The position numbers and the translations under genes are program-made. Positions 1-37,138 of a stretch of DNA of 37,138 nucleotides are shown here, one piece after another. This stretch comes from Candidatus Saliniplasma halalkaliphilum (GTDB lineage Archaea; Thermoplasmatota; Thermoplasmata; Halarchaeoplasmatales; Halarchaeoplasmataceae): assembly GCA_019594235.1 (NCBI GenBank), contig JAFDTG010000002.1, forward strand, positions 1-37,138, written 5' to 3'. Numbering within the stretch: position 1 is the stretch's first letter; the number at the start of each line of letters is the position of its first letter. A model generated the notes under the pieces. The model had not been told where the DNA came from and ran no database searches. It saw only the letters and a program-made list of their open reading frames with translations.

Positions 1-182
1 AAGAGTATGATGACACCGATGGGTTGAAGATATACTATGACGAGGGCTGGGTACTTATCAGACCTTCTGGGACCGAACCAAAATATAGGATTTACTCACA
101 AGCTAAATCTCTAGATACCACTAGAGAACTAGGTAAAAAACATCAGAAGATAGTAAAAGGTGTTTTAGATAGGACCAAATGA
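1..182 (+). CDS. Alpha-D-phosphohexomutase family protein (phosphoglucosamine/phosphomannomutase type), C-terminal fragment; the 5' end lies outside the window
   Basis: The frame starting at nt 3 reads ...DGLKIYYDEGWVLIRPSGTEPKYRIYSQAKS..., with stop TGA at 180-182. The W-x-L-x-RPSGTEP loop is the conserved domain-4 motif of phosphohexomutases. It is absent from the ORF track because it is truncated. Confidence 0.8.
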   Translation, partial: EYDDTDGLKIYYDEGWVLIRPSGTEPKYRIYSQAKSLDTTRELGKKHQKIVKGVLDRTK

Positions 183-319
183 TTTGTTTTATAGCGTATA
201 ACTAATCCACCTTCATGTATGACAAATACCCTCAATATACCAAAATTATAAATAATGTCTACCCTCTATTATATATTGTCAGACATTTTGTCGGACCAAC
301 AAGGAGCTAGTGGGATAGG

Positions 320-1225
320 ATGCAGCTTAGAAAAAAAAAGCAGGAAACCGACCCGACGACCAAGAAACTTATGGAACAGGGTATAATCAGAGTTAAAAAT
401 GATGAAAACCAAAAAAACAAAGGTGCTAAACAGAAAATCAAAGAGTTCGGTAGGGTTACTTTTGATTTTTGGAGTGGTGTAAAATACACTTTAATATTGT
501 CAGCTCTTCTATGGTGGTTGCCTCTTTTCGGACCGATGATATCCGGATATGTAGGTGGTCGAAGAACAGGCGGACCAAAAAAAGGTATCACTGCTGCTGT
601 TTTGGCTTTAGCAGCGATCGCTGGAGTACAGTTAGCCTTTACTTACGATATGATGCCAGCTAACGTCTTATCGGTATTGGAGATGCCCAGCAGTATTTTA
701 GCAGTGGCTTATCAAAGACCGATGTTAACTCCGTACGTACGTTTTCTAGAGCTATACTGGAGTTCTTTTTTCACTTCTGTTTTAGGAGGTTTACCTTACT
801 CTCCTAACAGCTATTTGATAACAATCATTTTCGCCTATGTGGGCGGAGTGGTATCCGTCGATAAAAAGAGAGAGTTAGAAGATGTCACAGGTTCTGGCAG
901 TACGGTCAATATCGACCTTTCCAGGGTTACACAACAACCATCATCCAATGGTAAATCAAAGGATAAAAAGAAAATGTTAGTTGACTCTAATTTCAACTAT
1001 AATCCTAGAAAAGCAAGATCAGGTGATGCACCACAAAGATGGGATGACCTCAAACCTATACAGTACAGTGAAAGAAAGAGAAAAAGCAAAAGAAAGAGTA
1101 AAAAACCGAAAAAAAAGAAGAAAAAATCAAACTTTGAAGATCGATATGAACCGGTAAGATTTTCTAAAAAACCGGTCGTCAGACATCATACCAATACAGA
1201 AGGGGACGATTGGGAGTTTCTGTGA
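320..1225 (+). CDS. Hypothetical multi-pass membrane protein with a Lys-rich cytoplasmic tail ending in ...GDDWEFL
   Basis: 301-aa ORF with several hydrophobic segments (LILSALLWWLPLFGPMISGYVGG, ITAAVLALAAIAGVQLAF, YLITIIFAYVGGVV). The C-terminal part is a poly-K/R tract (KRKSKRKSKKPKKKKKK). AAGGAG lies upstream of the ATG. I recognise no family. Confidence 0.55.
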   Translation: MQLRKKKQETDPTTKKLMEQGIIRVKNDENQKNKGAKQKIKEFGRVTFDFWSGVKYTLILSALLWWLPLFGPMISGYVGGRRTGGPKKGITAAVLALAAIAGVQLAFTYDMMPANVLSVLEMPSSILAVAYQRPMLTPYVRFLELYWSSFFTSVLGGLPYSPNSYLITIIFAYVGGVVSVDKKRELEDVTGSGSTVNIDLSRVTQQPSSNGKSKDKKKMLVDSNFNYNPRKARSGDAPQRWDDLKPIQYSERKRKSKRKSKKPKKKKKKSNFEDRYEPVRFSKKPVVRHHTNTEGDDWEFL

Positions 1226-1274
1226 ATAAATCAAGCATAGAAGTTATTAATCCCGTATCGTATCAGCTTGTATA

Positions 1275-2318
1275 ATGAAAATACTCCATCAAGACCCGAG
1301 AACGGGTAAGATCAAGCTTAGAGTCGATAATCTTGACGACCTCTGGCACATCAAAAATATACTGAATCCTAAAGATATAGTTTCCGCTGTAACTTTCAGA
1401 AGGGAAGAAACTCAAAGTGACAAGCTCCGTTCTGATAGAGGGGAGAAGAAAAGGATGAGGTTGGACATCGAGGTAGAAAAGGTGGAGTTCCATGAGTTTA
1501 CGGATAGGCTGCGTATTTTAGGTGTTATCGTTGAGGGCCCACAGGATCTAGGTTCTTATCATACTTTAAACATCACTGATGGGCATCAATTGACGATGAT
1601 CAAAGAGGAATGGAAGGACCATGAGTTGAACAGGTTGAAGGAGGCGGTTGAGCACAGCCAAAAACCGGTCATAACTTTTGTAGGTTTGGAACAGGGAGAG
1701 GCCACCATCGCGATAATGAGGCAGTACGGTGTCAAAGAGATGGCACATATATCACCCAACCTGGGCGGAAAGATGTACGATTCCGAGAAGCTCGGTAAAA
1801 ACGAGTTCTTCAAGATGATCATAAAAAAATTAGAACATATAATGGAACCGGAATCACCTCTTGTGATATTTGGTCCTGGATTTTTTAAGGAGGATTTCTA
1901 TGAGTGGGCTAAAGATAAACATCCTGAATTGATGAAATATGCTGAAGTTATCCCTGCTGGAGAAGGAGGGATGACAGGTTTACATGAAGTTCTGAAAAAA
2001 GGTAAGGAGAGGGGTAGTTTAGACGGTCAGAGGATGTCTTATGAAAGTGAGAAGGTAGAAGGACTCCTTAAAGAGATAAAAAAAGATGGGGCTTATGCTT
2101 ATGGTAATGAGTCCGTAGAACGGGCAGTTGAATTGGGAGCTGTGGATGAACTGATGATTTTAGATACGAAAGTCCGGGATAAGGACGGGGAAAAGCTGAT
2201 GAAAAAGACTGAGCAGCTCGGAGGCGATGTTGTGGTTATAAGCAGTACACATGAGGGTGGAGAGAAACTCGAAGCTCTTGGTGGATATGGTGCCTTACTT
2301 AGATACAAGATCGAATGA
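1275..2318 (+). CDS. pelA: Pelota (archaeal Dom34 homologue, mRNA surveillance / ribosome rescue)
   Basis: 347 aa. The N-terminus MKILHQDPRTGKIKLRVDNLDDLWHIKNIL is typical of Pelota. Length and eRF1-like domain layout fit. Confidence 0.9.
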   Translation: MKILHQDPRTGKIKLRVDNLDDLWHIKNILNPKDIVSAVTFRREETQSDKLRSDRGEKKRMRLDIEVEKVEFHEFTDRLRILGVIVEGPQDLGSYHTLNITDGHQLTMIKEEWKDHELNRLKEAVEHSQKPVITFVGLEQGEATIAIMRQYGVKEMAHISPNLGGKMYDSEKLGKNEFFKMIIKKLEHIMEPESPLVIFGPGFFKEDFYEWAKDKHPELMKYAEVIPAGEGGMTGLHEVLKKGKERGSLDGQRMSYESEKVEGLLKEIKKDGAYAYGNESVERAVELGAVDELMILDTKVRDKDGEKLMKKTEQLGGDVVVISSTHEGGEKLEALGGYGALLRYKIE

Positions 2319-2383
2319 TGATCTTTATCGATTTAAAAAAGAGTAAAAAGAGAAAGGGTTTTTGTAAGGTTCAATAGTATTTT

Positions 2384-5300
2384 CTATTCCCAAACATCAT
2401 CTTCTTCGGTATCTGTGCCTGATTGTTCTTCAGTTATCTCACCGTTCTCTATTTGTTCTTCGTAGAATTCATCTTCTTCAGATAGATATTCTTCGTCATC
2501 ATAGATATCCTCTTCGGTCGTGTCCGTATATCCTGATCCGATCTTAGAATATACCGTGTAAAGTATTGCCAATAGGAGGATTATTATCAGGATGAGGAAG
2601 AACAAGTTAGTTCTGTAAATTGGTGTCGGGTATTCTTCGAAATCTACGGATTCCTCAGCTGTATCCACTAAAACTATATCTTGGTCTTCATAGATGTCCA
2701 CATCTGTTAACAAATATGTGGTTCTGAATGAAGCGTTCACGTTGTAATCATCTCTAGCTGGAAGTCTAAATTCGTATTTTCCGTCGGTAGTGTATCCTGT
2801 CCAAACCTGGTTTTCAGTACTCACTTTTAAGTGCACATCGTCTAGGTGTTCTTCGTTTCTATCAAGTGTAGTTACGGTCAAGTAGTACACATCTGAGTCT
2901 ATATCTAAAGACCAACTTTCTTCCTCTGCGGTCACCTCGTGCTGGCTTTGATGTACTACGGTATTCAACCATTCTACTTCTATATCCCAATTCTCTGCAG
3001 GTATCCTTATCTCAACTTCACCTTGGCCGTCCGTGTAACCTGAATAGTAATGTTTCGGAGAATCCTCGTAAGTAACTCGAACAGGCGCAGAGCTCAAAGG
3101 AAGACCTCTTTCGTCCCTTACCGACAAAGTAAGGTAATATATGTCTGAATCAGCGGTGATATCTATATCCTCAGATAGTTGTTCTGTTTGGGTATGTACG
3201 ACAACGTTCTTCCAGTGGACCGTAAATGTTTGTTCACCTCTTGGTAATAGGAATTGTATGTGCCCTTCTGTATCACTGATCCTGTCAGATATTATGTTCC
3301 TATCTGATGGGAGTTCAGAATGTCTAACGATGACTTTCGAGTTTTCAACGGGGATATCTCTTTCATCTATAATATAAAAGTCAACGTAATATACCTCAGC
3401 ATCTATAGTTTCTGGAGATTCCGAAAGTATGTGTTCATTAACCGTCATATCATCGTTGTAAACAACAACACCTCGCCATTCAACCAAGATTGAGATCTCG
3501 CCGGCCTCACCAACAGGTGTTGGAACTCGGATGTTTACAGTACCGTTTTCACCAGTCACACTCGAATCAAAATTCGTTCCTTCAGTGTCAAAACTGGCTC
3601 TTGCGTTGTTCAATGGATTTCCTCTAGAATCGACTATCTGGAAAGAAACGTGATAGATATCCTCTACGTGTATAACCATCTCTTCGGAAGCGTCGAATAC
3701 TACTGGACTATCATAAACCATTACACCGTTCCACTGTAGAGTGACTTGATTTGTTGCTCCGGGTATCCTTGAGAATGATCTTCCGTCTTCTGAAGTTAAT
3801 TCTGTGTGTAAGAGGGTATCACCGTGTGAGACTCTAAGTCTGCCTCCACCAACTGGGACATCAAAATCATCTTGGACCAAGAAGTCTATATGATAAACGT
3901 CCGTGATAGCAGTCATCGACAGGTCTTCATTTAGATTTATTTCATCTTGGTAAACGTCGACGTTTCTCCAACTGATGGATATATCTAGCTCTACACCAGG
4001 TAATCTCATCTCTGGTACCGAACCATCCGTTAAAGACGTGTCTTGTTCTATCAAACTGTTTCCTAGGTAGAACTCTACTCTTGCATTTTCAAGAGGTTCT
4101 CCTTGGTCGTCAACGATGTTCATATCCAAATAGTAAACCGCACATTGAATTTCGTAATCTTCACTAGAATCAATAACCATATCGCCATTATATATCTCAG
4201 CACCTTTCCATTGGACTTGCATGTTCAATACAGCTCCAGGTAATCTCATAGAAACGTTTCCATTTTCTCCTGTTGTACCACTGGTAAGTGTTCCCGCTGT
4301 ATGGTGAGATACAGTGATCCTTGCATCGGATATGATTTCATCCCTACTGTCTATGGTAAATAGTTCGACATGGTAAACAGAGCATTCCAATTCTATACTT
4401 TGATCCGTTCCAGTTATATCTACGTCCGTCACATCGACTTCTATACCTCTCCAGGTAGATATTATCCTGTGAGGGCCTCTCGGTAATCTCATAACAAGTC
4501 TACCTGCTTGATCAGTATTACCAGTATTCGCGATGGTGTCTGTTTCAAGGTTCCGAGCCACTAAGCGTGTATTTTCAAGCTCATATCCAAGATCGTCTAG
4601 AGTTTGGAGTTCAACGTAATATATCTCCAGTTCAACATCTAAAGACCTGTTTCCTTCGAATGGTTCTGAATAGAGTTCTTTAACCTCTACACCTCTCCAT
4701 TGGAAATTCAAGTCGTAGGTGAAATCTCCTCCAGTTCCGGGCAGTCTGACTGTTAAATTTCCATTTATATCAGTCAATTTAGAGTCCGCTATCCTTCGTG
4801 TATCGTTGAACCTTATAGATACGTGGACCTCCGGAACAGGTACTTCTTCGGTATCCATCGTGTGGATGTTGAGATAGTATACGTCCGTATAGATCGTCAA
4901 TTCTACACTTTCGTTCAAATAATGCTCTGTAGAATCAACTTCTCTACCAAGCCATTCAGTTCTCAAAGAATAATCTCCTACTGGGGATTGAGGTAAATGG
5001 ACGTAACCATCAGTATCCGTTATCTCGCGGATCAATGTGCTATTAGGATGACTGATAAAGATGTTTGCATTCGGTACCGGTTCTCCGGCTACATCGACGA
5101 CCTTATAGGATGTATCATATACGGAACAATTCAAAGTGATAGCATCTTCATAGGGCACATTATCGCTCACTTGGTACGTGGTCTCGTTTACCAATACATC
5201 TTCCCAGTAAACTCTGAAGATATATTCGCCTTCTGTGATACTGATATTCGTGACCCCTTCGTCATTTGTTACGTTACTAGTTATCGATTCCTCTAGATCA

Positions 5301-6427
5301 GAAGAGTAAGCAACAACTTCTGCGTCTTCTAGGACGATGTCCATCGAATCAACGGTTTGGAAGTGAATGAAAAATCTTTCCGCACCGATCCAGAAATCCT
5401 TCTCAACGGATTCCAGATGCCCGCCGTAGGTTTCATCTCCAGGGTTATCTGGATATCTGTAGTTATAACCGGTGTTATCTACTGCAGAGACTATGGCAGT
5501 GTATTCTCCTTCTGCCTGTCCCCCGTAGTCCCATTCATATGTGAAATTACTTCTGTAAGACGAATCGTTCCCGGTAACTCTAGTCATCGGTTCTCTATAG
5601 AATACGGTGCCATCAGGTCCCTCTACTGTCAAATTTACTCTGCTTATATCATACCCACCGAAAGGATTCGTGATAGATGTGTTGAAGTGTATGGTAGTTT
5701 CATCTGCTCCAAGGCGGAAATCGTAGGACTCCTCGAATTCTGAGTCAAGGATCGTGAAAGTATCCACGTCGATGTAGTCTTCTGTTTCCACTTCTATTCT
5801 GCTTGGATACTCCGAGTCGCCGAAAGCGACCCTTTTTACGAAGTTATCACTACTTTCGATGACGAATTCTACTCTCAAGGATGATTCAGGTGATATCGTA
5901 TATCCTGAGATGTCCGTAGATACTGAATATTCGTTGAATATCGTCCTAGTGTTGTCATAGCTTACAAACCCTTGATCTATGAAATCTTCTGCACCATCTG
6001 GTTGTACTTCATAAAGGCTCATCGTAAGGTCTATAGTATTAGTGTGCCCATCAGCTTCTGCTATGTCGATCCACATATTGATAGTGGAAGTTCCGTTAAG
6101 GGTAAATTCTCCGGCAAAAGGTGGATTTAGATACCAGTCATGAGTTATGGTAGAACTGTACTCAAAATCTGTTATATGCTGATCTTCACCCATGGTAGTA
6201 TTCATGGTCATTACATCAACATTCTCGTTGACCGTTCCAGTTTCATTATGCAGGTACATGGTTTTGGTTTTTGATCCATCGGTAGATGTAAGTGAATTCT
6301 CTTCTGTTATCATATTTTCTTCGATTTGACTGTTCCCATGTACTCCTGAAAATGCACTAGCTATCAAAAACAATGTTACCGCAGATACGAGTATCATTAA
6401 CATTCCTTTCATATTTCTATTACTCAT
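2384..6427 (-). CDS. Giant surface protein: signal peptide, about 330-aa N-terminal domain, about 11 tandem prealbumin/CarboxypepD_reg-like beta-sandwich repeats, one C-terminal TM helix and an acidic cytoplasmic tail
   Basis: 1347 aa. The N-terminus has a hydrophobic signal (MLMILVSAVTLFLIASAFSG). A periodic unit of about 85 aa recurs: (D/S)VYY(L/V)x(L/V)...D..G.P...A.V...G...LP...Y....W.G..V. It carries many N-x-S/T sequons. The C-terminal TM is LFFLILIIILLLAILYTVY, followed by a D/E-rich tail. It is a paralogue of the upstream gene. An AAGGAGGTG Shine-Dalgarno site lies 7 nt before the ATG, inside the end of the upstream gene. Confidence 0.85.
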   Translation of the reverse strand: MSNRNMKGMLMILVSAVTLFLIASAFSGVHGNSQIEENMITEENSLTSTDGSKTKTMYLHNETGTVNENVDVMTMNTTMGEDQHITDFEYSSTITHDWYLNPPFAGEFTLNGTSTINMWIDIAEADGHTNTIDLTMSLYEVQPDGAEDFIDQGFVSYDNTRTIFNEYSVSTDISGYTISPESSLRVEFVIESSDNFVKRVAFGDSEYPSRIEVETEDYIDVDTFTILDSEFEESYDFRLGADETTIHFNTSITNPFGGYDISRVNLTVEGPDGTVFYREPMTRVTGNDSSYRSNFTYEWDYGGQAEGEYTAIVSAVDNTGYNYRYPDNPGDETYGGHLESVEKDFWIGAERFFIHFQTVDSMDIVLEDAEVVAYSSDLEESITSNVTNDEGVTNISITEGEYIFRVYWEDVLVNETTYQVSDNVPYEDAITLNCSVYDTSYKVVDVAGEPVPNANIFISHPNSTLIREITDTDGYVHLPQSPVGDYSLRTEWLGREVDSTEHYLNESVELTIYTDVYYLNIHTMDTEEVPVPEVHVSIRFNDTRRIADSKLTDINGNLTVRLPGTGGDFTYDLNFQWRGVEVKELYSEPFEGNRSLDVELEIYYVELQTLDDLGYELENTRLVARNLETDTIANTGNTDQAGRLVMRLPRGPHRIISTWRGIEVDVTDVDITGTDQSIELECSVYHVELFTIDSRDEIISDARITVSHHTAGTLTSGTTGENGNVSMRLPGAVLNMQVQWKGAEIYNGDMVIDSSEDYEIQCAVYYLDMNIVDDQGEPLENARVEFYLGNSLIEQDTSLTDGSVPEMRLPGVELDISISWRNVDVYQDEINLNEDLSMTAITDVYHIDFLVQDDFDVPVGGGRLRVSHGDTLLHTELTSEDGRSFSRIPGATNQVTLQWNGVMVYDSPVVFDASEEMVIHVEDIYHVSFQIVDSRGNPLNNARASFDTEGTNFDSSVTGENGTVNIRVPTPVGEAGEISILVEWRGVVVYNDDMTVNEHILSESPETIDAEVYYVDFYIIDERDIPVENSKVIVRHSELPSDRNIISDRISDTEGHIQFLLPRGEQTFTVHWKNVVVHTQTEQLSEDIDITADSDIYYLTLSVRDERGLPLSSAPVRVTYEDSPKHYYSGYTDGQGEVEIRIPAENWDIEVEWLNTVVHQSQHEVTAEEESWSLDIDSDVYYLTVTTLDRNEEHLDDVHLKVSTENQVWTGYTTDGKYEFRLPARDDYNVNASFRTTYLLTDVDIYEDQDIVLVDTAEESVDFEEYPTPIYRTNLFFLILIIILLLAILYTVYSKIGSGYTDTTEEDIYDDEEYLSEEDEFYEEQIENGEITEEQSGTDTEEDDVWE

Positions 6428-6428
6428 C

Positions 6429-9400
6429 TTAAAACACCTCCTTTTTCTTAGCGATTATTATTCCACCGACTACGCAGATACCTACTATGGCCATTACTAT
6501 GTAGAACAGGTTAGTTTTGTATATCGGTCTTGGATATCCTTCAAAGGTCATCTGGATCTGTTGACTCGAATCTAGTGAAACATCTTCGGTCTCCTGGAGG
6601 TCTATCTCTGTTAAATGTTGAGTTTTTCTCAATCTAGTTGACACGGTGTAATCCCCATAAACTATCTGTTTAAACTCGACGGTTCCATTCCCATCAGTTT
6701 CAAGTGTTTCAATCGGGGTTCCTTCACTATCTATAAGAGTAACCTCTGAACCTATTACCGGACCATCTTGACCTTCTATCACAACTTCCAGATAGTGCAC
6801 CATCGTTTCTAGACTGATCTCTTTATCCCCTGTCAATTCAGTATCCACAGAACCGACTTTTTGTCCACGCCAGTACGCATCCAATGTCCATTCCCCGATC
6901 GGAAGTTTTGGAGTAGCTGCGCCTATATCCGTGACTTCGGTATGGAACGGCACTCCGTCTTCATCCGTGATTATCAGGTCCGCGCCATCTAAGTATTCGC
7001 CTTCAGAATCAACTACTTCTACATCGATATAGTAGATCTCACACTGGATAGAGAATTCAGTATCATCGTTTACTTCTACCGTTTGATCCGCTATGTAGAA
7101 TCCTCTCCATTCAGCTTCCAAACGGATGACACCATAAGGTAATCTGATCTCAGGTTCATCATCGATGGATATGGTGGTTAGCAGGTCTTGCCCCTCGGGT
7201 AAACCTTCGTGATAAACCGACACTACCAGGTCTTCAACATTTTCTCCCCGGGAGTCCTCGCCTGTGAGATGTAGATAATACACATCGCAATCCAAATTCA
7301 TCTCTGAACTCTCGCTTATAGCATGAGTAACGTTGTAAACCTCGATGCCGTCCCATTCTACAGATATATCGAATTCTTCGTGTGGTAATCTTAGGGCAAC
7401 AGTACCGTTTTCAGGAATCCTTTTTGTTTCAAAAAGATTACCCCTGTGTACAAAATTCACTTCAGCATCTGTTAAAGTTTCATCTCTACTGTCTAAAGGT
7501 GTTACATCGACCCAATATACCGAGGTTGAAATCGTCAGTTCCAGATCATCTTCTAATTGGATATCAGTCTGGCCAACATCGAAGTCTCTCCATTCTAGAT
7601 ATATATCATATTCTTCGGAAGGTAATCTGATCGTTAAAGTACCCGTATGGTCGGTCACTTCGGAGAAAAGTAGAGAATCATCGAGATATATTTCAGCTCT
7701 TGTACCAGGTAGTATTTCTTCCTCAGCATCGGTGACGTTCATGGTTAGATAATAGATGTCAGAGTCGATAGTGAGTTCATTTTCTCCTTGTTCATGAACC
7801 ATGCTGTACTCTCTTGAATCTACCTCTACACCATACCATTCTGCCTTTATAGTGTAAGATTCCACAGGTAGTCTTAAGCGGAGACCTCCGTCACTATCAC
7901 TGGTACCGCTTTCGATCAAAGAATCCTGATATTCAACATCGATACTAACTCCTTGGACAGGAGTATCTCTTGAATCTATAACCGTTAGGTCTAGGTAGTA
8001 CACGTCACAGTTTTTTATCTGTAGGTCATCGTTGCCTTCGACTGGGTAGCCGTCTATCGAACGTACCTGGATACCCTTCCATTCTACTTCTATATCGACA
8101 TCCGTAGCGGGTAATTTAGATATATACACACCATCCTCGTCGGTATTACCGGTATCCACGAGATTACCATCGATCCTCACGGATATCCGTGCGTCAGGGA
8201 GTGTTTCTTCATCTACGGTACTATCCAAAGCGATTATGTTTAATTGATAAACCGAAGCTTCGATCTCAAAGTCCGTTTGAGTTTCTGAAACAACTCTTAG
8301 TTCACTAGCTACGTTTACACCGATCCATGTTACATCGAACCGATGCTCACCATCTGCTAACTGGAATGTAACCAAACCGTCGCTATCTGTCGTATCCGTA
8401 TCTATTTCACGCTCAGTTTCGGTATAGGTTGCGGTGACTTCAGCTCCTTCTAGTGGATCTTCTAGACTGTCATAAACAGTTACTGAAACCTGGAAAATAT
8501 CCGCAGTTAGAACTATCTCAGAGCTTTCACTCAATTCATAAGTTTCTTCGTAAACTTTTGCGTCGTTCCAGTAAATCTCGAAGAAGTATCCAGTTGCCGG
8601 TAATCTAGTGGTGAAGACTCCTTCACCGTCCGTTAAACCACTGTCTGAAACGATCCTAGTGTCGTCATAGGAACCTACAAATAAAGCATTGGAAACTGAA
8701 CCACCGGAACGGTCCTGCACCTGAACTTGAAGGTGATATACCAAAACATTAACTTCAAAATCATCAGAAGTTGAAACGTCTATGGAAAACTCTCCTACAT
8801 CTCTTCCTTTCCATTCGATATCTAACTCGTATCGACCTTCAGCGGTTCTGTCTAGTGAGAAATAACCGTCGTCATCGGTGACATAAGGATCGACTCTTGT
8901 TGAACCATTGGGGTGGGTTAAGTATACGTTCGCATTATCCACCACTTCGCCTTCCATATCTTTAATGATAAAACCGGGATAAAATATACCGGCTGTAACT
9001 TCGAATGGGTCATCTCTAGTTCTATTACCCACTTCTCCCACGTCTAAAGTGCGGTTAGTACTGACTTCAACGTCCTGCCAGATCACAGTGATTATATATG
9101 TTGCATTGGCAACGGTGAAATTTGCGATCCCCTCATTATCGGTCATAGTGGTGTTAAAGACCACTTCATCACTGACCTTCAAGTTGATCGTTGTATTTTC
9201 TAGTATCTCTCCGTGATCGTCACTTACTTGTATGTTAACATAATGGTCCAATCCTCCTATAACAAAAGAATGGTATCCGTACTCATCATGACCTTGGAAC
9301 TCACCTGTTCTATTATACGCTAGTTTTCCGTTTCTATCTATGGTTCTTACTGTTACGTCGTATACTCCTTCTGGTTGTCCATCGTGATCCCAGGTCATCT

Positions 9401-10286
9401 TGTAGATAGTTTTAAATGAATCAAAATAGCCTTCGACTTTTTCCATGCTCACATTTTCTAAGATAACACCATCAGGTCCTTCTAAGGTCAGATTTGCCCA
9501 ACGTATATCGTAACCTCCGAAAGGATTGGTTATATTTGCGTAAATGGTGATGTTGGTGTCATCAGCTTCGGGTGGGAATAGGTTCGTTACTTCCCCTTCA
9601 TAATTCTTTGTATGGACATCTTCTACTTTTAAGTAATCCATACATGGAAAAGTTACGTTTGTATCTCTCATACCGTCATCAAGATATCCCCCGTAAGCGA
9701 CTTCGTATTCACGTGCAGCGTCACCCCACAGATCGAAAGTGATCTGCATAGTAGAACCTTCTGAAACCGTGTAATTATCGATCTCTATTGGGATATCGTG
9801 AATAGTCCATTCAGTTTGCACAGTTTCTGAATCAGTACCTTCTGAAACCAAGTACTCATTTCCATCTTCATCGACTTCATAGAGTTCATATGTCATATCT
9901 ACGTCTCCACCTTCAGGTGACCGAGCCCAAACTGATAAGGTCGATGTTCCATCGAGATGCAGATCTCCTGCGAGTTCCGGATAAAGGTACCAGTCTACTA
10001 GAACTCTAAAAGAACTCAATTCGGTTTTATTACCAGTACCTGTGGGATAAGTAGTATTGTACATCTCTTTAGTCGTTCTATCACCAACACTGACCGCATC
10101 CCGTACACGATACATGTAAAATGTTTTGTTTTTAAGTTCCTGTTCTTCAGCTGTCAATCCAGGAGTGTCCTCAGACTCTAATTCGTCATTCAACAGTGAT
10201 GACGATCGTCCAAAGGCAGCTACCAGAGCGCTGATCATCAAAATTCCAATCAGTATGATAACTATTTTTGTTTTCATAAATATCAT
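6429..10286 (-). CDS. Giant surface protein, paralogue of 2384-6427: signal peptide, related N-terminal domain, about 11 beta-sandwich repeats, C-terminal TM anchor with a short basic tail
   Basis: 1285 aa. It shares N-domain blocks with the paralogue: DWYLYPELAGDLHLDGTSTLSVW versus DWYLNPPFAGEFTLNGTSTINMW, and ITNPFGGYDIRWANLTLEGPDG versus ITNPFGGYDISRVNLTVEGPDG. It has the same repeat unit and the same juxtamembrane motif. Its stop lies 1 nt from the downstream ATG, so the two form an operon. Confidence 0.85.
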   Translation of the reverse strand: MIFMKTKIVIILIGILMISALVAAFGRSSSLLNDELESEDTPGLTAEEQELKNKTFYMYRVRDAVSVGDRTTKEMYNTTYPTGTGNKTELSSFRVLVDWYLYPELAGDLHLDGTSTLSVWARSPEGGDVDMTYELYEVDEDGNEYLVSEGTDSETVQTEWTIHDIPIEIDNYTVSEGSTMQITFDLWGDAAREYEVAYGGYLDDGMRDTNVTFPCMDYLKVEDVHTKNYEGEVTNLFPPEADDTNITIYANITNPFGGYDIRWANLTLEGPDGVILENVSMEKVEGYFDSFKTIYKMTWDHDGQPEGVYDVTVRTIDRNGKLAYNRTGEFQGHDEYGYHSFVIGGLDHYVNIQVSDDHGEILENTTINLKVSDEVVFNTTMTDNEGIANFTVANATYIITVIWQDVEVSTNRTLDVGEVGNRTRDDPFEVTAGIFYPGFIIKDMEGEVVDNANVYLTHPNGSTRVDPYVTDDDGYFSLDRTAEGRYELDIEWKGRDVGEFSIDVSTSDDFEVNVLVYHLQVQVQDRSGGSVSNALFVGSYDDTRIVSDSGLTDGEGVFTTRLPATGYFFEIYWNDAKVYEETYELSESSEIVLTADIFQVSVTVYDSLEDPLEGAEVTATYTETEREIDTDTTDSDGLVTFQLADGEHRFDVTWIGVNVASELRVVSETQTDFEIEASVYQLNIIALDSTVDEETLPDARISVRIDGNLVDTGNTDEDGVYISKLPATDVDIEVEWKGIQVRSIDGYPVEGNDDLQIKNCDVYYLDLTVIDSRDTPVQGVSIDVEYQDSLIESGTSDSDGGLRLRLPVESYTIKAEWYGVEVDSREYSMVHEQGENELTIDSDIYYLTMNVTDAEEEILPGTRAEIYLDDSLLFSEVTDHTGTLTIRLPSEEYDIYLEWRDFDVGQTDIQLEDDLELTISTSVYWVDVTPLDSRDETLTDAEVNFVHRGNLFETKRIPENGTVALRLPHEEFDISVEWDGIEVYNVTHAISESSEMNLDCDVYYLHLTGEDSRGENVEDLVVSVYHEGLPEGQDLLTTISIDDEPEIRLPYGVIRLEAEWRGFYIADQTVEVNDDTEFSIQCEIYYIDVEVVDSEGEYLDGADLIITDEDGVPFHTEVTDIGAATPKLPIGEWTLDAYWRGQKVGSVDTELTGDKEISLETMVHYLEVVIEGQDGPVIGSEVTLIDSEGTPIETLETDGNGTVEFKQIVYGDYTVSTRLRKTQHLTEIDLQETEDVSLDSSQQIQMTFEGYPRPIYKTNLFYIVMAIVGICVVGGIIIAKKKEVF

Positions 10287-10332
10287 CTCGTTTGATTGTG
10301 AAAATTCTTTTTGTAGTTATAAATCAGATTTG

Positions 10333-10370
10333 GTACAACTATCAAACAGTAGTACAACTATCGAACAATG
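10333..10370. promoter_or_regulatory. Tandem 19-nt direct repeat between two divergent TATA-like boxes; candidate transcription-factor site
   Basis: gtacaactatcaaacagta (10333-10351) is immediately followed by gtacaactatcgaacaatg (10352-10370), with 16/19 identical. It lies between gttataaa (about 10313-10320, minus-strand TTTATAAC facing the surface-protein operon) and atattttaaac (about 10378-10388, facing the FAD dehydrogenase gene). Confidence 0.45.
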
Positions 10371-10418
10371 AACTGGATAATATTTTAAACAGCACAAATT
10401 TTATTATGACATCCCTCC

Positions 10419-11777
10419 ATGTTTAATAAGGGAATGAAAATGTCTAACTCAGTTATAACAGTCGGTGCGGGACCTGCCGGGATGTTCGCAGCCTATGAAC
10501 TCTCTAAGAAAGACATCGATGTTCTTGTCATAGAGAAGGGTAAGGATGTCGATGATCGAACCGAATTCGAGATAATGTCCGGTGTAGGTGGTGCAGGTAC
10601 ATATTCAGATGGTACGGTGAATTTAAGACCGGACATCGGCGGTGATTTGAAAGAGTATACACATGATGAAGACAAAGCCTGGGAACTAGTAGAATATATC
10701 AGAAAGATACTGAAAAGACACGGTATGCCTGAGCCGAAAAGAGAGAACCTTGAAAAAGAGGAAGAACTCAAAAGACGGGCAGCTTCGTTGGGAGCTAGAT
10801 ACCTTCCTATAATCCAATCACACATAGGTTCGAATAAAGCTCCAGACGTGATCAAATCCTTCAAGAAAGAACTGGAAGATGATGGTGTAAAGTTCAAAGT
10901 TAATACTGAAGTAGAAGACCTTTTGATAGAGAACGATAGATGTATTGGGGTCAGATGTAAAAACGGTCAAGAATTCGAAGCAGATTTTACTATTTTAGCC
11001 CCGGGTCGTGTTGGAATAGATTGGGTCCAGAGATTGACCGAGGACTATAAATTGAAGGCAAGTTTCGCTCCTATCGATATCGGAGTCAGGGTGGAAGTCC
11101 CCAGTATCATAATGGATCCGGTGATAGATGTAAACCGAGATCCCAAGTTCCATCTTTACACTAAAAGTTATGACGATTTCGTAAGAACATTCTGTACAAA
11201 TCCTCAAGGTTTTGTAGTTAAAGAGGATTATGATGGTTTCATAGGCGTTAATGGCCATTCTAGAACTGATATCCAAACTGAAAATACAAATTTCGCTTTT
11301 TTGGTCAAATTAAAATTGACCGAACCACTAGAGGATACCACAAAATACGGACGGGCTATCGCACAATTAGCTACCACGATCGGAGGAGGTAAACCCATAG
11401 TTCAAAGGATAGGGGACCTCAGGGACGGTAGAAGATCTACTCATAGTCGATTGAGAAGAAATTCTATCCAAAGAACCTTAGATGACGTAACTCCCGGCGA
11501 CATCTCCATGGCACTCCCCCAGAGGGTTATGAACGATATCATAGAAGGGCTTGACATGCTTAATGAGATAATCCCTGGTGTCAATTCTAGTAATACCCTC
11601 CTTTACGCGCCCGAGATCAAGTTTTATGCAAAGAAGTTGAAGGTCGATGAGAATTTAGAAACATCTATATCTGGATTATTCGCCGCCGGGGATGGTGCCG
11701 GCTTGTCCCACGATATAGTTAACGCAGCATCGACTGGAGTCTTAGCAGGAAGGGGTATATCAAACAGATTGAAATGA
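10419..11777 (+). CDS. FAD-dependent dehydrogenase, COG2509-type (NAD(FAD)-utilizing dehydrogenase family)
   Basis: Rossmann motif VITVGAGPAGMFAAYELSKKDIDVLVIEKG followed by GVGGAGTYSDG, characteristic of COG2509 proteins. There is a C-terminal GDGAG motif. The start may instead be the ATG at 10434 (MKMSNS...). Confidence 0.75.
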   Translation: MFNKGMKMSNSVITVGAGPAGMFAAYELSKKDIDVLVIEKGKDVDDRTEFEIMSGVGGAGTYSDGTVNLRPDIGGDLKEYTHDEDKAWELVEYIRKILKRHGMPEPKRENLEKEEELKRRAASLGARYLPIIQSHIGSNKAPDVIKSFKKELEDDGVKFKVNTEVEDLLIENDRCIGVRCKNGQEFEADFTILAPGRVGIDWVQRLTEDYKLKASFAPIDIGVRVEVPSIIMDPVIDVNRDPKFHLYTKSYDDFVRTFCTNPQGFVVKEDYDGFIGVNGHSRTDIQTENTNFAFLVKLKLTEPLEDTTKYGRAIAQLATTIGGGKPIVQRIGDLRDGRRSTHSRLRRNSIQRTLDDVTPGDISMALPQRVMNDIIEGLDMLNEIIPGVNSSNTLLYAPEIKFYAKKLKVDENLETSISGLFAAGDGAGLSHDIVNAASTGVLAGRGISNRLK

Positions 11778-11781
11778 TAGA

Positions 11782-12627
11782 TCATGGCCCGGAGACCTTC
11801 ATACGTCTACCTGGAAGATCAGCCAAGTTCAAAGCATGTAGGCCGTTATTTTCATAGATCAAAAATTCTCCTTTGATCCCGACCATCTTTCCCCTGTGGA
11901 GTCCTGGGGTTGGTCTATATCTGGGAACTGCTCGCAAAGGTAGCGAGATGGGATAATCATTTAAAAAGATCAATTTACCCGTCGGGATCCTATTTTTCAC
12001 AGATCTATAACCTGTTCTGATACCTTCTTTGTCTATCTTTTTGGAAAGCGTCTTCAACTTTCTTTTTTTACTGCCCCTCTGGCTGATACCTAAAAATTCG
12101 CTTATACGATTTTCCTCCTGCCTTGCTTCTTTTCGATGCAGAAGAGTTGCCAATAAAGAATAGGCATCAGCCCCCTGTTCGATCAACCTTGTCTTTAACC
12201 TTGATTTCTTGGTCATCCCTATCTTTGGATGGTAACTGTGGAAAGCAAGATATACGGCGTGCTCTTCTTCACAAAAACCTCCTTCACATCGTTCACAATC
12301 TTTAGGTTCGAATATACATTCTAAATGGGGTATACTTTCAGGGGCACATCCTCTGCATTGAGAAAATGTGTTAACGGATCTTTGTTTAGGGCAGGGTGTG
12401 TATCCATCTTCGAAATTACCGATGCATATCTTTTCTTGGGAGACGTTAAAACCGATCTTACCCATGTCCAACTCGATAAGTTCACCATCGTCGAATACCC
12501 TAAGTTCAGGGGTGAATGAGTCCCATCTGTAAGAGACGACATGGACTTCTTTTTCGTTTATCAATTTCTCTCTATCTTTTAACAGGGTGTTAGCTTGTTT
12601 GAACACTGTTTCTAAAACACCGTCCAA
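11782..12627 (-). CDS. Cys-rich zinc-ribbon protein, DUF2797-like
   Basis: Central cysteine cluster CPKQ...CRGC...C..EPKDCERCEGGFC followed by HAVYLAFHSYHPKIGMTKKSRLKTRLIEQGAD. This matches my recollection of the DUF2797 layout. The start is uncertain: the track start is a TTG immediately after a TATA-like catatattt, and a GTG 21 nt downstream (12606) is an alternative. Confidence 0.5.
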   Translation of the reverse strand: MDGVLETVFKQANTLLKDREKLINEKEVHVVSYRWDSFTPELRVFDDGELIELDMGKIGFNVSQEKICIGNFEDGYTPCPKQRSVNTFSQCRGCAPESIPHLECIFEPKDCERCEGGFCEEEHAVYLAFHSYHPKIGMTKKSRLKTRLIEQGADAYSLLATLLHRKEARQEENRISEFLGISQRGSKKRKLKTLSKKIDKEGIRTGYRSVKNRIPTGKLIFLNDYPISLPLRAVPRYRPTPGLHRGKMVGIKGEFLIYENNGLHALNLADLPGRRMKVSGP

Positions 12628-12701
12628 AAATATATGGTTTTTGCACTTTAACTGCGATAAGGAATGAATGATTTAAATAACATTTCCCATTTTAGAAATT
12701 G

Positions 12702-13976
12702 ATGACTTACAAAACAATCCAAGACACGGTTCACGGCAGTGTAAAGTTATCCGGTCCCTTTCTCGAGCTTTTAGAAACTCCAGAAGTTCAGAGACTGCAT
12801 AGTATAGCCCAGCTTGGCTTAACTAAACTTGTTTTTCCAGGAGCGAATCATACTAGGTTGGAGCATTCTATCGGTGCATACCATGTGGCAGAAAGGATGA
12901 GTGAGAGTTTAGGTCTTGATGAAGAAGAAAAAAACATAGTCAAGGCAGCAGCTTTACTTCACGATGTTGGACATGCTCCCTTCAGTCATACTCTGGAATC
13001 GATACTCAGCAGAACCACTGACAGCGACCATATGGATATAACTAAAAAAATAATCCAGGGAGAAGTTTTTACCGAAGAAAGGGACGTTCCGACGATACCA
13101 GAGGTTTTGGATGATAATGATATTCCAACGGATAAAGTTGCCGAGCTGATCAAAGGGAGGGATAACAATTCGAAGATAACTGATTTTAACGTGCATCTGG
13201 GTCAGAAATATTTTGGCCAAGAGAAATACCTTTACCAGATGATACACGGACCAATGGATGTCGATCAGCTAGATTACCTTCTTAGAGATTCCCATTACAC
13301 AGGTGCAGCACATGGTGTTATCGATTTAGAAAGAGTGCTCCAGACCACTGAAATACACAACGGCAATCTTGTGATAACGAAAGGTGGTGTCCCTGCGGTA
13401 GAGGGGATGCTGGTGGCAAGAGGTTTGATGTTTTCTTCTGTCTACTTACACAAAACTGCAAGGATCGCCGAGTTGATGTTAGCAAAGGCTATCGATGGAC
13501 TTGATAGTGAACATGAAAAAATATATCGAATGACAGATTGGGAATTGATGTGCTTTTTGAGGGGAAAGGGACGTTTCCATGCTGAGATCATAGATAGATT
13601 AAAGTACAGAAGGCTTTACAAACGCTGCTATTCCTTAGATGCCGATGCCCGGGGAAGTTCAGATGATATTGAAATACCCGGAAGTATACCAGAGGTAAGA
13701 GACCTTGAGAAAACTATTGCACATAAAGCCCGAGTAGATGAAAACGAAGTCCTGATCGACGTTCCCAACAGAGAGTTAAAACTATCGGAACCTAGACTCA
13801 CCAAGACAGACATAAAAATATTGGATAATGGTAGACTCTTTAACCTCTCTAAATACAGTCCTTTAGCTTATGCGTTACAAAAGAGACCCAGTCAGCCTTG
13901 GATATTGATGGTTTCTAGTCCCTCTGAGTTGAAAAGTAAGGTAAAGAGGGCTTCAGAAAAGGAGATCATCAGTTGA
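12702..13976 (+). CDS. HD-domain metal-dependent phosphohydrolase, COG1078 / SAMHD1-like (d)NTP triphosphohydrolase family
   Basis: Motifs HSIGAYHV, LLHDVGHAPFSH and DQLDYLLRDSHYTG. 424 aa from the ATG at 12702; the track begins one codon earlier at a TTG. Confidence 0.85.
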   Translation: MTYKTIQDTVHGSVKLSGPFLELLETPEVQRLHSIAQLGLTKLVFPGANHTRLEHSIGAYHVAERMSESLGLDEEEKNIVKAAALLHDVGHAPFSHTLESILSRTTDSDHMDITKKIIQGEVFTEERDVPTIPEVLDDNDIPTDKVAELIKGRDNNSKITDFNVHLGQKYFGQEKYLYQMIHGPMDVDQLDYLLRDSHYTGAAHGVIDLERVLQTTEIHNGNLVITKGGVPAVEGMLVARGLMFSSVYLHKTARIAELMLAKAIDGLDSEHEKIYRMTDWELMCFLRGKGRFHAEIIDRLKYRRLYKRCYSLDADARGSSDDIEIPGSIPEVRDLEKTIAHKARVDENEVLIDVPNRELKLSEPRLTKTDIKILDNGRLFNLSKYSPLAYALQKRPSQPWILMVSSPSELKSKVKRASEKEIIS

Positions 13977-14040
13977 ATCTTTAAATACTATATTTAAGTC
14001 ATGGAAATCATTAAATAGAGGGTTGTAATTAAACACATAG

Positions 14041-14640
14041 ATGGTTCTTATGGCCGAAGAAGATTTTGAAGAAGAGGATGATTTTGAAGAGGATGATTTT
14101 GAAGAGGATGATTTTGAAGAGGCGGAATGCCCGACATGTGGTGCAGTAGTATCATCCGATGCCGTGGAATGCCCAGAATGTGGTCAGCTATTTGATGAAG
14201 AGGATGAATTATGGGATGAAGAGGAAGAGGAATTTGAAGAGCCCTGGGAGGAGGAGATTGAAGAAGAACCCGGAAAAGGAAAACTTTACCTCGGTATCTT
14301 TTTAGCACTCTTCGGAGGTGTAGGTCTAACGTTCATGTCATGGTTCCATAATGTCATCGGAATATTCCACGATGCAGGAATAGGTGGTTACGAAGGGTAT
14401 GGTTATATCGATCAATCTGTGGGTGTTAGTGGTACGATCGTTACAATAATCGGTATCGTTCTCATATATCTTTACTTTAAAGACCTTAGAGAAGCAGGAG
14501 AACCCTCAGAACCTATCGATGAAGAAGAGGAAGAGGAGTTCTTCGAAGATGCTGAACCAATCGATGCTGAAGTAATGGATGAAGAAGAAGACTCTATATT
14601 CGATGAAGATGAGGACTTCGACGAGGATGAAGATTGGTAA
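14041..14640 (+). CDS. Highly acidic zinc-ribbon membrane protein (2 TM) with D/E/F-rich N- and C-terminal tails
   Basis: CPTCGAVVSSDAVECPECG has CxxC-x11-CxxC spacing. Two hydrophobic helices are present (LYLGIFLALFGGVGLTFMSWF and VSGTIVTIIGIVLIYLYF). The N-terminus is (EEDDF)n and the C-terminus ends ...FDEDEDFDEDEDW. Confidence 0.65.
   Translation: MVLMAEEDFEEEDDFEEDDFEEDDFEEAECPTCGAVVSSDAVECPECGQLFDEEDELWDEEEEEFEEPWEEEIEEEPGKGKLYLGIFLALFGGVGLTFMSWFHNVIGIFHDAGIGGYEGYGYIDQSVGVSGTIVTIIGIVLIYLYFKDLREAGEPSEPIDEEEEEEFFEDAEPIDAEVMDEEEDSIFDEDEDFDEDEDW
14071..14122 (+). repeat. Perfect 15-nt tandem repeat (gaagaggatgatttt), 3.5 copies, in-frame, encoding (EEDDF)n
   Basis: Copies lie at 14071-14085, 14086-14100 and 14101-14115, with a partial copy at 14116-14122. 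A degenerate copy precedes them at 14056-14070. Confidence 0.95.
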
Positions 14641-14713
14641 AAACCCCTTTACTTTTTTAATTTCTTTAAAAGATAAGCGAAATATTTTAAAAGATGTACT
14701 CTCTAGGTAATAT

Positions 14714-16300
14714 ATGGATGGGATTTGTCTGACGGAAGTAGAAAACGAAATACAGGAGGACAAAAAGGCTCTAACCGAAGAAGAGATAAGGGAGATAGGA
14801 GATGTAGACACAGATGATATGATCTTATCTGAAGAGGAGAGTGAAGAGGAAGAATCATCTCAAAATAGTTTCGTAGGAGTTACTTTTGGTGATGTGGGTA
14901 CTACGACACTTCAATGTAATGTATGTAACCCAGTAGATAAAGGTGAATATATCGAATTAGAACATCCTACGGCGGATAGAGTCCTAGGTCAGATCGAAAA
15001 AGTTGAAAGAAAAACAGATCTTTCAGTCGATAAAGCTATAGAATTGAGTAATGGTGAAAGTATAGAGATCGATGAAACTATTATTGCAACCATCAACATA
15101 ATCGGTTATAGGGATGAAAGAGGTCTGTTAAAACTACCCGGGAATCCTTTCAGAGCCGGAGAAAAGATCTATCTTGCAAAAGAGGACCTTATAAGAGATG
15201 TCATCGGTCTTAAAAAGGATGAAAATGGAGCATTTATCGGTAAACTTAGAGGCCATGATATAGAAGTTAATCTCGATATAAATTCTATCGCTCAGAAACA
15301 TCTTTCGGTTTTGGCTAAAACAGGTAGTGGGAAAAGTTACACAACCGGCGTCATAATCGAAGAATTCATGAAACACGATGTAACCAATATCATATTAGAT
15401 CCCCATGGCGAGTATTCATCTTTAGCAAAGGCGGGTAAAGTTGACCCCTCTAACGATTTCGGAGTCGAATCCAATGGATATGGAGATAAGTTGACTGAAT
15501 TCACCCCTATGCCTGAGATAAATAAAGGTGCCAAACCCCTTAAATTCACATTCAGTAATATGGAACCTACCAAGATACTTGAAATGTCTGAGTTAGATAA
15601 AAGGAAATCCAACATCAAAAAATTAGAGGGCGTGATCTCACGATTAGAGGTTTCTAAAGGTAATTACAGTATAGATGATATGATCCGTTTGTTCAAGCAG
15701 AATGAAGAAGACGATGTCAGCACTATAATCAGGGGGTTGAAGACTTTAAAAGAAAAAAAAGTGTTCGCAAAGATGGGTACCAGGATGGACGATATAGTTC
15801 AAGAGGGAAAAACATCGATCATCAATTTAAAGGGTACCCCTCCCGACCTTCAAAATTTTGTAGTAAATAAGTTGGCAACCGCTCTTTTTGAGTTGAGGAA
15901 ACGTAACAAGATACCTCCTTTGATGTTGTTCGCCGAGGAGGCACATAACTTCTGCCCTCAGAGGGGGAAAACAGAGAGTTCCGAAACCTTCCATACTATA
16001 GCAAGCGAGGGAAGAAAATTCGGTTTGGGTCTTGCGATCATCACACAGAGACCTGCCAAAGTAGATAAAAACGTACTCAGCCAATGTAATACGCAGGTTA
16101 TTTTGAAAGTTACCAATCCTAACGACCTAAAAGCTATCGAATCATCGATCGAAGGTGTTACGAGACAGATGAAAGAGGAGATTCAGAGATTACCGATAGG
16201 TGAAGCTATCGTCACAGGTGGAGGATTATCCGAACCCCTATTCGTAGCAGTCCGTCCGAGAGAAACCCAAGATGGTGGTCAGTCTATACGTGTAGTGTAG
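14714..16300 (+). CDS. HerA-like ATPase (DUF87 / COG0433, FtsK-HerA superfamily) with an acidic N-terminal extension
   Basis: Walker A LAKTGSGKSYTTG followed by ILDPHGEYSSL. Walker B-like region PPLMLFAEEAHNF. C-terminal ITQRP...QCNTQVILKV. The N-terminal part resembles a HAS barrel (VGVTFGDV...GEYIELEH...VLGQIEKVER). A TATA-like atattttaaaag lies about 20-25 nt upstream of ATG 14714, consistent with a leaderless start. An internal ATG at 14819 is an alternative. Confidence 0.8.
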   Translation: MDGICLTEVENEIQEDKKALTEEEIREIGDVDTDDMILSEEESEEEESSQNSFVGVTFGDVGTTTLQCNVCNPVDKGEYIELEHPTADRVLGQIEKVERKTDLSVDKAIELSNGESIEIDETIIATINIIGYRDERGLLKLPGNPFRAGEKIYLAKEDLIRDVIGLKKDENGAFIGKLRGHDIEVNLDINSIAQKHLSVLAKTGSGKSYTTGVIIEEFMKHDVTNIILDPHGEYSSLAKAGKVDPSNDFGVESNGYGDKLTEFTPMPEINKGAKPLKFTFSNMEPTKILEMSELDKRKSNIKKLEGVISRLEVSKGNYSIDDMIRLFKQNEEDDVSTIIRGLKTLKEKKVFAKMGTRMDDIVQEGKTSIINLKGTPPDLQNFVVNKLATALFELRKRNKIPPLMLFAEEAHNFCPQRGKTESSETFHTIASEGRKFGLGLAIITQRPAKVDKNVLSQCNTQVILKVTNPNDLKAIESSIEGVTRQMKEEIQRLPIGEAIVTGGGLSEPLFVAVRPRETQDGGQSIRVV

Positions 16301-16308
16301 GGTGTTGA

Positions 16309-16596
16309 ATGATGGTCGATGAAGTTAGAGTGAGAGAATATCTGAAGAAGACTGAAACCGCGTTAGATAAAGTTGAGATCACAGTTCCCGACCGTTCACA
16401 TTATTCGAAAATTGCAGATGATTTTTTGAACATGGCTAGATCCTATTACGAGGATGCGGTCCATTTTTTTGAAAATGATGATTTAGATAATGCTTTCGCA
16501 TGCGTAAATTATGCCCACGGTTGGTTGGATGCAGGTGCTAGATTAGGATTGTTCGACACCGGCGGAGATAACGAACTGTTCACGCTGGCTGAATGA
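16309..16596 (+). CDS. Small archaeal protein, DUF357-like
   Basis: 95 aa. ...YYEDAVHFFENDDLDNAFACVNYAHGWLDAGARLGLFD matches my recollection of the conserved YA.GWLDAG core of the archaea-specific DUF357 family. Confidence 0.55.
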   Translation: MMVDEVRVREYLKKTETALDKVEITVPDRSHYSKIADDFLNMARSYYEDAVHFFENDDLDNAFACVNYAHGWLDAGARLGLFDTGGDNELFTLAE

Positions 16597-17451
16597 TCAT
16601 ATCAAGTGGGCACCTTTGTTATCTATTCGAGTGACATAAATATTCTCAGCTTCAGTTTGTTCTTGAAGTATTTCAACGATTTTATCAGTATCACCGAAAA
16701 AGAACACAGAATTACCTATCATAGCCATACTCCCTTTAGCCTGACCTCTTAGTGAATCGATGGCATCACCTACTCTTTCTTTTATAAACTTTGTATTCTC
16801 CGCGAATTCAAGTGAAAGGTCTAAGAACTTATCAAAACCGTTATCCGGTAGAAATTCGTCCATACAATCGTTGCCGAAGAGCTTTATCCACTCACTTAAA
16901 AGAGGATCGTTTAAAATATCTGGAGTCACTAGGGGCTGCCCGAGAACAGCTATAACGACTTCCCGGTCTATTTCCTTTTTTATGATATCACCGTCAGGGG
17001 GAAGTCCTTCCTTAACCCTTATCTCGAAACCTCCCATAGATTGGCCCACAACATCACCTAAACCAGTTCTACAGAACACTTCGGAATTATGGGCGTATTC
17101 GACAGCTTTTTCTGGATCTTCTCCGAGGTCGTTTAAAGCTGCCATACCTGCAGATAGGGCACAAGCACCACTCATCCCGAATCCTTGACTGAAAGGGATA
17201 TCGGTTTCGATGAATACTTCTCCACCCTGTGCTATATTGAATAGCGTCTTTTCAACCGTAGGAAAGGCAGTCCGTTCACCGTCAACTTCTATGACCCATC
17301 CCTTTTCACCAACACTTACTTCAGCTTTGGCCCCCAACTCGATCGAAAAACCCGCTCCTCTAGAACCGGTTTTATTGAAGTGTTCTTTTGTTGAGTCGGG
17401 GAGTGTAAAAAATCCTGTTATGTGGCCTGGGCAGAAGGCTTTACTGGTCAT
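16597..17451 (-). CDS. Pantoate kinase (archaeal CoA biosynthesis, GHMP kinase superfamily, COG1829)
   Basis: 284 aa. The N-terminus is KAFCPGHITGFF and there is a GHMP-type Gly-rich motif FSQGFGMSGACALSAGMA. It lies 1 nt downstream of coaBC on the same strand. Confidence 0.75.
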   Translation of the reverse strand: MTSKAFCPGHITGFFTLPDSTKEHFNKTGSRGAGFSIELGAKAEVSVGEKGWVIEVDGERTAFPTVEKTLFNIAQGGEVFIETDIPFSQGFGMSGACALSAGMAALNDLGEDPEKAVEYAHNSEVFCRTGLGDVVGQSMGGFEIRVKEGLPPDGDIIKKEIDREVVIAVLGQPLVTPDILNDPLLSEWIKLFGNDCMDEFLPDNGFDKFLDLSLEFAENTKFIKERVGDAIDSLRGQAKGSMAMIGNSVFFFGDTDKIVEILQEQTEAENIYVTRIDNKGAHLI

Positions 17452-17452
17452 C

Positions 17453-18631
17453 TTATTTCCTCTTCTCTATCTCGTCAAGTATTTTTTCTGCGAGTTCTCT
17501 TTTGCTCCCTTCGACCCACTCGTCTCCCTTTAAGATACATATTGTATTCTTTTCACTTTTCACGTCTTCTAAAGAATTGGCTACGACCATATCAGCTCTT
17601 CTATCCTCTATCATCTTCTCAGCCTTTTCCATGGCTTTTTCTCGTGAATCTTCCGCTTTGAAAGCTACCAAGAATTCTACTTCTTCACGTACTTCTTCAA
17701 TGAATTTGGGTAGAGGTTTTAATTCCAGTGAGATACCCTTTTCTGAAGATATTTTTGATTCTGAAACTTCATCAACACCGAAGTCCGAAAGAGCTGCTGG
17801 AACGATGACGGTTTCAGTTAAATCCTTGGAATACCCTATCAGGTCATCAAGTGTTTCGAACTTTCGATTCGGGATCCAATGAGGTATCTCAGCTTGAACG
17901 TTTCCATACCACAATTGAACGTTAGCTCCGCGTCTAAAAGCTCGTTTAGCCAGTTCGATACCGGTTTTACCGGTGGCTCTATTGGTGATGACCCTCATGG
18001 TGTCTATGGGTTCTACACTGCCCCCGGTTATAACGGTTATATTTTCATCTTTAAGATCGTCGTTCAGCAATCTGATGACGTTGTCAACAATCTCGTCTTT
18101 ATCGGCTACTTTAGCTGCCCCCTCTTCGATCTTTGGACCTACTATCGCGGTACCCAATTCCTCTTGTACTTTCTGTAAATTATCCATGACAACTGGATGC
18201 TCGTACATACTCTGATGCATAGCAGGGACTATCATCAGCGGTATCCCAGAACCTATGCTAGTGGTAGCGAAGGTTGTAACAGGGGTATCATCTATACCGT
18301 TGGCTATTTTGGAGATGGTGTTGGCGGTTGCTGGAGATATCAAAAACAGGTCGGCTTTATCTGGAACTTTTCCACATAGACTGACATGTTCTACCTGCCC
18401 GGTCAATTCAGTTATCGGTTCTGTACCCGATGAGAACTCGATTGAGTAAGGATGAACTATCTTCTCAGCCCATTCTGACATAACACAGTGTACTTCAGCT
18501 CCTTCCCTGACCAATTCACGGATGAGCTTTACACATTCAACTGCAGCTATGCTACCAGTTATACCTAGAACTATCTTTTTACCTTTAAGGTCGTCGCCTT
18601 TGGAACCTCTTAAATGTTTTGAAGGATGCAT
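17453..18631 (-). CDS. coaBC: Bifunctional phosphopantothenoylcysteine decarboxylase / phosphopantothenate-cysteine ligase
   Basis: N-terminal flavoprotein motif KKIVLGITGSIAAVECVKLIRELVREGAEV. The C-terminal half is DFP-like (ITGGSVEPIDTMRVITNRATGKTG). The ATG at 18631 is preceded by AGGTG with 6-nt spacing. The track start at 18655 is a GTG 8 codons upstream. Confidence 0.88.
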   Translation of the reverse strand: MHPSKHLRGSKGDDLKGKKIVLGITGSIAAVECVKLIRELVREGAEVHCVMSEWAEKIVHPYSIEFSSGTEPITELTGQVEHVSLCGKVPDKADLFLISPATANTISKIANGIDDTPVTTFATTSIGSGIPLMIVPAMHQSMYEHPVVMDNLQKVQEELGTAIVGPKIEEGAAKVADKDEIVDNVIRLLNDDLKDENITVITGGSVEPIDTMRVITNRATGKTGIELAKRAFRRGANVQLWYGNVQAEIPHWIPNRKFETLDDLIGYSKDLTETVIVPAALSDFGVDEVSESKISSEKGISLELKPLPKFIEEVREEVEFLVAFKAEDSREKAMEKAEKMIEDRRADMVVANSLEDVKSEKNTICILKGDEWVEGSKRELAEKILDEIEKRK

Positions 18632-18683
18632 ATTTACACCTATTATCGGGGCCACTTTTAATAATATTTATCGCAGCCCTGTA

Positions 18684-19214
18684 TCATTTAGTTAGGTACA
18701 GGGTTATAATAATCTTTTCTTCTCTTAGCCCCTCTTCAAACCAGGATGAACTTAAAACATTGTTACCAAAATTTTCTCTATGATCTGTGTTCTCTACTAA
18801 TCCCCCACTGTTTATCACTATATCTTCTGTAAAATCGGTAGAGACTTCCAGGTACCAATCGTATCTATTCTGTATATGGTCGTTGACCATCTTGGAGATG
18901 TCTTCAGCGTAGGTGAAATTTTCACGTTCGATGCCTAAACTCTCTAAATATATCTGTTCAATTAACAGTGCCCTCACGGTCATATCAGTTCTATTGACAA
19001 AACCTTGATCGTGGTTGTACCCGGTATTCGGTATCGTTGAAGAAAGGATAGCTCTTCTTGTATGTCTACAATAGTCTTGGGAGTAACTCCTTTCTTGAAT
19101 TGTATCTAATCGGTTACTGGAGTACACTGTCAATATAGATGCTGCTATCATCAAAAAAACGAAGAATAGTACGGCATCATATAAGCTGAAAACGCCTTTC
19201 TTATCGAAGATCAT
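18684..19214 (-). CDS. Hypothetical protein with a class-III (prepilin-like) signal peptide; archaeal type IV pilin-like or pilus-assembly accessory protein
   Basis: From ATG 19214 the protein begins MIFDKKG|VFSLYDAVLFFVFLMIAASILTVY, a short basic segment ending in G followed by a hydrophobic helix. This ATG overlaps the upstream stop (ATGA) and follows GGAGGTG. The track start at 19247 is 11 codons longer. Confidence 0.5.
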   Translation of the reverse strand: MIFDKKGVFSLYDAVLFFVFLMIAASILTVYSSNRLDTIQERSYSQDYCRHTRRAILSSTIPNTGYNHDQGFVNRTDMTVRALLIEQIYLESLGIERENFTYAEDISKMVNDHIQNRYDWYLEVSTDFTEDIVINSGGLVENTDHRENFGNNVLSSSWFEEGLREEKIIITLYLTK

Positions 19215-19681
19215 CCCACCTCCCATATAGTTACTTTTAACGAGCAAAGGTGTGCTCTACCCAGTGCATCTTCAACTACGACGGAAGTGCTTCTAGAATA
19301 GACCTGTTCTTGTGATGGGATAGATGAAGTCTTGAACTCGAAAGATAGGTCGTTATCGTAAAGACTGTTATCGGTAATGGAGATTTTATACTCGAACCCT
19401 AAGGATTGCGGATGATAAGTTCTATTCAGTATGCTTTGGTTGAGGGTTTCTAGATTCTCAGAAACGTATACTCCAGGTGATTCTATTATTAAGTGATATC
19501 GTCGAAAACTCGACATAAAATCGTCGAGGTCTTGTTTCATATCATTTTCTTTCTGCTCTTGGATATACACCGATTGAACGTGAAATATACTCAACGTGAA
19601 GATCGAGATAGCTATTATGATGGTAAGCAGAGCTGGTATATCGACGAAGAACCCCGCTACGCCTCTGTTATCTCTGTGCAT
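19211..19681 (-). CDS. Hypothetical protein with a class-III (prepilin-like) signal peptide; pilin-like
   Basis: MHRDNRG|VAGFFVDIPALLTIIIAISIFTLSIF. The ATG at 19681 lies about 22 nt downstream of a TATA-like aaatataaatat and has no Shine-Dalgarno site, so it is probably leaderless. It is translationally coupled to the next gene. Confidence 0.5.
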   Translation of the reverse strand: MHRDNRGVAGFFVDIPALLTIIIAISIFTLSIFHVQSVYIQEQKENDMKQDLDDFMSSFRRYHLIIESPGVYVSENLETLNQSILNRTYHPQSLGFEYKISITDNSLYDNDLSFEFKTSSIPSQEQVYSRSTSVVVEDALGRAHLCSLKVTIWEVG

Positions 19682-19714
19682 CAAGGAGGGGAAAAGAGGA
19701 ATGATATTTATATT

Positions 19715-20647
19715 TTAAAACGATTCATAGATGCCGTTGTGAAACGTATCTTCGTATCCCAGTTCATCTAGATGGTCTTGTAGTTTTCCTTGGAAACTTT
19801 TTACTAAAACTTGTCCCCATCTATCCTCGTAATAGTTGAATCCATAATCTTTTAAAATATTCACGTAATTTTGGTTAACGAATTTGATCACAAAATAGTT
19901 CTTATCGTAGATGCTCTCTACGGCCTGTAAGAGTGTAGGAAGGTCCTTTTTTTCTTCTACAGCTATCTCCTCACAGATCACTTGGCTTCTTCCTCCCTGC
20001 AGCATCAAATAACCGATCTTTTCACCGTTTCTATAAGCTATCCTTACATTCTCATTCTTCGGCCACCCCCTAGCTTCAGCCATCTCCCAGAACTCATCTT
20101 CACGAACAACTAATCCGGTCAACCCTTCAACACTATTCAAGTAAGTTTTTCGAACGTACTCTGGGTCTTCTTCCTCCTTCAACTCTATCTCTTCGTTTTC
20201 GACATCACTTTTCAGTTTTTTGTAGGCTGCGGGATAGGCCAGTATATCTCGATATCCCAACTTTTCATAGAGATTATGCGCCACGTTAGATTTATCAGTC
20301 ATCAAGAAGGAAAATCTCACACCTTTCTCTTCCATTATCTCGTGTGCTCTGTTCAATAACTTTGTACTGACACCCTTTCTAGATGCTGAAGGACGTGTAC
20401 ATACATTACGTATCCCACCAGTTAATTCGACACCGCTTTTTGTTTTCAACCTCGGAAAAAGTAGTCCCACGGTCCCCAATACCTTTTCATCTTCCTTAGC
20501 ATACAATTCTCCACCCCATTCAGGTACTCTAGAATCGGCTTTTATCATATCTACAACGTGTTGTTTAGAATACGGGTGGTTGAAACATGTGAGGGTGAGT
20601 TCTGTCATCTGGTCGTCATCGACTTCTTCGTAAGTTACTATCTCCAT
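19715..20647 (-). CDS. GNAT family N-acetyltransferase (two-domain, 310 aa)
   Basis: Acetyl-CoA binding motif A-like IRNVCTRPSASRKGVSTKLLNRAHEIMEEKG, then NLYEKLGYRD. Confidence 0.7.
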   Translation of the reverse strand: MEIVTYEEVDDDQMTELTLTCFNHPYSKQHVVDMIKADSRVPEWGGELYAKEDEKVLGTVGLLFPRLKTKSGVELTGGIRNVCTRPSASRKGVSTKLLNRAHEIMEEKGVRFSFLMTDKSNVAHNLYEKLGYRDILAYPAAYKKLKSDVENEEIELKEEEDPEYVRKTYLNSVEGLTGLVVREDEFWEMAEARGWPKNENVRIAYRNGEKIGYLMLQGGRSQVICEEIAVEEKKDLPTLLQAVESIYDKNYFVIKFVNQNYVNILKDYGFNYYEDRWGQVLVKSFQGKLQDHLDELGYEDTFHNGIYESF

Positions 20648-20752
20648 GGATGGTCCAATGTTCGAGATATATTTAAATTTTTAAAGTCATTAATCATTAT
20701 ACGAGAAAATTAAATAACAAAGGAATGTTATACACCCAATGGTGTTCAAGAT

Positions 20753-21856
20753 ATGACAAGTTCAAAGGTTTACTTTTCCGATCTATCCTCGGGAAGTAAA
20801 GAAAATAATTTGATAAACAGAATAGGACGATTATTCAAGAAAGCTAGTGAAGGTTTAGAATACGAAAAAGATGACCTCGTTGCACTCAAATTACATTTCG
20901 GTGAGAAAGGTATAGATACGTTCCTCAGACCCGTTCAGGTAGAACCTATCATCAAAGCGGTAAGAGATGCCGGTGGTAAGCCATTCCTGGCGGATTCTAA
21001 TACACTCTACTCAGGCAGCAGATCCAATGCCGTTGATCATCACAAGACCGCACAGGAGAACGGATGGGTAAGGCCAGTAGTCAGTGCTCCGGTAGTGATC
21101 GCTGATGGACTACACGGCAATGAATTTTATAAAGTTGAAATCGACGGGAAACATTTCGATGAAGTCAAGATCGGTGCCGGATTCTTTCAATGCGATGGTA
21201 TCGTAGGTGTTTCACATTTCAAAGGCCATGGTATGACCGGATTCGGAGGTACTCTAAAAAATCTCGGAATGGGTTGTGCTTCTCGTGCCGGGAAGTTGAT
21301 GATGCATTACAACGTTGAACCTGAAGTCGATATCGACGAGTGTATCGGATGTGGAAAGTGTGCTATCTGGTGCCCAGTAGAAGCGATAGAAGTTGAACAG
21401 TATGCTGAGATCGATTTAGATAAGTGTATCGGATGCGGTGAATGCAGGATCGTCTGTCCAGAAGGTGCGATCCAGGTGAAGGATTCCTCCTCAAATTTTG
21501 AGATCCAAGAAAAGATCGCCGAGTTCGCCCACGGCTCATTATTGGATAAATATGATAAATCACTGTTTTTCAATTTCGTAGTGGATGTTACACCAGAATG
21601 TGATTGTCCTCCGTGGAGAAAGTATCCGATGGTACCTGATATAGGTATAATCGCTTCAAAAGATCCGGTCGCGGTAGATCAGGCGGCTTTTGATCTAGTG
21701 AAAGAAGAAAAAGGTCGGGAATACGGTGCTGGAATCGATAAGTTTGCTAAAGAACACGATGTCGACCCGACTGCACAGTTAAAACATGGTGAGAAGATAG
21801 GTCTCGGAACCCGTGAATATGAACTTATAGATATCTCCGATGTTAGTGGTGAATAG
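20753..21856 (+). CDS. DUF362 domain protein with an inserted 2x[4Fe-4S] ferredoxin domain
   Basis: The N-terminus SKVYFSDL...LVALKLHFGEKG...RPV is typical of DUF362. There are two CxxCxxCxxxCP motifs (CIGCGKCAIWCPVEAI and CIGCGECRIVCPEGAI). Confidence 0.75.
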   Translation: MTSSKVYFSDLSSGSKENNLINRIGRLFKKASEGLEYEKDDLVALKLHFGEKGIDTFLRPVQVEPIIKAVRDAGGKPFLADSNTLYSGSRSNAVDHHKTAQENGWVRPVVSAPVVIADGLHGNEFYKVEIDGKHFDEVKIGAGFFQCDGIVGVSHFKGHGMTGFGGTLKNLGMGCASRAGKLMMHYNVEPEVDIDECIGCGKCAIWCPVEAIEVEQYAEIDLDKCIGCGECRIVCPEGAIQVKDSSSNFEIQEKIAEFAHGSLLDKYDKSLFFNFVVDVTPECDCPPWRKYPMVPDIGIIASKDPVAVDQAAFDLVKEEKGREYGAGIDKFAKEHDVDPTAQLKHGEKIGLGTREYELIDISDVSGE

Positions 21857-21858
21857 GT

Positions 21859-22803
21859 ATGAGTGAAAAGATACTGGTCACTGGCGCTCTAGGTCAGATA
21901 GGATCAGATCTAATACCGAAACTGCAAAAGAAATACGGTAAAGAAAATATCATCTCTCTAGATTATAATGAATTACCAGATGATTATGATGGAATACTGA
22001 AAAAGGGAGATGTGAGGGATAAAAAAATATTAGAAGACTTATGGAAGGAATATAAATTTACCAAAGTCTATCACTTAGCTTCTCTTTTATCAGCCACTGG
22101 TGAAAAACACCCCGATCTGGCATGGGACGTCAACATGACCGGTCTTAAACACGTGTTAGATATCTCTAAAGAATACGATACCCAGGTATTCTGGGCCAGC
22201 TCTATAGCTGTTTTCGGTTCTACCACTCCTTTAGATAACACTCCACAACACACCATCCTTGAACCGGTCACCATATACGGAGTTACAAAAGTATCCGGTG
22301 AGTTACTCTGTCAGTACTACCATGAAAAATATGGGTTAGATGTCAGAAGTATACGATATCCTGGATTGATAAGCTGGAAGCAAGAACCCGGCGGCGGTAC
22401 TACGGATTACGCCGTAGACATATTTTATAAAGCAATCGAAGAGGAGGAATACACCTGTTTTGTTAAAGAGGATACAAAGCTTCCTATGATGTACATGGAG
22501 GACGCGATAAGAGGAACTTTGATGCTCATGGATGCCGACGAAGAGGATATCAATGTCAGGACGAGTTACAACCATTCTGCCCTCAGTTTTACGGCTAAAG
22601 AGTTAGAAGATGAGATCAAGAAGCATATACCGGACTTCGAAGTAAAGTACGAACCGGATGAAAGGCAGAAAACAGCGGATTCGTGGCCGAATACCATCGA
22701 CGACTCGGCAGCAAGAGAAGATTGGGGTTGGGAACACGAGTACGATCTGGAGAGGATGACCGAAGTGATGCTGGAGAACTTAAGAAAGAAACTCTCTAAA
22801 TAG
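21859..22803 (+). CDS. NAD-dependent epimerase/dehydratase (extended SDR); resembles SDR-type L-threonine 3-dehydrogenases
   Basis: KILVTGALGQIGSDLIPKLQKKYGKENII matches the GALGQIG Rossmann motif seen in SDR-type TDH. The catalytic YGVTK (YxxxK) is present. It starts 2 nt after the DUF362 gene. Confidence 0.6.
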   Translation: MSEKILVTGALGQIGSDLIPKLQKKYGKENIISLDYNELPDDYDGILKKGDVRDKKILEDLWKEYKFTKVYHLASLLSATGEKHPDLAWDVNMTGLKHVLDISKEYDTQVFWASSIAVFGSTTPLDNTPQHTILEPVTIYGVTKVSGELLCQYYHEKYGLDVRSIRYPGLISWKQEPGGGTTDYAVDIFYKAIEEEEYTCFVKEDTKLPMMYMEDAIRGTLMLMDADEEDINVRTSYNHSALSFTAKELEDEIKKHIPDFEVKYEPDERQKTADSWPNTIDDSAAREDWGWEHEYDLERMTEVMLENLRKKLSK

Positions 22804-22806
22804 TTT

Positions 22807-23202
22807 TTAAATTTCAAATTCCTTTTTTATTTTATCTATTAGTTCGTCAAAGCTCTCATTTCCATAGATGCTATTGTATACATTCAAGAAACCGAGGACC
22901 ATATCTTTTGCATCATCTTCAAGATTCTTTATCTCTGTTTTTCTCTCTTCTAGGGTCTCTTCACCTTTATCCGTTAAACTATAATATTTTCTATCTTCTG
23001 GGCCTTGCTCAGCCCGTTCTATGAGACCCTTTTTTTCCATCCTGTTCAACGCGCCATATACAGTGCCGTAACTAGGATTCCAATGTCCGTTAGATATCTC
23101 TTTCAATCTCTTGATGATCTCATATCCGTAAGTCGCCCCTTCCTCTTTCATCGTTTTAAATATTAGATAGCTAATAAGCTCACTAGGCAGCCTTTTTTGC
23201 AT
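22807..23202 (-). CDS. PadR family transcriptional regulator (module 1)
   Basis: GATYGYEIIKRLKEISNGHWNPSYGTVYGALNRMEKKGLIE is the canonical PadR winged-helix signature. It is divergent from permease pair 1. Confidence 0.88.
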   Translation of the reverse strand: MQKRLPSELISYLIFKTMKEEGATYGYEIIKRLKEISNGHWNPSYGTVYGALNRMEKKGLIERAEQGPEDRKYYSLTDKGEETLEERKTEIKNLEDDAKDMVLGFLNVYNSIYGNESFDELIDKIKKEFEI

Positions 23203-23275
23203 CTTTATTCCTGGAATTGGATAGATGATGAGATTATTTGGTCTTTTGGGAAAAGTATTATATATCGTACCGCAA

Positions 23276-23292
23276 TACTACGCAACGTAATA
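23276..23292. promoter_or_regulatory. Imperfect 7-3-7 inverted repeat (TACTACG-CAA-CGTAATA); candidate PadR operator over the predicted TSS/5' end of permease pair 1
   Basis: 6/7 arm complementarity. It lies 10-26 nt upstream of ATG 23302, downstream of a TATA-like ttatatat (23258-23265), and abuts the GGTG Shine-Dalgarno site (23293-23296). Confidence 0.35.
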
Positions 23293-23301
23293 GGTGTAAA
23301 G

Positions 23302-23784
23302 ATGAACATAACCGCTATCGGACTCATAATATTGGCCATTTCTTTATTGATATGGTCCTTTACTAAAGATAAAGAGAAAACGATAAAAGGTTTGAACGTG
23401 GCGAAAAACATGTTCAAAGGTATCGCTGTAGAGATAATATCTATATTGGCTCTTATAGGACTGTTTTTAACGCTGGTTCCTCCCGGGACTATAAGGTCTG
23501 TATTAGGTGATACCTCTGTTATAGAGGCCACTTTTATCTCAGCAGCTTTCGGTACCATAACATTGATACCTGCATTTGTGGCGTTTCCCCTTGCTTCTTC
23601 TTTGGTGGATGAGGGAGCTCATCTAGTTTCAATGGCAGCTTTCATCACAACCCTTACAATGGTCGGTTTCATAACGGCACCGATAGAGATCGAATATTTT
23701 GGTAAAAAATTCACTTTAGTAAGAAATGTACTTAGCTTCCTAGCAGCCATCTTGATCTCACTTGGTATGGGGTTGATATTATGA
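23302..23784 (+). CDS. Split permease subunit A1 (COG0701 / PF03773 'predicted permease' family, half-size)
   Basis: 160 aa from ATG 23302 (Shine-Dalgarno GGTG). It is a clear paralogue of 29502-29984, also 160 aa. Shared blocks: IPAFVAFPLASSL versus IPALIAFPLAASM, AAFITTLTMVGFIT versus AAFITTLTMIGIVT, and GKKFTLVRNVLSF versus GKKFALLRNGLSF. The track start at 23197 adds an implausible non-membrane extension that overlaps PadR. Confidence 0.7.
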   Translation: MNITAIGLIILAISLLIWSFTKDKEKTIKGLNVAKNMFKGIAVEIISILALIGLFLTLVPPGTIRSVLGDTSVIEATFISAAFGTITLIPAFVAFPLASSLVDEGAHLVSMAAFITTLTMVGFITAPIEIEYFGKKFTLVRNVLSFLAAILISLGMGLIL

Positions 23785-24500
23785 AATTTAGATTGGAAAC
23801 GATAGTTAAATTTTTCAAAGATAATAAGATAGCGGCTTTCACTATATTCGCTTATGTCGTTGTTTTTGTATATTCTCCAAATCTAGGTATCGACAGTTTA
23901 AAAATGACGGCATCTTACTTTTTAGAGATGCTGGAGATATTACCGGCTGTTTTTATAGTCATGGGCATGGTTGAAGTTTGGGTATCTCGAGAAACGATAA
24001 TGGGAATATTCGGTAAAGGATCTGGAATTAAGGGTAGATTCGCTTCGGTTTTGATAGGTTCTTTCTCAGCCGGACCAATATATGCAGCTTTTCCCGTCTG
24101 TTTTACGCTGTTGAAAAAAGGCTCATCGGTCTCAAACATCGTGATAATACTGAGCGCATGGGCCGTGGTCAAAGCACCGATGTTGATAGTTGAAACTCAA
24201 TTCATGGGATTGTCCTTCATGTTAGTAAGGTACATATTCACCGTACCGGCGATAATCATGATAGGGATCATCACTGGTAAGATTATCAGTAAGGAATACG
24301 TTATAAAAAATTCAAGTAAGGATGGCTTACTAGTTGAAAGGATAGATGAATTATTACCCGGCCATAACTGTGGTGCTTGTGGATACGGTTCATGCAGGGA
24401 GACTGCCGAGCAGATCGCTGATGGAGACGAGGAACCGGATGTTTGCGTTCCATTGGAAGAGGAAAAGACTATCAGGGAACTGTTAGAAACCTGTTCCTGA
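23781..24500 (+). CDS. Split permease subunit B1 with a C-terminal RnfB-type Cys4 (putative [4Fe-4S]) domain
   Basis: ATGA overlap with A1. It is a paralogue of 28963-29505 (ILPAV..MG, G.GSG.KG, GPIYAAFP/GPLYVAFP, KKGxxxSNIVxxLSAWA). It has an extra tail of about 55 aa: IDELLPGHNCGACGYGSCRETAEQIADGDEEPDVCVP, with Cys spacing C-x2-C-x4-C-x16-C. Confidence 0.7.
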   Translation: MKFRLETIVKFFKDNKIAAFTIFAYVVVFVYSPNLGIDSLKMTASYFLEMLEILPAVFIVMGMVEVWVSRETIMGIFGKGSGIKGRFASVLIGSFSAGPIYAAFPVCFTLLKKGSSVSNIVIILSAWAVVKAPMLIVETQFMGLSFMLVRYIFTVPAIIMIGIITGKIISKEYVIKNSSKDGLLVERIDELLPGHNCGACGYGSCRETAEQIADGDEEPDVCVPLEEEKTIRELLETCS

Positions 24501-24656
24501 TCTTCTTCCGTCTTTTCGTCAATCAGCCTTTTCCATAAGAGCTTCTAAGAGATCCATCACACCTACATCCCTAGCGGTCCTTTTCAAGTATTCCTTGTCC
24601 ATGTCCTCCTGGCGTGTGATTATACTCAAAACGTCTTCAAGGTCCTGTTCGCATTT

Positions 24657-25226
24657 TTGCTTTATATAAACAAACTCCAGTTATGGATCGTAGTTTTCAT
24701 CATCGGTGCCGTTGCTTCCATCGGTTTAGGAAGGTTCTACTGTGGTTGGATTTGTCCTATGGGGTCATTATCAAGGCCGATCATCTGGTTGAAAGATAAA
24801 TTGTCTTTGGGCGATATGGGTGTTCCGGATATATTGAGATCAAAGAAACTCCGGTATTCGATAGTGCTGATATTTTTCGGTACGATGATCGTTCTAAGAA
24901 TTTTAGGTATGGAACTGCCAGTACTGCTCATCATAACTGTGATAGGTGTGGCCTTCATGACGGTCTTCGACGAGGAGTTATTTCATAAGTACTTATGTCC
25001 GTATGGGACCATACTGAGCGTTACCTCGAAACCTTCGAGATACGTGATGAGAGTAGATACCGAAGAGTGTATCGGATGTGGTAGATGTCAGAGCGTATGT
25101 CCAACCGATACCATAGACACGTTGGATTCGGGGAAAAGACAGATTATCGATGGAGAATGCCTCAAATGCTTCAAGTGCCAGGATGTCTGTCCCGCTGACT
25201 GTATAGGATACAGTAAAAAAGAGTAA
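24657..25226 (+). CDS. Membrane-bound polyferredoxin, NapH/MauN-like (CxxxCP membrane motif plus 2x[4Fe-4S])
   Basis: RFYCGWICPMGSL and YLCPYGTILS are membrane-proximal motifs. The C-terminal part has CIGCGRCQSVCPTDTI and CLKCFKCQDVCPADCI. There is no in-frame ATG before the first motif, so the TTG at 24657 is only the track's guess. Confidence 0.65.
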   Translation: MLYINKLQLWIVVFIIGAVASIGLGRFYCGWICPMGSLSRPIIWLKDKLSLGDMGVPDILRSKKLRYSIVLIFFGTMIVLRILGMELPVLLIITVIGVAFMTVFDEELFHKYLCPYGTILSVTSKPSRYVMRVDTEECIGCGRCQSVCPTDTIDTLDSGKRQIIDGECLKCFKCQDVCPADCIGYSKKE

Positions 25227-25246
25227 TTGGATTTACTTTTAACCGA

Positions 25247-25651
25247 TCATTCATAGCTCTGATATAGAAGTATCGTTACAGCTACCGCAGCAAACAGATC
25301 CGGGAGAAACGTGAACGGTCCCAAACCTACTCCGTGCTTGAAGCCCAGTATAAGTGGTATGAAAGGATTGGAGAAAACGGCATATAGTAGAAGAGCAAAG
25401 CTGAAAATTAAAAGGCCGAGTGTGAATCTATTGGGCATCTCCCAGTATATAGACAGGTAGTTCCAGAGCAGAACAGCCAGTAGGATGAGGGTAAAGGAAG
25501 AGACGAACACTTTGATCCCCAGAAAAATTTCGAAATACATACGGTAAGTCCTAGTCGGTACTGAAACGGTCTTCAAAAATAGTAGAGTAAGCAGTACGCT
25601 TATCAATCCACCGATACCTAGTACGAGCATTAACTTTTTTTTCTTGTCCAT
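25247..25651 (-). CDS. Hypothetical 4-TM membrane protein, translationally coupled to the upstream wHTH regulator
   Basis: 134 aa from ATG 25651. AGGTGAT lies 4 nt upstream, inside the end of the regulator gene, and the regulator stop TAA (25653-25655) is 1 nt away. It has four hydrophobic helices. Confidence 0.6.
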   Translation of the reverse strand: MDKKKKLMLVLGIGGLISVLLTLLFLKTVSVPTRTYRMYFEIFLGIKVFVSSFTLILLAVLLWNYLSIYWEMPNRFTLGLLIFSFALLLYAVFSNPFIPLILGFKHGVGLGPFTFLPDLFAAVAVTILLYQSYE

Positions 25652-25652
25652 C

Positions 25653-25946
25653 TTAATCACCTTTCTTAGATTTTTTCATTATCTCATCCAATATATCAAG
25701 GCTGTCTTCCATCTGGTCAGTGAGAAAGTAGGTTTTTCCATACCCCTCTCCCATAGTGGTCAAAACGTGGTTTTCTAATAATAATTCAAGGTGGTGTTTA
25801 ACGGTCTTGTAATCAAGATCTAATTTTTTAGCTATCTGGTTCGCGTTCATCGGTTTTTCTTTCACAGCTTTTATTATACGGAGGCGGTTCTTTCCTCCTC
25901 TGGTACCTGCGATCAACCACCATAGGACCTTTCTCATCTGAACCAT
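25653..25946 (-). CDS. Small winged-helix (ArsR/HTH_24-like) transcriptional regulator
   Basis: 97 aa. LIAGTRGGKNRLRIIKAVKEKPMNANQIAKKLDLDYKTVKHHLELLLENHVL is an HTH signature. A TATA-like atttatt lies about 24 nt upstream of the ATG with no Shine-Dalgarno site, so it is probably leaderless with its own promoter. Confidence 0.75.
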   Translation of the reverse strand: MVQMRKVLWWLIAGTRGGKNRLRIIKAVKEKPMNANQIAKKLDLDYKTVKHHLELLLENHVLTTMGEGYGKTYFLTDQMEDSLDILDEIMKKSKKGD

Positions 25947-26030
25947 TATCTGTTAAATGCATCAAAGGTCAATAAATCTTCTGATAAATTGAGAAAAGGG
26001 TTTAGGAGAGGGGGACATCCTTTAACTGTC

Positions 26031-26429
26031 CTACGGACATTCGCCTCTCTGGTGCATATCACCGCGTCCTTGTTTCATATGTCCTCTGTGTTGTTGCATG
26101 TTTCCGTCTAGTTGGGGAAGTTCAGCCCCATAGTCCTCTACCATATTTCTAACCGTATCTCTGATCTCTTGCTGACTGGACCCGTTCTCTCTCATGGATA
26201 TCACTGTATCTATTATTTCCTGTTTCTGTTCATCTGTCAGATTCAGTCTATCGAGCATCCTTAATTTGGGTTCTTCAGTACATTCTCCATCGGAACGTAT
26301 GGTCTCTGTATCGGAGATACTTCGTTCCATGAAATCACCACTGTTATCGCTGGCCATGGATAGCCCAATCGCCCCTATCAATAATACAGCACCGAGGACG
26401 ACCCCTATCATTCCTATCTTCTTGTTCAT
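26031..26429 (-). CDS. Secreted or membrane-anchored LTxxQ-motif protein (Spy/CpxP/ZraP-like) with a His/Met/Cys-rich C-terminus
   Basis: From ATG 26429 (GGTG Shine-Dalgarno 6 nt upstream) the N-terminus MNKKIGMIGVVLGAVLLIGAIGLSMA is a signal or anchor. LNLTDEQKQEI is encoded at 26226-26240 (LTDEQ). The C-terminus is NMQQHRGHMKQGRGDMHQRGECP, and a GEC motif occurs twice. The track start at 26438 is a GTG. Confidence 0.6.
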   Translation of the reverse strand: MNKKIGMIGVVLGAVLLIGAIGLSMASDNSGDFMERSISDTETIRSDGECTEEPKLRMLDRLNLTDEQKQEIIDTVISMRENGSSQQEIRDTVRNMVEDYGAELPQLDGNMQQHRGHMKQGRGDMHQRGECP

Positions 26430-26460
26430 CTTTGACACCTATGGATATCACTACCATTGA

Positions 26461-26517
26461 TATTTATATTAGTTTGCCGAATCAATTAACCAATTAAACC
26501 CGATTTAGACCCAATTT
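26461..26517 (-). promoter_or_regulatory. Promoter with an upstream 20-nt direct-repeat element (copy 1), in front of the LTxxQ gene
   Basis: The minus strand reads AAATTGGGTCTAAATCGGGT (26498-26517), then 19 nt, then GGCAAA (26473-26478), then cta, then ATATAAATA (26461-26469). The ATG lies 31 nt further on. The 20-mer is identical to 28932-28951 and has the same 19-nt spacing to GGCAAA. Confidence 0.55.
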
Positions 26518-26565
26518 TGCTCTTTTTTTAAGAGCTATAGAAGGTGGTTATAATCGACAGCCTAT

Positions 26566-27096
26566 TCAAATCCTTAAAGCTTTGAACACACTATAAAACA
26601 AGTTGGTCAATATTACCGCCAGAACTATCACTCCTAGGGAGATCAGCAGTGACGAAACGTCCCCAACCGGTTTGGGTTCTACAGATAACTCTTTACTCGC
26701 AGAACTTTCAGGCAGCATCTCGTCATTGTACTTCAAAACAGCGCTTACATTGTGAATACCCGCTTCTGCATCCCACGAGATCTCGTATGTATTCGACTCA
26801 CCAGCTTCCAGGGCGATACCTGATACGTTCCCGATCTCCATGTTATCGACCAAGTAAACCAATGTGAAGTTCTGTACCGGAACTGACCCGTTGTTTCGAA
26901 CAGTGGCGTTGATAGTAATCTCGTCATCTTCCAAAGGCTCATCGTTTGAAAACTCGAGCTTCTCTACTTTGATGTCCGGCCCAAAGGATGGACCTTGCCC
27001 ACCGGACTGACCTTCCACGATGGGGGTGATGAGCAAACTCATAAACAATACAAGAGCGAACAAGAGTCCTAGCTTAGCGGCTCTATCTGGCATCAT
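26566..27096 (-). CDS. CARDB-domain cell-surface protein with signal peptide and C-terminal TM anchor
   Basis: Signal LGLLFALVLFMSLLITPIVEG. A CARDB-like block follows: ITINATVRNNGSVPVQNFTLVYLVDNMEIGNVSGIALEAGESNTYEISWDAEAGIHNVSA. The C-terminal TM is SSLLISLGVIVLAVILTNLFYSVF. There is an ATGA overlap with the ABC-2 permease. Confidence 0.7.
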   Translation of the reverse strand: MMPDRAAKLGLLFALVLFMSLLITPIVEGQSGGQGPSFGPDIKVEKLEFSNDEPLEDDEITINATVRNNGSVPVQNFTLVYLVDNMEIGNVSGIALEAGESNTYEISWDAEAGIHNVSAVLKYNDEMLPESSASKELSVEPKPVGDVSSLLISLGVIVLAVILTNLFYSVFKALRI

Positions 27097-27911
27097 TCTC
27101 CTCTCCTCCTGTTAGCCAAGAAAAGCCCGAGCAGGAATAATATTATCGTATATCCCAGCATCACCATCAGGCCAGTATAGAAATCGGGAGCGAAAGTGGC
27201 CTCGAACCTATCGCCCGGTCCAAAACCAGAGGTCTGGGCTACGCCGAAAAAGTCAGTGATCAAACCCCCGTAGTATGTTATGATGAACCACGGTTCTATC
27301 TCCACCATTTTCATAACCTGTTCCGTAATAGGCATTATCATCATGAGTGAAAAGAAGCCCAATAGGGTGGAGGTTATAGCCCCTTTGAGTATACTGCTGA
27401 AGAAAAAGATAAGGCTCACTGCTCCACACATGTAGAGTATCGAGAACAGATATGATTTGAGAAATTCTGTAGATATTTCGCTCAATCCATACACGTACTG
27501 TATCTCCAAAGCCGTTACCAAATAATATATGGTTAAAACTGAAAGTGTCGAAACTACAGACGCGATGTATTTTCCAACAAAAATACTGTTATGGTCTTGC
27601 GGAGTTGGAAACAATATCAAACCCGTCCTGTTCTCGAATTCTAAAGAGATTATGTCCCCAGCGAAGAGTGCTCCGGAGATGATGATCAAAAGATTAGCGA
27701 AACCTAAGTTGAGTTGTGCGAAATCTCCAGCGGTTTCTGCCAACCCTATATCCCATATAGTTGGGATGAGATAGAATACGGACGCTAATGCTATCGCCAT
27801 AAGAACAGCCATCTGTATCCTGTTCCGTCTGTAATGTTTAAGTAGCTCGAATTTAGTCGATAAAAATGTGTCGTAAATATCGCTCTTCACTTTGTTCATC
27901 ACTTTCGTCAT
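27093..27911 (-). CDS. ABC-2 type transporter permease (NosY/COG1277-like)
   Basis: 272 aa with about 6 TM helices. ATGA overlaps occur on both sides, with the ATPase and the CARDB gene. Confidence 0.7.
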   Translation of the reverse strand: MTKVMNKVKSDIYDTFLSTKFELLKHYRRNRIQMAVLMAIALASVFYLIPTIWDIGLAETAGDFAQLNLGFANLLIIISGALFAGDIISLEFENRTGLILFPTPQDHNSIFVGKYIASVVSTLSVLTIYYLVTALEIQYVYGLSEISTEFLKSYLFSILYMCGAVSLIFFFSSILKGAITSTLLGFFSLMMIMPITEQVMKMVEIEPWFIITYYGGLITDFFGVAQTSGFGPGDRFEATFAPDFYTGLMVMLGYTIILFLLGLFLANRRRGE

Positions 27912-28879
27912 AGGTTTCCCCCCTTCTTATTAACAAGAGATATATAGAAATCTTCAAGGTCTTGCTTTCCACTTGAATATGAGATGACATCGAAACCCTC
28001 TTTGATCATGTTCGATAAAATCTCAGCTTGATTACTTTTGTCTTTGCTGTTGTATATAGTTGCAGTGTTTCCCTCTACCTTTACTTTGTTTATACTATTC
28101 AAGGAACTCAATTTTTTCCTTTCTTCTTTTGACAAGGGATTCAAGAATTCTACGGTTATCTTCTTATGCTGAGAATCACCAGCAAATTTGTCTATATCAT
28201 CGTAGGCCATCACTTCTCCATTGAAGAGGAATATCACTTTATCACATGTTTTACTCACTTCTTCAAGAAGGTGTGAACTCAAAAAGATCGTTATCTCCTT
28301 TTCTTTCAAATTGCGTATGAGCTCCCGCACCTCTTTTATACCCTCTGGATCAAGACCCATCACCGGTTCATCCAGTATCAATATCTCGGGAGAAGGCAGC
28401 AGTGCTAAACCTATGGCCAATCTCCTCCTCATACCCGTACTGAACTCCTCTATCTTTTTATGTTCCCAATCCTTTAGTTTCACAGTTCTTAAAACCTGTT
28501 TTATCTTTTTTTTGATTCTATCTGTACCCATCCGGTAGACCCTCCCATAATGAGTCAGGAGTTCGTGAGGAGTTAGATAGTCATACATCCCCGGTACCTC
28601 GATGAGGGCCCCGACATAACTCAAAGCGTGGGTCGGATCTTTAAACACATCTATTCCGTTGATATAAGCGCTGCCTGAGGTGGGTGATAATAAGTTGGTC
28701 AGTAGTTTGATCGTGGTTGTTTTACCTGCTCCATTGGGTCCTAGATAACCTACAACATCTCCTTTTTTGACTTTAAAAGAGACTCCTTTCAGTGCTGTTA
28801 GGTCTCCATATCTTTTAACAAGGTTTTCAACCTTGATCGCATTTCCATTATCCGATAGCCTATTCATCATTATACCCAT
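27908..28879 (-). CDS. ABC transporter ATP-binding protein (ABC-2 subfamily) with a C-terminal accessory domain
   Basis: Walker A GYLGPNGAGKTTT, signature FSTGMRRRLAIG, Walker B ILILDEPVMGLD and H-loop SSHLLEE. The track start at 28966 adds 29 aa that are unlike ABC N-termini and that contain a promoter-like element. I place the start at M30 (28879), or at M33/M34 (28870/28867). Confidence 0.85.
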   Translation of the reverse strand: MGIMMNRLSDNGNAIKVENLVKRYGDLTALKGVSFKVKKGDVVGYLGPNGAGKTTTIKLLTNLLSPTSGSAYINGIDVFKDPTHALSYVGALIEVPGMYDYLTPHELLTHYGRVYRMGTDRIKKKIKQVLRTVKLKDWEHKKIEEFSTGMRRRLAIGLALLPSPEILILDEPVMGLDPEGIKEVRELIRNLKEKEITIFLSSHLLEEVSKTCDKVIFLFNGEVMAYDDIDKFAGDSQHKKITVEFLNPLSKEERKKLSSLNSINKVKVEGNTATIYNSKDKSNQAEILSNMIKEGFDVISYSSGKQDLEDFYISLVNKKGGNL

Positions 28880-28894
28880 CTTCACCCATCTTAC

Positions 28895-28951
28895 TTTTAA
28901 TATCAATTTGCCAAATTTTAAGGAGAGTTTCACCCGATTTAGACCCAATTT
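28895..28951 (-). promoter_or_regulatory. Promoter with an upstream 20-nt direct-repeat element (copy 2), in front of the ABC-2/CARDB operon
   Basis: The minus strand reads AAATTGGGTCTAAATCGGGT (28932-28951), then 19 nt, then GGCAAA (28907-28912), then ttg, then ATATTAAAA (28895-28903). Candidate ATGs lie 15, 24 and 27 nt further on. Confidence 0.5.
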
Positions 28952-28962
28952 CGATATCCTTT

Positions 28963-29505
28963 TCATCCATCTATTACACCATTAGTTCTTTTCATCATCC
29001 ACTCTATAACAAATCCCATCAATCCAACGAATATTATTGTAAGCGACAACCTTGCCAGCATGAACTCAGGACCTAAAAACTGAAGTTCCACCATCTCCTG
29101 AGGTATCTTGATACACGCCCAGGCCGATAGGAACACTACGATGTTGGATATCCGAGCACCTTTCTTGATCAAAGTAGATGCCATCGGAAACGCGACGTAC
29201 AGGGGTCCAGTGGGTAAAGTACCGAATAAAATCGCTAGAAAAAATCCTTTAGAACCAGAAGCTTTACCGAGATGCTTCACAACTGTTTCTTCAGGTATGT
29301 AAACGGAGAACAGCCCCATCAACACCATCACCGCAGGAAGTATGAATGCCATCTCCGTCAGGTAATCCATAGAAGTGTTAAAAACCGCTCCTCGTCTATC
29401 AGGGTAGATGGAGACCAGGATCAGTGCAACGATGAACATCCCAGCCAATAACATCCAATTCCGGATCATCTTCTTCTTATTTTCCTTCTTTTTCTCCTCC
29501 TTCAC
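28963..29505 (-). CDS. Split permease subunit B2 (COG0701 / PF03773 family), lacking the Fe-S tail of B1
   Basis: Paralogue of 23781-24500 (see that entry). The GTG start overlaps the A2 stop by 4 nt. An alternative ATG at 29469 (MIRNWML...) exists. Confidence 0.7.
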   Translation of the reverse strand: MKEEKKKENKKKMIRNWMLLAGMFIVALILVSIYPDRRGAVFNTSMDYLTEMAFILPAVMVLMGLFSVYIPEETVVKHLGKASGSKGFFLAILFGTLPTGPLYVAFPMASTLIKKGARISNIVVFLSAWACIKIPQEMVELQFLGPEFMLARLSLTIIFVGLMGFVIEWMMKRTNGVIDG

Positions 29506-29984
29506 AGTATCACCCCTATCAATATAGCGATGATGATAGCTATAATGAAACTTAGACCATTTCTTAGAAGAGCAAACTTCTTGCCTAGTATTTTTATCTC
29601 CATGGGCAGGGTGACTATCCCTATCATAGTCAGTGTAGTTATGAAGGCGGCCACGGCCATAACTGTAGCACCGCTTTCAAGCATCGAAGCAGCAAGTGGA
29701 AATGCTATAAGAGCGGGTATATGCAGCACAGCACCCACCGCCCCAACAAGTAAAACACCTAGGATGCCCGACTGCTCACCTACGAATCGTGATATCTCCG
29801 CTGGAGGTACGAACCCCAGCATCAATCCTATTATTATTATGATAATGAGTATCGTCGGTAAAATACCGAATAACGATTTAGCTGCCTTTTTCAACGATTT
29901 AACCGCTTTATCTCTATCCCTATAGAAGCCATAGATCAAGCAGACCAGAGCGAATGCATTGATTAATATGGCTGTGATACTCAT
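29502..29984 (-). CDS. Split permease subunit A2 (COG0701 / PF03773 family)
   Basis: 160 aa, paralogue of A1. There is an ATGA overlap with the upstream cupin gene, and GGTGGA lies upstream of the ATG. Confidence 0.7.
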   Translation of the reverse strand: MSITAILINAFALVCLIYGFYRDRDKAVKSLKKAAKSLFGILPTILIIIIIIGLMLGFVPPAEISRFVGEQSGILGVLLVGAVGAVLHIPALIAFPLAASMLESGATVMAVAAFITTLTMIGIVTLPMEIKILGKKFALLRNGLSFIIAIIIAILIGVIL

Positions 29985-30271
29985 CCGTCCACCTTTTCGA
30001 CCTGTATTCCCAGTAGTTTCACTCCTTTCTCCGTTTTCATCGAATACAAACCGGGTTCAGAGATCAAGCATTCACCTTCTTCCAAAGTCGCTTTATCATC
30101 ATCCACTGTGATCTCAACTTCGCCTTCCAGTACTATAAATATCACGTGTGACGACATATCGCAGGGCGGTATCTTATCACCCTTCGACAGCTGTATGTGT
30201 CTCGCTTTGAACTCGTCTCGTTCGTAGATCAGTTTCTTGCCTTCTATCTCTTTCAAATTATACGTTTCCAT
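29981..30271 (-). CDS. Small cupin-domain protein
   Basis: 96 aa from ATG 30271 (GGAGGTGA 5 nt upstream). The beta-barrel pattern HIQLSKGDKIPPCDMSSHVIFIVLEGEVEITVDD...EGECLISEPG resembles cupin_2. Confidence 0.6.
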   Translation of the reverse strand: METYNLKEIEGKKLIYERDEFKARHIQLSKGDKIPPCDMSSHVIFIVLEGEVEITVDDDKATLEEGECLISEPGLYSMKTEKGVKLLGIQVEKVDG

Positions 30272-30650
30272 CTTTTTCACCTCCAAATTCTTTCTCATAA
30301 AAACTGGTCATCTTCTCCATCATCCTTTTACGCTCCTTGATCATCTCGAGCCAGCTCTTCAGATGTCCCCTCCCCTCTTCGGTTATACGGTAAACTCTTT
30401 TATCCGGGCCGGTGTCACTTTTCTTCCAATCTGACCTAAGTAGTCCTTTCTCCTCCATCCTTCTCAGTGTCGTGTACATCGTTCCAGATTTGATCTTGTG
30501 TCTCCCCTCGCTCAGTTCCTCGATCCTTTTGATGACACCATATCCGTGCATGGGTTTCTCACAGACCACACGCAGTATCAGGAACTGCAGCCATCTACCT
30601 TCTGGGTAACCATGAGGATGTTTACATTTCTGTTTCGATTTTTTACACAT
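30258..30650 (-). CDS. PadR family transcriptional regulator (module 2) with a Cys/His-containing N-terminal extension
   Basis: PMHGYGVIKRIEELSEGRHKIKSGTMYTTLRRMEEKGLL is the PadR signature. From ATG 30650 the N-terminus is MCKKSKQKCKHPHG. The track start at 30668 is a TTG 6 codons upstream. Confidence 0.85.
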   Translation of the reverse strand: MCKKSKQKCKHPHGYPEGRWLQFLILRVVCEKPMHGYGVIKRIEELSEGRHKIKSGTMYTTLRRMEEKGLLRSDWKKSDTGPDKRVYRITEEGRGHLKSWLEMIKERKRMMEKMTSFYEKEFGGEKDGNV

Positions 30651-30871
30651 CGATATACTATGTAACAATGTTAGATATATCGTTTTCCCTAGGATGAAAA
30701 ACTAAGAGACCAAATAATCAGGACGAAATAAACTAAGCTCATCGTAAATAAATCGTTTAATTTTTGAAAACCCATTAAAATCATAGAGAACGATTTGAAC
30801 TTTGATATTTCATATCGAAATTTTAATTAGTCTGTTATAGTATAGTGTTATATTCTTTAGGAGGGTTAAAC

Positions 30872-32575
30872 TTGAAAAAAGAAATATTTCACGAACACGA
30901 AATTTTGGTAGTTGGCGGGGGATTATCTGGTTTGAGGGCTTCTATCGAAGCTTTGAGAAGCGGTAAGGATGTAGCCGTTATATCAAAAGTTCATCCGTTA
31001 CGTTCTCACAGTGTTGCTGCTCAAGGGGGTATCAATGCAGCTTTAGGAAACACTCCAGGTAGAGGCGAAGATCACTGGGAAGACCATGCCTTCGATACTG
31101 TGAAAGGATCAGCTTATCTCGCGGATCAGGATGCAGTGGATATCCTTTGTAAAAAAGCTCCAGAAGCGGTTATTGAACTTGAGCATATGGGAACGGTTTT
31201 CTCACGGTTTGAGAACGGTAAGATCGCCCAAAGACCATTCGGTGGAGCAGGCTTTCCCAGGACATGTTACGCCGCCGATAGGACCGGTCATAATTTACTA
31301 CATACACTGTATGAACAGTCTATTTCTGGTAAGATGAAATTCTATGACGAGTATTTTGTTACATCTCTGATCAAAGAAAATGGAACATGTGTAGGTTGTA
31401 TCGCATTGGATCTAAGGGAAGGTACACTGCATGCCTTCTCTGGGACTGTTATACTGGCAACTGGAGGCTTTGGAAGGATATACAACCGTTCTACCAATGC
31501 ATTGATAAATACAGGAGACGGGGCATTTCTAGCTTATGAAATAGGTGCGGGATTGGAGGATATGGAATTCATCCAGTTTCATCCCACCACTCTTTACGGT
31601 TCCAACATATTGATCACAGAAGGTGCTAGAGGTGAGGGAGGTTATCTTAAGAACAGTGAAGGTGAGAGGTTCATGAAAGATTACGCCCCCGATGCCATGG
31701 AACTAGCACCCAGGGATATAGTAGCTAGAGCGATAATGACCGAAGTGAACGAAGGGAGAGGTATCGACGATGAATACGTACATCTGGATTTGACTCACTT
31801 AGGTGAAGAAAAGATAAAAGAGCGGTTACCGGGTATCAGACAGATCGCCATGGATTTTGCCGGTGTTGATCCCATAAAAGAACCTATACCGGTTCAGCCC
31901 GGACAGCATTATTCCATGGGAGGTATTTTGGTCGATAACGGTTGTGAAACCGATGTACCAGGACTCTATGCCACCGGCGAGTGCTCATGTGTTAGCGTTC
32001 ACGGTGCCAATCGATTGGGAGGGAACTCACTTCTAGAAACAGTCGTTTTCGGTAAGATCGCCGGTAAAATGGCTTCAGAAGAAGTGAACGGTAAAGAACT
32101 CAATGAATCCCTCTTTATAGATGCCATCGAAAAAGATAGCAAATTGATAGATTCTATCGTTGGGAAAAAAGAGGGTATCCTCTACAGCGAGATATTGAAA
32201 GATCTGAGGGAAACCATGTTCCAGCACTTCGGAGTGTTCAGAGAGGGTGAGACGATGGAAGAGGGACTTGATAAGATCAGGCGGTTAAAAGAAAAATTTG
32301 AAGATGTGTACGTTGAATCCGATGATAAAAAGTTCAACCAGGCCTTGATCAGAACTTTAGAGTTAAGGAACATGCTTCTTATCGCTGAAGCTGTAGCTAT
32401 GGGGGCTGTCAGAAGGGAAGAGAGCAGAGGTTCACATTACAGGACCGACTTCACCGAACGAAGAGATGAACAATATCTGAAACACACAGTTGTTAGAAAG
32501 GGTGTTGAAGGACCAGAATTGGAGTATTCTCCCGTAAATCTAGATAGATTTGACGTCAAGGAGCGTGAGTACTGA
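30872..32575 (+). CDS. sdhA: Succinate dehydrogenase / fumarate reductase flavoprotein subunit
   Basis: VVGGGLSGLRAS binds the FAD dinucleotide. RSHSVAAQGG contains the His used for covalent FAD in SdhA/FrdA. Also present: HPTT, APRD, HYSMGG and RGSHYR. The TTG at 30872 follows GGAGG with 7-nt spacing. The track start is a GTG at 30845. Confidence 0.9.
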   Translation: MKKEIFHEHEILVVGGGLSGLRASIEALRSGKDVAVISKVHPLRSHSVAAQGGINAALGNTPGRGEDHWEDHAFDTVKGSAYLADQDAVDILCKKAPEAVIELEHMGTVFSRFENGKIAQRPFGGAGFPRTCYAADRTGHNLLHTLYEQSISGKMKFYDEYFVTSLIKENGTCVGCIALDLREGTLHAFSGTVILATGGFGRIYNRSTNALINTGDGAFLAYEIGAGLEDMEFIQFHPTTLYGSNILITEGARGEGGYLKNSEGERFMKDYAPDAMELAPRDIVARAIMTEVNEGRGIDDEYVHLDLTHLGEEKIKERLPGIRQIAMDFAGVDPIKEPIPVQPGQHYSMGGILVDNGCETDVPGLYATGECSCVSVHGANRLGGNSLLETVVFGKIAGKMASEEVNGKELNESLFIDAIEKDSKLIDSIVGKKEGILYSEILKDLRETMFQHFGVFREGETMEEGLDKIRRLKEKFEDVYVESDDKKFNQALIRTLELRNMLLIAEAVAMGAVRREESRGSHYRTDFTERRDEQYLKHTVVRKGVEGPELEYSPVNLDRFDVKEREY

Positions 32576-33318
32576 TGAAACTCAAAGTATTCAGATATGA
32601 TGGTGATGAATCACATTACGACGAATTCGAAGTACCTCACAAGCCTGGACAGACCGTACTTGACGCCCTATTCTACATCCAAGAGAATTTGGATGATTCA
32701 CTCTCATTCCGTTATTCCTGCCGAGGAGCTGTGTGCGGTTCATGCGCCATGTTGATAAACAAAGTTCCACGTTTGGCCTGTAGAACACAGGTAAAAACTC
32801 TAGTAGAGGGTGAAGACAAGGTGAAGATAAAGCACTGTCCTGCACTTGATAAGGGTGATGAGATCGAAGACGGGGCCGTACTTGTAGAACCTCTACCTCA
32901 TCTCCCTGTTGAGAAAGATTTGATAGTGGATCAGGACAAATTCTTCGAATATTATCGGGAGATGGAACCGATGTTGAAGACTAAAAGTGAGGTTCCGGGA
33001 GAAGAGTATGAGATGGATCCCGAAGATGTTAGTGAGTTGGAGGATTATACAAACTGCATACTATGCGCAGCCTGTTTCGGGGCATGTCCGGTGGACGGTG
33101 AAAATGTAAATTACCGCGGACCAGCAGCACTTGCCAAATTGTACAGATTCCATATCGATCCCAGGGATAAAAGTGAACGGCTTAGTTTAGCCGACCATGA
33201 AGATGGATGGTGGGCTTGTGAGTTCCACACCAACTGTCAGAAGGTGTGCCCCAAAAACGTACCTCCGAATATAGCCATCGGGAAGGCAAGGTCAAAGCTC
33301 GAGAAGGAGGATGGATGA
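32575..33318 (+). CDS. sdhB: Succinate dehydrogenase / fumarate reductase iron-sulfur subunit
   Basis: SCRGAVCGSCAMLIN is the 2Fe-2S region. CILCAACFGACP and CEFHTNCQKVCPKNV are the 4Fe-4S and 3Fe-4S motifs. The TGATG junction overlaps sdhA by 1 nt. Confidence 0.9.
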   Translation: MKLKVFRYDGDESHYDEFEVPHKPGQTVLDALFYIQENLDDSLSFRYSCRGAVCGSCAMLINKVPRLACRTQVKTLVEGEDKVKIKHCPALDKGDEIEDGAVLVEPLPHLPVEKDLIVDQDKFFEYYREMEPMLKTKSEVPGEEYEMDPEDVSELEDYTNCILCAACFGACPVDGENVNYRGPAALAKLYRFHIDPRDKSERLSLADHEDGWWACEFHTNCQKVCPKNVPPNIAIGKARSKLEKEDG

Positions 33319-33319
33319 G

Positions 33320-34726
33320 ATGAGGAAAGAACTTGATTCGTTGGGAGAGAAAGAAGTTCCCGATGATGCTCTTTACGGTGTTCAAACTGTAAGGGCAGTG
33401 GAGAACTTCCCTGTAACGGGTCGAACCGCTTTTCCGGAGTTGATAGATTCTTACATTATTCTGAAAAAAGCCTGTGCGGAAGCTAATATGGAACTGGATA
33501 AACTGGACCCGAAAAAAGGTGAATACATCCTGGAAGCCTGTGAAAAATTGTATAGAAGTTCTTACGATGAATTCAAAGTCGATGTATTCCAGGCGGGAGC
33601 TGGTACATCTTTCAATATGAACGTTAACGAGGTCATAGCAAATAAAGCGTTGGAACTTGCCGGTAAAGAGAAAGGTGAGTATGATCACATACATCCCAAC
33701 GACCACGTAAACATGTCCCAGTCCAGCAACGATACTTATCCTACTGCATCACATCTCGCGATAATCGATATCTCTCAAGACCTCGTGGAAGACTTAAAAG
33801 GATTGAAAAAAGATTTTCAAGATAAGGGTAAGGAGTTCTCAGATATCGCTAAATCTGGTAGAACACATCTGATGGATGCCACTCCGGTGACATTAGGTGA
33901 TGAACTTTTAGGGTATGCTAGAACTATCGAGAGGTCCTTTAAGAATTTAGAAACTTCTTTGAAAGGACTGTATGAACTCCCTATAGGTGGTACGGCAACA
34001 GGTACCGGTGTTAACACACCTGAAGGATTCAGGGATAAGGTCGTTAAAAAATTGTCATCAGAATATGGCTTTGAATTTGTAAGCGCTGAGAACAGTTTCG
34101 AAATGTTACAGAGTCGGATGCCTATGGGTAATTTCATGGGGGCTTTGAAGAATTTAGCGCTTGAACTCATAAGGATTGCTAACGATCTAAGATTACTTTC
34201 CAGTGGACCGAAGACCGGGCTGTCGGAGATAAAACTTCCTGCGGTTCAACCGGGTTCTTCCATAATGCCGGGAAAAGTTAATCCAGTCATGGCTGAGTGT
34301 TTGAATATGATATCCTTCCAGATCGTTGGAAACTCTACTACCGTTGATATGGCTGTTCAAGCAGGTCAAATAGAGTTGAACGTGATGACACCGGTTATCA
34401 CCTACAACATAATGGAATCCGTATGGATGTTGAATAATTTCCTACCTATTTTTAGGGGGAGATGTGTTCAGGGGATATCTGCTAACAGATCTAAATGTAA
34501 GGAACATTTTGAATCTAGTGTGAGTTTAGCTACGCTATTGAGTCCTAAGATCGGATATATGAAAGCTGCAGAATTAGCTAAAGAATCCAATGAAAAAGAT
34601 ATTCCAGTACCTAAGTTGGCTGTTAAGAAAGGTATCGTTACGGAGCAAGAGGCGGAAGAACTCTTCTCGACTAAGAATGCTGCTAAAAGTAAGTATGATA
34701 CCAGTCGTGGTGAAGAACGGCTTTGA
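33320..34726 (+). CDS. Class II fumarase / aspartate ammonia-lyase family lyase; motif pattern closer to aspartase
   Basis: Family signature GSSIMPGKVNP. The aspartase-like blocks are YGVQTVRAVENFPVTG, VDVFQAGAGTSFNMNVNEV, KGEY..HPNDHVN, NDLRLLSSGP, VNPVMAE and LNVMTPVI. The fumarase-like blocks are SQSSND and GRTHLMDATP. The ATG at 33320 is 8 nt from AAGGAGGA and 2 nt after the sdhB stop. The track ATG at 33311 is an alternative. Confidence 0.85.
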   Translation: MRKELDSLGEKEVPDDALYGVQTVRAVENFPVTGRTAFPELIDSYIILKKACAEANMELDKLDPKKGEYILEACEKLYRSSYDEFKVDVFQAGAGTSFNMNVNEVIANKALELAGKEKGEYDHIHPNDHVNMSQSSNDTYPTASHLAIIDISQDLVEDLKGLKKDFQDKGKEFSDIAKSGRTHLMDATPVTLGDELLGYARTIERSFKNLETSLKGLYELPIGGTATGTGVNTPEGFRDKVVKKLSSEYGFEFVSAENSFEMLQSRMPMGNFMGALKNLALELIRIANDLRLLSSGPKTGLSEIKLPAVQPGSSIMPGKVNPVMAECLNMISFQIVGNSTTVDMAVQAGQIELNVMTPVITYNIMESVWMLNNFLPIFRGRCVQGISANRSKCKEHFESSVSLATLLSPKIGYMKAAELAKESNEKDIPVPKLAVKKGIVTEQEAEELFSTKNAAKSKYDTSRGEERL

Positions 34727-34750
34727 ATTTCTAAGATATTTTTCCGTAAT

Positions 34751-34778
34751 ACTGGAAACCCGGAGTTTTCAGTGTTTT
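34751..34778 (+). terminator. Hairpin plus short T-tract downstream of the lyase gene
   Basis: ACTGGAAAC (34751-34759), loop CCGGA, GTTTTCAGT (34765-34773). The stem is 9 bp including one G-U pair and is followed by gTTTTgg. It lies 25 nt after stop 34724-34726, and a T5 run sits at 34739-34743. Archaeal termination mainly uses oligo-T, so the role of the hairpin is uncertain. Confidence 0.4.
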
Positions 34779-35074
34779 GGTATTGTACCGCAAATGGTTC
34801 ACTTTATCGATATCTTACCTTCATATGTGGTATGGAAGTCGTGCTATCTACTTGCTGTCACCCAACCTATTTCAGGTCCTAGCCTATAGCTTCTATTTTT
34901 TTTGCACAGGTTCAATGATCTTGAAAAATTGTGTCAAAATCTTCACTAATTTGTTAATGATTTTGAAATAACTAGTTATATAGTTGGGTAAGTATTATGT
35001 ATACTATCTAACTAAAATATAGTGAGGTATGAATATGAAAAACCATCTGATAGTTAAGGGGAAAGGTAGATAAC

Positions 35075-35410
35075 ATGACTAACGATCTGACGTCAGCAAT
35101 AATTTACTTCCTGATAGCGCTGATTATCTCCACGATCATCATATATGTGGTGACGAAGGCGTTCGGAGAAAAAGAGGGCATAGGAACTGCGATAATAGCT
35201 GCTCTGACGGGCGCAGTAATATATGCCTTGGCAGCCTTTTTCTTGGGCGGCGGGATAATCGCGGCCGTATTAGCGGGTATAGTTTGGACGATCGCGATAG
35301 CAAGCCTTTACAATATGGGTTGGTTAAAGGCGATAATAACCGCGGTGATTGTCTGGATCGTGGCCATCGTGGTAGGAATGTTTCTTCCTACTCTTGGAGG
35401 GCCTTTTTAA
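35075..35410 (+). CDS. Small hydrophobic membrane protein (3-4 TM), function unknown
   Basis: 111 aa, almost entirely hydrophobic and Gly/Ala-rich helices. AAGGGGAAAGGTAG lies upstream of the ATG. Confidence 0.6.
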   Translation: MTNDLTSAIIYFLIALIISTIIIYVVTKAFGEKEGIGTAIIAALTGAVIYALAAFFLGGGIIAAVLAGIVWTIAIASLYNMGWLKAIITAVIVWIVAIVVGMFLPTLGGPF

Positions 35411-35434
35411 TCTCTAAAAAGGAGGTGAAATAGA

Positions 35435-35581
35435 ATGGCAATATCTATGGAATGGGGAAGAATATCGCTGCTATCTGTAATAGCATTTTTAGTTGGTTGG
35501 TGGATATTTGGACTCCTATGGGCGGTGGTCATTGCGATCATAGTGCTGATATTAACTGGAGCACTCACTTTAAGAAAGTAG
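35435..35581 (+). CDS. Unannotated 48-aa membrane micro-protein
   Basis: ATG at 35435 is preceded by AAGGAGGTGA with 7-nt spacing. It translates to MAISMEWGRISLLSVIAFLVGWWIFGLLWAVVIAIIVLILTGALTLRK, which forms 1-2 TM helices, with stop TAG at 35579-35581. It falls below the 60-aa track cutoff. The overlapping track ORF 35452-35673 is in another frame and looks spurious. Confidence 0.6.
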   Translation: MAISMEWGRISLLSVIAFLVGWWIFGLLWAVVIAIIVLILTGALTLRK

Positions 35582-35638
35582 AGAAGATACAAAGAGTTAC
35601 ACACGGAAAATACCTCATCCGAGATGTGAAACTATATA

Positions 35639-35806
35639 GTGAAAGTAGTTATAGATCAGCACACCTGTATTGACTGCTGCCATTCCTATGCGATCTGTCC
35701 GGAAGTATTCCAGGACGACGGAACCGGGATGGCAGAACTGGTCGATGAGTATGAGGGGAGAATAAGCTATCGTATATATTATAAAATGCTAGATATGAAT
35801 CAGTAA
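35639..35806 (+). CDS. Ferredoxin-like small ORF (single-cluster type), probably a truncated or degenerate remnant
   Basis: GTG at 35639 gives VKVVIDQHTCIDCCHSYAICPEVFQDDGTGMAELVDEYEG.... This resembles the IDxxxC..C......CPxVF...DG.A N-terminal half of small [3Fe/4Fe-4S] ferredoxins. The internal Cys spacing is atypical and there is no distal Cys. The AT-rich tail is RISYRIYYKMLDMNQ. Confidence 0.3.
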   Translation: MKVVIDQHTCIDCCHSYAICPEVFQDDGTGMAELVDEYEGRISYRIYYKMLDMNQ

Positions 35807-35843
35807 CTTATAAAAACATTTTTTCTGATAAGATCCCGATAAC

Positions 35844-36971
35844 ATGAAAGCGCTGATAAATGGAAGGGTCGACCCGATCACGAGTGAGGAGTTTGAGGGA
35901 AACATATTGATAGATGAAGGAAAAATAGTCGATTTTGGTCCCGATATTGAGATTCCAGACGAATCAGAAGTGATAGATGTAGAAGGTAAAACCATAGTTC
36001 CAGGTTTCATAGATGCCCATTGTCACGTGGGTATAAGTGAGGAAGGTGAAGGATGGGAGGGAGAGGATACCAACGAGGTATATGAACCGATAACACCCCA
36101 CCTCAGAGCCTTGGATGCGATAAACCCCAACGGGATCGCTTTGAAAGAAGCAGTCAAAGCTGGGGTCACCACCATAAATGTGGGACCAGGTTCTGCTAAT
36201 CCTATCGGTGGTACGTTCGTTGCTATAAAAACAGCAGGTTCTTCCATCGTAGATGAGCTAGTTATCAAGGAACCCACAGGACTAAAGATGGCTACTGGTG
36301 AGAATCCGAAAAGGGTGTATAAAGAACAGAAAAAGATACCATCTACACGTATGAGTACAGCGGCACTGATCAGAGAGAAGTTATTTGAGACCAAGGACTA
36401 TATGGAGAACGGTGAAGAAAAAGATTTCAAACTCGAAGCTTTAAAACCACTACTTGAAAGGGATTTACCTGGAAGGATACATGCCCATAGAGCCGATGAT
36501 ATGGTCTCTGCTATCAGGATATCTGAGGAGTTCGGTTTTGATCTGATACTTGAACATTGTACAGAGGGGCACAAGATAGCGGACTATATCGCTGAGAGAG
36601 ATATACCAGTTGTTTTCGGTCCTGGACTCGCTGCGAAATCTAAAAGGGAGAACAGAGAAAGAAGCTTTAAGACGCCTGGGATATTATCTAAGAAAGGGAT
36701 AAAGGTAGCATTGATGACAGATTCTCCCGTCATACCTATCAAGTACTTAGCCCTCATGGCGGCTTACTCTGTTAGGGAAGGTATGGATAAGGAGGAAGCG
36801 TTGAAAGCTATAACCATCAACGCGGCAGAGATCTGCGGTATCGATGATAGAGTAGGTTCCATCGAAAAGGGGAAGGATGCCGATCTGATAGTCGTAGATG
36901 GTGATCCTTTAGAACTGAAATCGACAATAGATATGGTCTTTATCGATGGTGAAGAGGTAGATACAGAATAA
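35844..36971 (+). CDS. Amidohydrolase superfamily metal-dependent hydrolase
   Basis: VPGFIDAHCHVGI is the HxH metal motif. A GKDADL..VDGDP C-terminal block is typical of the family. Confidence 0.8.
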   Translation: MKALINGRVDPITSEEFEGNILIDEGKIVDFGPDIEIPDESEVIDVEGKTIVPGFIDAHCHVGISEEGEGWEGEDTNEVYEPITPHLRALDAINPNGIALKEAVKAGVTTINVGPGSANPIGGTFVAIKTAGSSIVDELVIKEPTGLKMATGENPKRVYKEQKKIPSTRMSTAALIREKLFETKDYMENGEEKDFKLEALKPLLERDLPGRIHAHRADDMVSAIRISEEFGFDLILEHCTEGHKIADYIAERDIPVVFGPGLAAKSKRENRERSFKTPGILSKKGIKVALMTDSPVIPIKYLALMAAYSVREGMDKEEALKAITINAAEICGIDDRVGSIEKGKDADLIVVDGDPLELKSTIDMVFIDGEEVDTE

Positions 36972-36976
36972 TAGAG

Positions 36977-37138
36977 ATGATAGATACTACAGATATGGAA
37001 ACAGGAAGTTTAGCCGCTGATATGTTTGAAGATCAGAATGTGGTTGCAGTTACTCACTCTACCGGATTTAGAGAAGAGGGTGAACAGGAACTCGAAGAAA
37101 AAAACCGAAAAAAGATGGAAGAGAATGGAGTAGATATC
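36977..37138 (+). CDS. Hypothetical protein, N-terminal fragment (runs off the window); weak resemblance to small pyruvate-kinase-C-terminal-domain-like proteins
   Basis: MIDTTDMETGSLAADMFEDQNVVAVTHSTGFREEGEQELEEKNRKKMEENGVDI. The VVxVTHxxGF..(P/E)G motif is recalled from the archaeal PK_C-like family, but the N-terminus looks about 35 aa short of that family. Confidence 0.3.
   Translation, partial: MIDTTDMETGSLAADMFEDQNVVAVTHSTGFREEGEQELEEKNRKKMEENGVDI

Follow-up and report, generated by a model that had tools for sequence, protein, structure and literature searches.

Two independent PadR-linked operons with split PF03773 permeases in a soda-lake Thermoplasmatota: a probable role in redox or nitrosative stress

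Short PadR repressors of the LmrR type control an adjacent efflux transporter and their operator is a palindrome of the ATGT...ACAT type. Paired small membrane proteins of opposite topology are represented by the EmrE-like SMR pairs and the Fluc/CrcB pairs. [quoted passage not shown] CTC00896-CTC00898 of Clostridium tetani, which code an HcpR2 paralogue, a permease and a 'permease with ferredoxin domain', were predicted to be a member of the HcpR regulon (Rodionov et al. 2005, PMC1274295). The window analysed here, a stretch of 37,138 nucleotides from the genome of a soda-lake Thermoplasmatota, carries two gene modules coding PF03773 permeases that are split in two halves, A and B. The reading preferred, to which a probability of roughly 0.55 is assigned, is that they are two independent operons rather than one system and that they have an export role in redox or nitrosative stress.

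Gene content of the region

An ORF check found the 14 genes at the positions and strands given by the initial annotation, apart from small errors (Table 1), including the divergence of PadR1 from A1/B1 and the common direction of PadR2, cupin and A2/B2. Domains were called with the curated gathering score cut-offs (GA) of Pfam. The ATGA overlap assigned to both A/B junctions is found in A1/B1, while that of A2/B2 is GTGA because B2 starts at a GTG codon (29505); the ATGA overlap of module 2 sits at the cupin/A2 junction. A1 and A2 indeed have identical length, which is merely the modal one of their family. The cupin most likely starts at Met10 as in its orthologues, and PadR2 is probably leaderless, in a module whose genes overlap tightly. 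Module 1 would form an operon of A1, B1 and the polyferredoxin with PadR1 divergent from it, and module 2 an operon of PadR2, cupin, A2 and B2.

Table 1. Genes and candidate regulatory sites of the two modules and of the segment between them.
Feature	Position	Strand	Description
PadR1	22807..23202	-	Short PadR-family repressor, 131 aa, without cysteine, divergent from A1; Pfam PadR 77 bits (GA 27)
Candidate archaeal BRE/TATA of A1-B1	23248..23265	+	GGGAAAAG-TATTATATAT, read from sequence
Candidate PadR1 operator	23276..23292	+	TACTACG-CAA-CGTAATA, imperfect palindrome between TATA box and A1 start codon
A1	23302..23784	+	Type I half-permease of 160 aa without Cys; predicted N-out/C-out; ArsP_1 28.9 bits
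B1	23781..24500	+	Type I half-permease with cytoplasmic [4Fe-4S] domain, predicted N-in/C-in; ATGA overlap with A1; ArsP_1 46.5 bits, PF04060 FeS 43.8 bits
NapH-like membrane polyferredoxin (COG0348 type)	24657..25226	+	TTG start, possibly 5'-truncated; Pfam and NCBIfam; Fer4_5 47 bits (CX3CP motifs), 4Fe-4S dicluster (2x[4Fe-4S])
4-TM protein	25247-25660	-	Two-gene unit with wHTH (25247..25946), separate from the permease system
ArsR-type wHTH	25653-25946	-	HTH_5 35 bits; overlaps 4-TM gene
Small secreted or anchored protein	26031..26438	-	One LTxxQ motif and His/Met/Cys tail; outside the permease system
ABC ATPase, ABC-2 permease and CARDB unit	26566..28879	-	Lineage-specific neighbour; genes joined by 4-nt overlaps
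CARDB surface protein	26566-27096	-	CARDB 35 bits
ABC-2 permease	27093-27911	-	ABC2_membrane_4 33.9 bits
ABC ATPase	likely start ~28879; ORF to 28966	-	ABC_tran 96 bits
B2	28963..29505	-	Type II half-permease of 180 aa, lacking an Fe-S domain; starts at GTG and overlaps A2 (GTGA); ArsP_1 49.9 bits
A2	29502..29984	-	Type II half-permease, 160 aa; ArsP_1 32.2 bits
Small cupin	29981..30271	-	96 aa from Met10 (likely start); ORF reaches 30298; Cupin_2 28.5 bits
PadR2	30258..30650	-	Short PadR, 130 aa; PadR 79.6 bits (GA 27)
Candidate PadR2 operator	30660-30676	-	ATCTAAC-ATT-GTTACAT, 9 nt upstream of ATG
Candidate BRE/TATA of module 2	30660..30689	-	GGGAAAAC-GATATAT, from sequence; overlaps candidate PadR2 operator

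Some names given to the other proteins need correction. The small secreted protein, described as a member of the LTxxQ family, scores 18.9 bits with PF07813 (GA 24.3) and 26 bits with the Spy model (cut-off 174), and no relative of it was found in the PDB. The "NosY-like" label of the ABC-2 permease is not sustained (ABC2_membrane_2 22.3 bits, under 27.2), while "NapH-like" is appropriate at the level of the polyferredoxin family and not for NapH itself (TIGR02163 77 bits, cut-off 213). The 5' end of the polyferredoxin gene is doubtful and its orthologue in the closest relative, L081, is truncated; therefore this protein may be dispensable in this lineage.

According to the initial annotation, the 14 genes may work together as a single island, flanked by the PadR/permease modules, that responds to stress from metals, metalloids or redox-active compounds. 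Synteny with L081 extends over the entire block (~90% amino acid identity), the middle genes except that of the polyferredoxin all lie on the strand of module 2, and a few type II pairs in unrelated loci have ABC-2 exporters next to them (Kosmotoga L083, L121, L138, L155). However, L081 is the only genome in which the wHTH/4-TM pair, the LTXXQ-like protein (its sole orthologue) and the ABC-2/CARDB genes were seen with A/B, whereas in L002 (85% identity) the modules are ~2 kb apart without them and the neighbours of module 2 in L086 and L087 are different. None of 165 other loci codes for a homologue of the 4-TM, CARDB or LTXXQ-like protein or of the ABC-2 permease. An ABC ATPase gene is found close to A/B in just 7-10% of loci, where the permease partners are from other ABC-2 families. 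Note also that the L081 orthologue places the start of the ABC ATPase most likely near 28879 and not at 28966, therefore its apparent translational coupling to B2 vanishes. Three unrelated units, six genes in all, were inserted between the modules in this lineage, and a single island is very improbable.

Two subfamilies of split permeases

Pfam and NCBIfam profile searches of each protein place A and B inside PF03773. The scores of B1 and B2 exceed the GA of 32.3 bits and those of A1 and A2 are just under it; the A halves are nevertheless clearly homologous to B (A1 versus B2, E = 1e-17), and each half aligns to one repeat of a full-length PF03773 protein. Type I is composed of A (160 aa) and of a B of ~240 aa with a carboxyl terminus Fe-S domain, while type II has A and a shorter B (~180 aa) in which a single cysteine is invariant, Cys131 of B2 within FLSAWACIKIPQE. 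A1 and A2 are 45% identical (E = 3.5e-34), B1 and B2 41% (E = 3.9e-36), PadR1 and PadR2 31.5% (E = 8e-14). The divergence reported between the modules is thus real, without significant similarity at the DNA level, but its interpretation as a maintained local duplication is not supported. A1, for which 1636 homologues were found, has a median identity of 54% to type I A versus 44% to type II A; A2 has 66% to type II A versus 41% to type I A, and B2 shares 60-70% identity with the B proteins of remote bacteria and archaea (Kosmotoga, Thermococcus, Archaeoglobaceae), as against 41% with B1. As judged from these sequence comparisons, the modules are not recent paralogues but members of two deep subfamilies of split PF03773 permeases, both of them old, widespread and uncharacterised.

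The Fe-S domain is integral to type I. PF03773 and PF04060 are both present in 120/120 of the best B1 homologues, and among 79 B ORFs a carboxyl terminus Fe-S domain is missing only from the three short B of type II and from a few ORFs that are frameshifted or truncated. The domain at this position is PF04060 (36/79) or a Fer4_13 ferredoxin domain, which are two unrelated types. The PF04060 cysteines of B1 are C197, C200, C205 and C222, and in its AF2 model (pLDDT 90) the carboxyl terminus domain superposes on the [4Fe-4S] domain of CFeSP (2.2-2.5 A).

The distribution of K+R residues differs between the two halves. Its mean per loop is 5.9, 1.0, 0.25 and 3.7 in 97 A sequences, while in 145 B sequences it is 4.8 at the amino terminus, 1.5, 3.7, 2.2 and 0.9 in the loops, and 3.1 at the carboxyl terminus. 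A (N-out) and B (N-in) are predicted to be homologous half-transporters with opposite membrane orientation. Each half would have four TM helices and one re-entrant hairpin, and the oppositely inserted A and B would have to pair to rebuild the pseudo-symmetric fold of a full-length PF03773 protein, a heterodimer suggested by the charge bias and the monomer model. No counterpart of the A/B membrane fold was found in the PDB.

The conserved cassette and its regulators

A survey of 167 loci from other genomes and metagenomes defined a recurring cassette of regulator, A, B, small cupin and NapH-like polyferredoxin, in which the regulator varies by lineage (Crp/Fnr, TetR, PadR or ArsR). A Crp/Fnr (46), TetR (14) or PadR (7) gene lies ≤1.5 kb away in 66/80 type I loci; 25 of these 80 have a cupin and 10 a NapH-like gene. 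Among the type II loci, 48 had ≥2 kb of flanking sequence, and in these the frequencies are 48% for cupin, 23% for NapH-like, 23% for PadR and 21% for Cys-rich ArsR genes. A separate count of the cupin cluster gives 29 type I and 37 type II loci, and the NapH-like family is directly after B or before A in 10 type I and 11 type II loci. The neighbourhood analysis thereby confirms a recurrent linkage to PadR, which concerns type I pairs in Thermoplasmata and many type II pairs, in unclassified metagenome contigs. PadR1 orthologues are divergent from type I A/B pairs in L001, L002, L004-L008 and L081.

Both PadR proteins have a conserved 7-3-7 palindrome of their own, placed between TATA box and start codon. 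The position of the candidate BRE/TATA of module 1, the presumed promoter of A1-B1, is kept in 7 orthologous intergenic regions. TACG-N3-CGTA has a single match in the window, and the relatives have two tandem copies of the candidate PadR1 operator, ATACTACG-N3-CGTAGTAT and TATTACG-N3-CGTAATA. The ATGTAAC-N3-GTTACAT palindrome varies little or not at all among 7 independent type II loci and has one match in the window. PadR1 and PadR2 dimers would most likely each repress their own operon by sitting on these sites. The signal of PadR2 is probably sensed through its amino terminus Cys/His tail, MC-x6-C-x-H-x-H-GYPEGRW, which is conserved in L002, L081, L086, L132 and L154 and is accompanied by a Cys in LRVVCE. 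The PDB matches of PadR2 (LmrR, TM0937, Rv3488) start only at residue 17-25.

Possible functions and comparison with known systems

The redox or Cys/His sensing theme proposed initially is plausible in view of the B1 Fe-S domain, the PadR2 tail and two conserved cysteines of the cupin (C46 and C77, ORF numbering), whose alignment of 64 sequences shows no His triad. The Fe-S partners, the Hcp neighbours and the published C. tetani prediction point towards redox or nitrosative stress. The motif of that HcpR2 prediction is present upstream of A in 8 bacterial loci, Prismane/Hcp genes are ≤8 kb away in 12/80 loci (linkage 11-15% overall), and hemerythrin and Fer4 genes are nearby in Thermoplasmata relatives; neither hcp nor a Crp regulator is present in the window itself. 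In type I, the [4Fe-4S] domain of B would most likely be reduced by ferredoxin or by the NapH-like polyferredoxin next to it, transport then being coupled to, or gated by, redox state, although the Fe-S domain could serve for sensing and not for electron transfer. The most likely role would be export of small redox-active or thiol-reactive toxic species in redox or nitrosative stress.

A different proposal is that the pairs pump out thiophilic metals or metalloids in the manner of ArsP (methylarsenite), SO_0444 (Cu/Zn) or SaoE, PadR2 being the metal sensor. It agrees with the PF03773 membership, the Cys/His theme of module 2 (PadR2 tail, two cupin Cys, invariant B2 Cys), a plasmid type II pair of Thermococcus peptonophilus that adjoins an ArsR regulator and a heavy-metal P-type ATPase, and the Rv3488-type PadR among PDB and NCBIfam matches. 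Yet the CSC/CxC motif is absent from all four halves of the window, so that metal(loid) efflux is unsupported by homology, and it occurs in 0/66 A and 2/79 B, while full-length permeases in the same loci do carry CSC. Equivalog models score ~20 bits against cut-offs of 300-325, and the type I regulators are mostly Crp/Fnr or TetR and not metal sensors. The ArsP/SO_0444 analogy of the initial annotation is weakened accordingly and metal efflux appears unlikely. Somewhat more doubtful still is that the pairs are importers, or non-transporters that provide the membrane anchor and the point of electron entry of a ferredoxin-dependent reductase formed with polyferredoxin and cupin. Two different electron-transfer domains fused at the same B position and the recurrent NapH-like partners would suit such a function, and no member with this architecture has a solved structure or assay; but characterised PF03773 proteins export, type II has no Fe-S domain and often no polyferredoxin neighbour, and the predicted re-entrant hairpins have conserved polar motifs typical of a substrate path.

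The pairs share the Pfam family with ArsP, SO_0444 and SaoE and differ in the two genes, the opposite topology, the missing CSC/CxC and the Fe-S domain of type I B, with scores far below the NCBIfam equivalog cut-offs. The C. tetani genes (locus L054 of this survey) code a type I A+B pair with a divergent regulator, which is Crp/Fnr and not PadR, and their Fe-S domain is Fer4_13 instead of PF04060; they were published as a computational prediction only, never as a split, inverted pair or a family. LmrR-type PadR proteins resemble PadR2 in size and fold class (PDB 3f8b and others), transporter adjacency and ATGT...ACAT-type palindromic operator. The differences are the PadR2 Cys/His tail, which no structure covers, the 7-3-7 spacing, the archaeal promoter context and a transporter that is not an ABC pump. 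The SMR and Fluc/CrcB pairs also have adjacent homologous genes with opposite K+R bias, an analogy only, since their fold and family are other and the halves described here have five hydrophobic segments, including the predicted re-entrant hairpin. The Fer4_5 CX3CP motifs and dicluster are like those of NapH/CcoG-type polyferredoxins, the window protein not being a NapH orthologue, and the PF04060 four-Cys motif is that of the RnfB and CFeSP amino terminus [4Fe-4S] domain, which the AF2 model also matches in structure. In these operons such parts accompany a permease or are fused to one, in place of a respiratory complex.

Gene content and corrected gene models

The host of the window is a Thermoplasmatota archaeon from soda-lake sediment and the DNA is chromosomal. 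The closest protein matches belong to Thermoplasmatota MAGs, one of them labelled Candidatus Natronoplasma, and the run search found the locus in soda-lake metagenomes only, all of them DNA runs, and in no RNA run. ORF calling and HMM searches recovered all 14 ORFs of the initial annotation, coordinates included, with the domains proposed for them. They code for two short PadR regulators, four half-size PF03773 (ArsP_1) proteins (A1, B1, A2, B2), a small cupin, a NapH-type membrane polyferredoxin (Fer4_5 and dicluster domains), an ArsR-type wHTH protein overlapping a 4-TM protein, a small secreted protein with a single LTxxQ motif, a CARDB protein, an ABC-2 permease and an ABC ATPase. The remainder of the window carries housekeeping and surface-protein genes, and Rfam and tRNA scans detected no RNA genes in it.

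Several details of these gene models are corrected. The ATGA overlap reported for both A/B junctions stands for A1/B1 and not for A2/B2, where it is GTGA. For the cupin, Met10 is the probable start (96 aa), and the ABC ATPase probably starts ~29 codons inside its ORF, leaving a gap of ~83 nt after B2. Attribution of the secreted protein to the LTxxQ family is not sustained (PF07813, 18.9 bits vs 24.3; Spy equivalog, 26.3 vs 174 bits), and no PDB relative of it was found. The ABC-2 permease is not NosY-like either: it scores 22.3 bits on PF12679 (ABC2_membrane_2; cut-off 27.2), its best match is the generic ABC2_membrane_4 (33.9 bits), and there are no nos genes within the window. The NapH-like label holds for the general COG0348/Fer4_5 polyferredoxin architecture and not for NapH/MauN itself (TIGR02163, 77 bits vs 213).

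Features of the window and their positions
Feature	Position	Strand	Remarks
Two adjoining giant surface proteins	2384-10286	-	1347 and 1285 aa; CarboxypepD_reg, Big_1 and macroglobulin-like repeats
DUF362 protein (COG2006)	20753-21856	+	two 4Fe-4S motifs; just upstream of PadR1
PadR1	22807-23202	-	131 aa
13-mer, first copy	23232-23244	+
BRE/TATA-like element	23248-23265		in the 99-nt PadR1-A1 spacer
Candidate PadR1 operator	23276-23292		TACTACG-CAA-CGTAATA; between BRE/TATA-like element and A1 start
A1, B1	23302-24500	+	type I pair
Region of the polyferredoxin 5' end	24500-24700		in-frame hydrophobic stretch upstream of the ORF, lacking any ATG, GTG or TTG
Polyferredoxin	24657-25226	+	TTG start at 24657
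HTH/4-TM pair, LTXXQ-like protein, CARDB, ABC-2 permease, ABC ATPase	25247-28879	-	genes between the modules
B2	28963-29505	-	type II
A2	29502-29984	-	type II
Cupin	29981-30271	-
PadR2	30258-30650	-	130 aa; ATG at 30650
Candidate PadR2 operator	30660-30676		ATCTAAC-ATT-GTTACAT; overlaps a TATA-like element; end 9 nt upstream of the PadR2 ATG
13-mer, second copy	30707-30719	-
Succinate dehydrogenase/fumarate reductase flavoprotein, Fe-S subunit, class II fumarase/aspartase-like lyase	30845-34726	+	divergent from PadR2

The flank beyond PadR2 is not conserved, its counterpart in the closest relative (locus L081) being two ABC_membrane exporters. Compared with its bacterial homologues, the polyferredoxin ORF of the window lacks TM helix 1. 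In L081 it is cut to 113 aa, just downstream of two inserted genes that code for an 84-aa protein and a PIN_2 protein and are probably a toxin-antitoxin pair. The polyferredoxin gene may be decaying in this lineage.

Two subfamilies of split PF03773 permeases

Both B proteins score above the PF03773 gathering threshold of 32.3 bits (B1 46.5, B2 49.9), while the A proteins are marginal (A2 32.2, A1 28.9). A is homologous to B (A1 vs B2, E = 1e-17), homologues of A have precomputed PF03773 assignments, and each of A and B aligns with the first repeat of the PF03773 model. Identity between the modules is 45% for A1/A2, 41% for B1/B2 and 31.5% for PadR1/PadR2. No DNA similarity is detectable between them, in agreement with the divergence at DNA level noted initially. 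The modules are not products of a local duplication; they are members of two old subfamilies that were named type I and type II in this analysis. The type I B protein (~240 aa) is widespread, and its 120 best matches, all with PF03773 and PF04060, come from Thermoplasmata, Hadarchaeota, Clostridia, Halanaerobiales, Thermotogota and Spirochaetota. The type II B protein (~180 aa, without Fe-S domain) defines a second, very conserved protein group, with a mean column identity of 70% across archaea and bacteria and an invariant Cys within FLSAWACIKIPQE. B2 shares 60-70% identity with B of Thermococcus, Kosmotoga and Archaeoglobaceae vs only 41% with B1. The A proteins follow the same division: median identity of A1 is 54% to A paired with long B and 44% to A paired with short B, that of A2 is 66% to A paired with short B and 41% to A paired with long B. 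At least 588 loci with an A-type gene were found in a scan of one genome per GTDB species and at least 569 type II loci in a metagenome scan; a plasmid tblastn returned five records only, all annotated "permease" or without annotation. One plasmid locus (L168, Peptoclostridium acidaminophilum EAL2_808p) has a Crp/Fnr gene divergent from A and a short B (178 aa, without Fe-S domain), and its neighbours are selenium-dependent molybdenum cofactor genes (yqeB, XdhC) and an IS200/IS605 TnpB. Full-length PF03773 permeases (347-410 aa, with CSC motif) lie beside or near split pairs in six loci (L151, L152, L165, L167, L088 and L051, the last also with ArsR, polyferredoxin and thioredoxin-like genes), so that split and unsplit forms coexist in one locus.

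The distribution of Lys+Arg in A (97 sequences) marks loops 1 and 4 as positive (5.9 and 3.7 residues) and loops 2 and 3 as not (1.0 and 0.25). In B (145 sequences) the N-terminus (4.8), loop 2 (3.7), loop 3 (2.2) and the C-terminus (3.1) are positive and loop 1 (1.5) and loop 4 (0.9) are not. This bias is consistent with four TM helices and one re-entrant hairpin per half and fits an N-out orientation of A and N-in of B, a predicted antiparallel pair. The Fe-S domain of B1 is consequently predicted to be cytoplasmic. The AlphaFold2 model of B1 is confident (pLDDT 90); sequence and fold searches of the PDB retrieved no counterpart of its membrane part, the sole match being the Fe-S domain. This carboxyl terminus domain superposes on the [4Fe-4S] domain of corrinoid iron-sulfur protein (4djd_C, 2ycl_A; Foldseek probability 1.00, rmsd 2.2-2.5 A) and has sequence-level matches to RnfB. 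Its assignment to PF04060 (RnfB / CFeSP N-terminal type) is supported by score (43.8 bits vs GA 23), by the CX2CX4CX16-17C motif and by the fold; C197 and C200 are invariant, and conservation of C205 and C222 is 90% or higher. The motif is found in 36 of the 79 B ORFs. Three others, namely B2 of the window and the proteins of L002 and L070, are short type II proteins, and a few ORFs are truncated or frameshifted. Most of the remainder, in the main clostridial, have at the position of PF04060 a ferredoxin domain with a single cluster (CX2CX2C...CP), and the Clostridium tetani B protein scores on Pfam Fer4_13. By sequence, the Fe-S domain is thus integral to type I. The presence of two unrelated electron-transfer domains at one position argues for electron transfer, or at least Fe-S chemistry, in function.

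Conserved neighbours and candidate PadR operators

Neighbours were surveyed by calling ORFs in 80 genome loci for type I, 80 metagenome loci for type II and several contigs fetched by exact protein, labels being assigned by phmmer, clustering and Pfam. A regulator gene lies within 1.5 kb of 66 of the 80 type I pairs: Crp/Fnr in 46, TetR in 14 and PadR in 7, the last all from Thermoplasmata. A ~105-aa cupin is found within the same distance in 25/80 loci, a NapH-like polyferredoxin directly beside the pair in 10/80, and a Prismane-family gene within 8 kb in 12/80 (Hcp in bacteria, a 625-aa form in Thermoplasmata). Among the 48 type II loci with at least 2 kb of flank, the neighbours are cupin (48%), NapH-like polyferredoxin (23%), PadR (23%), an ArsR-like regulator with N-terminal MC-x5-CC (21%), other ArsR (19%), ABC ATPase (10%) and Thioredoxin_3 (8%). 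The Cys-cluster ArsR-like regulators (e.g. MCSKKKKCC at the N-terminus) adjoin type II pairs in 20 loci, including L085-L087, and echo in another regulator family the Cys/His tail of PadR2. A bacterial cassette typically has a divergent Crp gene followed by A, B, polyferredoxin and cupin genes (L035, L057, L077); in a typical cassette of archaeal type II loci the order is PadR, A, B, cupin, polyferredoxin, cupin (L117, L119). In the window the accessory parts of the cassette are divided between its two modules.

The initial annotation had made recurrent linkage in related genomes the test of its proposal that 14 genes form a single island. Linkage of A/B pairs to PadR, cupin and polyferredoxin genes does recur. 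For the middle genes the island claim fails by the same measure: homologues of the 4-TM, LTXXQ-like, CARDB and ABC-2 permease proteins were found in no sampled locus except L081 (~90% amino acid identity), where the whole block is syntenic. In L002 (85% identity) ~2 kb separates the modules, an interval that contains three small unrelated ORFs, and in L086 and L087 PadR-cupin-A-B adjoins an MMPL gene and a separate PadR1-like/TetR/polyferredoxin group. ABC ATPases occur near A/B pairs in 7-10% of loci, not above expectation, and their permease partners there belong to other ABC-2 families; with 10% in the census, the ABC-2 exporter was rejected as a conserved type II partner. This makes the block a lineage-specific juxtaposition; the 14-gene island claim should be dropped.

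Both PadR proteins are of the short, LmrR-like type, a wHTH of about 110-130 aa with one C-terminal helix (77 bits for PadR1 and 79.6 for PadR2 vs GA 27), and 45 PadR matches were found in the PDB. The candidate PadR1 operator is a 7-3-7 palindrome, present as two tandem copies at the same place in five other Thermoplasmata loci. That of PadR2 has the perfect form ATGTAAC-ATT-GTTACAT at the same position in L086, L117 and L132, and forms altered in the spacer or in one arm in L081, L002 and L154. Its placement supports a leaderless transcript and the PadR2 start chosen initially. Note that this candidate operator (ATGTAAC-N3-GTTACAT) closely resembles the consensus GTAAC-N4-GTTAC of bacterial HcpR2, a Crp/Fnr protein (Rodionov et al. 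2005); the two differ by one spacer base despite the different regulator family. In PadR2 orthologues, GYPE(G/R/K)RW is preceded by an N-terminal tail that contains two Cys and several His, and a further Cys lies in LRVVCE; PadR1 has no Cys. PDB structures of PadR proteins (LmrR, TM0937, Rv3488) align from PadR2 residue 17-25 onwards only. The PadR proteins would repress their operons, PadR2 sensing through its Cys/His tail. The type II module cupin has two conserved Cys and misses the usual His triad. An exact 13-mer, GATTATTTGGTCT, has only two copies in the window, ~55-70 nt upstream of the first ORF in each permease operon. Module 1 orthologues keep its core TTATTTG(G/T)(T/C)C, which probably belongs to the divergent PadR1 promoter at its likely TATA/BRE; the 13-mer is not conserved upstream of PadR2 in relatives and was rejected as a common operator, at least as main explanation.

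Proposed role and relation to known permeases

Metal or metalloid efflux is suggested by the family itself, and the labels "arsenical efflux" or "Cu/Zn efflux" are unsafe to carry over to the split proteins by homology alone. SO_0444, SaoE and ArsP are marked by a CSC/CxC motif in the first hairpin (Haft preprint, 10.1101/2022.07.06.499078). CxC is found in the membrane parts of 0/66 A and 2/79 B proteins, and the NCBIfam equivalogs for the three permeases give 19-21 bits vs cut-offs of 300-325. Full-length permeases clustered from the same loci have CSC in seven of eight ORFs, the eighth being a 258-aa fragment. A type II pair on a Thermococcus peptonophilus plasmid has ArsR and a heavy-metal P-type ATPase as neighbours. 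For module 2, this neighbourhood and the type II Cys theme leave room for a thiophilic metal or sulfur species.

For type I, the regulatory motifs and neighbours of its relatives and its Fe-S domain point to a role in redox or nitrosative stress. The C. tetani locus (L054) has a predicted GTAAC-N4-GTTAC site, which also precedes hcp and frdX, and the predicted HcpR regulons of Geobacter include COG1917 (cupin), COG0348 (polyferredoxin) and COG2006 (DUF362-ferredoxin) (Rodionov et al. 2005, PMC1274295 and its Table S1). In 8 bacterial loci the same motif (up to one mismatch) precedes A by no more than 300 nt, ~2 being expected from the background rate. The marks of the HcpR regulon, a Crp/Fnr HcpR-type regulator and such a site upstream, are present in bacterial relatives (e.g. 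L054, L044, L048, L060) and not in the window, whose regulators are PadR proteins and whose nearest motif has an N3 spacer. In Thermoplasmata relatives, Prismane, hemerythrin, ferredoxin and cupin genes adjoin module 1. In L001, L002 and L007 the genes before it encode a Prismane-family protein of 625 aa, two proteins with hemerythrin domains, a 2x[4Fe-4S] protein of 270 aa and a His-type cupin; the window has no such genes.

The structural and regulatory description of the split pairs is held at a probability of about 0.8. The best guess on function is tentative: the pairs would export small redox-active or thiol-reactive toxic species, an efflux that in type I may be coupled to or gated by ferredoxin-level electrons. 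A broader reading makes type I an undescribed class of redox-coupled membrane transporter, in which A and B pair as an inverted heterodimer, the cytoplasmic Fe-S domain is obligatory, and a NapH-like polyferredoxin and a small cupin complete the set. Its two kinds of Fe-S domain, unrelated to each other, would have been recruited independently to one position, and low-potential ferredoxin electrons would drive or gate transport. The system occurs in several hundred anaerobic species or more, both bacterial and archaeal, and would be placed in nitrosative/redox stress regulons by the regulator proper to each lineage (HcpR-like Crp, TetR, PadR, ArsR). That all these parts hold together is unlikely.

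PF03773 permeases are common, without solved structure and annotated simply "permease"; RefSeq names the split proteins only "permease" or "(Fe-S)-binding protein". The literature searched contains no study of split pairs, a single remark and a table row in Rodionov 2005 (PMC1274295) being the only mentions. Neither the inverted arrangement of the split pairs nor their two subfamilies, the alternative Fe-S domains, the cassette or the PadR operators are described there. A large part of the family would consist of two-gene inverted pairs, one subfamily always with an Fe-S domain, which provides a concrete, testable model of a redox-linked transporter in anaerobes, while two archaeal PadR regulons gain names and candidate operators. 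Compared with known systems, the split pairs are a variant within a known permease family and not a new kind of system.

What the first reader, a model, noticed from the sequence alone, without database searches (positions are those of the whole stretch)
24340..24500. RnfB-type Cys4 Fe-S motif fused to the C-terminus of one split-permease subunit only
- B1 carries a cytoplasmic tail of about 55 aa that B2 lacks: IDELLPGHNCGACGYGSCRETAEQIADGDEEPDVCVP.
- The Cys codons are at 24369, 24378, 24393 and 24444.
- The spacing C-x2-C-x4-C-x16-C and the surrounding residues mirror the N-terminal [4Fe-4S] domain of RnfB/RsxB (E. coli RsxB, as I recall it: [25 protein letters not shown]...C).
- A redox-active cluster attached to a transporter half suggests redox- or Fe-S-status-gated transport, or electron input from the NapH-like polyferredoxin encoded 156 nt downstream.
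- The paralogous module instead has a cupin and a Cys/His-tagged PadR. The two copies therefore seem to have acquired different sensory inputs.
Basis: partly seen in the sequence, partly recalled or inferred. Interest (0 to 1): 0.65.

Follow-up and report, generated by a model that had tools for sequence, protein, structure and literature searches.

The report
Iron-sulfur tail on a split permease
One half of a two-gene membrane transporter in this archaeon ends in a genuine RnfB-type iron-sulfur domain; the fusion is conserved in hundreds of anaerobes, usually beside nitric-oxide-stress genes, and nobody has tested what it does.

Summary
B1 (23781-24500, 239 aa) is a half-size PF03773/ArsP-type permease. 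Residues 192-224 match PF04060 end to end (43.8 bits, cut-off 23), with C-x2-C-x4-C-x16-C at the stated codons.

- **Conservation:** the four Cys are invariant in 57 relatives from named genomes. The tail is under purifying selection.
- **Fold:** the predicted tail superposes on the solved [4Fe-4S] domain of the corrinoid/iron-sulfur protein.
- **Spread:** the fusion is not peculiar to this genome. It occurs in Thermoplasmatota, Hadarchaeota, Bacillota, Thermotogota, Spirochaetota and Atribacterota, always paired with a tail-less A subunit.
- **Second tail type:** a sister clade in Clostridia, including C. tetani, carries a mono-cluster ferredoxin (PF13370) in the same place.
- **Neighbours:** Crp/Fnr regulators recur, some with the HcpR2 signature. 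So do hybrid cluster protein, a 105-aa cupin, NapH-like polyferredoxins and hemerythrins.
- **Topology:** charge bias puts the tail in the cytoplasm and suggests A and B are antiparallel.

My best reading is a cluster-state (redox/NO/O2) switch on a stress-regulon transporter. An RnfB-like electron relay is nearly as likely.

The function is untested in the searched literature.

The parts
22807..23202 (-). PadR-family regulator (PadR1), transcribed divergently from A1/B1
   Evidence: PF03551 at E 1e-21. A PadR gene lies in the same position in about 12 archaeal relatives.
23276..23292 (.). Candidate PadR operator, TACTACG-CAA-CGTAATA, just upstream of A1
   Evidence: Read directly. Archaeal relatives carry TTACG-N3-CGTAA or TTAC-N5-GTAA palindromes upstream of A: 9 loci, none with a Crp neighbour. 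The window copy is one mismatch from that core.
23302..23784 (+). A1, the tail-less half-permease subunit (160 aa). Its stop overlaps the B1 start by 4 nt (ATGA).
   Evidence: PF03773 at E 8e-7, 28.9 bits, below the cut-off of 32.3. An A gene of about 160 aa precedes B in 60 of 75 loci. K+R loop bias implies N-terminus out, the inverse of B.
23781..24284 (+). B1 membrane core (residues 1-168), with a helix broken at the invariant S96-A97-G98-P99
   Evidence: PF03773 at 46.5 bits against 32.3. AF2 model has pLDDT 90.9, with helices 79-94 and 100-112 split at SAGP. Invariant K113, N119, K131, E138 and R150; no conserved Cys or His.
24285..24353 (+). Linker (residues 169-191), two short helices tethering the Fe-S domain to the last TM helix
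   Evidence: pLDDT dips to 73-82 here. Sequence and length vary among relatives. TIGR01944 rnfB aligns residues 153-228 to model positions 6-79, that is TM helix plus tether plus cluster domain.
24354..24452 (+). RnfB/CFeSP-type [4Fe-4S] domain (residues 192-224), with Cys codons at 24369, 24378, 24393 and 24444
   Evidence: PF04060 at 43.8 bits against 23, full length. Same coordinates in the genome scan. Sequence hits to solved RnfB (8ahx_B, 7zc6_B) and CFeSP (2h9a_A, 4djd_C). Foldseek finds 2ycl_A, 4c1n_G, 9fzy_F and 4djd_C at probability 1.00, rmsd 2.2-2.8 A. Cys invariant. Tail omega 0.19 against L008.
24453..24500 (+). C-terminal helix after the cluster domain (residues 228-238) and stop codon. 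Cys238 is not conserved.
   Evidence: AF2 secondary structure. The alignment shows variable C-termini.
24501..24650 (-). Remnant of the 3' end of a minus-strand gene, filling most of the 156-nt 'intergenic' gap
   Evidence: Window 24457-24650 is 92% identical to the stretch of contig C28 (L002 382-575) that holds the end of an intact 164-aa ORF.
24657..25226 (+). NapH-like membrane polyferredoxin (189 aa, TTG start): two CX3CP motifs and two [4Fe-4S] motifs
   Evidence: Fer4_5 and Fer4 dicluster hits. TIGR02163 at 77 bits against a cut-off of 213, so not a NapH orthologue. About 39 aa shorter at the N-terminus than bacterial homologues, lacking one TM helix. The 3' 113 codons have omega 0.08 against L008, so the gene is under selection. 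Homologues flank the module in L033, L053, L056, L067, L069 and L072.
28963..29505 (-). B2, the tail-less paralogue of B1
   Evidence: PF03773 at 49.9 bits. 41% identical to the B1 core. Separate long-branch clade with L008_B14 and L011_B4.
29502..29984 (-). A2, the paralogue of A1
   Evidence: 45% identical to A1. NCBIfam gives weak hits to SaoE and SO_0444.
29981..30298 (-). Small cupin (105 aa) of module 2
   Evidence: Cupin_2 at 28.5 bits against 27.2. The same BLAST cluster of cupins lies near B in 21 of 75 loci, mostly Fe-S-tailed ones.
30258..30668 (-). PadR2, the regulator of module 2, with a Cys/His-rich N-terminus
   Evidence: TIGR03433 PadR at E 1e-23. Same BLAST cluster as the PadR genes beside Fe-S-tailed modules.

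Best explanation
**Shown.** A1 and B1 are the two subunits of a split, half-size permease of the ArsP/PF03773 (UPF0718) superfamily. B1 alone carries, on a roughly 20-residue tether after its last transmembrane helix, a complete RnfB/CFeSP-type four-Cys [4Fe-4S] domain. This architecture is an old, conserved clade found in strict anaerobes of at least six phyla. Its sister clade carries a mono-cluster ferredoxin domain at the same position.

**Inferred from charge bias.** A and B are antiparallel, and the tail lies in the cytoplasm next to the inward-facing mouth of the transporter.

**Inferred mechanism, my commitment.** The cluster acts as a state switch. When it is intact and reduced, the tethered domain adopts one docking state on the A/B vestibule. 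When it is oxidised, nitrosylated or lost (NO, O2, or poor Fe-S supply), it adopts another. That change opens or closes transport of a small solute handled by the hcp-type nitrosative or oxidative-stress response. The solute is possibly an N-oxyanion such as nitrite, but it is unknown.

In bacteria the operon is under Crp/Fnr regulators, some with the HcpR2 signature. In this archaeon it is under PadR1.
For: **Identity of the tail**
- Pfam and NCBIfam hits.
- Sequence matches to solved RnfB and CFeSP cluster domains.
- AF2 model at pLDDT 90.9, whose only credible PDB matches are CFeSP [4Fe-4S] domains.

**Conservation**
- All 120 best relatives have PF04060+PF03773.
- Cys are invariant.
- Tail omega is 0.19.

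**An Fe-S domain as such is what is kept**
- 15 Clostridial B subunits carry PF13370 instead.
- They form the sister clade. The two tailed clades group together at 88/95 support, apart from tail-less B2.

**The cluster looks accessory rather than part of the transport core**
- Tail-less half-permeases are the majority of the wider family. Only about 11 of the listed best 150 50%-identity representatives align through the tail.
- Neither membrane part has any conserved Cys or His to receive an electron.

**Cytoplasmic location**
- K+R-rich N-terminus, loop 2 and tail in B; the inverse pattern in A.

**Stress context within about 5 genes of B in 75 loci**
- Crp/Fnr regulator: 36 loci.
- Cupin: 21.
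- Hcp: 7-10, in both archaea and bacteria.
- NapH-like polyferredoxin: 7.
- Also hemerythrin, a thioredoxin-reductase-like gene and a SufR-like gene.

**Direct regulation by the neighbouring Crp/Fnr**
- The palindrome upstream of A covaries with the regulator's recognition helix: RPSxSR with GTAAC-N4-GTTAC, which is the HcpR2 box; RExxSR with TGTGA-N6-TCACA; RTSLSR with GTTAC-N4-GTAAC (box and Pro-181 rule from PMC1274295).

**Literature**
- The C. tetani locus is Crp (divergent), A (160 aa), B-ferredoxin (239 aa). This fits the CTC0896/0897/0898 unit that PMC1274295 predicted to belong to an HcpR2-paralogue regulon.
- Precedent for an Fe-S cluster proposed to regulate a transporter: FeoC (bioRxiv 10.1101/2022.02.26.482101).
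Against: - Every characterised PF04060 domain (RnfB, CFeSP) is an electron carrier, not a sensor. The ferredoxin that replaces it in the sister clade is also a classic carrier.
- Polyferredoxin genes recur beside the module, which fits electron flow.
- In bacteria the operon already has a transcriptional sensor, so a second sensor is not obviously needed.
- In this window there is no hcp and no Crp/Fnr gene within 37 kb.
- The substrate is unknown, and no cluster has been shown biochemically.
- Antiparallel topology rests on the positive-inside rule only.
Confidence: 0.42

Rival explanations
1. Electron relay, working like RnfB. The tethered [4Fe-4S] domain is a swinging arm that accepts electrons from ferredoxin or from a membrane polyferredoxin (NapH-like, FrdX-like). 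It passes them to a partner enzyme such as Hcp, or directly to the solute bound in the inward-facing vestibule of A/B. Transport would then be coupled to a one-electron reduction.
For: - PF04060 domains of known function carry electrons. In RnfB a single TM helix, a flexible tether and this small cluster domain feed the antiparallel RnfA/RnfE heterodimer (review PMC12174285).
- B1 residues 153-228 align to exactly that part of the rnfB model.
- The sister clade uses a ferredoxin domain.
- A NapH-like gene lies directly downstream of B in L053, L056, L069 and the window. Free ferredoxin, a thioredoxin-reductase-like gene and an FrdX-like di-cluster protein occur in Thermoplasmata loci.
- hcp-A-B lie in one direction in L029, L046/L051 and L064.
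Against: - A and B have no conserved Cys or His in the membrane to accept an electron, unlike RnfA/E with their four-Cys [2Fe-2S] site (PMC12174285).
- Most loci (about 68 of 75) have no polyferredoxin neighbour.
- Tail-less paralogues exist, so the core does not need electrons.
- An all-Cys cubane has no open site for catalysis.
Confidence: 0.33
2. Metal or metalloid exporter in the ArsP / SO_0444 / SaoE sense. The Fe-S (or simply Cys4) tail, the PadR regulators, the cupin and the nearby LTxxQ and ABC-2/CARDB genes would form a metal-stress island. The NapH-like protein would act as a CcoG-like metal reductase.
For: - The nearest named families are SaoE and the SO_0444 Cu/Zn efflux family, though only at E about 1e-4.
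- The wider family is linked to soft-metal efflux (bioRxiv 10.1101/2022.07.06.499078).
- PadR2 has a Cys/His-rich N-terminus.
Against: - The CSC motif is described as the most conserved feature of SO_0444 and SaoE. It is absent here: A1 has no Cys, and B1 has only one non-conserved Cys in its membrane part.
- No ars, cop or czc genes recur in the 75 neighbourhoods. hcp, Crp/Fnr regulators and hemerythrin do.
- NCBIfam scores are far below the cut-offs (about 20 bits against 300-325).
Confidence: 0.12
3. The tail has no redox role. It is a structural or assembly module, for example a Zn-binding Cys4 knuckle, or a docking site that recruits a soluble partner to the membrane.
For: - No biochemical data exist.
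- Four-Cys sites can bind Zn.
- The linker is flexible.
Against: - The match is specific and full-length to a domain whose solved members all hold [4Fe-4S].
- A structurally unrelated domain that is also a cluster binder replaces it in the sister clade. This argues that the cluster itself is what selection keeps.
Confidence: 0.08

Closest known systems
RnfB (RsxB) N-terminal module: TM helix, flexible tether, small [4Fe-4S] domain (PDB 8ahx_B, 7zc6_B, 9eri_B)
   Same: - Same PF04060 domain, with LPG-x-NCG-x-CG and C-x2-C-x4-C-x16-C.
- It follows a TM helix on the cytoplasmic side via a flexible tether.
- It sits next to a heterodimer of two homologous membrane subunits, which for A/B I infer to be antiparallel.
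   Different: - No C-terminal di- or poly-ferredoxin domain.
- TIGR01944 scores 48.7 bits against a cut-off of 68.7.
- No rnf genes nearby. The only two PF04060 matches in this 69%-complete assembly are this gene and its near-copy on contig C28.
- The membrane partner is a PF03773 permease without an intramembrane [2Fe-2S] site.
N-terminal [4Fe-4S] domain of the corrinoid/iron-sulfur protein large subunit (AcsC/CdhE; PDB 2ycl_A, 4djd_C, 2h9a_A)
   Same: Best structural match of the predicted tail: 54-58 aligned columns, rmsd 2.2-2.8 A, 26-38% identity, Foldseek probability 1.00. Same Cys spacing.
   Different: That protein is soluble, and its domain reactivates a corrinoid cofactor. There is no corrinoid domain and no acetyl-CoA pathway context here.
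ArsP / SO_0444 / SaoE permeases (PF03773, TC 2.A.119)
   Same: Same Pfam family and the same repeat-unit logic of the transporter fold. Half-size '4-TMS' members are noted in PMC7176098.
   Different: - Split into two genes, with the gene order permuted: the A2 paralogue aligns to the second half of the SO_0444 model and B2 to the first.
- No CSC motif.
- No arsenic or metal context.
- An Fe-S domain is attached.
Clostridium tetani CTC0896-CTC0897-CTC0898 (HcpR2 paralogue, 'permease', 'ferredoxin-like protein'), predicted regulon member in Rodionov et al. 2005 (PMC1274295)
   Same: - Same A/B split permease with an Fe-S tail on B.
- A divergent regulator.
- It is the sister clade of the window's B1.
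   Different: - The tail is a PF13370 mono-cluster ferredoxin, not PF04060.
- The regulator is Crp/Fnr, not PadR.
- I matched gene order and sizes, not the locus tags themselves.
FeoC, the [4Fe-4S]-binding accessory protein of the Feo ferrous-iron transporter
   Same: An oxygen-labile [4Fe-4S] cluster on a cytoplasmic element, proposed to regulate a transporter (bioRxiv 10.1101/2022.02.26.482101).
   Different: Unrelated fold (winged helix) and a separate polypeptide. Its own regulatory role is still a proposal.

Membership tests
PF04060 / PROSITE PS51656-type '4Fe-4S domain' (RnfB, CFeSP) | Profile match above the curated threshold over the whole domain | tested here: met
   43.8 bits against gathering score 23, E 2.1e-11, model positions 1-33 of 33. 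47.4 bits in the six-frame genome scan. The PROSITE profile itself is not available in these tools.
PF04060 / PROSITE PS51656-type '4Fe-4S domain' (RnfB, CFeSP) | Four cluster-ligand Cys with spacing C-x2-C-x4-C-x16-C, conserved in orthologues | tested here: met
   C197, C200, C205 and C222. Invariant in 25-, 63- and 57-sequence alignments. 117 of 120 database relatives keep the pattern.
PF04060 / PROSITE PS51656-type '4Fe-4S domain' (RnfB, CFeSP) | Fold like the solved cluster-binding domain | tested here: met
   AF2 pLDDT is 89-93 over the domain. Foldseek hits only to CFeSP N-terminal domains: 2ycl_A, 4c1n_G, 9fzy_F and 4djd_C.
PF04060 / PROSITE PS51656-type '4Fe-4S domain' (RnfB, CFeSP) | Actually binds a [4Fe-4S] cluster | not testable with these tools
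   Needs anaerobic purification with UV-vis, EPR or Mossbauer spectroscopy.
RnfB subunit of the Rnf complex | Full-length match to the rnfB models, including the C-terminal ferredoxin domains | tested here: not met
   TIGR01944 at 48.7 bits against 68.7, covering only model positions 6-79 of 190. The equivalog models score 33-43 bits against cut-offs of 203-445.
RnfB subunit of the Rnf complex | Encoded in an rnfCDGEAB cluster | tested here: not met
   No rnf genes lie in the window. The only two PF04060 matches in the assembly are both this permease type. The assembly is 69% complete.
ArsP / PF03773 permease family (TC 2.A.119) | Pfam match above threshold | tested here: met
   B1 at 46.5 bits and B2 at 49.9 bits, against 32.3. 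A1 is below threshold at 28.9 bits, E 8e-7.
ArsP / PF03773 permease family (TC 2.A.119) | Conserved CSC or vicinal-Cys substrate motif of the characterised metal(loid) exporters (ArsP, SO_0444, SaoE) | tested here: not met
   There is no CSC in A1, B1, A2 or B2. No column in either membrane part holds Cys or His in 30% or more of sequences.
ArsP / PF03773 permease family (TC 2.A.119) | Single polypeptide with two repeat units | tested here: not met
   Two overlapping genes of 160 and 239 aa here, and in 60 of 75 related loci.
HcpR / hcp nitrosative-stress regulon | Adjacent Crp/Fnr regulator of HcpR type with a matching operator upstream of the operon | tested here: not met
   In this window the regulator is PadR, and there is no Crp/Fnr gene in 37 kb. 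The feature is met in relatives:
- 36 of 75 loci have a Crp/Fnr neighbour.
- 10 of these have the HcpR2 signature RP-S-x-SR.
- Four perfect GTAAC-N4-GTTAC boxes lie 51-92 nt upstream of A, and a fifth lies at -283.
HcpR / hcp nitrosative-stress regulon | Co-localisation with hcp | tested here: inconclusive
   hcp lies within about 6 kb in 10 of 75 related loci, including three Thermoplasmata. There is none in this 37-kb contig. The rest of the genome could not be searched because the genome search closed.
NapH/MauN family (the downstream gene) | Score above the family cut-off; four TM helices, two CX3CP motifs and two [4Fe-4S] motifs | tested here: not met
   TIGR02163 at 77.4 bits against 213. 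The motifs are present, but the ORF lacks the first TM helix of its nearest homologues. It resembles NapH and is not an orthologue.

The most novel reading that the evidence does not exclude
The A/B(Fe-S) pair is a new class of secondary transporter whose alternating-access cycle is controlled by, or chemically coupled to, a tethered [4Fe-4S] cluster. The RnfB-type domain would dip into the inward-open vestibule of an antiparallel half-permease heterodimer, much as RnfB does with RnfA/E. There it would either gate the pore according to NO/O2/redox state, or reduce the bound solute, for example a nitrogen oxide. That would make it a missing membrane component of the hcp-type nitrosative-stress defence of strict anaerobes.
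Probability: 0.3. Interest if true: 0.8.

Novelty: new variant of a known kind. Interest (0 to 1): 0.55.

Why it matters
**For transport biology.** Secondary transporters with a built-in iron-sulfur cluster are essentially undescribed. This one is conserved in at least several hundred species of anaerobic archaea and bacteria. It has kept an Fe-S domain through a swap of domain type. It also sits repeatedly beside hcp, whose physiological partners are still debated.

**For stress physiology.** If the cluster gates or drives transport, the system would be a simple, genetically compact model for redox- or NO-controlled membrane transport. It would also give a function to a gene pair that annotation pipelines call only 'permease'. 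The C. tetani copy was flagged as a predicted HcpR2-paralogue regulon member in 2005, and I found no follow-up on it in the library searches I ran.

**For this window.** The result turns a curiosity into a defined, testable member of that family.

Tried and rejected
1. **NapH-like gene as a dead remnant.** It is about 39 aa short at the N-terminus, has a TTG start with no obvious ribosome-binding site, and abuts a gene remnant. I rejected this as stated. Its 3' 113 codons have omega 0.08 against the L008 orthologue, so it has been under purifying selection. Its start remains uncertain.
2. **One universal HcpR2 box upstream of all bacterial A genes.** Only 5 of 36 Crp-linked loci have GTAAC-N4-GTTAC within one mismatch. 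De novo palindrome counting showed three operator types that track the regulator's recognition helix.
3. **Natural A-B fusions, to stand in for a heterodimer model.** The four long 'B' ORFs (L034, L056, L062, L071) are artefacts of my ORF caller in high-GC DNA: N-terminal extensions of arginine-rich nonsense.
4. **Literature searches.** PF03773/PF04060, UPF0718/COG0701/YraQ and DUF318 gave nothing on this subfamily.
5. **Foldseek on the membrane part.** There is no credible solved homologue.
7. **Heterodimer model.** An A1/B1 model could not be made because the structure tool takes one chain.
Full report
**1.

Its start overlaps the stop of the upstream 160-aa gene A1 (23302..23784) by ATGA. 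The four Cys codons are at 24369, 24378, 24393 and 24444 (C197, C200, C205, C222). The spacing is C-x2-C-x4-C-x16-C.

Pfam finds two domains:
- PF03773 (ArsP_1) at residues 40-179: 46.5 bits, cut-off 32.3.
- PF04060 ('Putative Fe-S cluster') at residues 192-224: 43.8 bits, cut-off 23, E 2e-11, covering the whole 33-position model.

NCBIfam's rnfB subfamily model aligns residues 153-228 to model positions 6-79. That stretch is the last TM helix, a tether and the cluster domain. The score of 48.7 bits is below the cut-off of 68.7.

The tail alone finds the solved N-terminal cluster domains of RnfB (8ahx_B at E 2.7e-4; 7zc6_B; 9eri_B) and of the corrinoid/iron-sulfur protein (2h9a_A, 4c1n_A, 4djd_C), with the Cys aligned.

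An AlphaFold2 model built on 63 relatives has mean pLDDT 90.9. Its only credible matches in the PDB are CFeSP [4Fe-4S] domains: 2ycl_A, 4c1n_G, 9fzy_F and 4djd_C, at probability 1.00 and rmsd 2.2-2.8 A. The membrane part has no solved relative.

B2 (28963..29505, minus strand) is 41% identical over the core and has no tail. A1 and A2 are 45% identical.

**2. The fusion is conserved, widespread and under selection**

A search of about 5.8 billion proteins gave 1954 relatives. All 120 best hits carry PF04060 plus PF03773. Source names are only 'permease', '(Fe-S)-binding protein', 'Fe-S cluster protein' or 'YraQ/UPF0718'.
- 117 of the 120 keep the full Cys pattern.
- The four Cys, together with L192 and P193, are invariant in the 25- and 57-sequence alignments; in the 63-sequence alignment the Cys are invariant and L192/P193 at least 90% conserved.

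The best 80 come from Thermoplasmatota, Hadarchaeota, a Thermococci-labelled MAG, Bacillota (Clostridia, Halanaerobiales, Limnochordia), Thermotogota, Spirochaetota, Atribacterota and a Dehalococcoidales MAG.

Against the closest relative (L008, 89% aa identity), omega is 0.07 for the core and 0.19 for the tail.

At 50% clustering, 955 representatives match at E 1e-3 or better. Only about 11 of the listed best 150 align through the tail. Most are tail-less proteins of about 175-185 aa. The Fe-S-tailed form is therefore a distinct minority clade inside a large family of half-size permease subunits.

**3. A second kind of Fe-S tail**

Fifteen of the 80 loci, all Clostridia, have a B subunit of the same length whose tail is CxxCxxC...CP. 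Pfam calls it PF13370 (Fer4_13, a mono-cluster ferredoxin) at E 4.6e-11. A database search with one of them gave 2523 relatives. Nearly all of the best 120 have PF03773 plus PF13370, and they include C. tetani, C. aceticum and Caminicella.

I built a maximum-likelihood tree of the permease cores only, with the tails cut off and A subunits as outgroup:
- The PF04060-tailed sequences form one group (support 80/75).
- The ferredoxin-tailed sequences form its sister group (90/79).
- The two together (88/95) are separated by a long branch from the tail-less B2 type.

Either one Fe-S tail replaced the other or both were gained separately. In both cases selection has kept a cluster-binding domain at this position. 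That argues the cluster itself is the functional element.

**4. Anatomy and topology**

A and B are always adjacent. An A gene of about 160 aa precedes B in 60 of 75 loci, and the rest were missed by my crude ORF caller. A never has a tail.

In B the K+R-rich segments are the N-terminus (mean 3.8), loop 2 (3.95) and the post-TM5 tail (3.6). In A they are loop 1 (6.6) and loop 4 (2.4). By the positive-inside rule:
- B is N-in and C-in, so the tail is cytoplasmic.
- The homologous core of A is inverted, so A and B would form an antiparallel heterodimer.

This requires the third hydrophobic segment of each subunit to be a broken or re-entrant element. The model indeed splits helix 79-94 from helix 100-112 at the invariant S96-A97-G98-P99.

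Conserved polar residues are K113, N119, K131, E138 and R150 in B. In A they are an E, an R-N pair and a TTLTMVG motif. Neither membrane part has a conserved Cys or His. So there is no intramembrane cofactor site and no CSC motif. Haft's preprint names CSC as the hallmark shared by SO_0444 and SaoE.

The linker (residues 169-191) has lower confidence and varies in sequence, so the cluster domain is tethered rather than fixed.

**5. Genomic context**

I called ORFs in the 80 loci and clustered them by BLASTP. I named the clusters with Pfam and NCBIfam and with the precomputed Pfam tables of four look-ups.

| Neighbour within about 5 genes of B | Loci (of 75) | Note |
|---|---|---|
| Crp/Fnr regulator | 36 | bacteria |
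| Cupin, about 105 aa | 21 | both domains of life |
| TetR | 12 | |
| PadR | 12 | archaea |
| Hybrid cluster protein (Hcp) | 7-10 | see below |
| NapH-like polyferredoxin | 7 | L008 fragment, L033, L053, L056, L067, L069, L072 |

- Hcp neighbours include three Thermoplasmata (L012, L013, L018), several Bacillota and a spirochaete. In L029, L046/L051 and L064, hcp-A-B lie in one direction.
- In Thermoplasmata there are also hemerythrins, a thioredoxin-reductase-like flavoprotein, a free mono-cluster ferredoxin, a SufR-like regulator and a di-cluster 'FrdX-like' protein.
- For a single-copy gene, 10 loci with hcp inside about 12 kb is some 30 times the chance expectation. This is my estimate, assuming genomes of about 3 Mb.

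The palindrome upstream of A covaries with the regulator's recognition helix:
- RPSxSR goes with GTAAC-N4-GTTAC.
- RExxSR goes with TGTGA-N6-TCACA.
- RTSLSR goes with GTTAC-N4-GTAAC.

The first pair is exactly the HcpR2 box and the Glu181-to-Pro signature defined by Rodionov et al. 2005 (PMC1274295). [quoted passage not shown] The C. tetani locus I fetched has exactly that layout: Crp/Fnr (divergent), A (160 aa), B-Fer4_13 (239 aa). I did not check the locus tags.

**6. This window**

The regulator here is PadR1. Its candidate operator (23276-23292) is one mismatch from the TTACG-N3-CGTAA core shared by archaeal relatives. There is no hcp and no Crp/Fnr gene in the 37-kb contig.

The only other PF04060 match in the 1.39-Mb, 69%-complete assembly is a near-copy of the whole PadR-A-B unit on contig C28. 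It is 88% identical at the protein level and is followed by a small antitoxin-like gene and a PIN gene.

The 156-nt gap after B1 is not plain spacer. Positions 24457-24650 are 92% identical to the C28 stretch that holds the end of an intact minus-strand 164-aa gene, so this is a remnant.

The NapH-like ORF (24657..25226) starts with TTG and lacks about 39 N-terminal residues, one TM helix, compared with its bacterial homologues. Its last 113 codons still show omega 0.08 against L008. I therefore treat it as functional, with an uncertain start.

**7. How it most likely works**

Shown:
- A real RnfB/CFeSP-type cluster domain, conserved.
- It sits on one subunit of a split permease.
- It is interchangeable with a ferredoxin domain.
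- It belongs to operons next to Crp/Fnr regulators (some HcpR2-type), hcp and other redox-stress genes.

Inferred:
- Cytoplasmic location.
- Antiparallel A/B.

Two mechanisms fit.

*(a) Switch.* The state of the cluster (reduced and intact, versus oxidised, nitrosylated or lost) changes how the tethered domain docks on the inward vestibule, and so gates transport. Points in favour:
- Tail-less paralogues exist.
- There is no electron acceptor in the membrane part.
- The context is stress response.
- FeoC is a precedent.

*(b) Relay.* The domain is a swinging arm like that of RnfB. In RnfB, a TM helix, a tether and this same small domain feed the RnfA/RnfE heterodimer of duplicated subunits (PMC12174285). 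Here it would take electrons from ferredoxin or a NapH-like/FrdX-like partner and pass them to Hcp or to the bound solute. Points in favour:
- The known roles of both tail types are electron transfer.
- Polyferredoxin neighbours recur.

I put (a) at about 0.4 and (b) at about 0.33. A metal-efflux reading (about 0.12) is weakened by the missing CSC motif and the absence of metal-resistance neighbours.

The substrate is unknown. A small nitrogen oxyanion is a guess from context and from the conserved K/R/E residues.

**8. Comparison, novelty and verdict**

- It is a member of PF04060, with all testable features met.
- It is a member of PF03773 by profile. It is not an RnfB, not a characterised ArsP/SO_0444/SaoE-type exporter, and not a NapH system (see the membership table).
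- The domain pair is already visible in precomputed Pfam tables and automatic names, so the architecture is not a discovery. I found no paper that describes or tests it beyond the 2005 one-line regulon prediction for the ferredoxin-tailed cousin.
The cupin accompanies Fe-S-tailed modules in at least 14 genomes.
- I rate it a new variant of a known kind, interest 0.55.

Noticed in passing
window 24457-24650 (minus strand); L002 382-575: Most of the 156-nt gap between B1 and the NapH-like gene is the 3' remnant of a minus-strand gene. That gene is intact (164 aa) on contig C28 of the same assembly (92% nt identity). The B1/NapH-like junction is therefore a rearrangement scar, not a designed intergenic region.
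   Followed up: partly
L002 (= G000 contig C28:3556-6555), ORFs 2749-3000, 2166-2648, 1450-2169, 1099-1353, 707-1102: A second PadR-A-B(Fe-S) unit, 88% identical at the protein level, sits on a 6.5-kb contig of the same MAG. It is followed by an 84-aa gene and a 131-aa PIN-like gene, as in the closest relative L008. The last 45 nt of B appear twice, flanking that cassette. This could be a true paralogue or a co-binned sister strain (contamination estimate 2.8%).
   Followed up: partly
L059, L070, L075-L087 (B genes near locus position 6000-6720); L088 5001-5720 (C. tetani): In a Clostridial sister clade, a mono-cluster ferredoxin domain (PF13370/PF13459) replaces the PF04060 tail at the same position on the B subunit.
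   Followed up: yes
upstream of the A genes in L027-L087 (the 250 nt before A): Three operator palindromes covary with the recognition helix of the adjacent Crp/Fnr regulator: GTAAC-N4-GTTAC with RPSxSR, TGTGA-N6-TCACA with RExxSR, and GTTAC-N4-GTAAC with RTSLSR. This is a clean case of regulator/operator co-evolution around one operon.
   Followed up: partly
L011, L012, L013, L014, L018, L019 (Thermoplasmata relatives): A recurring redox-stress island surrounds the module: Hcp, two hemerythrins, a thioredoxin-reductase-like flavoprotein with a small ferredoxin, a SufR-like regulator (TIGR02702 at 78 bits, below cut-off), a 270-aa di-cluster protein with an unassigned C-terminal domain, and the small cupin.
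   Followed up: partly
window 24657-24700: The NapH-like ORF has only a TTG start with no visible ribosome-binding site. A TTTATATAA (TATA-like) lies just inside it at 24661-24669, and the first in-frame ATG is 34 codons in, inside the first CX3CP motif. Its real start and transcript are unclear.
   Followed up: no
window 23197-23301: The mechanical ORF for A1 starts at a TTG at 23197 (195 aa), overlapping the PadR1 start. Homologues are 158-163 aa, so the ATG at 23302 is the likely start.
   Followed up: partly

What the first reader, a model, noticed from the sequence alone, without database searches (positions are those of the whole stretch)
26461..26517. Identical 20-nt direct-repeat element at identical spacing upstream of two promoters (LTxxQ gene and ABC-2/CARDB operon)
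- The minus strand reads AAATTGGGTCTAAATCGGGT at 26498-26517 and again, 20/20 identical, at 28932-28951.
- I saw no other copy in the window.
- The element is itself two 9-nt direct half-sites, AAATTGGGT and AAATCGGGT, with an 11-nt period (one helical turn).
- In both copies it is followed by exactly 19 non-conserved nt, then GGCAAA, then 3 nt, then a TATA-like ATAT(A/T)AA(A/T)A.
- This is the layout expected for an upstream activator or operator site on two co-regulated archaeal promoters. It defines a small regulon: an extracytoplasmic LTxxQ protein plus an exporter with a CARDB surface protein.
- Candidate binders encoded nearby are the wHTH regulator (25653-25946) and the two PadR proteins.
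Basis: seen in the sequence. Interest (0 to 1): 0.65.

Follow-up and report, generated by a model that had tools for sequence, protein, structure and literature searches.

The report
Conserved operator array of archaeal regulator
The repeated 20-base element is real. It is the strongest part of a row of 11-base repeats that runs up to the TATA box of two promoters, and it is most likely the docking site of the small DNA-binding protein encoded next door. That protein, with its membrane partner and this site, recurs in salt-loving archaea of at least two phyla.

Summary
**Observation confirmed.** AAATTGGGTCTAAATCGGGT occurs twice in the window, 20/20 identical. There is no other copy in the 1.39-Mb, 69 %-complete genome. 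Both copies are followed by 19 nt, GGCAAA, 3 nt and a TATA-like box.

**Anatomy.** The 20-mer is units 1-2 of four in-phase 11-bp units (consensus RAWTYGGGTCT). Unit 4 (ATTYGGCAA) ends 4 nt before the TATA box.

**Conservation.** The same array, at the same spacing, precedes:
- the orthologous LTxxQ-motif gene in five relatives from three genera;
- the ABC-2/CARDB operon in three relatives from two genera.

**Likely binder.** A recognisable version sits beside homologues of the adjacent 97-aa ArsR-fold winged-helix protein in 10 haloarchaeal loci (including Haloferax, Salinigranum and Haladaptatus), one further MAG and about 10 metagenome contigs. The strong and TATA-proximal units lie about 11, 22, 33 or 44 bp apart. 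Target genes, membrane partners and PadR vary; the winged-helix protein is the constant. It is therefore the likely binder (about 0.75). Sites lie only upstream of the BRE/TATA position, which slightly favours activation; this is untested.

**Known or not.** I found no literature on the motif, DUF8036 or DUF7342. The scan had already noted the LTxxQ / winged-helix / membrane-protein module in another genome, but not the operator.

The parts
26498..26517 (-). Units 1-2 (AAATTGGGTCT AAATCGGGT) of the array at the promoter of the LTxxQ-motif gene. This is the reported 20-mer, copy 1.
   Evidence: 31.5 bits. Conserved in 5 relatives.
26474..26497 (-). End of unit 2, weak unit 3 (AATTGGTTAAT) and TATA-proximal unit 4 (TGATTCGGCAA).
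   Evidence: The 11-nt register is shown. ATTCGGCAAA is conserved. The block is not a generic promoter feature.
26461..26469 (-). TATA-like box ATATAAATA of the LTxxQ-motif gene. It lies 31 nt before ATG 26429, with AGGTGT (Shine-Dalgarno) in between.
   Evidence: Invariant in six genomes.
26031..26429 (-). Target 1: a secreted or anchored protein of 132 aa with an LNLTDEQ motif and a His/Cys-rich tail.
   Evidence: PF07813, 18.9 bits, below the 24.3 cut-off; Spy model, 26 bits, cut-off 174. The AlphaFold2 model has low confidence.
28932..28951 (-). Units 1-2 of the array at the promoter of the ABC-2/CARDB operon. This is the reported 20-mer, copy 2.
   Evidence: 27.5 bits.
28908..28931 (-). 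End of unit 2, weak unit 3 (AACTCTCCTTA) and TATA-proximal unit 4 (AAATTTGGCAA).
28895..28903 (-). TATA-like box ATATTAAAA of the ABC operon. In-frame ATGs follow at 28879, 28870 and 28867, so the mRNA is probably leaderless or has a very short leader.
   Evidence: The orthologue in L025 cannot start upstream of its array.
26566..28879 (-). Target 2, an operon of three genes: ABC ATPase (27908 to 28870 or 28879), ABC-2 permease (27093-27911) and a membrane-anchored CARDB protein (26566-27096).
25653..25946 (-). Candidate binder: a 97-aa ArsR/SmtB-fold winged-helix protein with no Cys and no alpha5 metal ligands.
   Evidence: HTH_5, 35.1 bits, above the 22 cut-off. (pLDDT 92; CzrA TM 0.65). Co-occurs with the motif in all informative loci.
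25247..25651 (-). Four-TM membrane partner (DUF8036, PF26119). Its ATG lies 1 nt after the stop codon of the winged-helix gene.
   Evidence: Found directly downstream of the winged-helix homologue in 45 of 92 fetched loci.
25970..25980 (-). The winged-helix operon's own promoter (AAGATTTATTG). It lies 23 nt before ATG 25946 and carries no array.
   Evidence: Invariant in six genomes.

Best explanation
The 20-mer is the high-affinity end of a cis-regulatory array of four helically phased 11-bp direct repeats (RAWTYGGGTCT). The array runs from about 55 bp to 4 bp upstream of the TATA box at two promoters.

**Binder.** It is the binding site of the neighbouring 97-aa ArsR-fold winged-helix protein (25653-25946). 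Several copies of that protein would sit on one face of the helix, nucleating on strong units 1-2 and extending to weak units 3-4 beside the BRE/TATA position.

**Input.** The regulator has no ligand-binding residues of its own. It probably receives its signal from the co-translated four-TM DUF8036 protein.

**Output.** The regulon is an extracytoplasmic LTxxQ-motif protein plus an ABC-2 exporter with a CARDB surface protein. That points to an envelope- or metal-stress-type response.

**Sign.** All sites lie upstream of the BRE/TATA position, so I favour activation by recruitment of TFB/TBP (about 55:45 over repression).

**Shown:** the anatomy, its uniqueness in the genome, the conservation, the phasing, and the co-occurrence with the regulator.
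**Inferred:** binding itself, the role of the membrane partner, the sign of regulation and the signal.
For: 1. **Uniqueness and promoter association.**
2. **Footprint in orthologous LTxxQ promoters.** Six genomes from three genera show conserved units 1-2, ATTCGGCAAA, the TATA box and the Shine-Dalgarno site, with divergent flanks.
3. **The second promoter is conserved too.**
   - In genus g8 (L025, L024) the ABC-2/CARDB operon carries AATTTTGGTCTAAATATGGT, 19 nt, GGTAAA, 3 nt and a TATA box.
   - In same-genus G001 (L021) the strong units lie 22 bp closer to the TATA box, an in-phase shift.
4. **Phasing.** Laid out in 11-mers, 26 promoter sites show a unit-like block ending just before the TATA-like box, with the strong unit about 11, 22, 33 or 44 bp upstream. 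The Haloferax row was entered one base off; its 44 bp was read directly. In the weight-matrix offset profile of 21 of these sites, scores peak at -11, +11, +21/22 and +32/33.
5. **Co-occurrence with the winged-helix protein.** The motif lies next to its homologues beside varied targets:
   - LTxxQ-like genes in Salinigranum, Halapricum, a Natrialbaceae MAG, MAG196 and Haloferax;
   - SHOCT plus CARDB plus MacB-type ABC operons (L028, L031);
   - a small SHOCT-like gene in Natronomonas (L029);
   - a secreted protein in Haladaptatus and a Halobacteriales MAG, which have a different membrane partner;
   - about 10 metagenome contigs.
   PadR is absent from all the haloarchaeal loci.
6. **Regulator family.** The recognition helix (D/G)YKT(V/I)(K/R)HHL and the GTRGG-NR motif are conserved across the family. 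The fold is ArsR/SmtB; AspA, an ArsR-like archaeal DNA-binding protein solved in complex with its centromere DNA, is also a fold hit.
7. **Positional rule from the literature.** Archaeal activators bind upstream of the BRE (PMC5512572; PMC4706686).
Against: - No binding, transcription-start or expression data exist.
- Characterised ArsR/SmtB proteins, as I know them, are dimers on 12-2-12 inverted repeats and act as repressors. A direct-repeat array and activation would both be atypical for the fold.
- The winged-helix operon has its own conserved promoter without the array, so the classic autoregulation signature is missing.
- Units 3 and 4 are weak. Unit 4 could simply be a gene-specific BRE.
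- The genome is 69 % complete, so the regulon may be larger.
- All lineages that carry the motif and have a known source are halophiles, so some of the 'conservation' may reflect horizontal transfer of the whole cassette rather than independent retention.
Confidence: 0.75

Rival explanations
1. The same array and the same winged-helix protein, but acting as a repressor. Cooperative spreading from units 1-2 down to unit 4 would occlude the BRE/TATA position. A signal sensed by DUF8036 would sequester the protein at the membrane (SdpR/SdpI or Mlc/PtsG logic) and derepress the LTxxQ and ABC genes.
For: - The ArsR/SmtB fold is that of metal-sensing repressors such as CzrA and SmtB.
- The SdpR autorepressor model is the second-best NCBIfam hit.
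- AspA, an ArsR-like archaeal protein solved bound to its centromere DNA, is a fold neighbour.
- The TATA boxes look strong (ATATAAATA).
- Strong distal and weak proximal sites fit concentration-dependent spreading.
Against: - No unit overlaps the TATA box or the expected start site in any of the 26 sites laid out.
- In archaea, sites upstream of the BRE usually activate.
- The SdpR hit is far below its cut-off (31 vs 100 bits).
- No autoregulatory site sits on the regulator's own promoter.
Confidence: 0.33
2. The array is bound by a different regulator: one of the two PadR proteins in the window, or an unlinked factor. The winged-helix protein would only be a neighbour.
For: - PadR genes lie within about 1.3-3.7 kb of both copies, and PadR is also present in L021, L024 and L025.
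Against: - The haloarchaeal loci that carry the motif have no detectable PadR, including the Haloferax, Salinigranum, Halapricum, Halodesulfurarchaeum and Haladaptatus loci.
- All of them do encode the winged-helix protein within 1-4 kb.
- From my own knowledge, PadR operators are inverted repeats.
Confidence: 0.1
3. The identity is a historical by-product: a recent duplication of one promoter cassette inside this genome, with no dedicated factor.
For: The match is 20/20, with further identity in GGCAAA and the TATA box, and the copies lie only 2.4 kb apart.
Against: - The 19-nt spacer and the flanks are unrelated between the copies, while the repeat units are kept.
- Both sites exist in other genera with the units conserved and the spacers diverged.
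Confidence: 0.03
4. An RNA-level element: a 3' UTR or terminator of the upstream genes, or a 5' leader structure.
For: Each copy lies just after the stop codon of the upstream gene (11 nt and 48 nt).
Against: - No Rfam hit at E up to 1 over the element.
- Folding energies equal those of shuffled sequence on both strands (z between -0.01 and +1.8).
- The element sits upstream of the TATA box, so it is outside the target transcript.
- Upstream genes differ between lineages, while the downstream gene is constant.
Confidence: 0.02

Closest known systems
EarA binding sites at the Methanococcus maripaludis fla promoter (PMC5512572)
   Same: Several short repeated recognition sequences lie immediately upstream of the BRE/TATA of an archaeal promoter. 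They serve a dedicated small regulator that is needed for transcription.
   Different: - EarA sites are four 6-bp boxes; here the units are 11 bp, helically phased, with a G-rich core.
- I do not know EarA to be ArsR-like.
- The EarA target is the archaellum operon, and no membrane partner is involved.
- The sign of regulation is unproven here.
ArsR/SmtB metalloregulators (CzrA, SmtB, CadC) and non-metal members (HlyU, PagR)
   Same: - The fold matches: Foldseek finds CzrA at TM 0.65, E about 7e-4.
- The HTH_5 hit is above Pfam's threshold.
- The recognition helix carries the family's xxHHLxxL signature.
   Different: - No alpha3N or alpha5 metal ligands; the protein has no Cys at all.
- The NCBIfam metalloregulator model scores below its cut-off (33 vs 55 bits).
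- The operator is a tandem direct repeat upstream of the promoter, not a 12-2-12 dyad over it.
- The N-terminal LWWLIAGTRGGxNR motif is particular to this family.
SdpR/SdpI of Bacillus subtilis, and membrane sequestration of regulators in general (Mlc/PtsG, sigma-E/RseA). From my own knowledge.
   Same: A small ArsR-type regulator without a sensor domain is encoded together with a polytopic membrane protein. The targets are extracytoplasmic or export functions.
   Different: - No sequence link between DUF8036 and SdpI was looked for or found.
- The SdpR model scores 31 bits against a cut-off of 100.
- The regulator's own promoter lacks the operator.
- Sequestration is pure inference here.
PhoB/OmpR-type pho boxes (from my own knowledge)
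   Same: Winged-helix proteins bind tandem direct repeats of about 11 bp, head to tail on one face of the helix, just upstream of the core promoter.
   Different: They belong to a different winged-helix class with a receiver domain, are bacterial, and contact sigma-70.
AspA, the centromere-binding protein of Sulfolobus plasmid pNOB8 (PDB 5k5q, 4rs8)
   Same: It is an archaeal ArsR-like winged-helix protein and a fold hit. From my own knowledge, it spreads as many dimers along DNA from a nucleation site.
   Different: Its nucleation site is palindromic and its function is plasmid partition, not promoter control.
Cpx/Spy/CpxP and ZraPSR envelope-stress systems of Proteobacteria (from my own knowledge)
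   Same: An LTxxQ-motif extracytoplasmic protein is the prime regulated output of a membrane-linked sensing system encoded next to it.
   Different: - Those systems use two-component kinases.
- Membership of the archaeal protein in the LTXXQ family is unconfirmed (below Pfam and NCBIfam cut-offs; low-confidence model).

Membership tests
Transcription-factor operator (cis-regulatory site) | Non-random, promoter-associated occurrence | tested here: met
   Two copies, both at a fixed distance from a TATA-like box. Zero matches expected by chance.
Transcription-factor operator (cis-regulatory site) | Conserved in orthologous promoters while the flanks diverge | tested here: met
   Six genomes for the LTxxQ promoter. 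Four genomes for the ABC promoter.
Transcription-factor operator (cis-regulatory site) | Co-inherited with a specific regulator | tested here: met
   The motif lies next to winged-helix homologues in Thermoplasmatota, 10 haloarchaeal loci, MAG196 and about 10 metagenome contigs. Targets and partners vary between them.
Transcription-factor operator (cis-regulatory site) | Physical binding by the factor, and an effect on transcription | not testable with these tools
   Needs EMSA, footprinting, ChIP or a reporter assay.
Archaeal BRE/TATA promoter | TATA box about 25 nt upstream of a mapped transcription start | not testable with these tools
ArsR/SmtB family (the candidate binder) | Winged-helix fold a1-a2-a3-aR-b1-b2-a5 | tested here: met
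   AlphaFold2 pLDDT 92.4, with helices 4-13, 18-30, 35-41, 46-58, a beta hairpin and C-terminal helices 77-81 and 83-93. The best PDB matches are CzrA, HlyU, CadC and SmtB.
ArsR/SmtB family (the candidate binder) | Profile match above the curated threshold | tested here: inconclusive
   Pfam HTH_5 scores 35.1 bits against 22, which is met. NCBIfam HTH_metalloreg scores 33.4 against 55, which is not met.
ArsR/SmtB family (the candidate binder) | Metal- or metalloid-binding ligands (alpha3N Cys, alpha5 Asp/His) | tested here: not met
   The sequence has no Cys. Its only His residues are the two in the recognition helix. It is therefore not a metal sensor of the classical kind.
ArsR/SmtB family (the candidate binder) | Imperfect 12-2-12 inverted-repeat operator overlapping the promoter | tested here: not met
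   The G-rich cores (GGGTCT) point the same way in successive units and lie upstream of the TATA box.
LTXXQ / Spy-CpxP-ZraP family (target 1) | Profile match and helical-cradle fold | tested here: inconclusive
   - PF07813 scores 18.9 bits against a cut-off of 24.3.
- The Spy model scores 26 against 174.
- Haloarchaeal counterparts give no Pfam hit.
- The AlphaFold2 model has pLDDT 53 and shows only one helical hairpin.
SdpR/SdpI-type membrane sequestration | SdpR-family regulator plus SdpI-family membrane protein, and an autoregulated operon | tested here: not met
   The SdpR model scores 31 bits against 100. The partner is DUF8036, not SdpI. The regulator's own promoter lacks the array. The analogy of mechanism remains possible.

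The most novel reading that the evidence does not exclude
The array is the DNA end of a widespread, undescribed archaeal signalling module. A sensor-less ArsR-fold winged-helix protein (family signature LWWLIAGTRGGxNR ... YKTVRHHL) would be controlled by a small polytopic membrane partner (DUF8036, or a three-TM alternative). It would switch on extracytoplasmic LTxxQ-type proteins, CARDB surface proteins and exporters. That would make it an archaeal functional counterpart of the bacterial sigma-E/RseA or Cpx envelope-stress responses, using phased head-to-tail binding that is atypical for the ArsR fold.
Probability: 0.3. Interest if true: 0.8.

Novelty: new variant of a known kind. Interest (0 to 1): 0.6.

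Why it matters
- **An open field.** To my knowledge, envelope or extracytoplasmic stress signalling in archaea is almost uncharted. Few archaeal regulators have both a defined operator and a defined regulon.
- **A concrete model.** This work yields an operator (RAWTYGGGTCT units at 11-bp phase ending beside the BRE/TATA position), a candidate regulator family (747 cluster representatives at E up to 1e-10) and a recurring set of targets: LTxxQ-motif proteins, CARDB proteins and ABC exporters.
- **Testable in a cultured genus.** The module, with its site, is present in Haloferax isolates (sp. CBA1149/MBLA0077). The prediction could therefore be tested by deletion, ChIP and reporter assays rather than remaining a metagenomic inference.
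- **A gene-model correction.** The ABC ATPase starts at about 28870-28879, not 28966. The apparent seven-gene operon is therefore split into two transcription units.

Tried and rejected
- **Dispersed repeat or mobile element: rejected.** There are only two copies.
  - The 2-mismatch hits in relatives G017 and G021 are unrelated. In G021 (L006) the hit lies at the 3' end of a 441-aa ORF that looks like a transposase (no family search run). The four G017 hits sit at contig ends.
- **Generic promoter consensus: rejected.**
- **RNA element: rejected.**
- **Dyad-symmetric reading (GATTT-N6-AAATC): considered and set aside.** The AT-rich unit starts are partly self-complementary, but the G-rich cores all point one way. 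I therefore keep the direct-repeat reading.
- **Fold test of the LTxxQ protein: failed.** The model has pLDDT 53, so no fold search was run on it.
- **Metagenome scan with the winged-helix alignment.** It returned only distant homologues (about 50 % identity). These were still useful, because several carry the motif.
- **Literature.** Searches for the motif, DUF8036, DUF7342, LTXXQ in archaea and archaeal envelope stress found nothing on this system.
  - The genome search closed, so there are no whole-genome regulon scans in relatives or in Haloferax.
  - The fetch from genomes regions closed, so the short contigs of G009, G027 and G031 could not be extended.
  - The look-up of sequencing runs closed, so there is no read-based start-site or expression evidence.
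Full report
**1.

- The minus strand carries AAATTGGGTCTAAATCGGGT at 26498-26517 and at 28932-28951.
  - There is no third match at up to 3 mismatches, and none in 100 shuffles.
- Each copy is followed by 19 unrelated nt, GGCAAA, 3 nt and ATATAAATA or ATATTAAAA (read).
- The window is contig C36 of a 1.385-Mb, 115-contig, 69 %-complete genome with about 40 % G+C.
- In that whole genome the degenerate pattern with 2 mismatches finds only these two sites.
- A two-unit weight-matrix scan gives 31.5 and 27.5 bits for them. The next site scores 18.1, and the reversed/complemented-genome control peaks at 18.3.
- A single half-site occurs 26 times, about what I calculate from base composition.

**2. 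Gene context**

All genes below are on the minus strand:

| Coordinates | Gene |
|---|---|
| 30258-30668 | PadR |
| 29981-30298 | cupin |
| 28963-29984 | two half-permeases (ArsP_1) |
| copy 2 of the element | |
| 27908 to about 28870 | ABC ATPase |
| 27093-27911 | ABC-2 permease |
| 26566-27096 | CARDB protein |
| copy 1 of the element | |
| 26031-26429 | LTxxQ-motif protein |
| 25653-25946 | 97-aa ArsR-type winged-helix protein |
| 25247-25651 | four-TM protein |

- The long ORF that starts the ATPase at 28966 would place copy 2 inside coding sequence.
- In the orthologous operon of another genus (L025) the ATPase ORF cannot extend upstream of its own copy of the element.
- In L021 the ATPase ORF likewise starts downstream of its element.
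- The true start is therefore 28879, 28870 or 28867, and copy 2 is intergenic.
- The closest named relative of the membrane protein is from 'Candidatus Natronoplasma' (78 % identity).
- The related contigs are labelled Thermoplasmatota archaeon. I infer that the organism is a halophilic member of the Thermoplasmatota.

**3. The 20-mer is part of a longer phased array**

Written in 11-mers:

- LTxxQ promoter: AAATTGGGTCT AAATCGGGTTT AATTGGTTAAT TGATTCGGCAA acta ATATAAATA
- ABC promoter: AAATTGGGTCT AAATCGGGTGA AACTCTCCTTA AAATTTGGCAA attg ATATTAAAA

- Units 1-2 are the reported 20-mer. Unit 3 is weak.
- Unit 4 is not a generic BRE. Of 51 ATATWAAWA boxes that precede ORFs in this genome, only these two have GGHAAA at -9 or WTYBGG at -13.

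**4. Phylogenetic footprint**

- Before genome search closed, a scan of 60 relatives found near-identical elements in G001 (same genus), G009 (genus g5), and G027 and G031 (genus g8). A fifth relative, L023, came from the genome scan.
- All lie upstream of the orthologous LTxxQ-motif gene, which is followed by the same winged-helix and four-TM genes.
- The alignment of six genomes shows no conservation upstream of the element. It then shows conserved units 1-2, ATTCGGCAAA, an invariant ATATAAATA, AGGTGT and the ATG.
- In g8 the gene upstream of the LTxxQ promoter is a different permease. The element therefore travels with the downstream gene.
- The second promoter is conserved too.
  - In g8 (L025, L024) the element reads AATTTTGGTCT AAATATGGTCT AATTAGGCATA TAATTTGGTAA atat ATATAAAAT. 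It lies in the 83-nt gap between the half-permease and the ABC ATPase.
  - In G001 the ABC promoter reads GAATTTGGTTT GATTTCGGTCT AAATTTGGTAT attt ATATAAAAA. The strong units are 22 bp closer to the TATA box, still in phase.

**5. The constant partner is the winged-helix protein**

A genome-collection scan with the winged-helix alignment gave 38 loci. A metagenome scan gave 53 more. A recognisable array lies beside the homologue in the following loci:

| Locus and organism | Array (as read) | Gene downstream |
|---|---|---|
| L026, Salinigranum | GATTCGGGGTC AATTTGGGTCT AACTCCGGACG ... | LTxxQ-like |
| L030, Halapricum | contains AATTTGGGTCTAACTCCGG | LTxxQ-like |
| L027, MAG196 | GATTTGGGTCT AAGTTGGCAAA AAATTCGGAAA atct ATTTAAATA | LTxxQ-like |
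| L032, Natrialbaceae MAG | begins AATTTGGGCCT | LTxxQ-like |
| L112, Haloferax | AATTTGGGTCT ... AAGTTCGGCAA at +44 | LTxxQ-like |
| L028 (Halodesulfurarchaeum), L031 (Halobacteriales MAG) | contains AATTTGGGTC(C/T)AACCCGG | SHOCT, then a CARDB 506-aa protein, then a MacB-type ABC exporter |
| L029, Natronomonas | contains AATTTGGGTCGGACCCGG | small SHOCT-like ORF |
| L039/L040 (Haladaptatus), L045 (Halobacteriales MAG) | GATTTGGGTGA GATTCGCGCCG AATGTTGAAAA in L039 | secreted protein |
| About ten metagenome contigs, e.g. L096 | GAATCGGAAGA GATTTGGGTAT AATCAGGAGTG ATTTCGGTAAA tcag TATATAC | varied |

- In the Haladaptatus-type loci the membrane partner is a different three-TM protein.
- Targets, partners and neighbours vary. 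PadR is found only in the Thermoplasmatota loci. The winged-helix protein and the motif are constant.
- The distance from the strongest unit to the TATA-proximal unit is about 11, 22, 33 or 44 bp in the different lineages.
- A weight matrix built only from the strongest unit of each of 21 promoters gives mean-score peaks at offsets -11, +11, +21/22 and +32/33. Peak values run from -2.8 to -10, against a background of -16 with SD 3.8.

**6. The regulator and its partner**

- The protein matches Pfam HTH_5 above threshold. Its best sequence matches in the PDB are CzrA and other ArsR-family chains.
- It folds with pLDDT 92 into the ArsR/SmtB topology.
- Its best structural neighbours are CzrA, HlyU, CadC and SmtB. 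AspA of pNOB8, an archaeal ArsR-like centromere-binding protein solved on its DNA, is also a neighbour.
- It has no Cys and no alpha5 His or Asp ligands, so it is not a classical metal sensor.
- The family is marked by LWWLIAGTRGGxNR and the recognition helix (D/G)YKT(V/I)(K/R)HHL.
- It has 747 representatives at E up to 1e-10 among 1.84 billion clusters.
- Some relatives are fused to PAS arrays. The DNA-binding module is thus combined with different sensor modules.
- Here the sensor candidate is the DUF8036 protein (PF26119).
  - Its start codon lies 1 nt after the regulator's stop codon.
  - It follows the regulator in 45 of 92 fetched loci.
- The regulator operon has its own invariant TATA-type promoter (AAGATTTATTG, 25970-25980), 23 nt before the ATG, without any array.

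**7. Mechanism**

*Shown:*
- A unique, conserved, helically phased array ending 4 nt before the TATA box of two promoters.
- Co-inheritance of that array with one regulator family.

*Inferred:*
- The regulator binds head to tail in several copies on one DNA face. It nucleates on the strong units and reaches the weak unit next to the BRE/TATA position.
- All sites are upstream of the BRE/TATA position. In archaea that is the usual place for activators that recruit TBP/TFB (PMC5512572; PMC4706686).
  - I therefore favour activation at about 55:45.
  - SdpR-like repression by spreading over the BRE is the main alternative.
- The signal is unknown. The outputs are a secreted LTxxQ-motif protein with a His/Cys-rich tail, CARDB surface proteins and exporters, and the partner is a membrane protein. 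Together these point to an extracytoplasmic stress.

**8. Rivals**

- A different binder such as PadR is made unlikely by its absence from the haloarchaeal loci.
- A recent internal duplication is excluded by the cross-genus conservation, in which the spacers have diverged.
- An RNA element is excluded by position, by the lack of an Rfam hit and by shuffle-level folding energies.

**9. Novelty**

- Full-text searches found nothing on the motif, DUF8036, DUF7342 or an archaeal LTXXQ regulon.
- The database names are 'hypothetical protein' and 'ArsR family transcriptional regulator'.
- Earlier first-reader notes of this scan had flagged several related points, but none described the operator:
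  - the module in another genome (e1-5066933);
  - the corrected ATPase start on this window (e1-4539965);
  - the coupling of the regulator and membrane-protein genes on this window (e1-4539967).
- I class it as a new variant of a known kind. It is a regulator-operator pair, but with a direct-repeat phased array that is atypical for the ArsR fold, a membrane partner, and conservation across Thermoplasmatota and haloarchaea.

**10. Limits**

- There are no binding, start-site or expression data.
- The genome is incomplete.
- All source lineages that can be placed are halophiles, so horizontal transfer may inflate the apparent breadth.
- LTXXQ-family membership of target 1 is unconfirmed.

Noticed in passing
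window 28867-28966 (minus strand): The ORF call that starts the ABC ATPase at ATG 28966 (an ATGA overlap with the half-permease stop) is almost certainly too long. The 29-33 extra codons contain the array and the TATA box. Orthologues in L025 and L021 start downstream of theirs. This splits the apparent PadR-to-CARDB operon into two units.
   Followed up: yes
window 25970-25980 (minus strand): The winged-helix/DUF8036 operon has its own promoter, AAGATTTATTG(A/G)CC. The first 11 bases are invariant in six genomes. It lies 23 nt before the ATG, so the transcript is probably leaderless, and it has no array. A T-rich stretch (CCCTTTTCTC, 25991-26000) follows the LTxxQ gene and may act as a terminator.
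   Followed up: partly
L005, L018, L019, L020 (G017) and L006 (G021): The 2-mismatch hits AAATCGGGTTAAAATTGGAA in two relatives are unrelated to the operator. In L006 the hit lies at the 3' end of a 441-aa ORF that looks like a transposase (no family search run). The four G017 hits sit at contig ends, as expected for a multi-copy insertion sequence.
   Followed up: partly
L028:2268-7050 and L031:2193-6720: Haloarchaeal version of the system as one cluster: array, SHOCT membrane protein, 506-aa CARDB protein, MacB-type ABC ATPase, FtsX/MacB permease, winged-helix protein, DUF8036. A CARDB protein plus an exporter recurs under this motif with a non-homologous ABC type.
   Followed up: partly
P0172, P0186, P0191, P0212, P0221, P0225, P0239: A sister branch of the winged-helix family (LILGQKGGxNRIQII ... 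NYRT(I/V)KHH) is fused to long C-terminal regions of up to about 430 aa. By eye these look like arrays of PAS domains, but no family search was run. The same DNA-binding module would then be wired to cytoplasmic sensor domains instead of a membrane partner.
   Followed up: no
L112:4890-6411 (Haloferax sp. CBA1149/MBLA0077, VZUS01000001): A cultured Haloferax carries the full module, in this order: an array with 44-bp spacing; a 201-aa protein with two LTxxQ-like repeats and a His-rich tail (WP_151136433); the winged-helix protein (WP_151136435); DUF8036 (WP_195759376). H. elongans and H. gibbonsii have DUF8036 homologues.
   Followed up: partly
window 25247-25651 (minus strand): My reading of DUF8036 by eye is N-in with four TM helices. 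That places the highly conserved motif Y-x-(E/D)-(M/L)-PNRFT in the cytoplasmic TM2-TM3 loop, and SNP-x-(I/V/L)-P-L-(I/L)-(L/M)-GF-(K/R)-H in the outer TM3-TM4 loop. These are candidates for the regulator-binding and signal-sensing surfaces.
   Followed up: no
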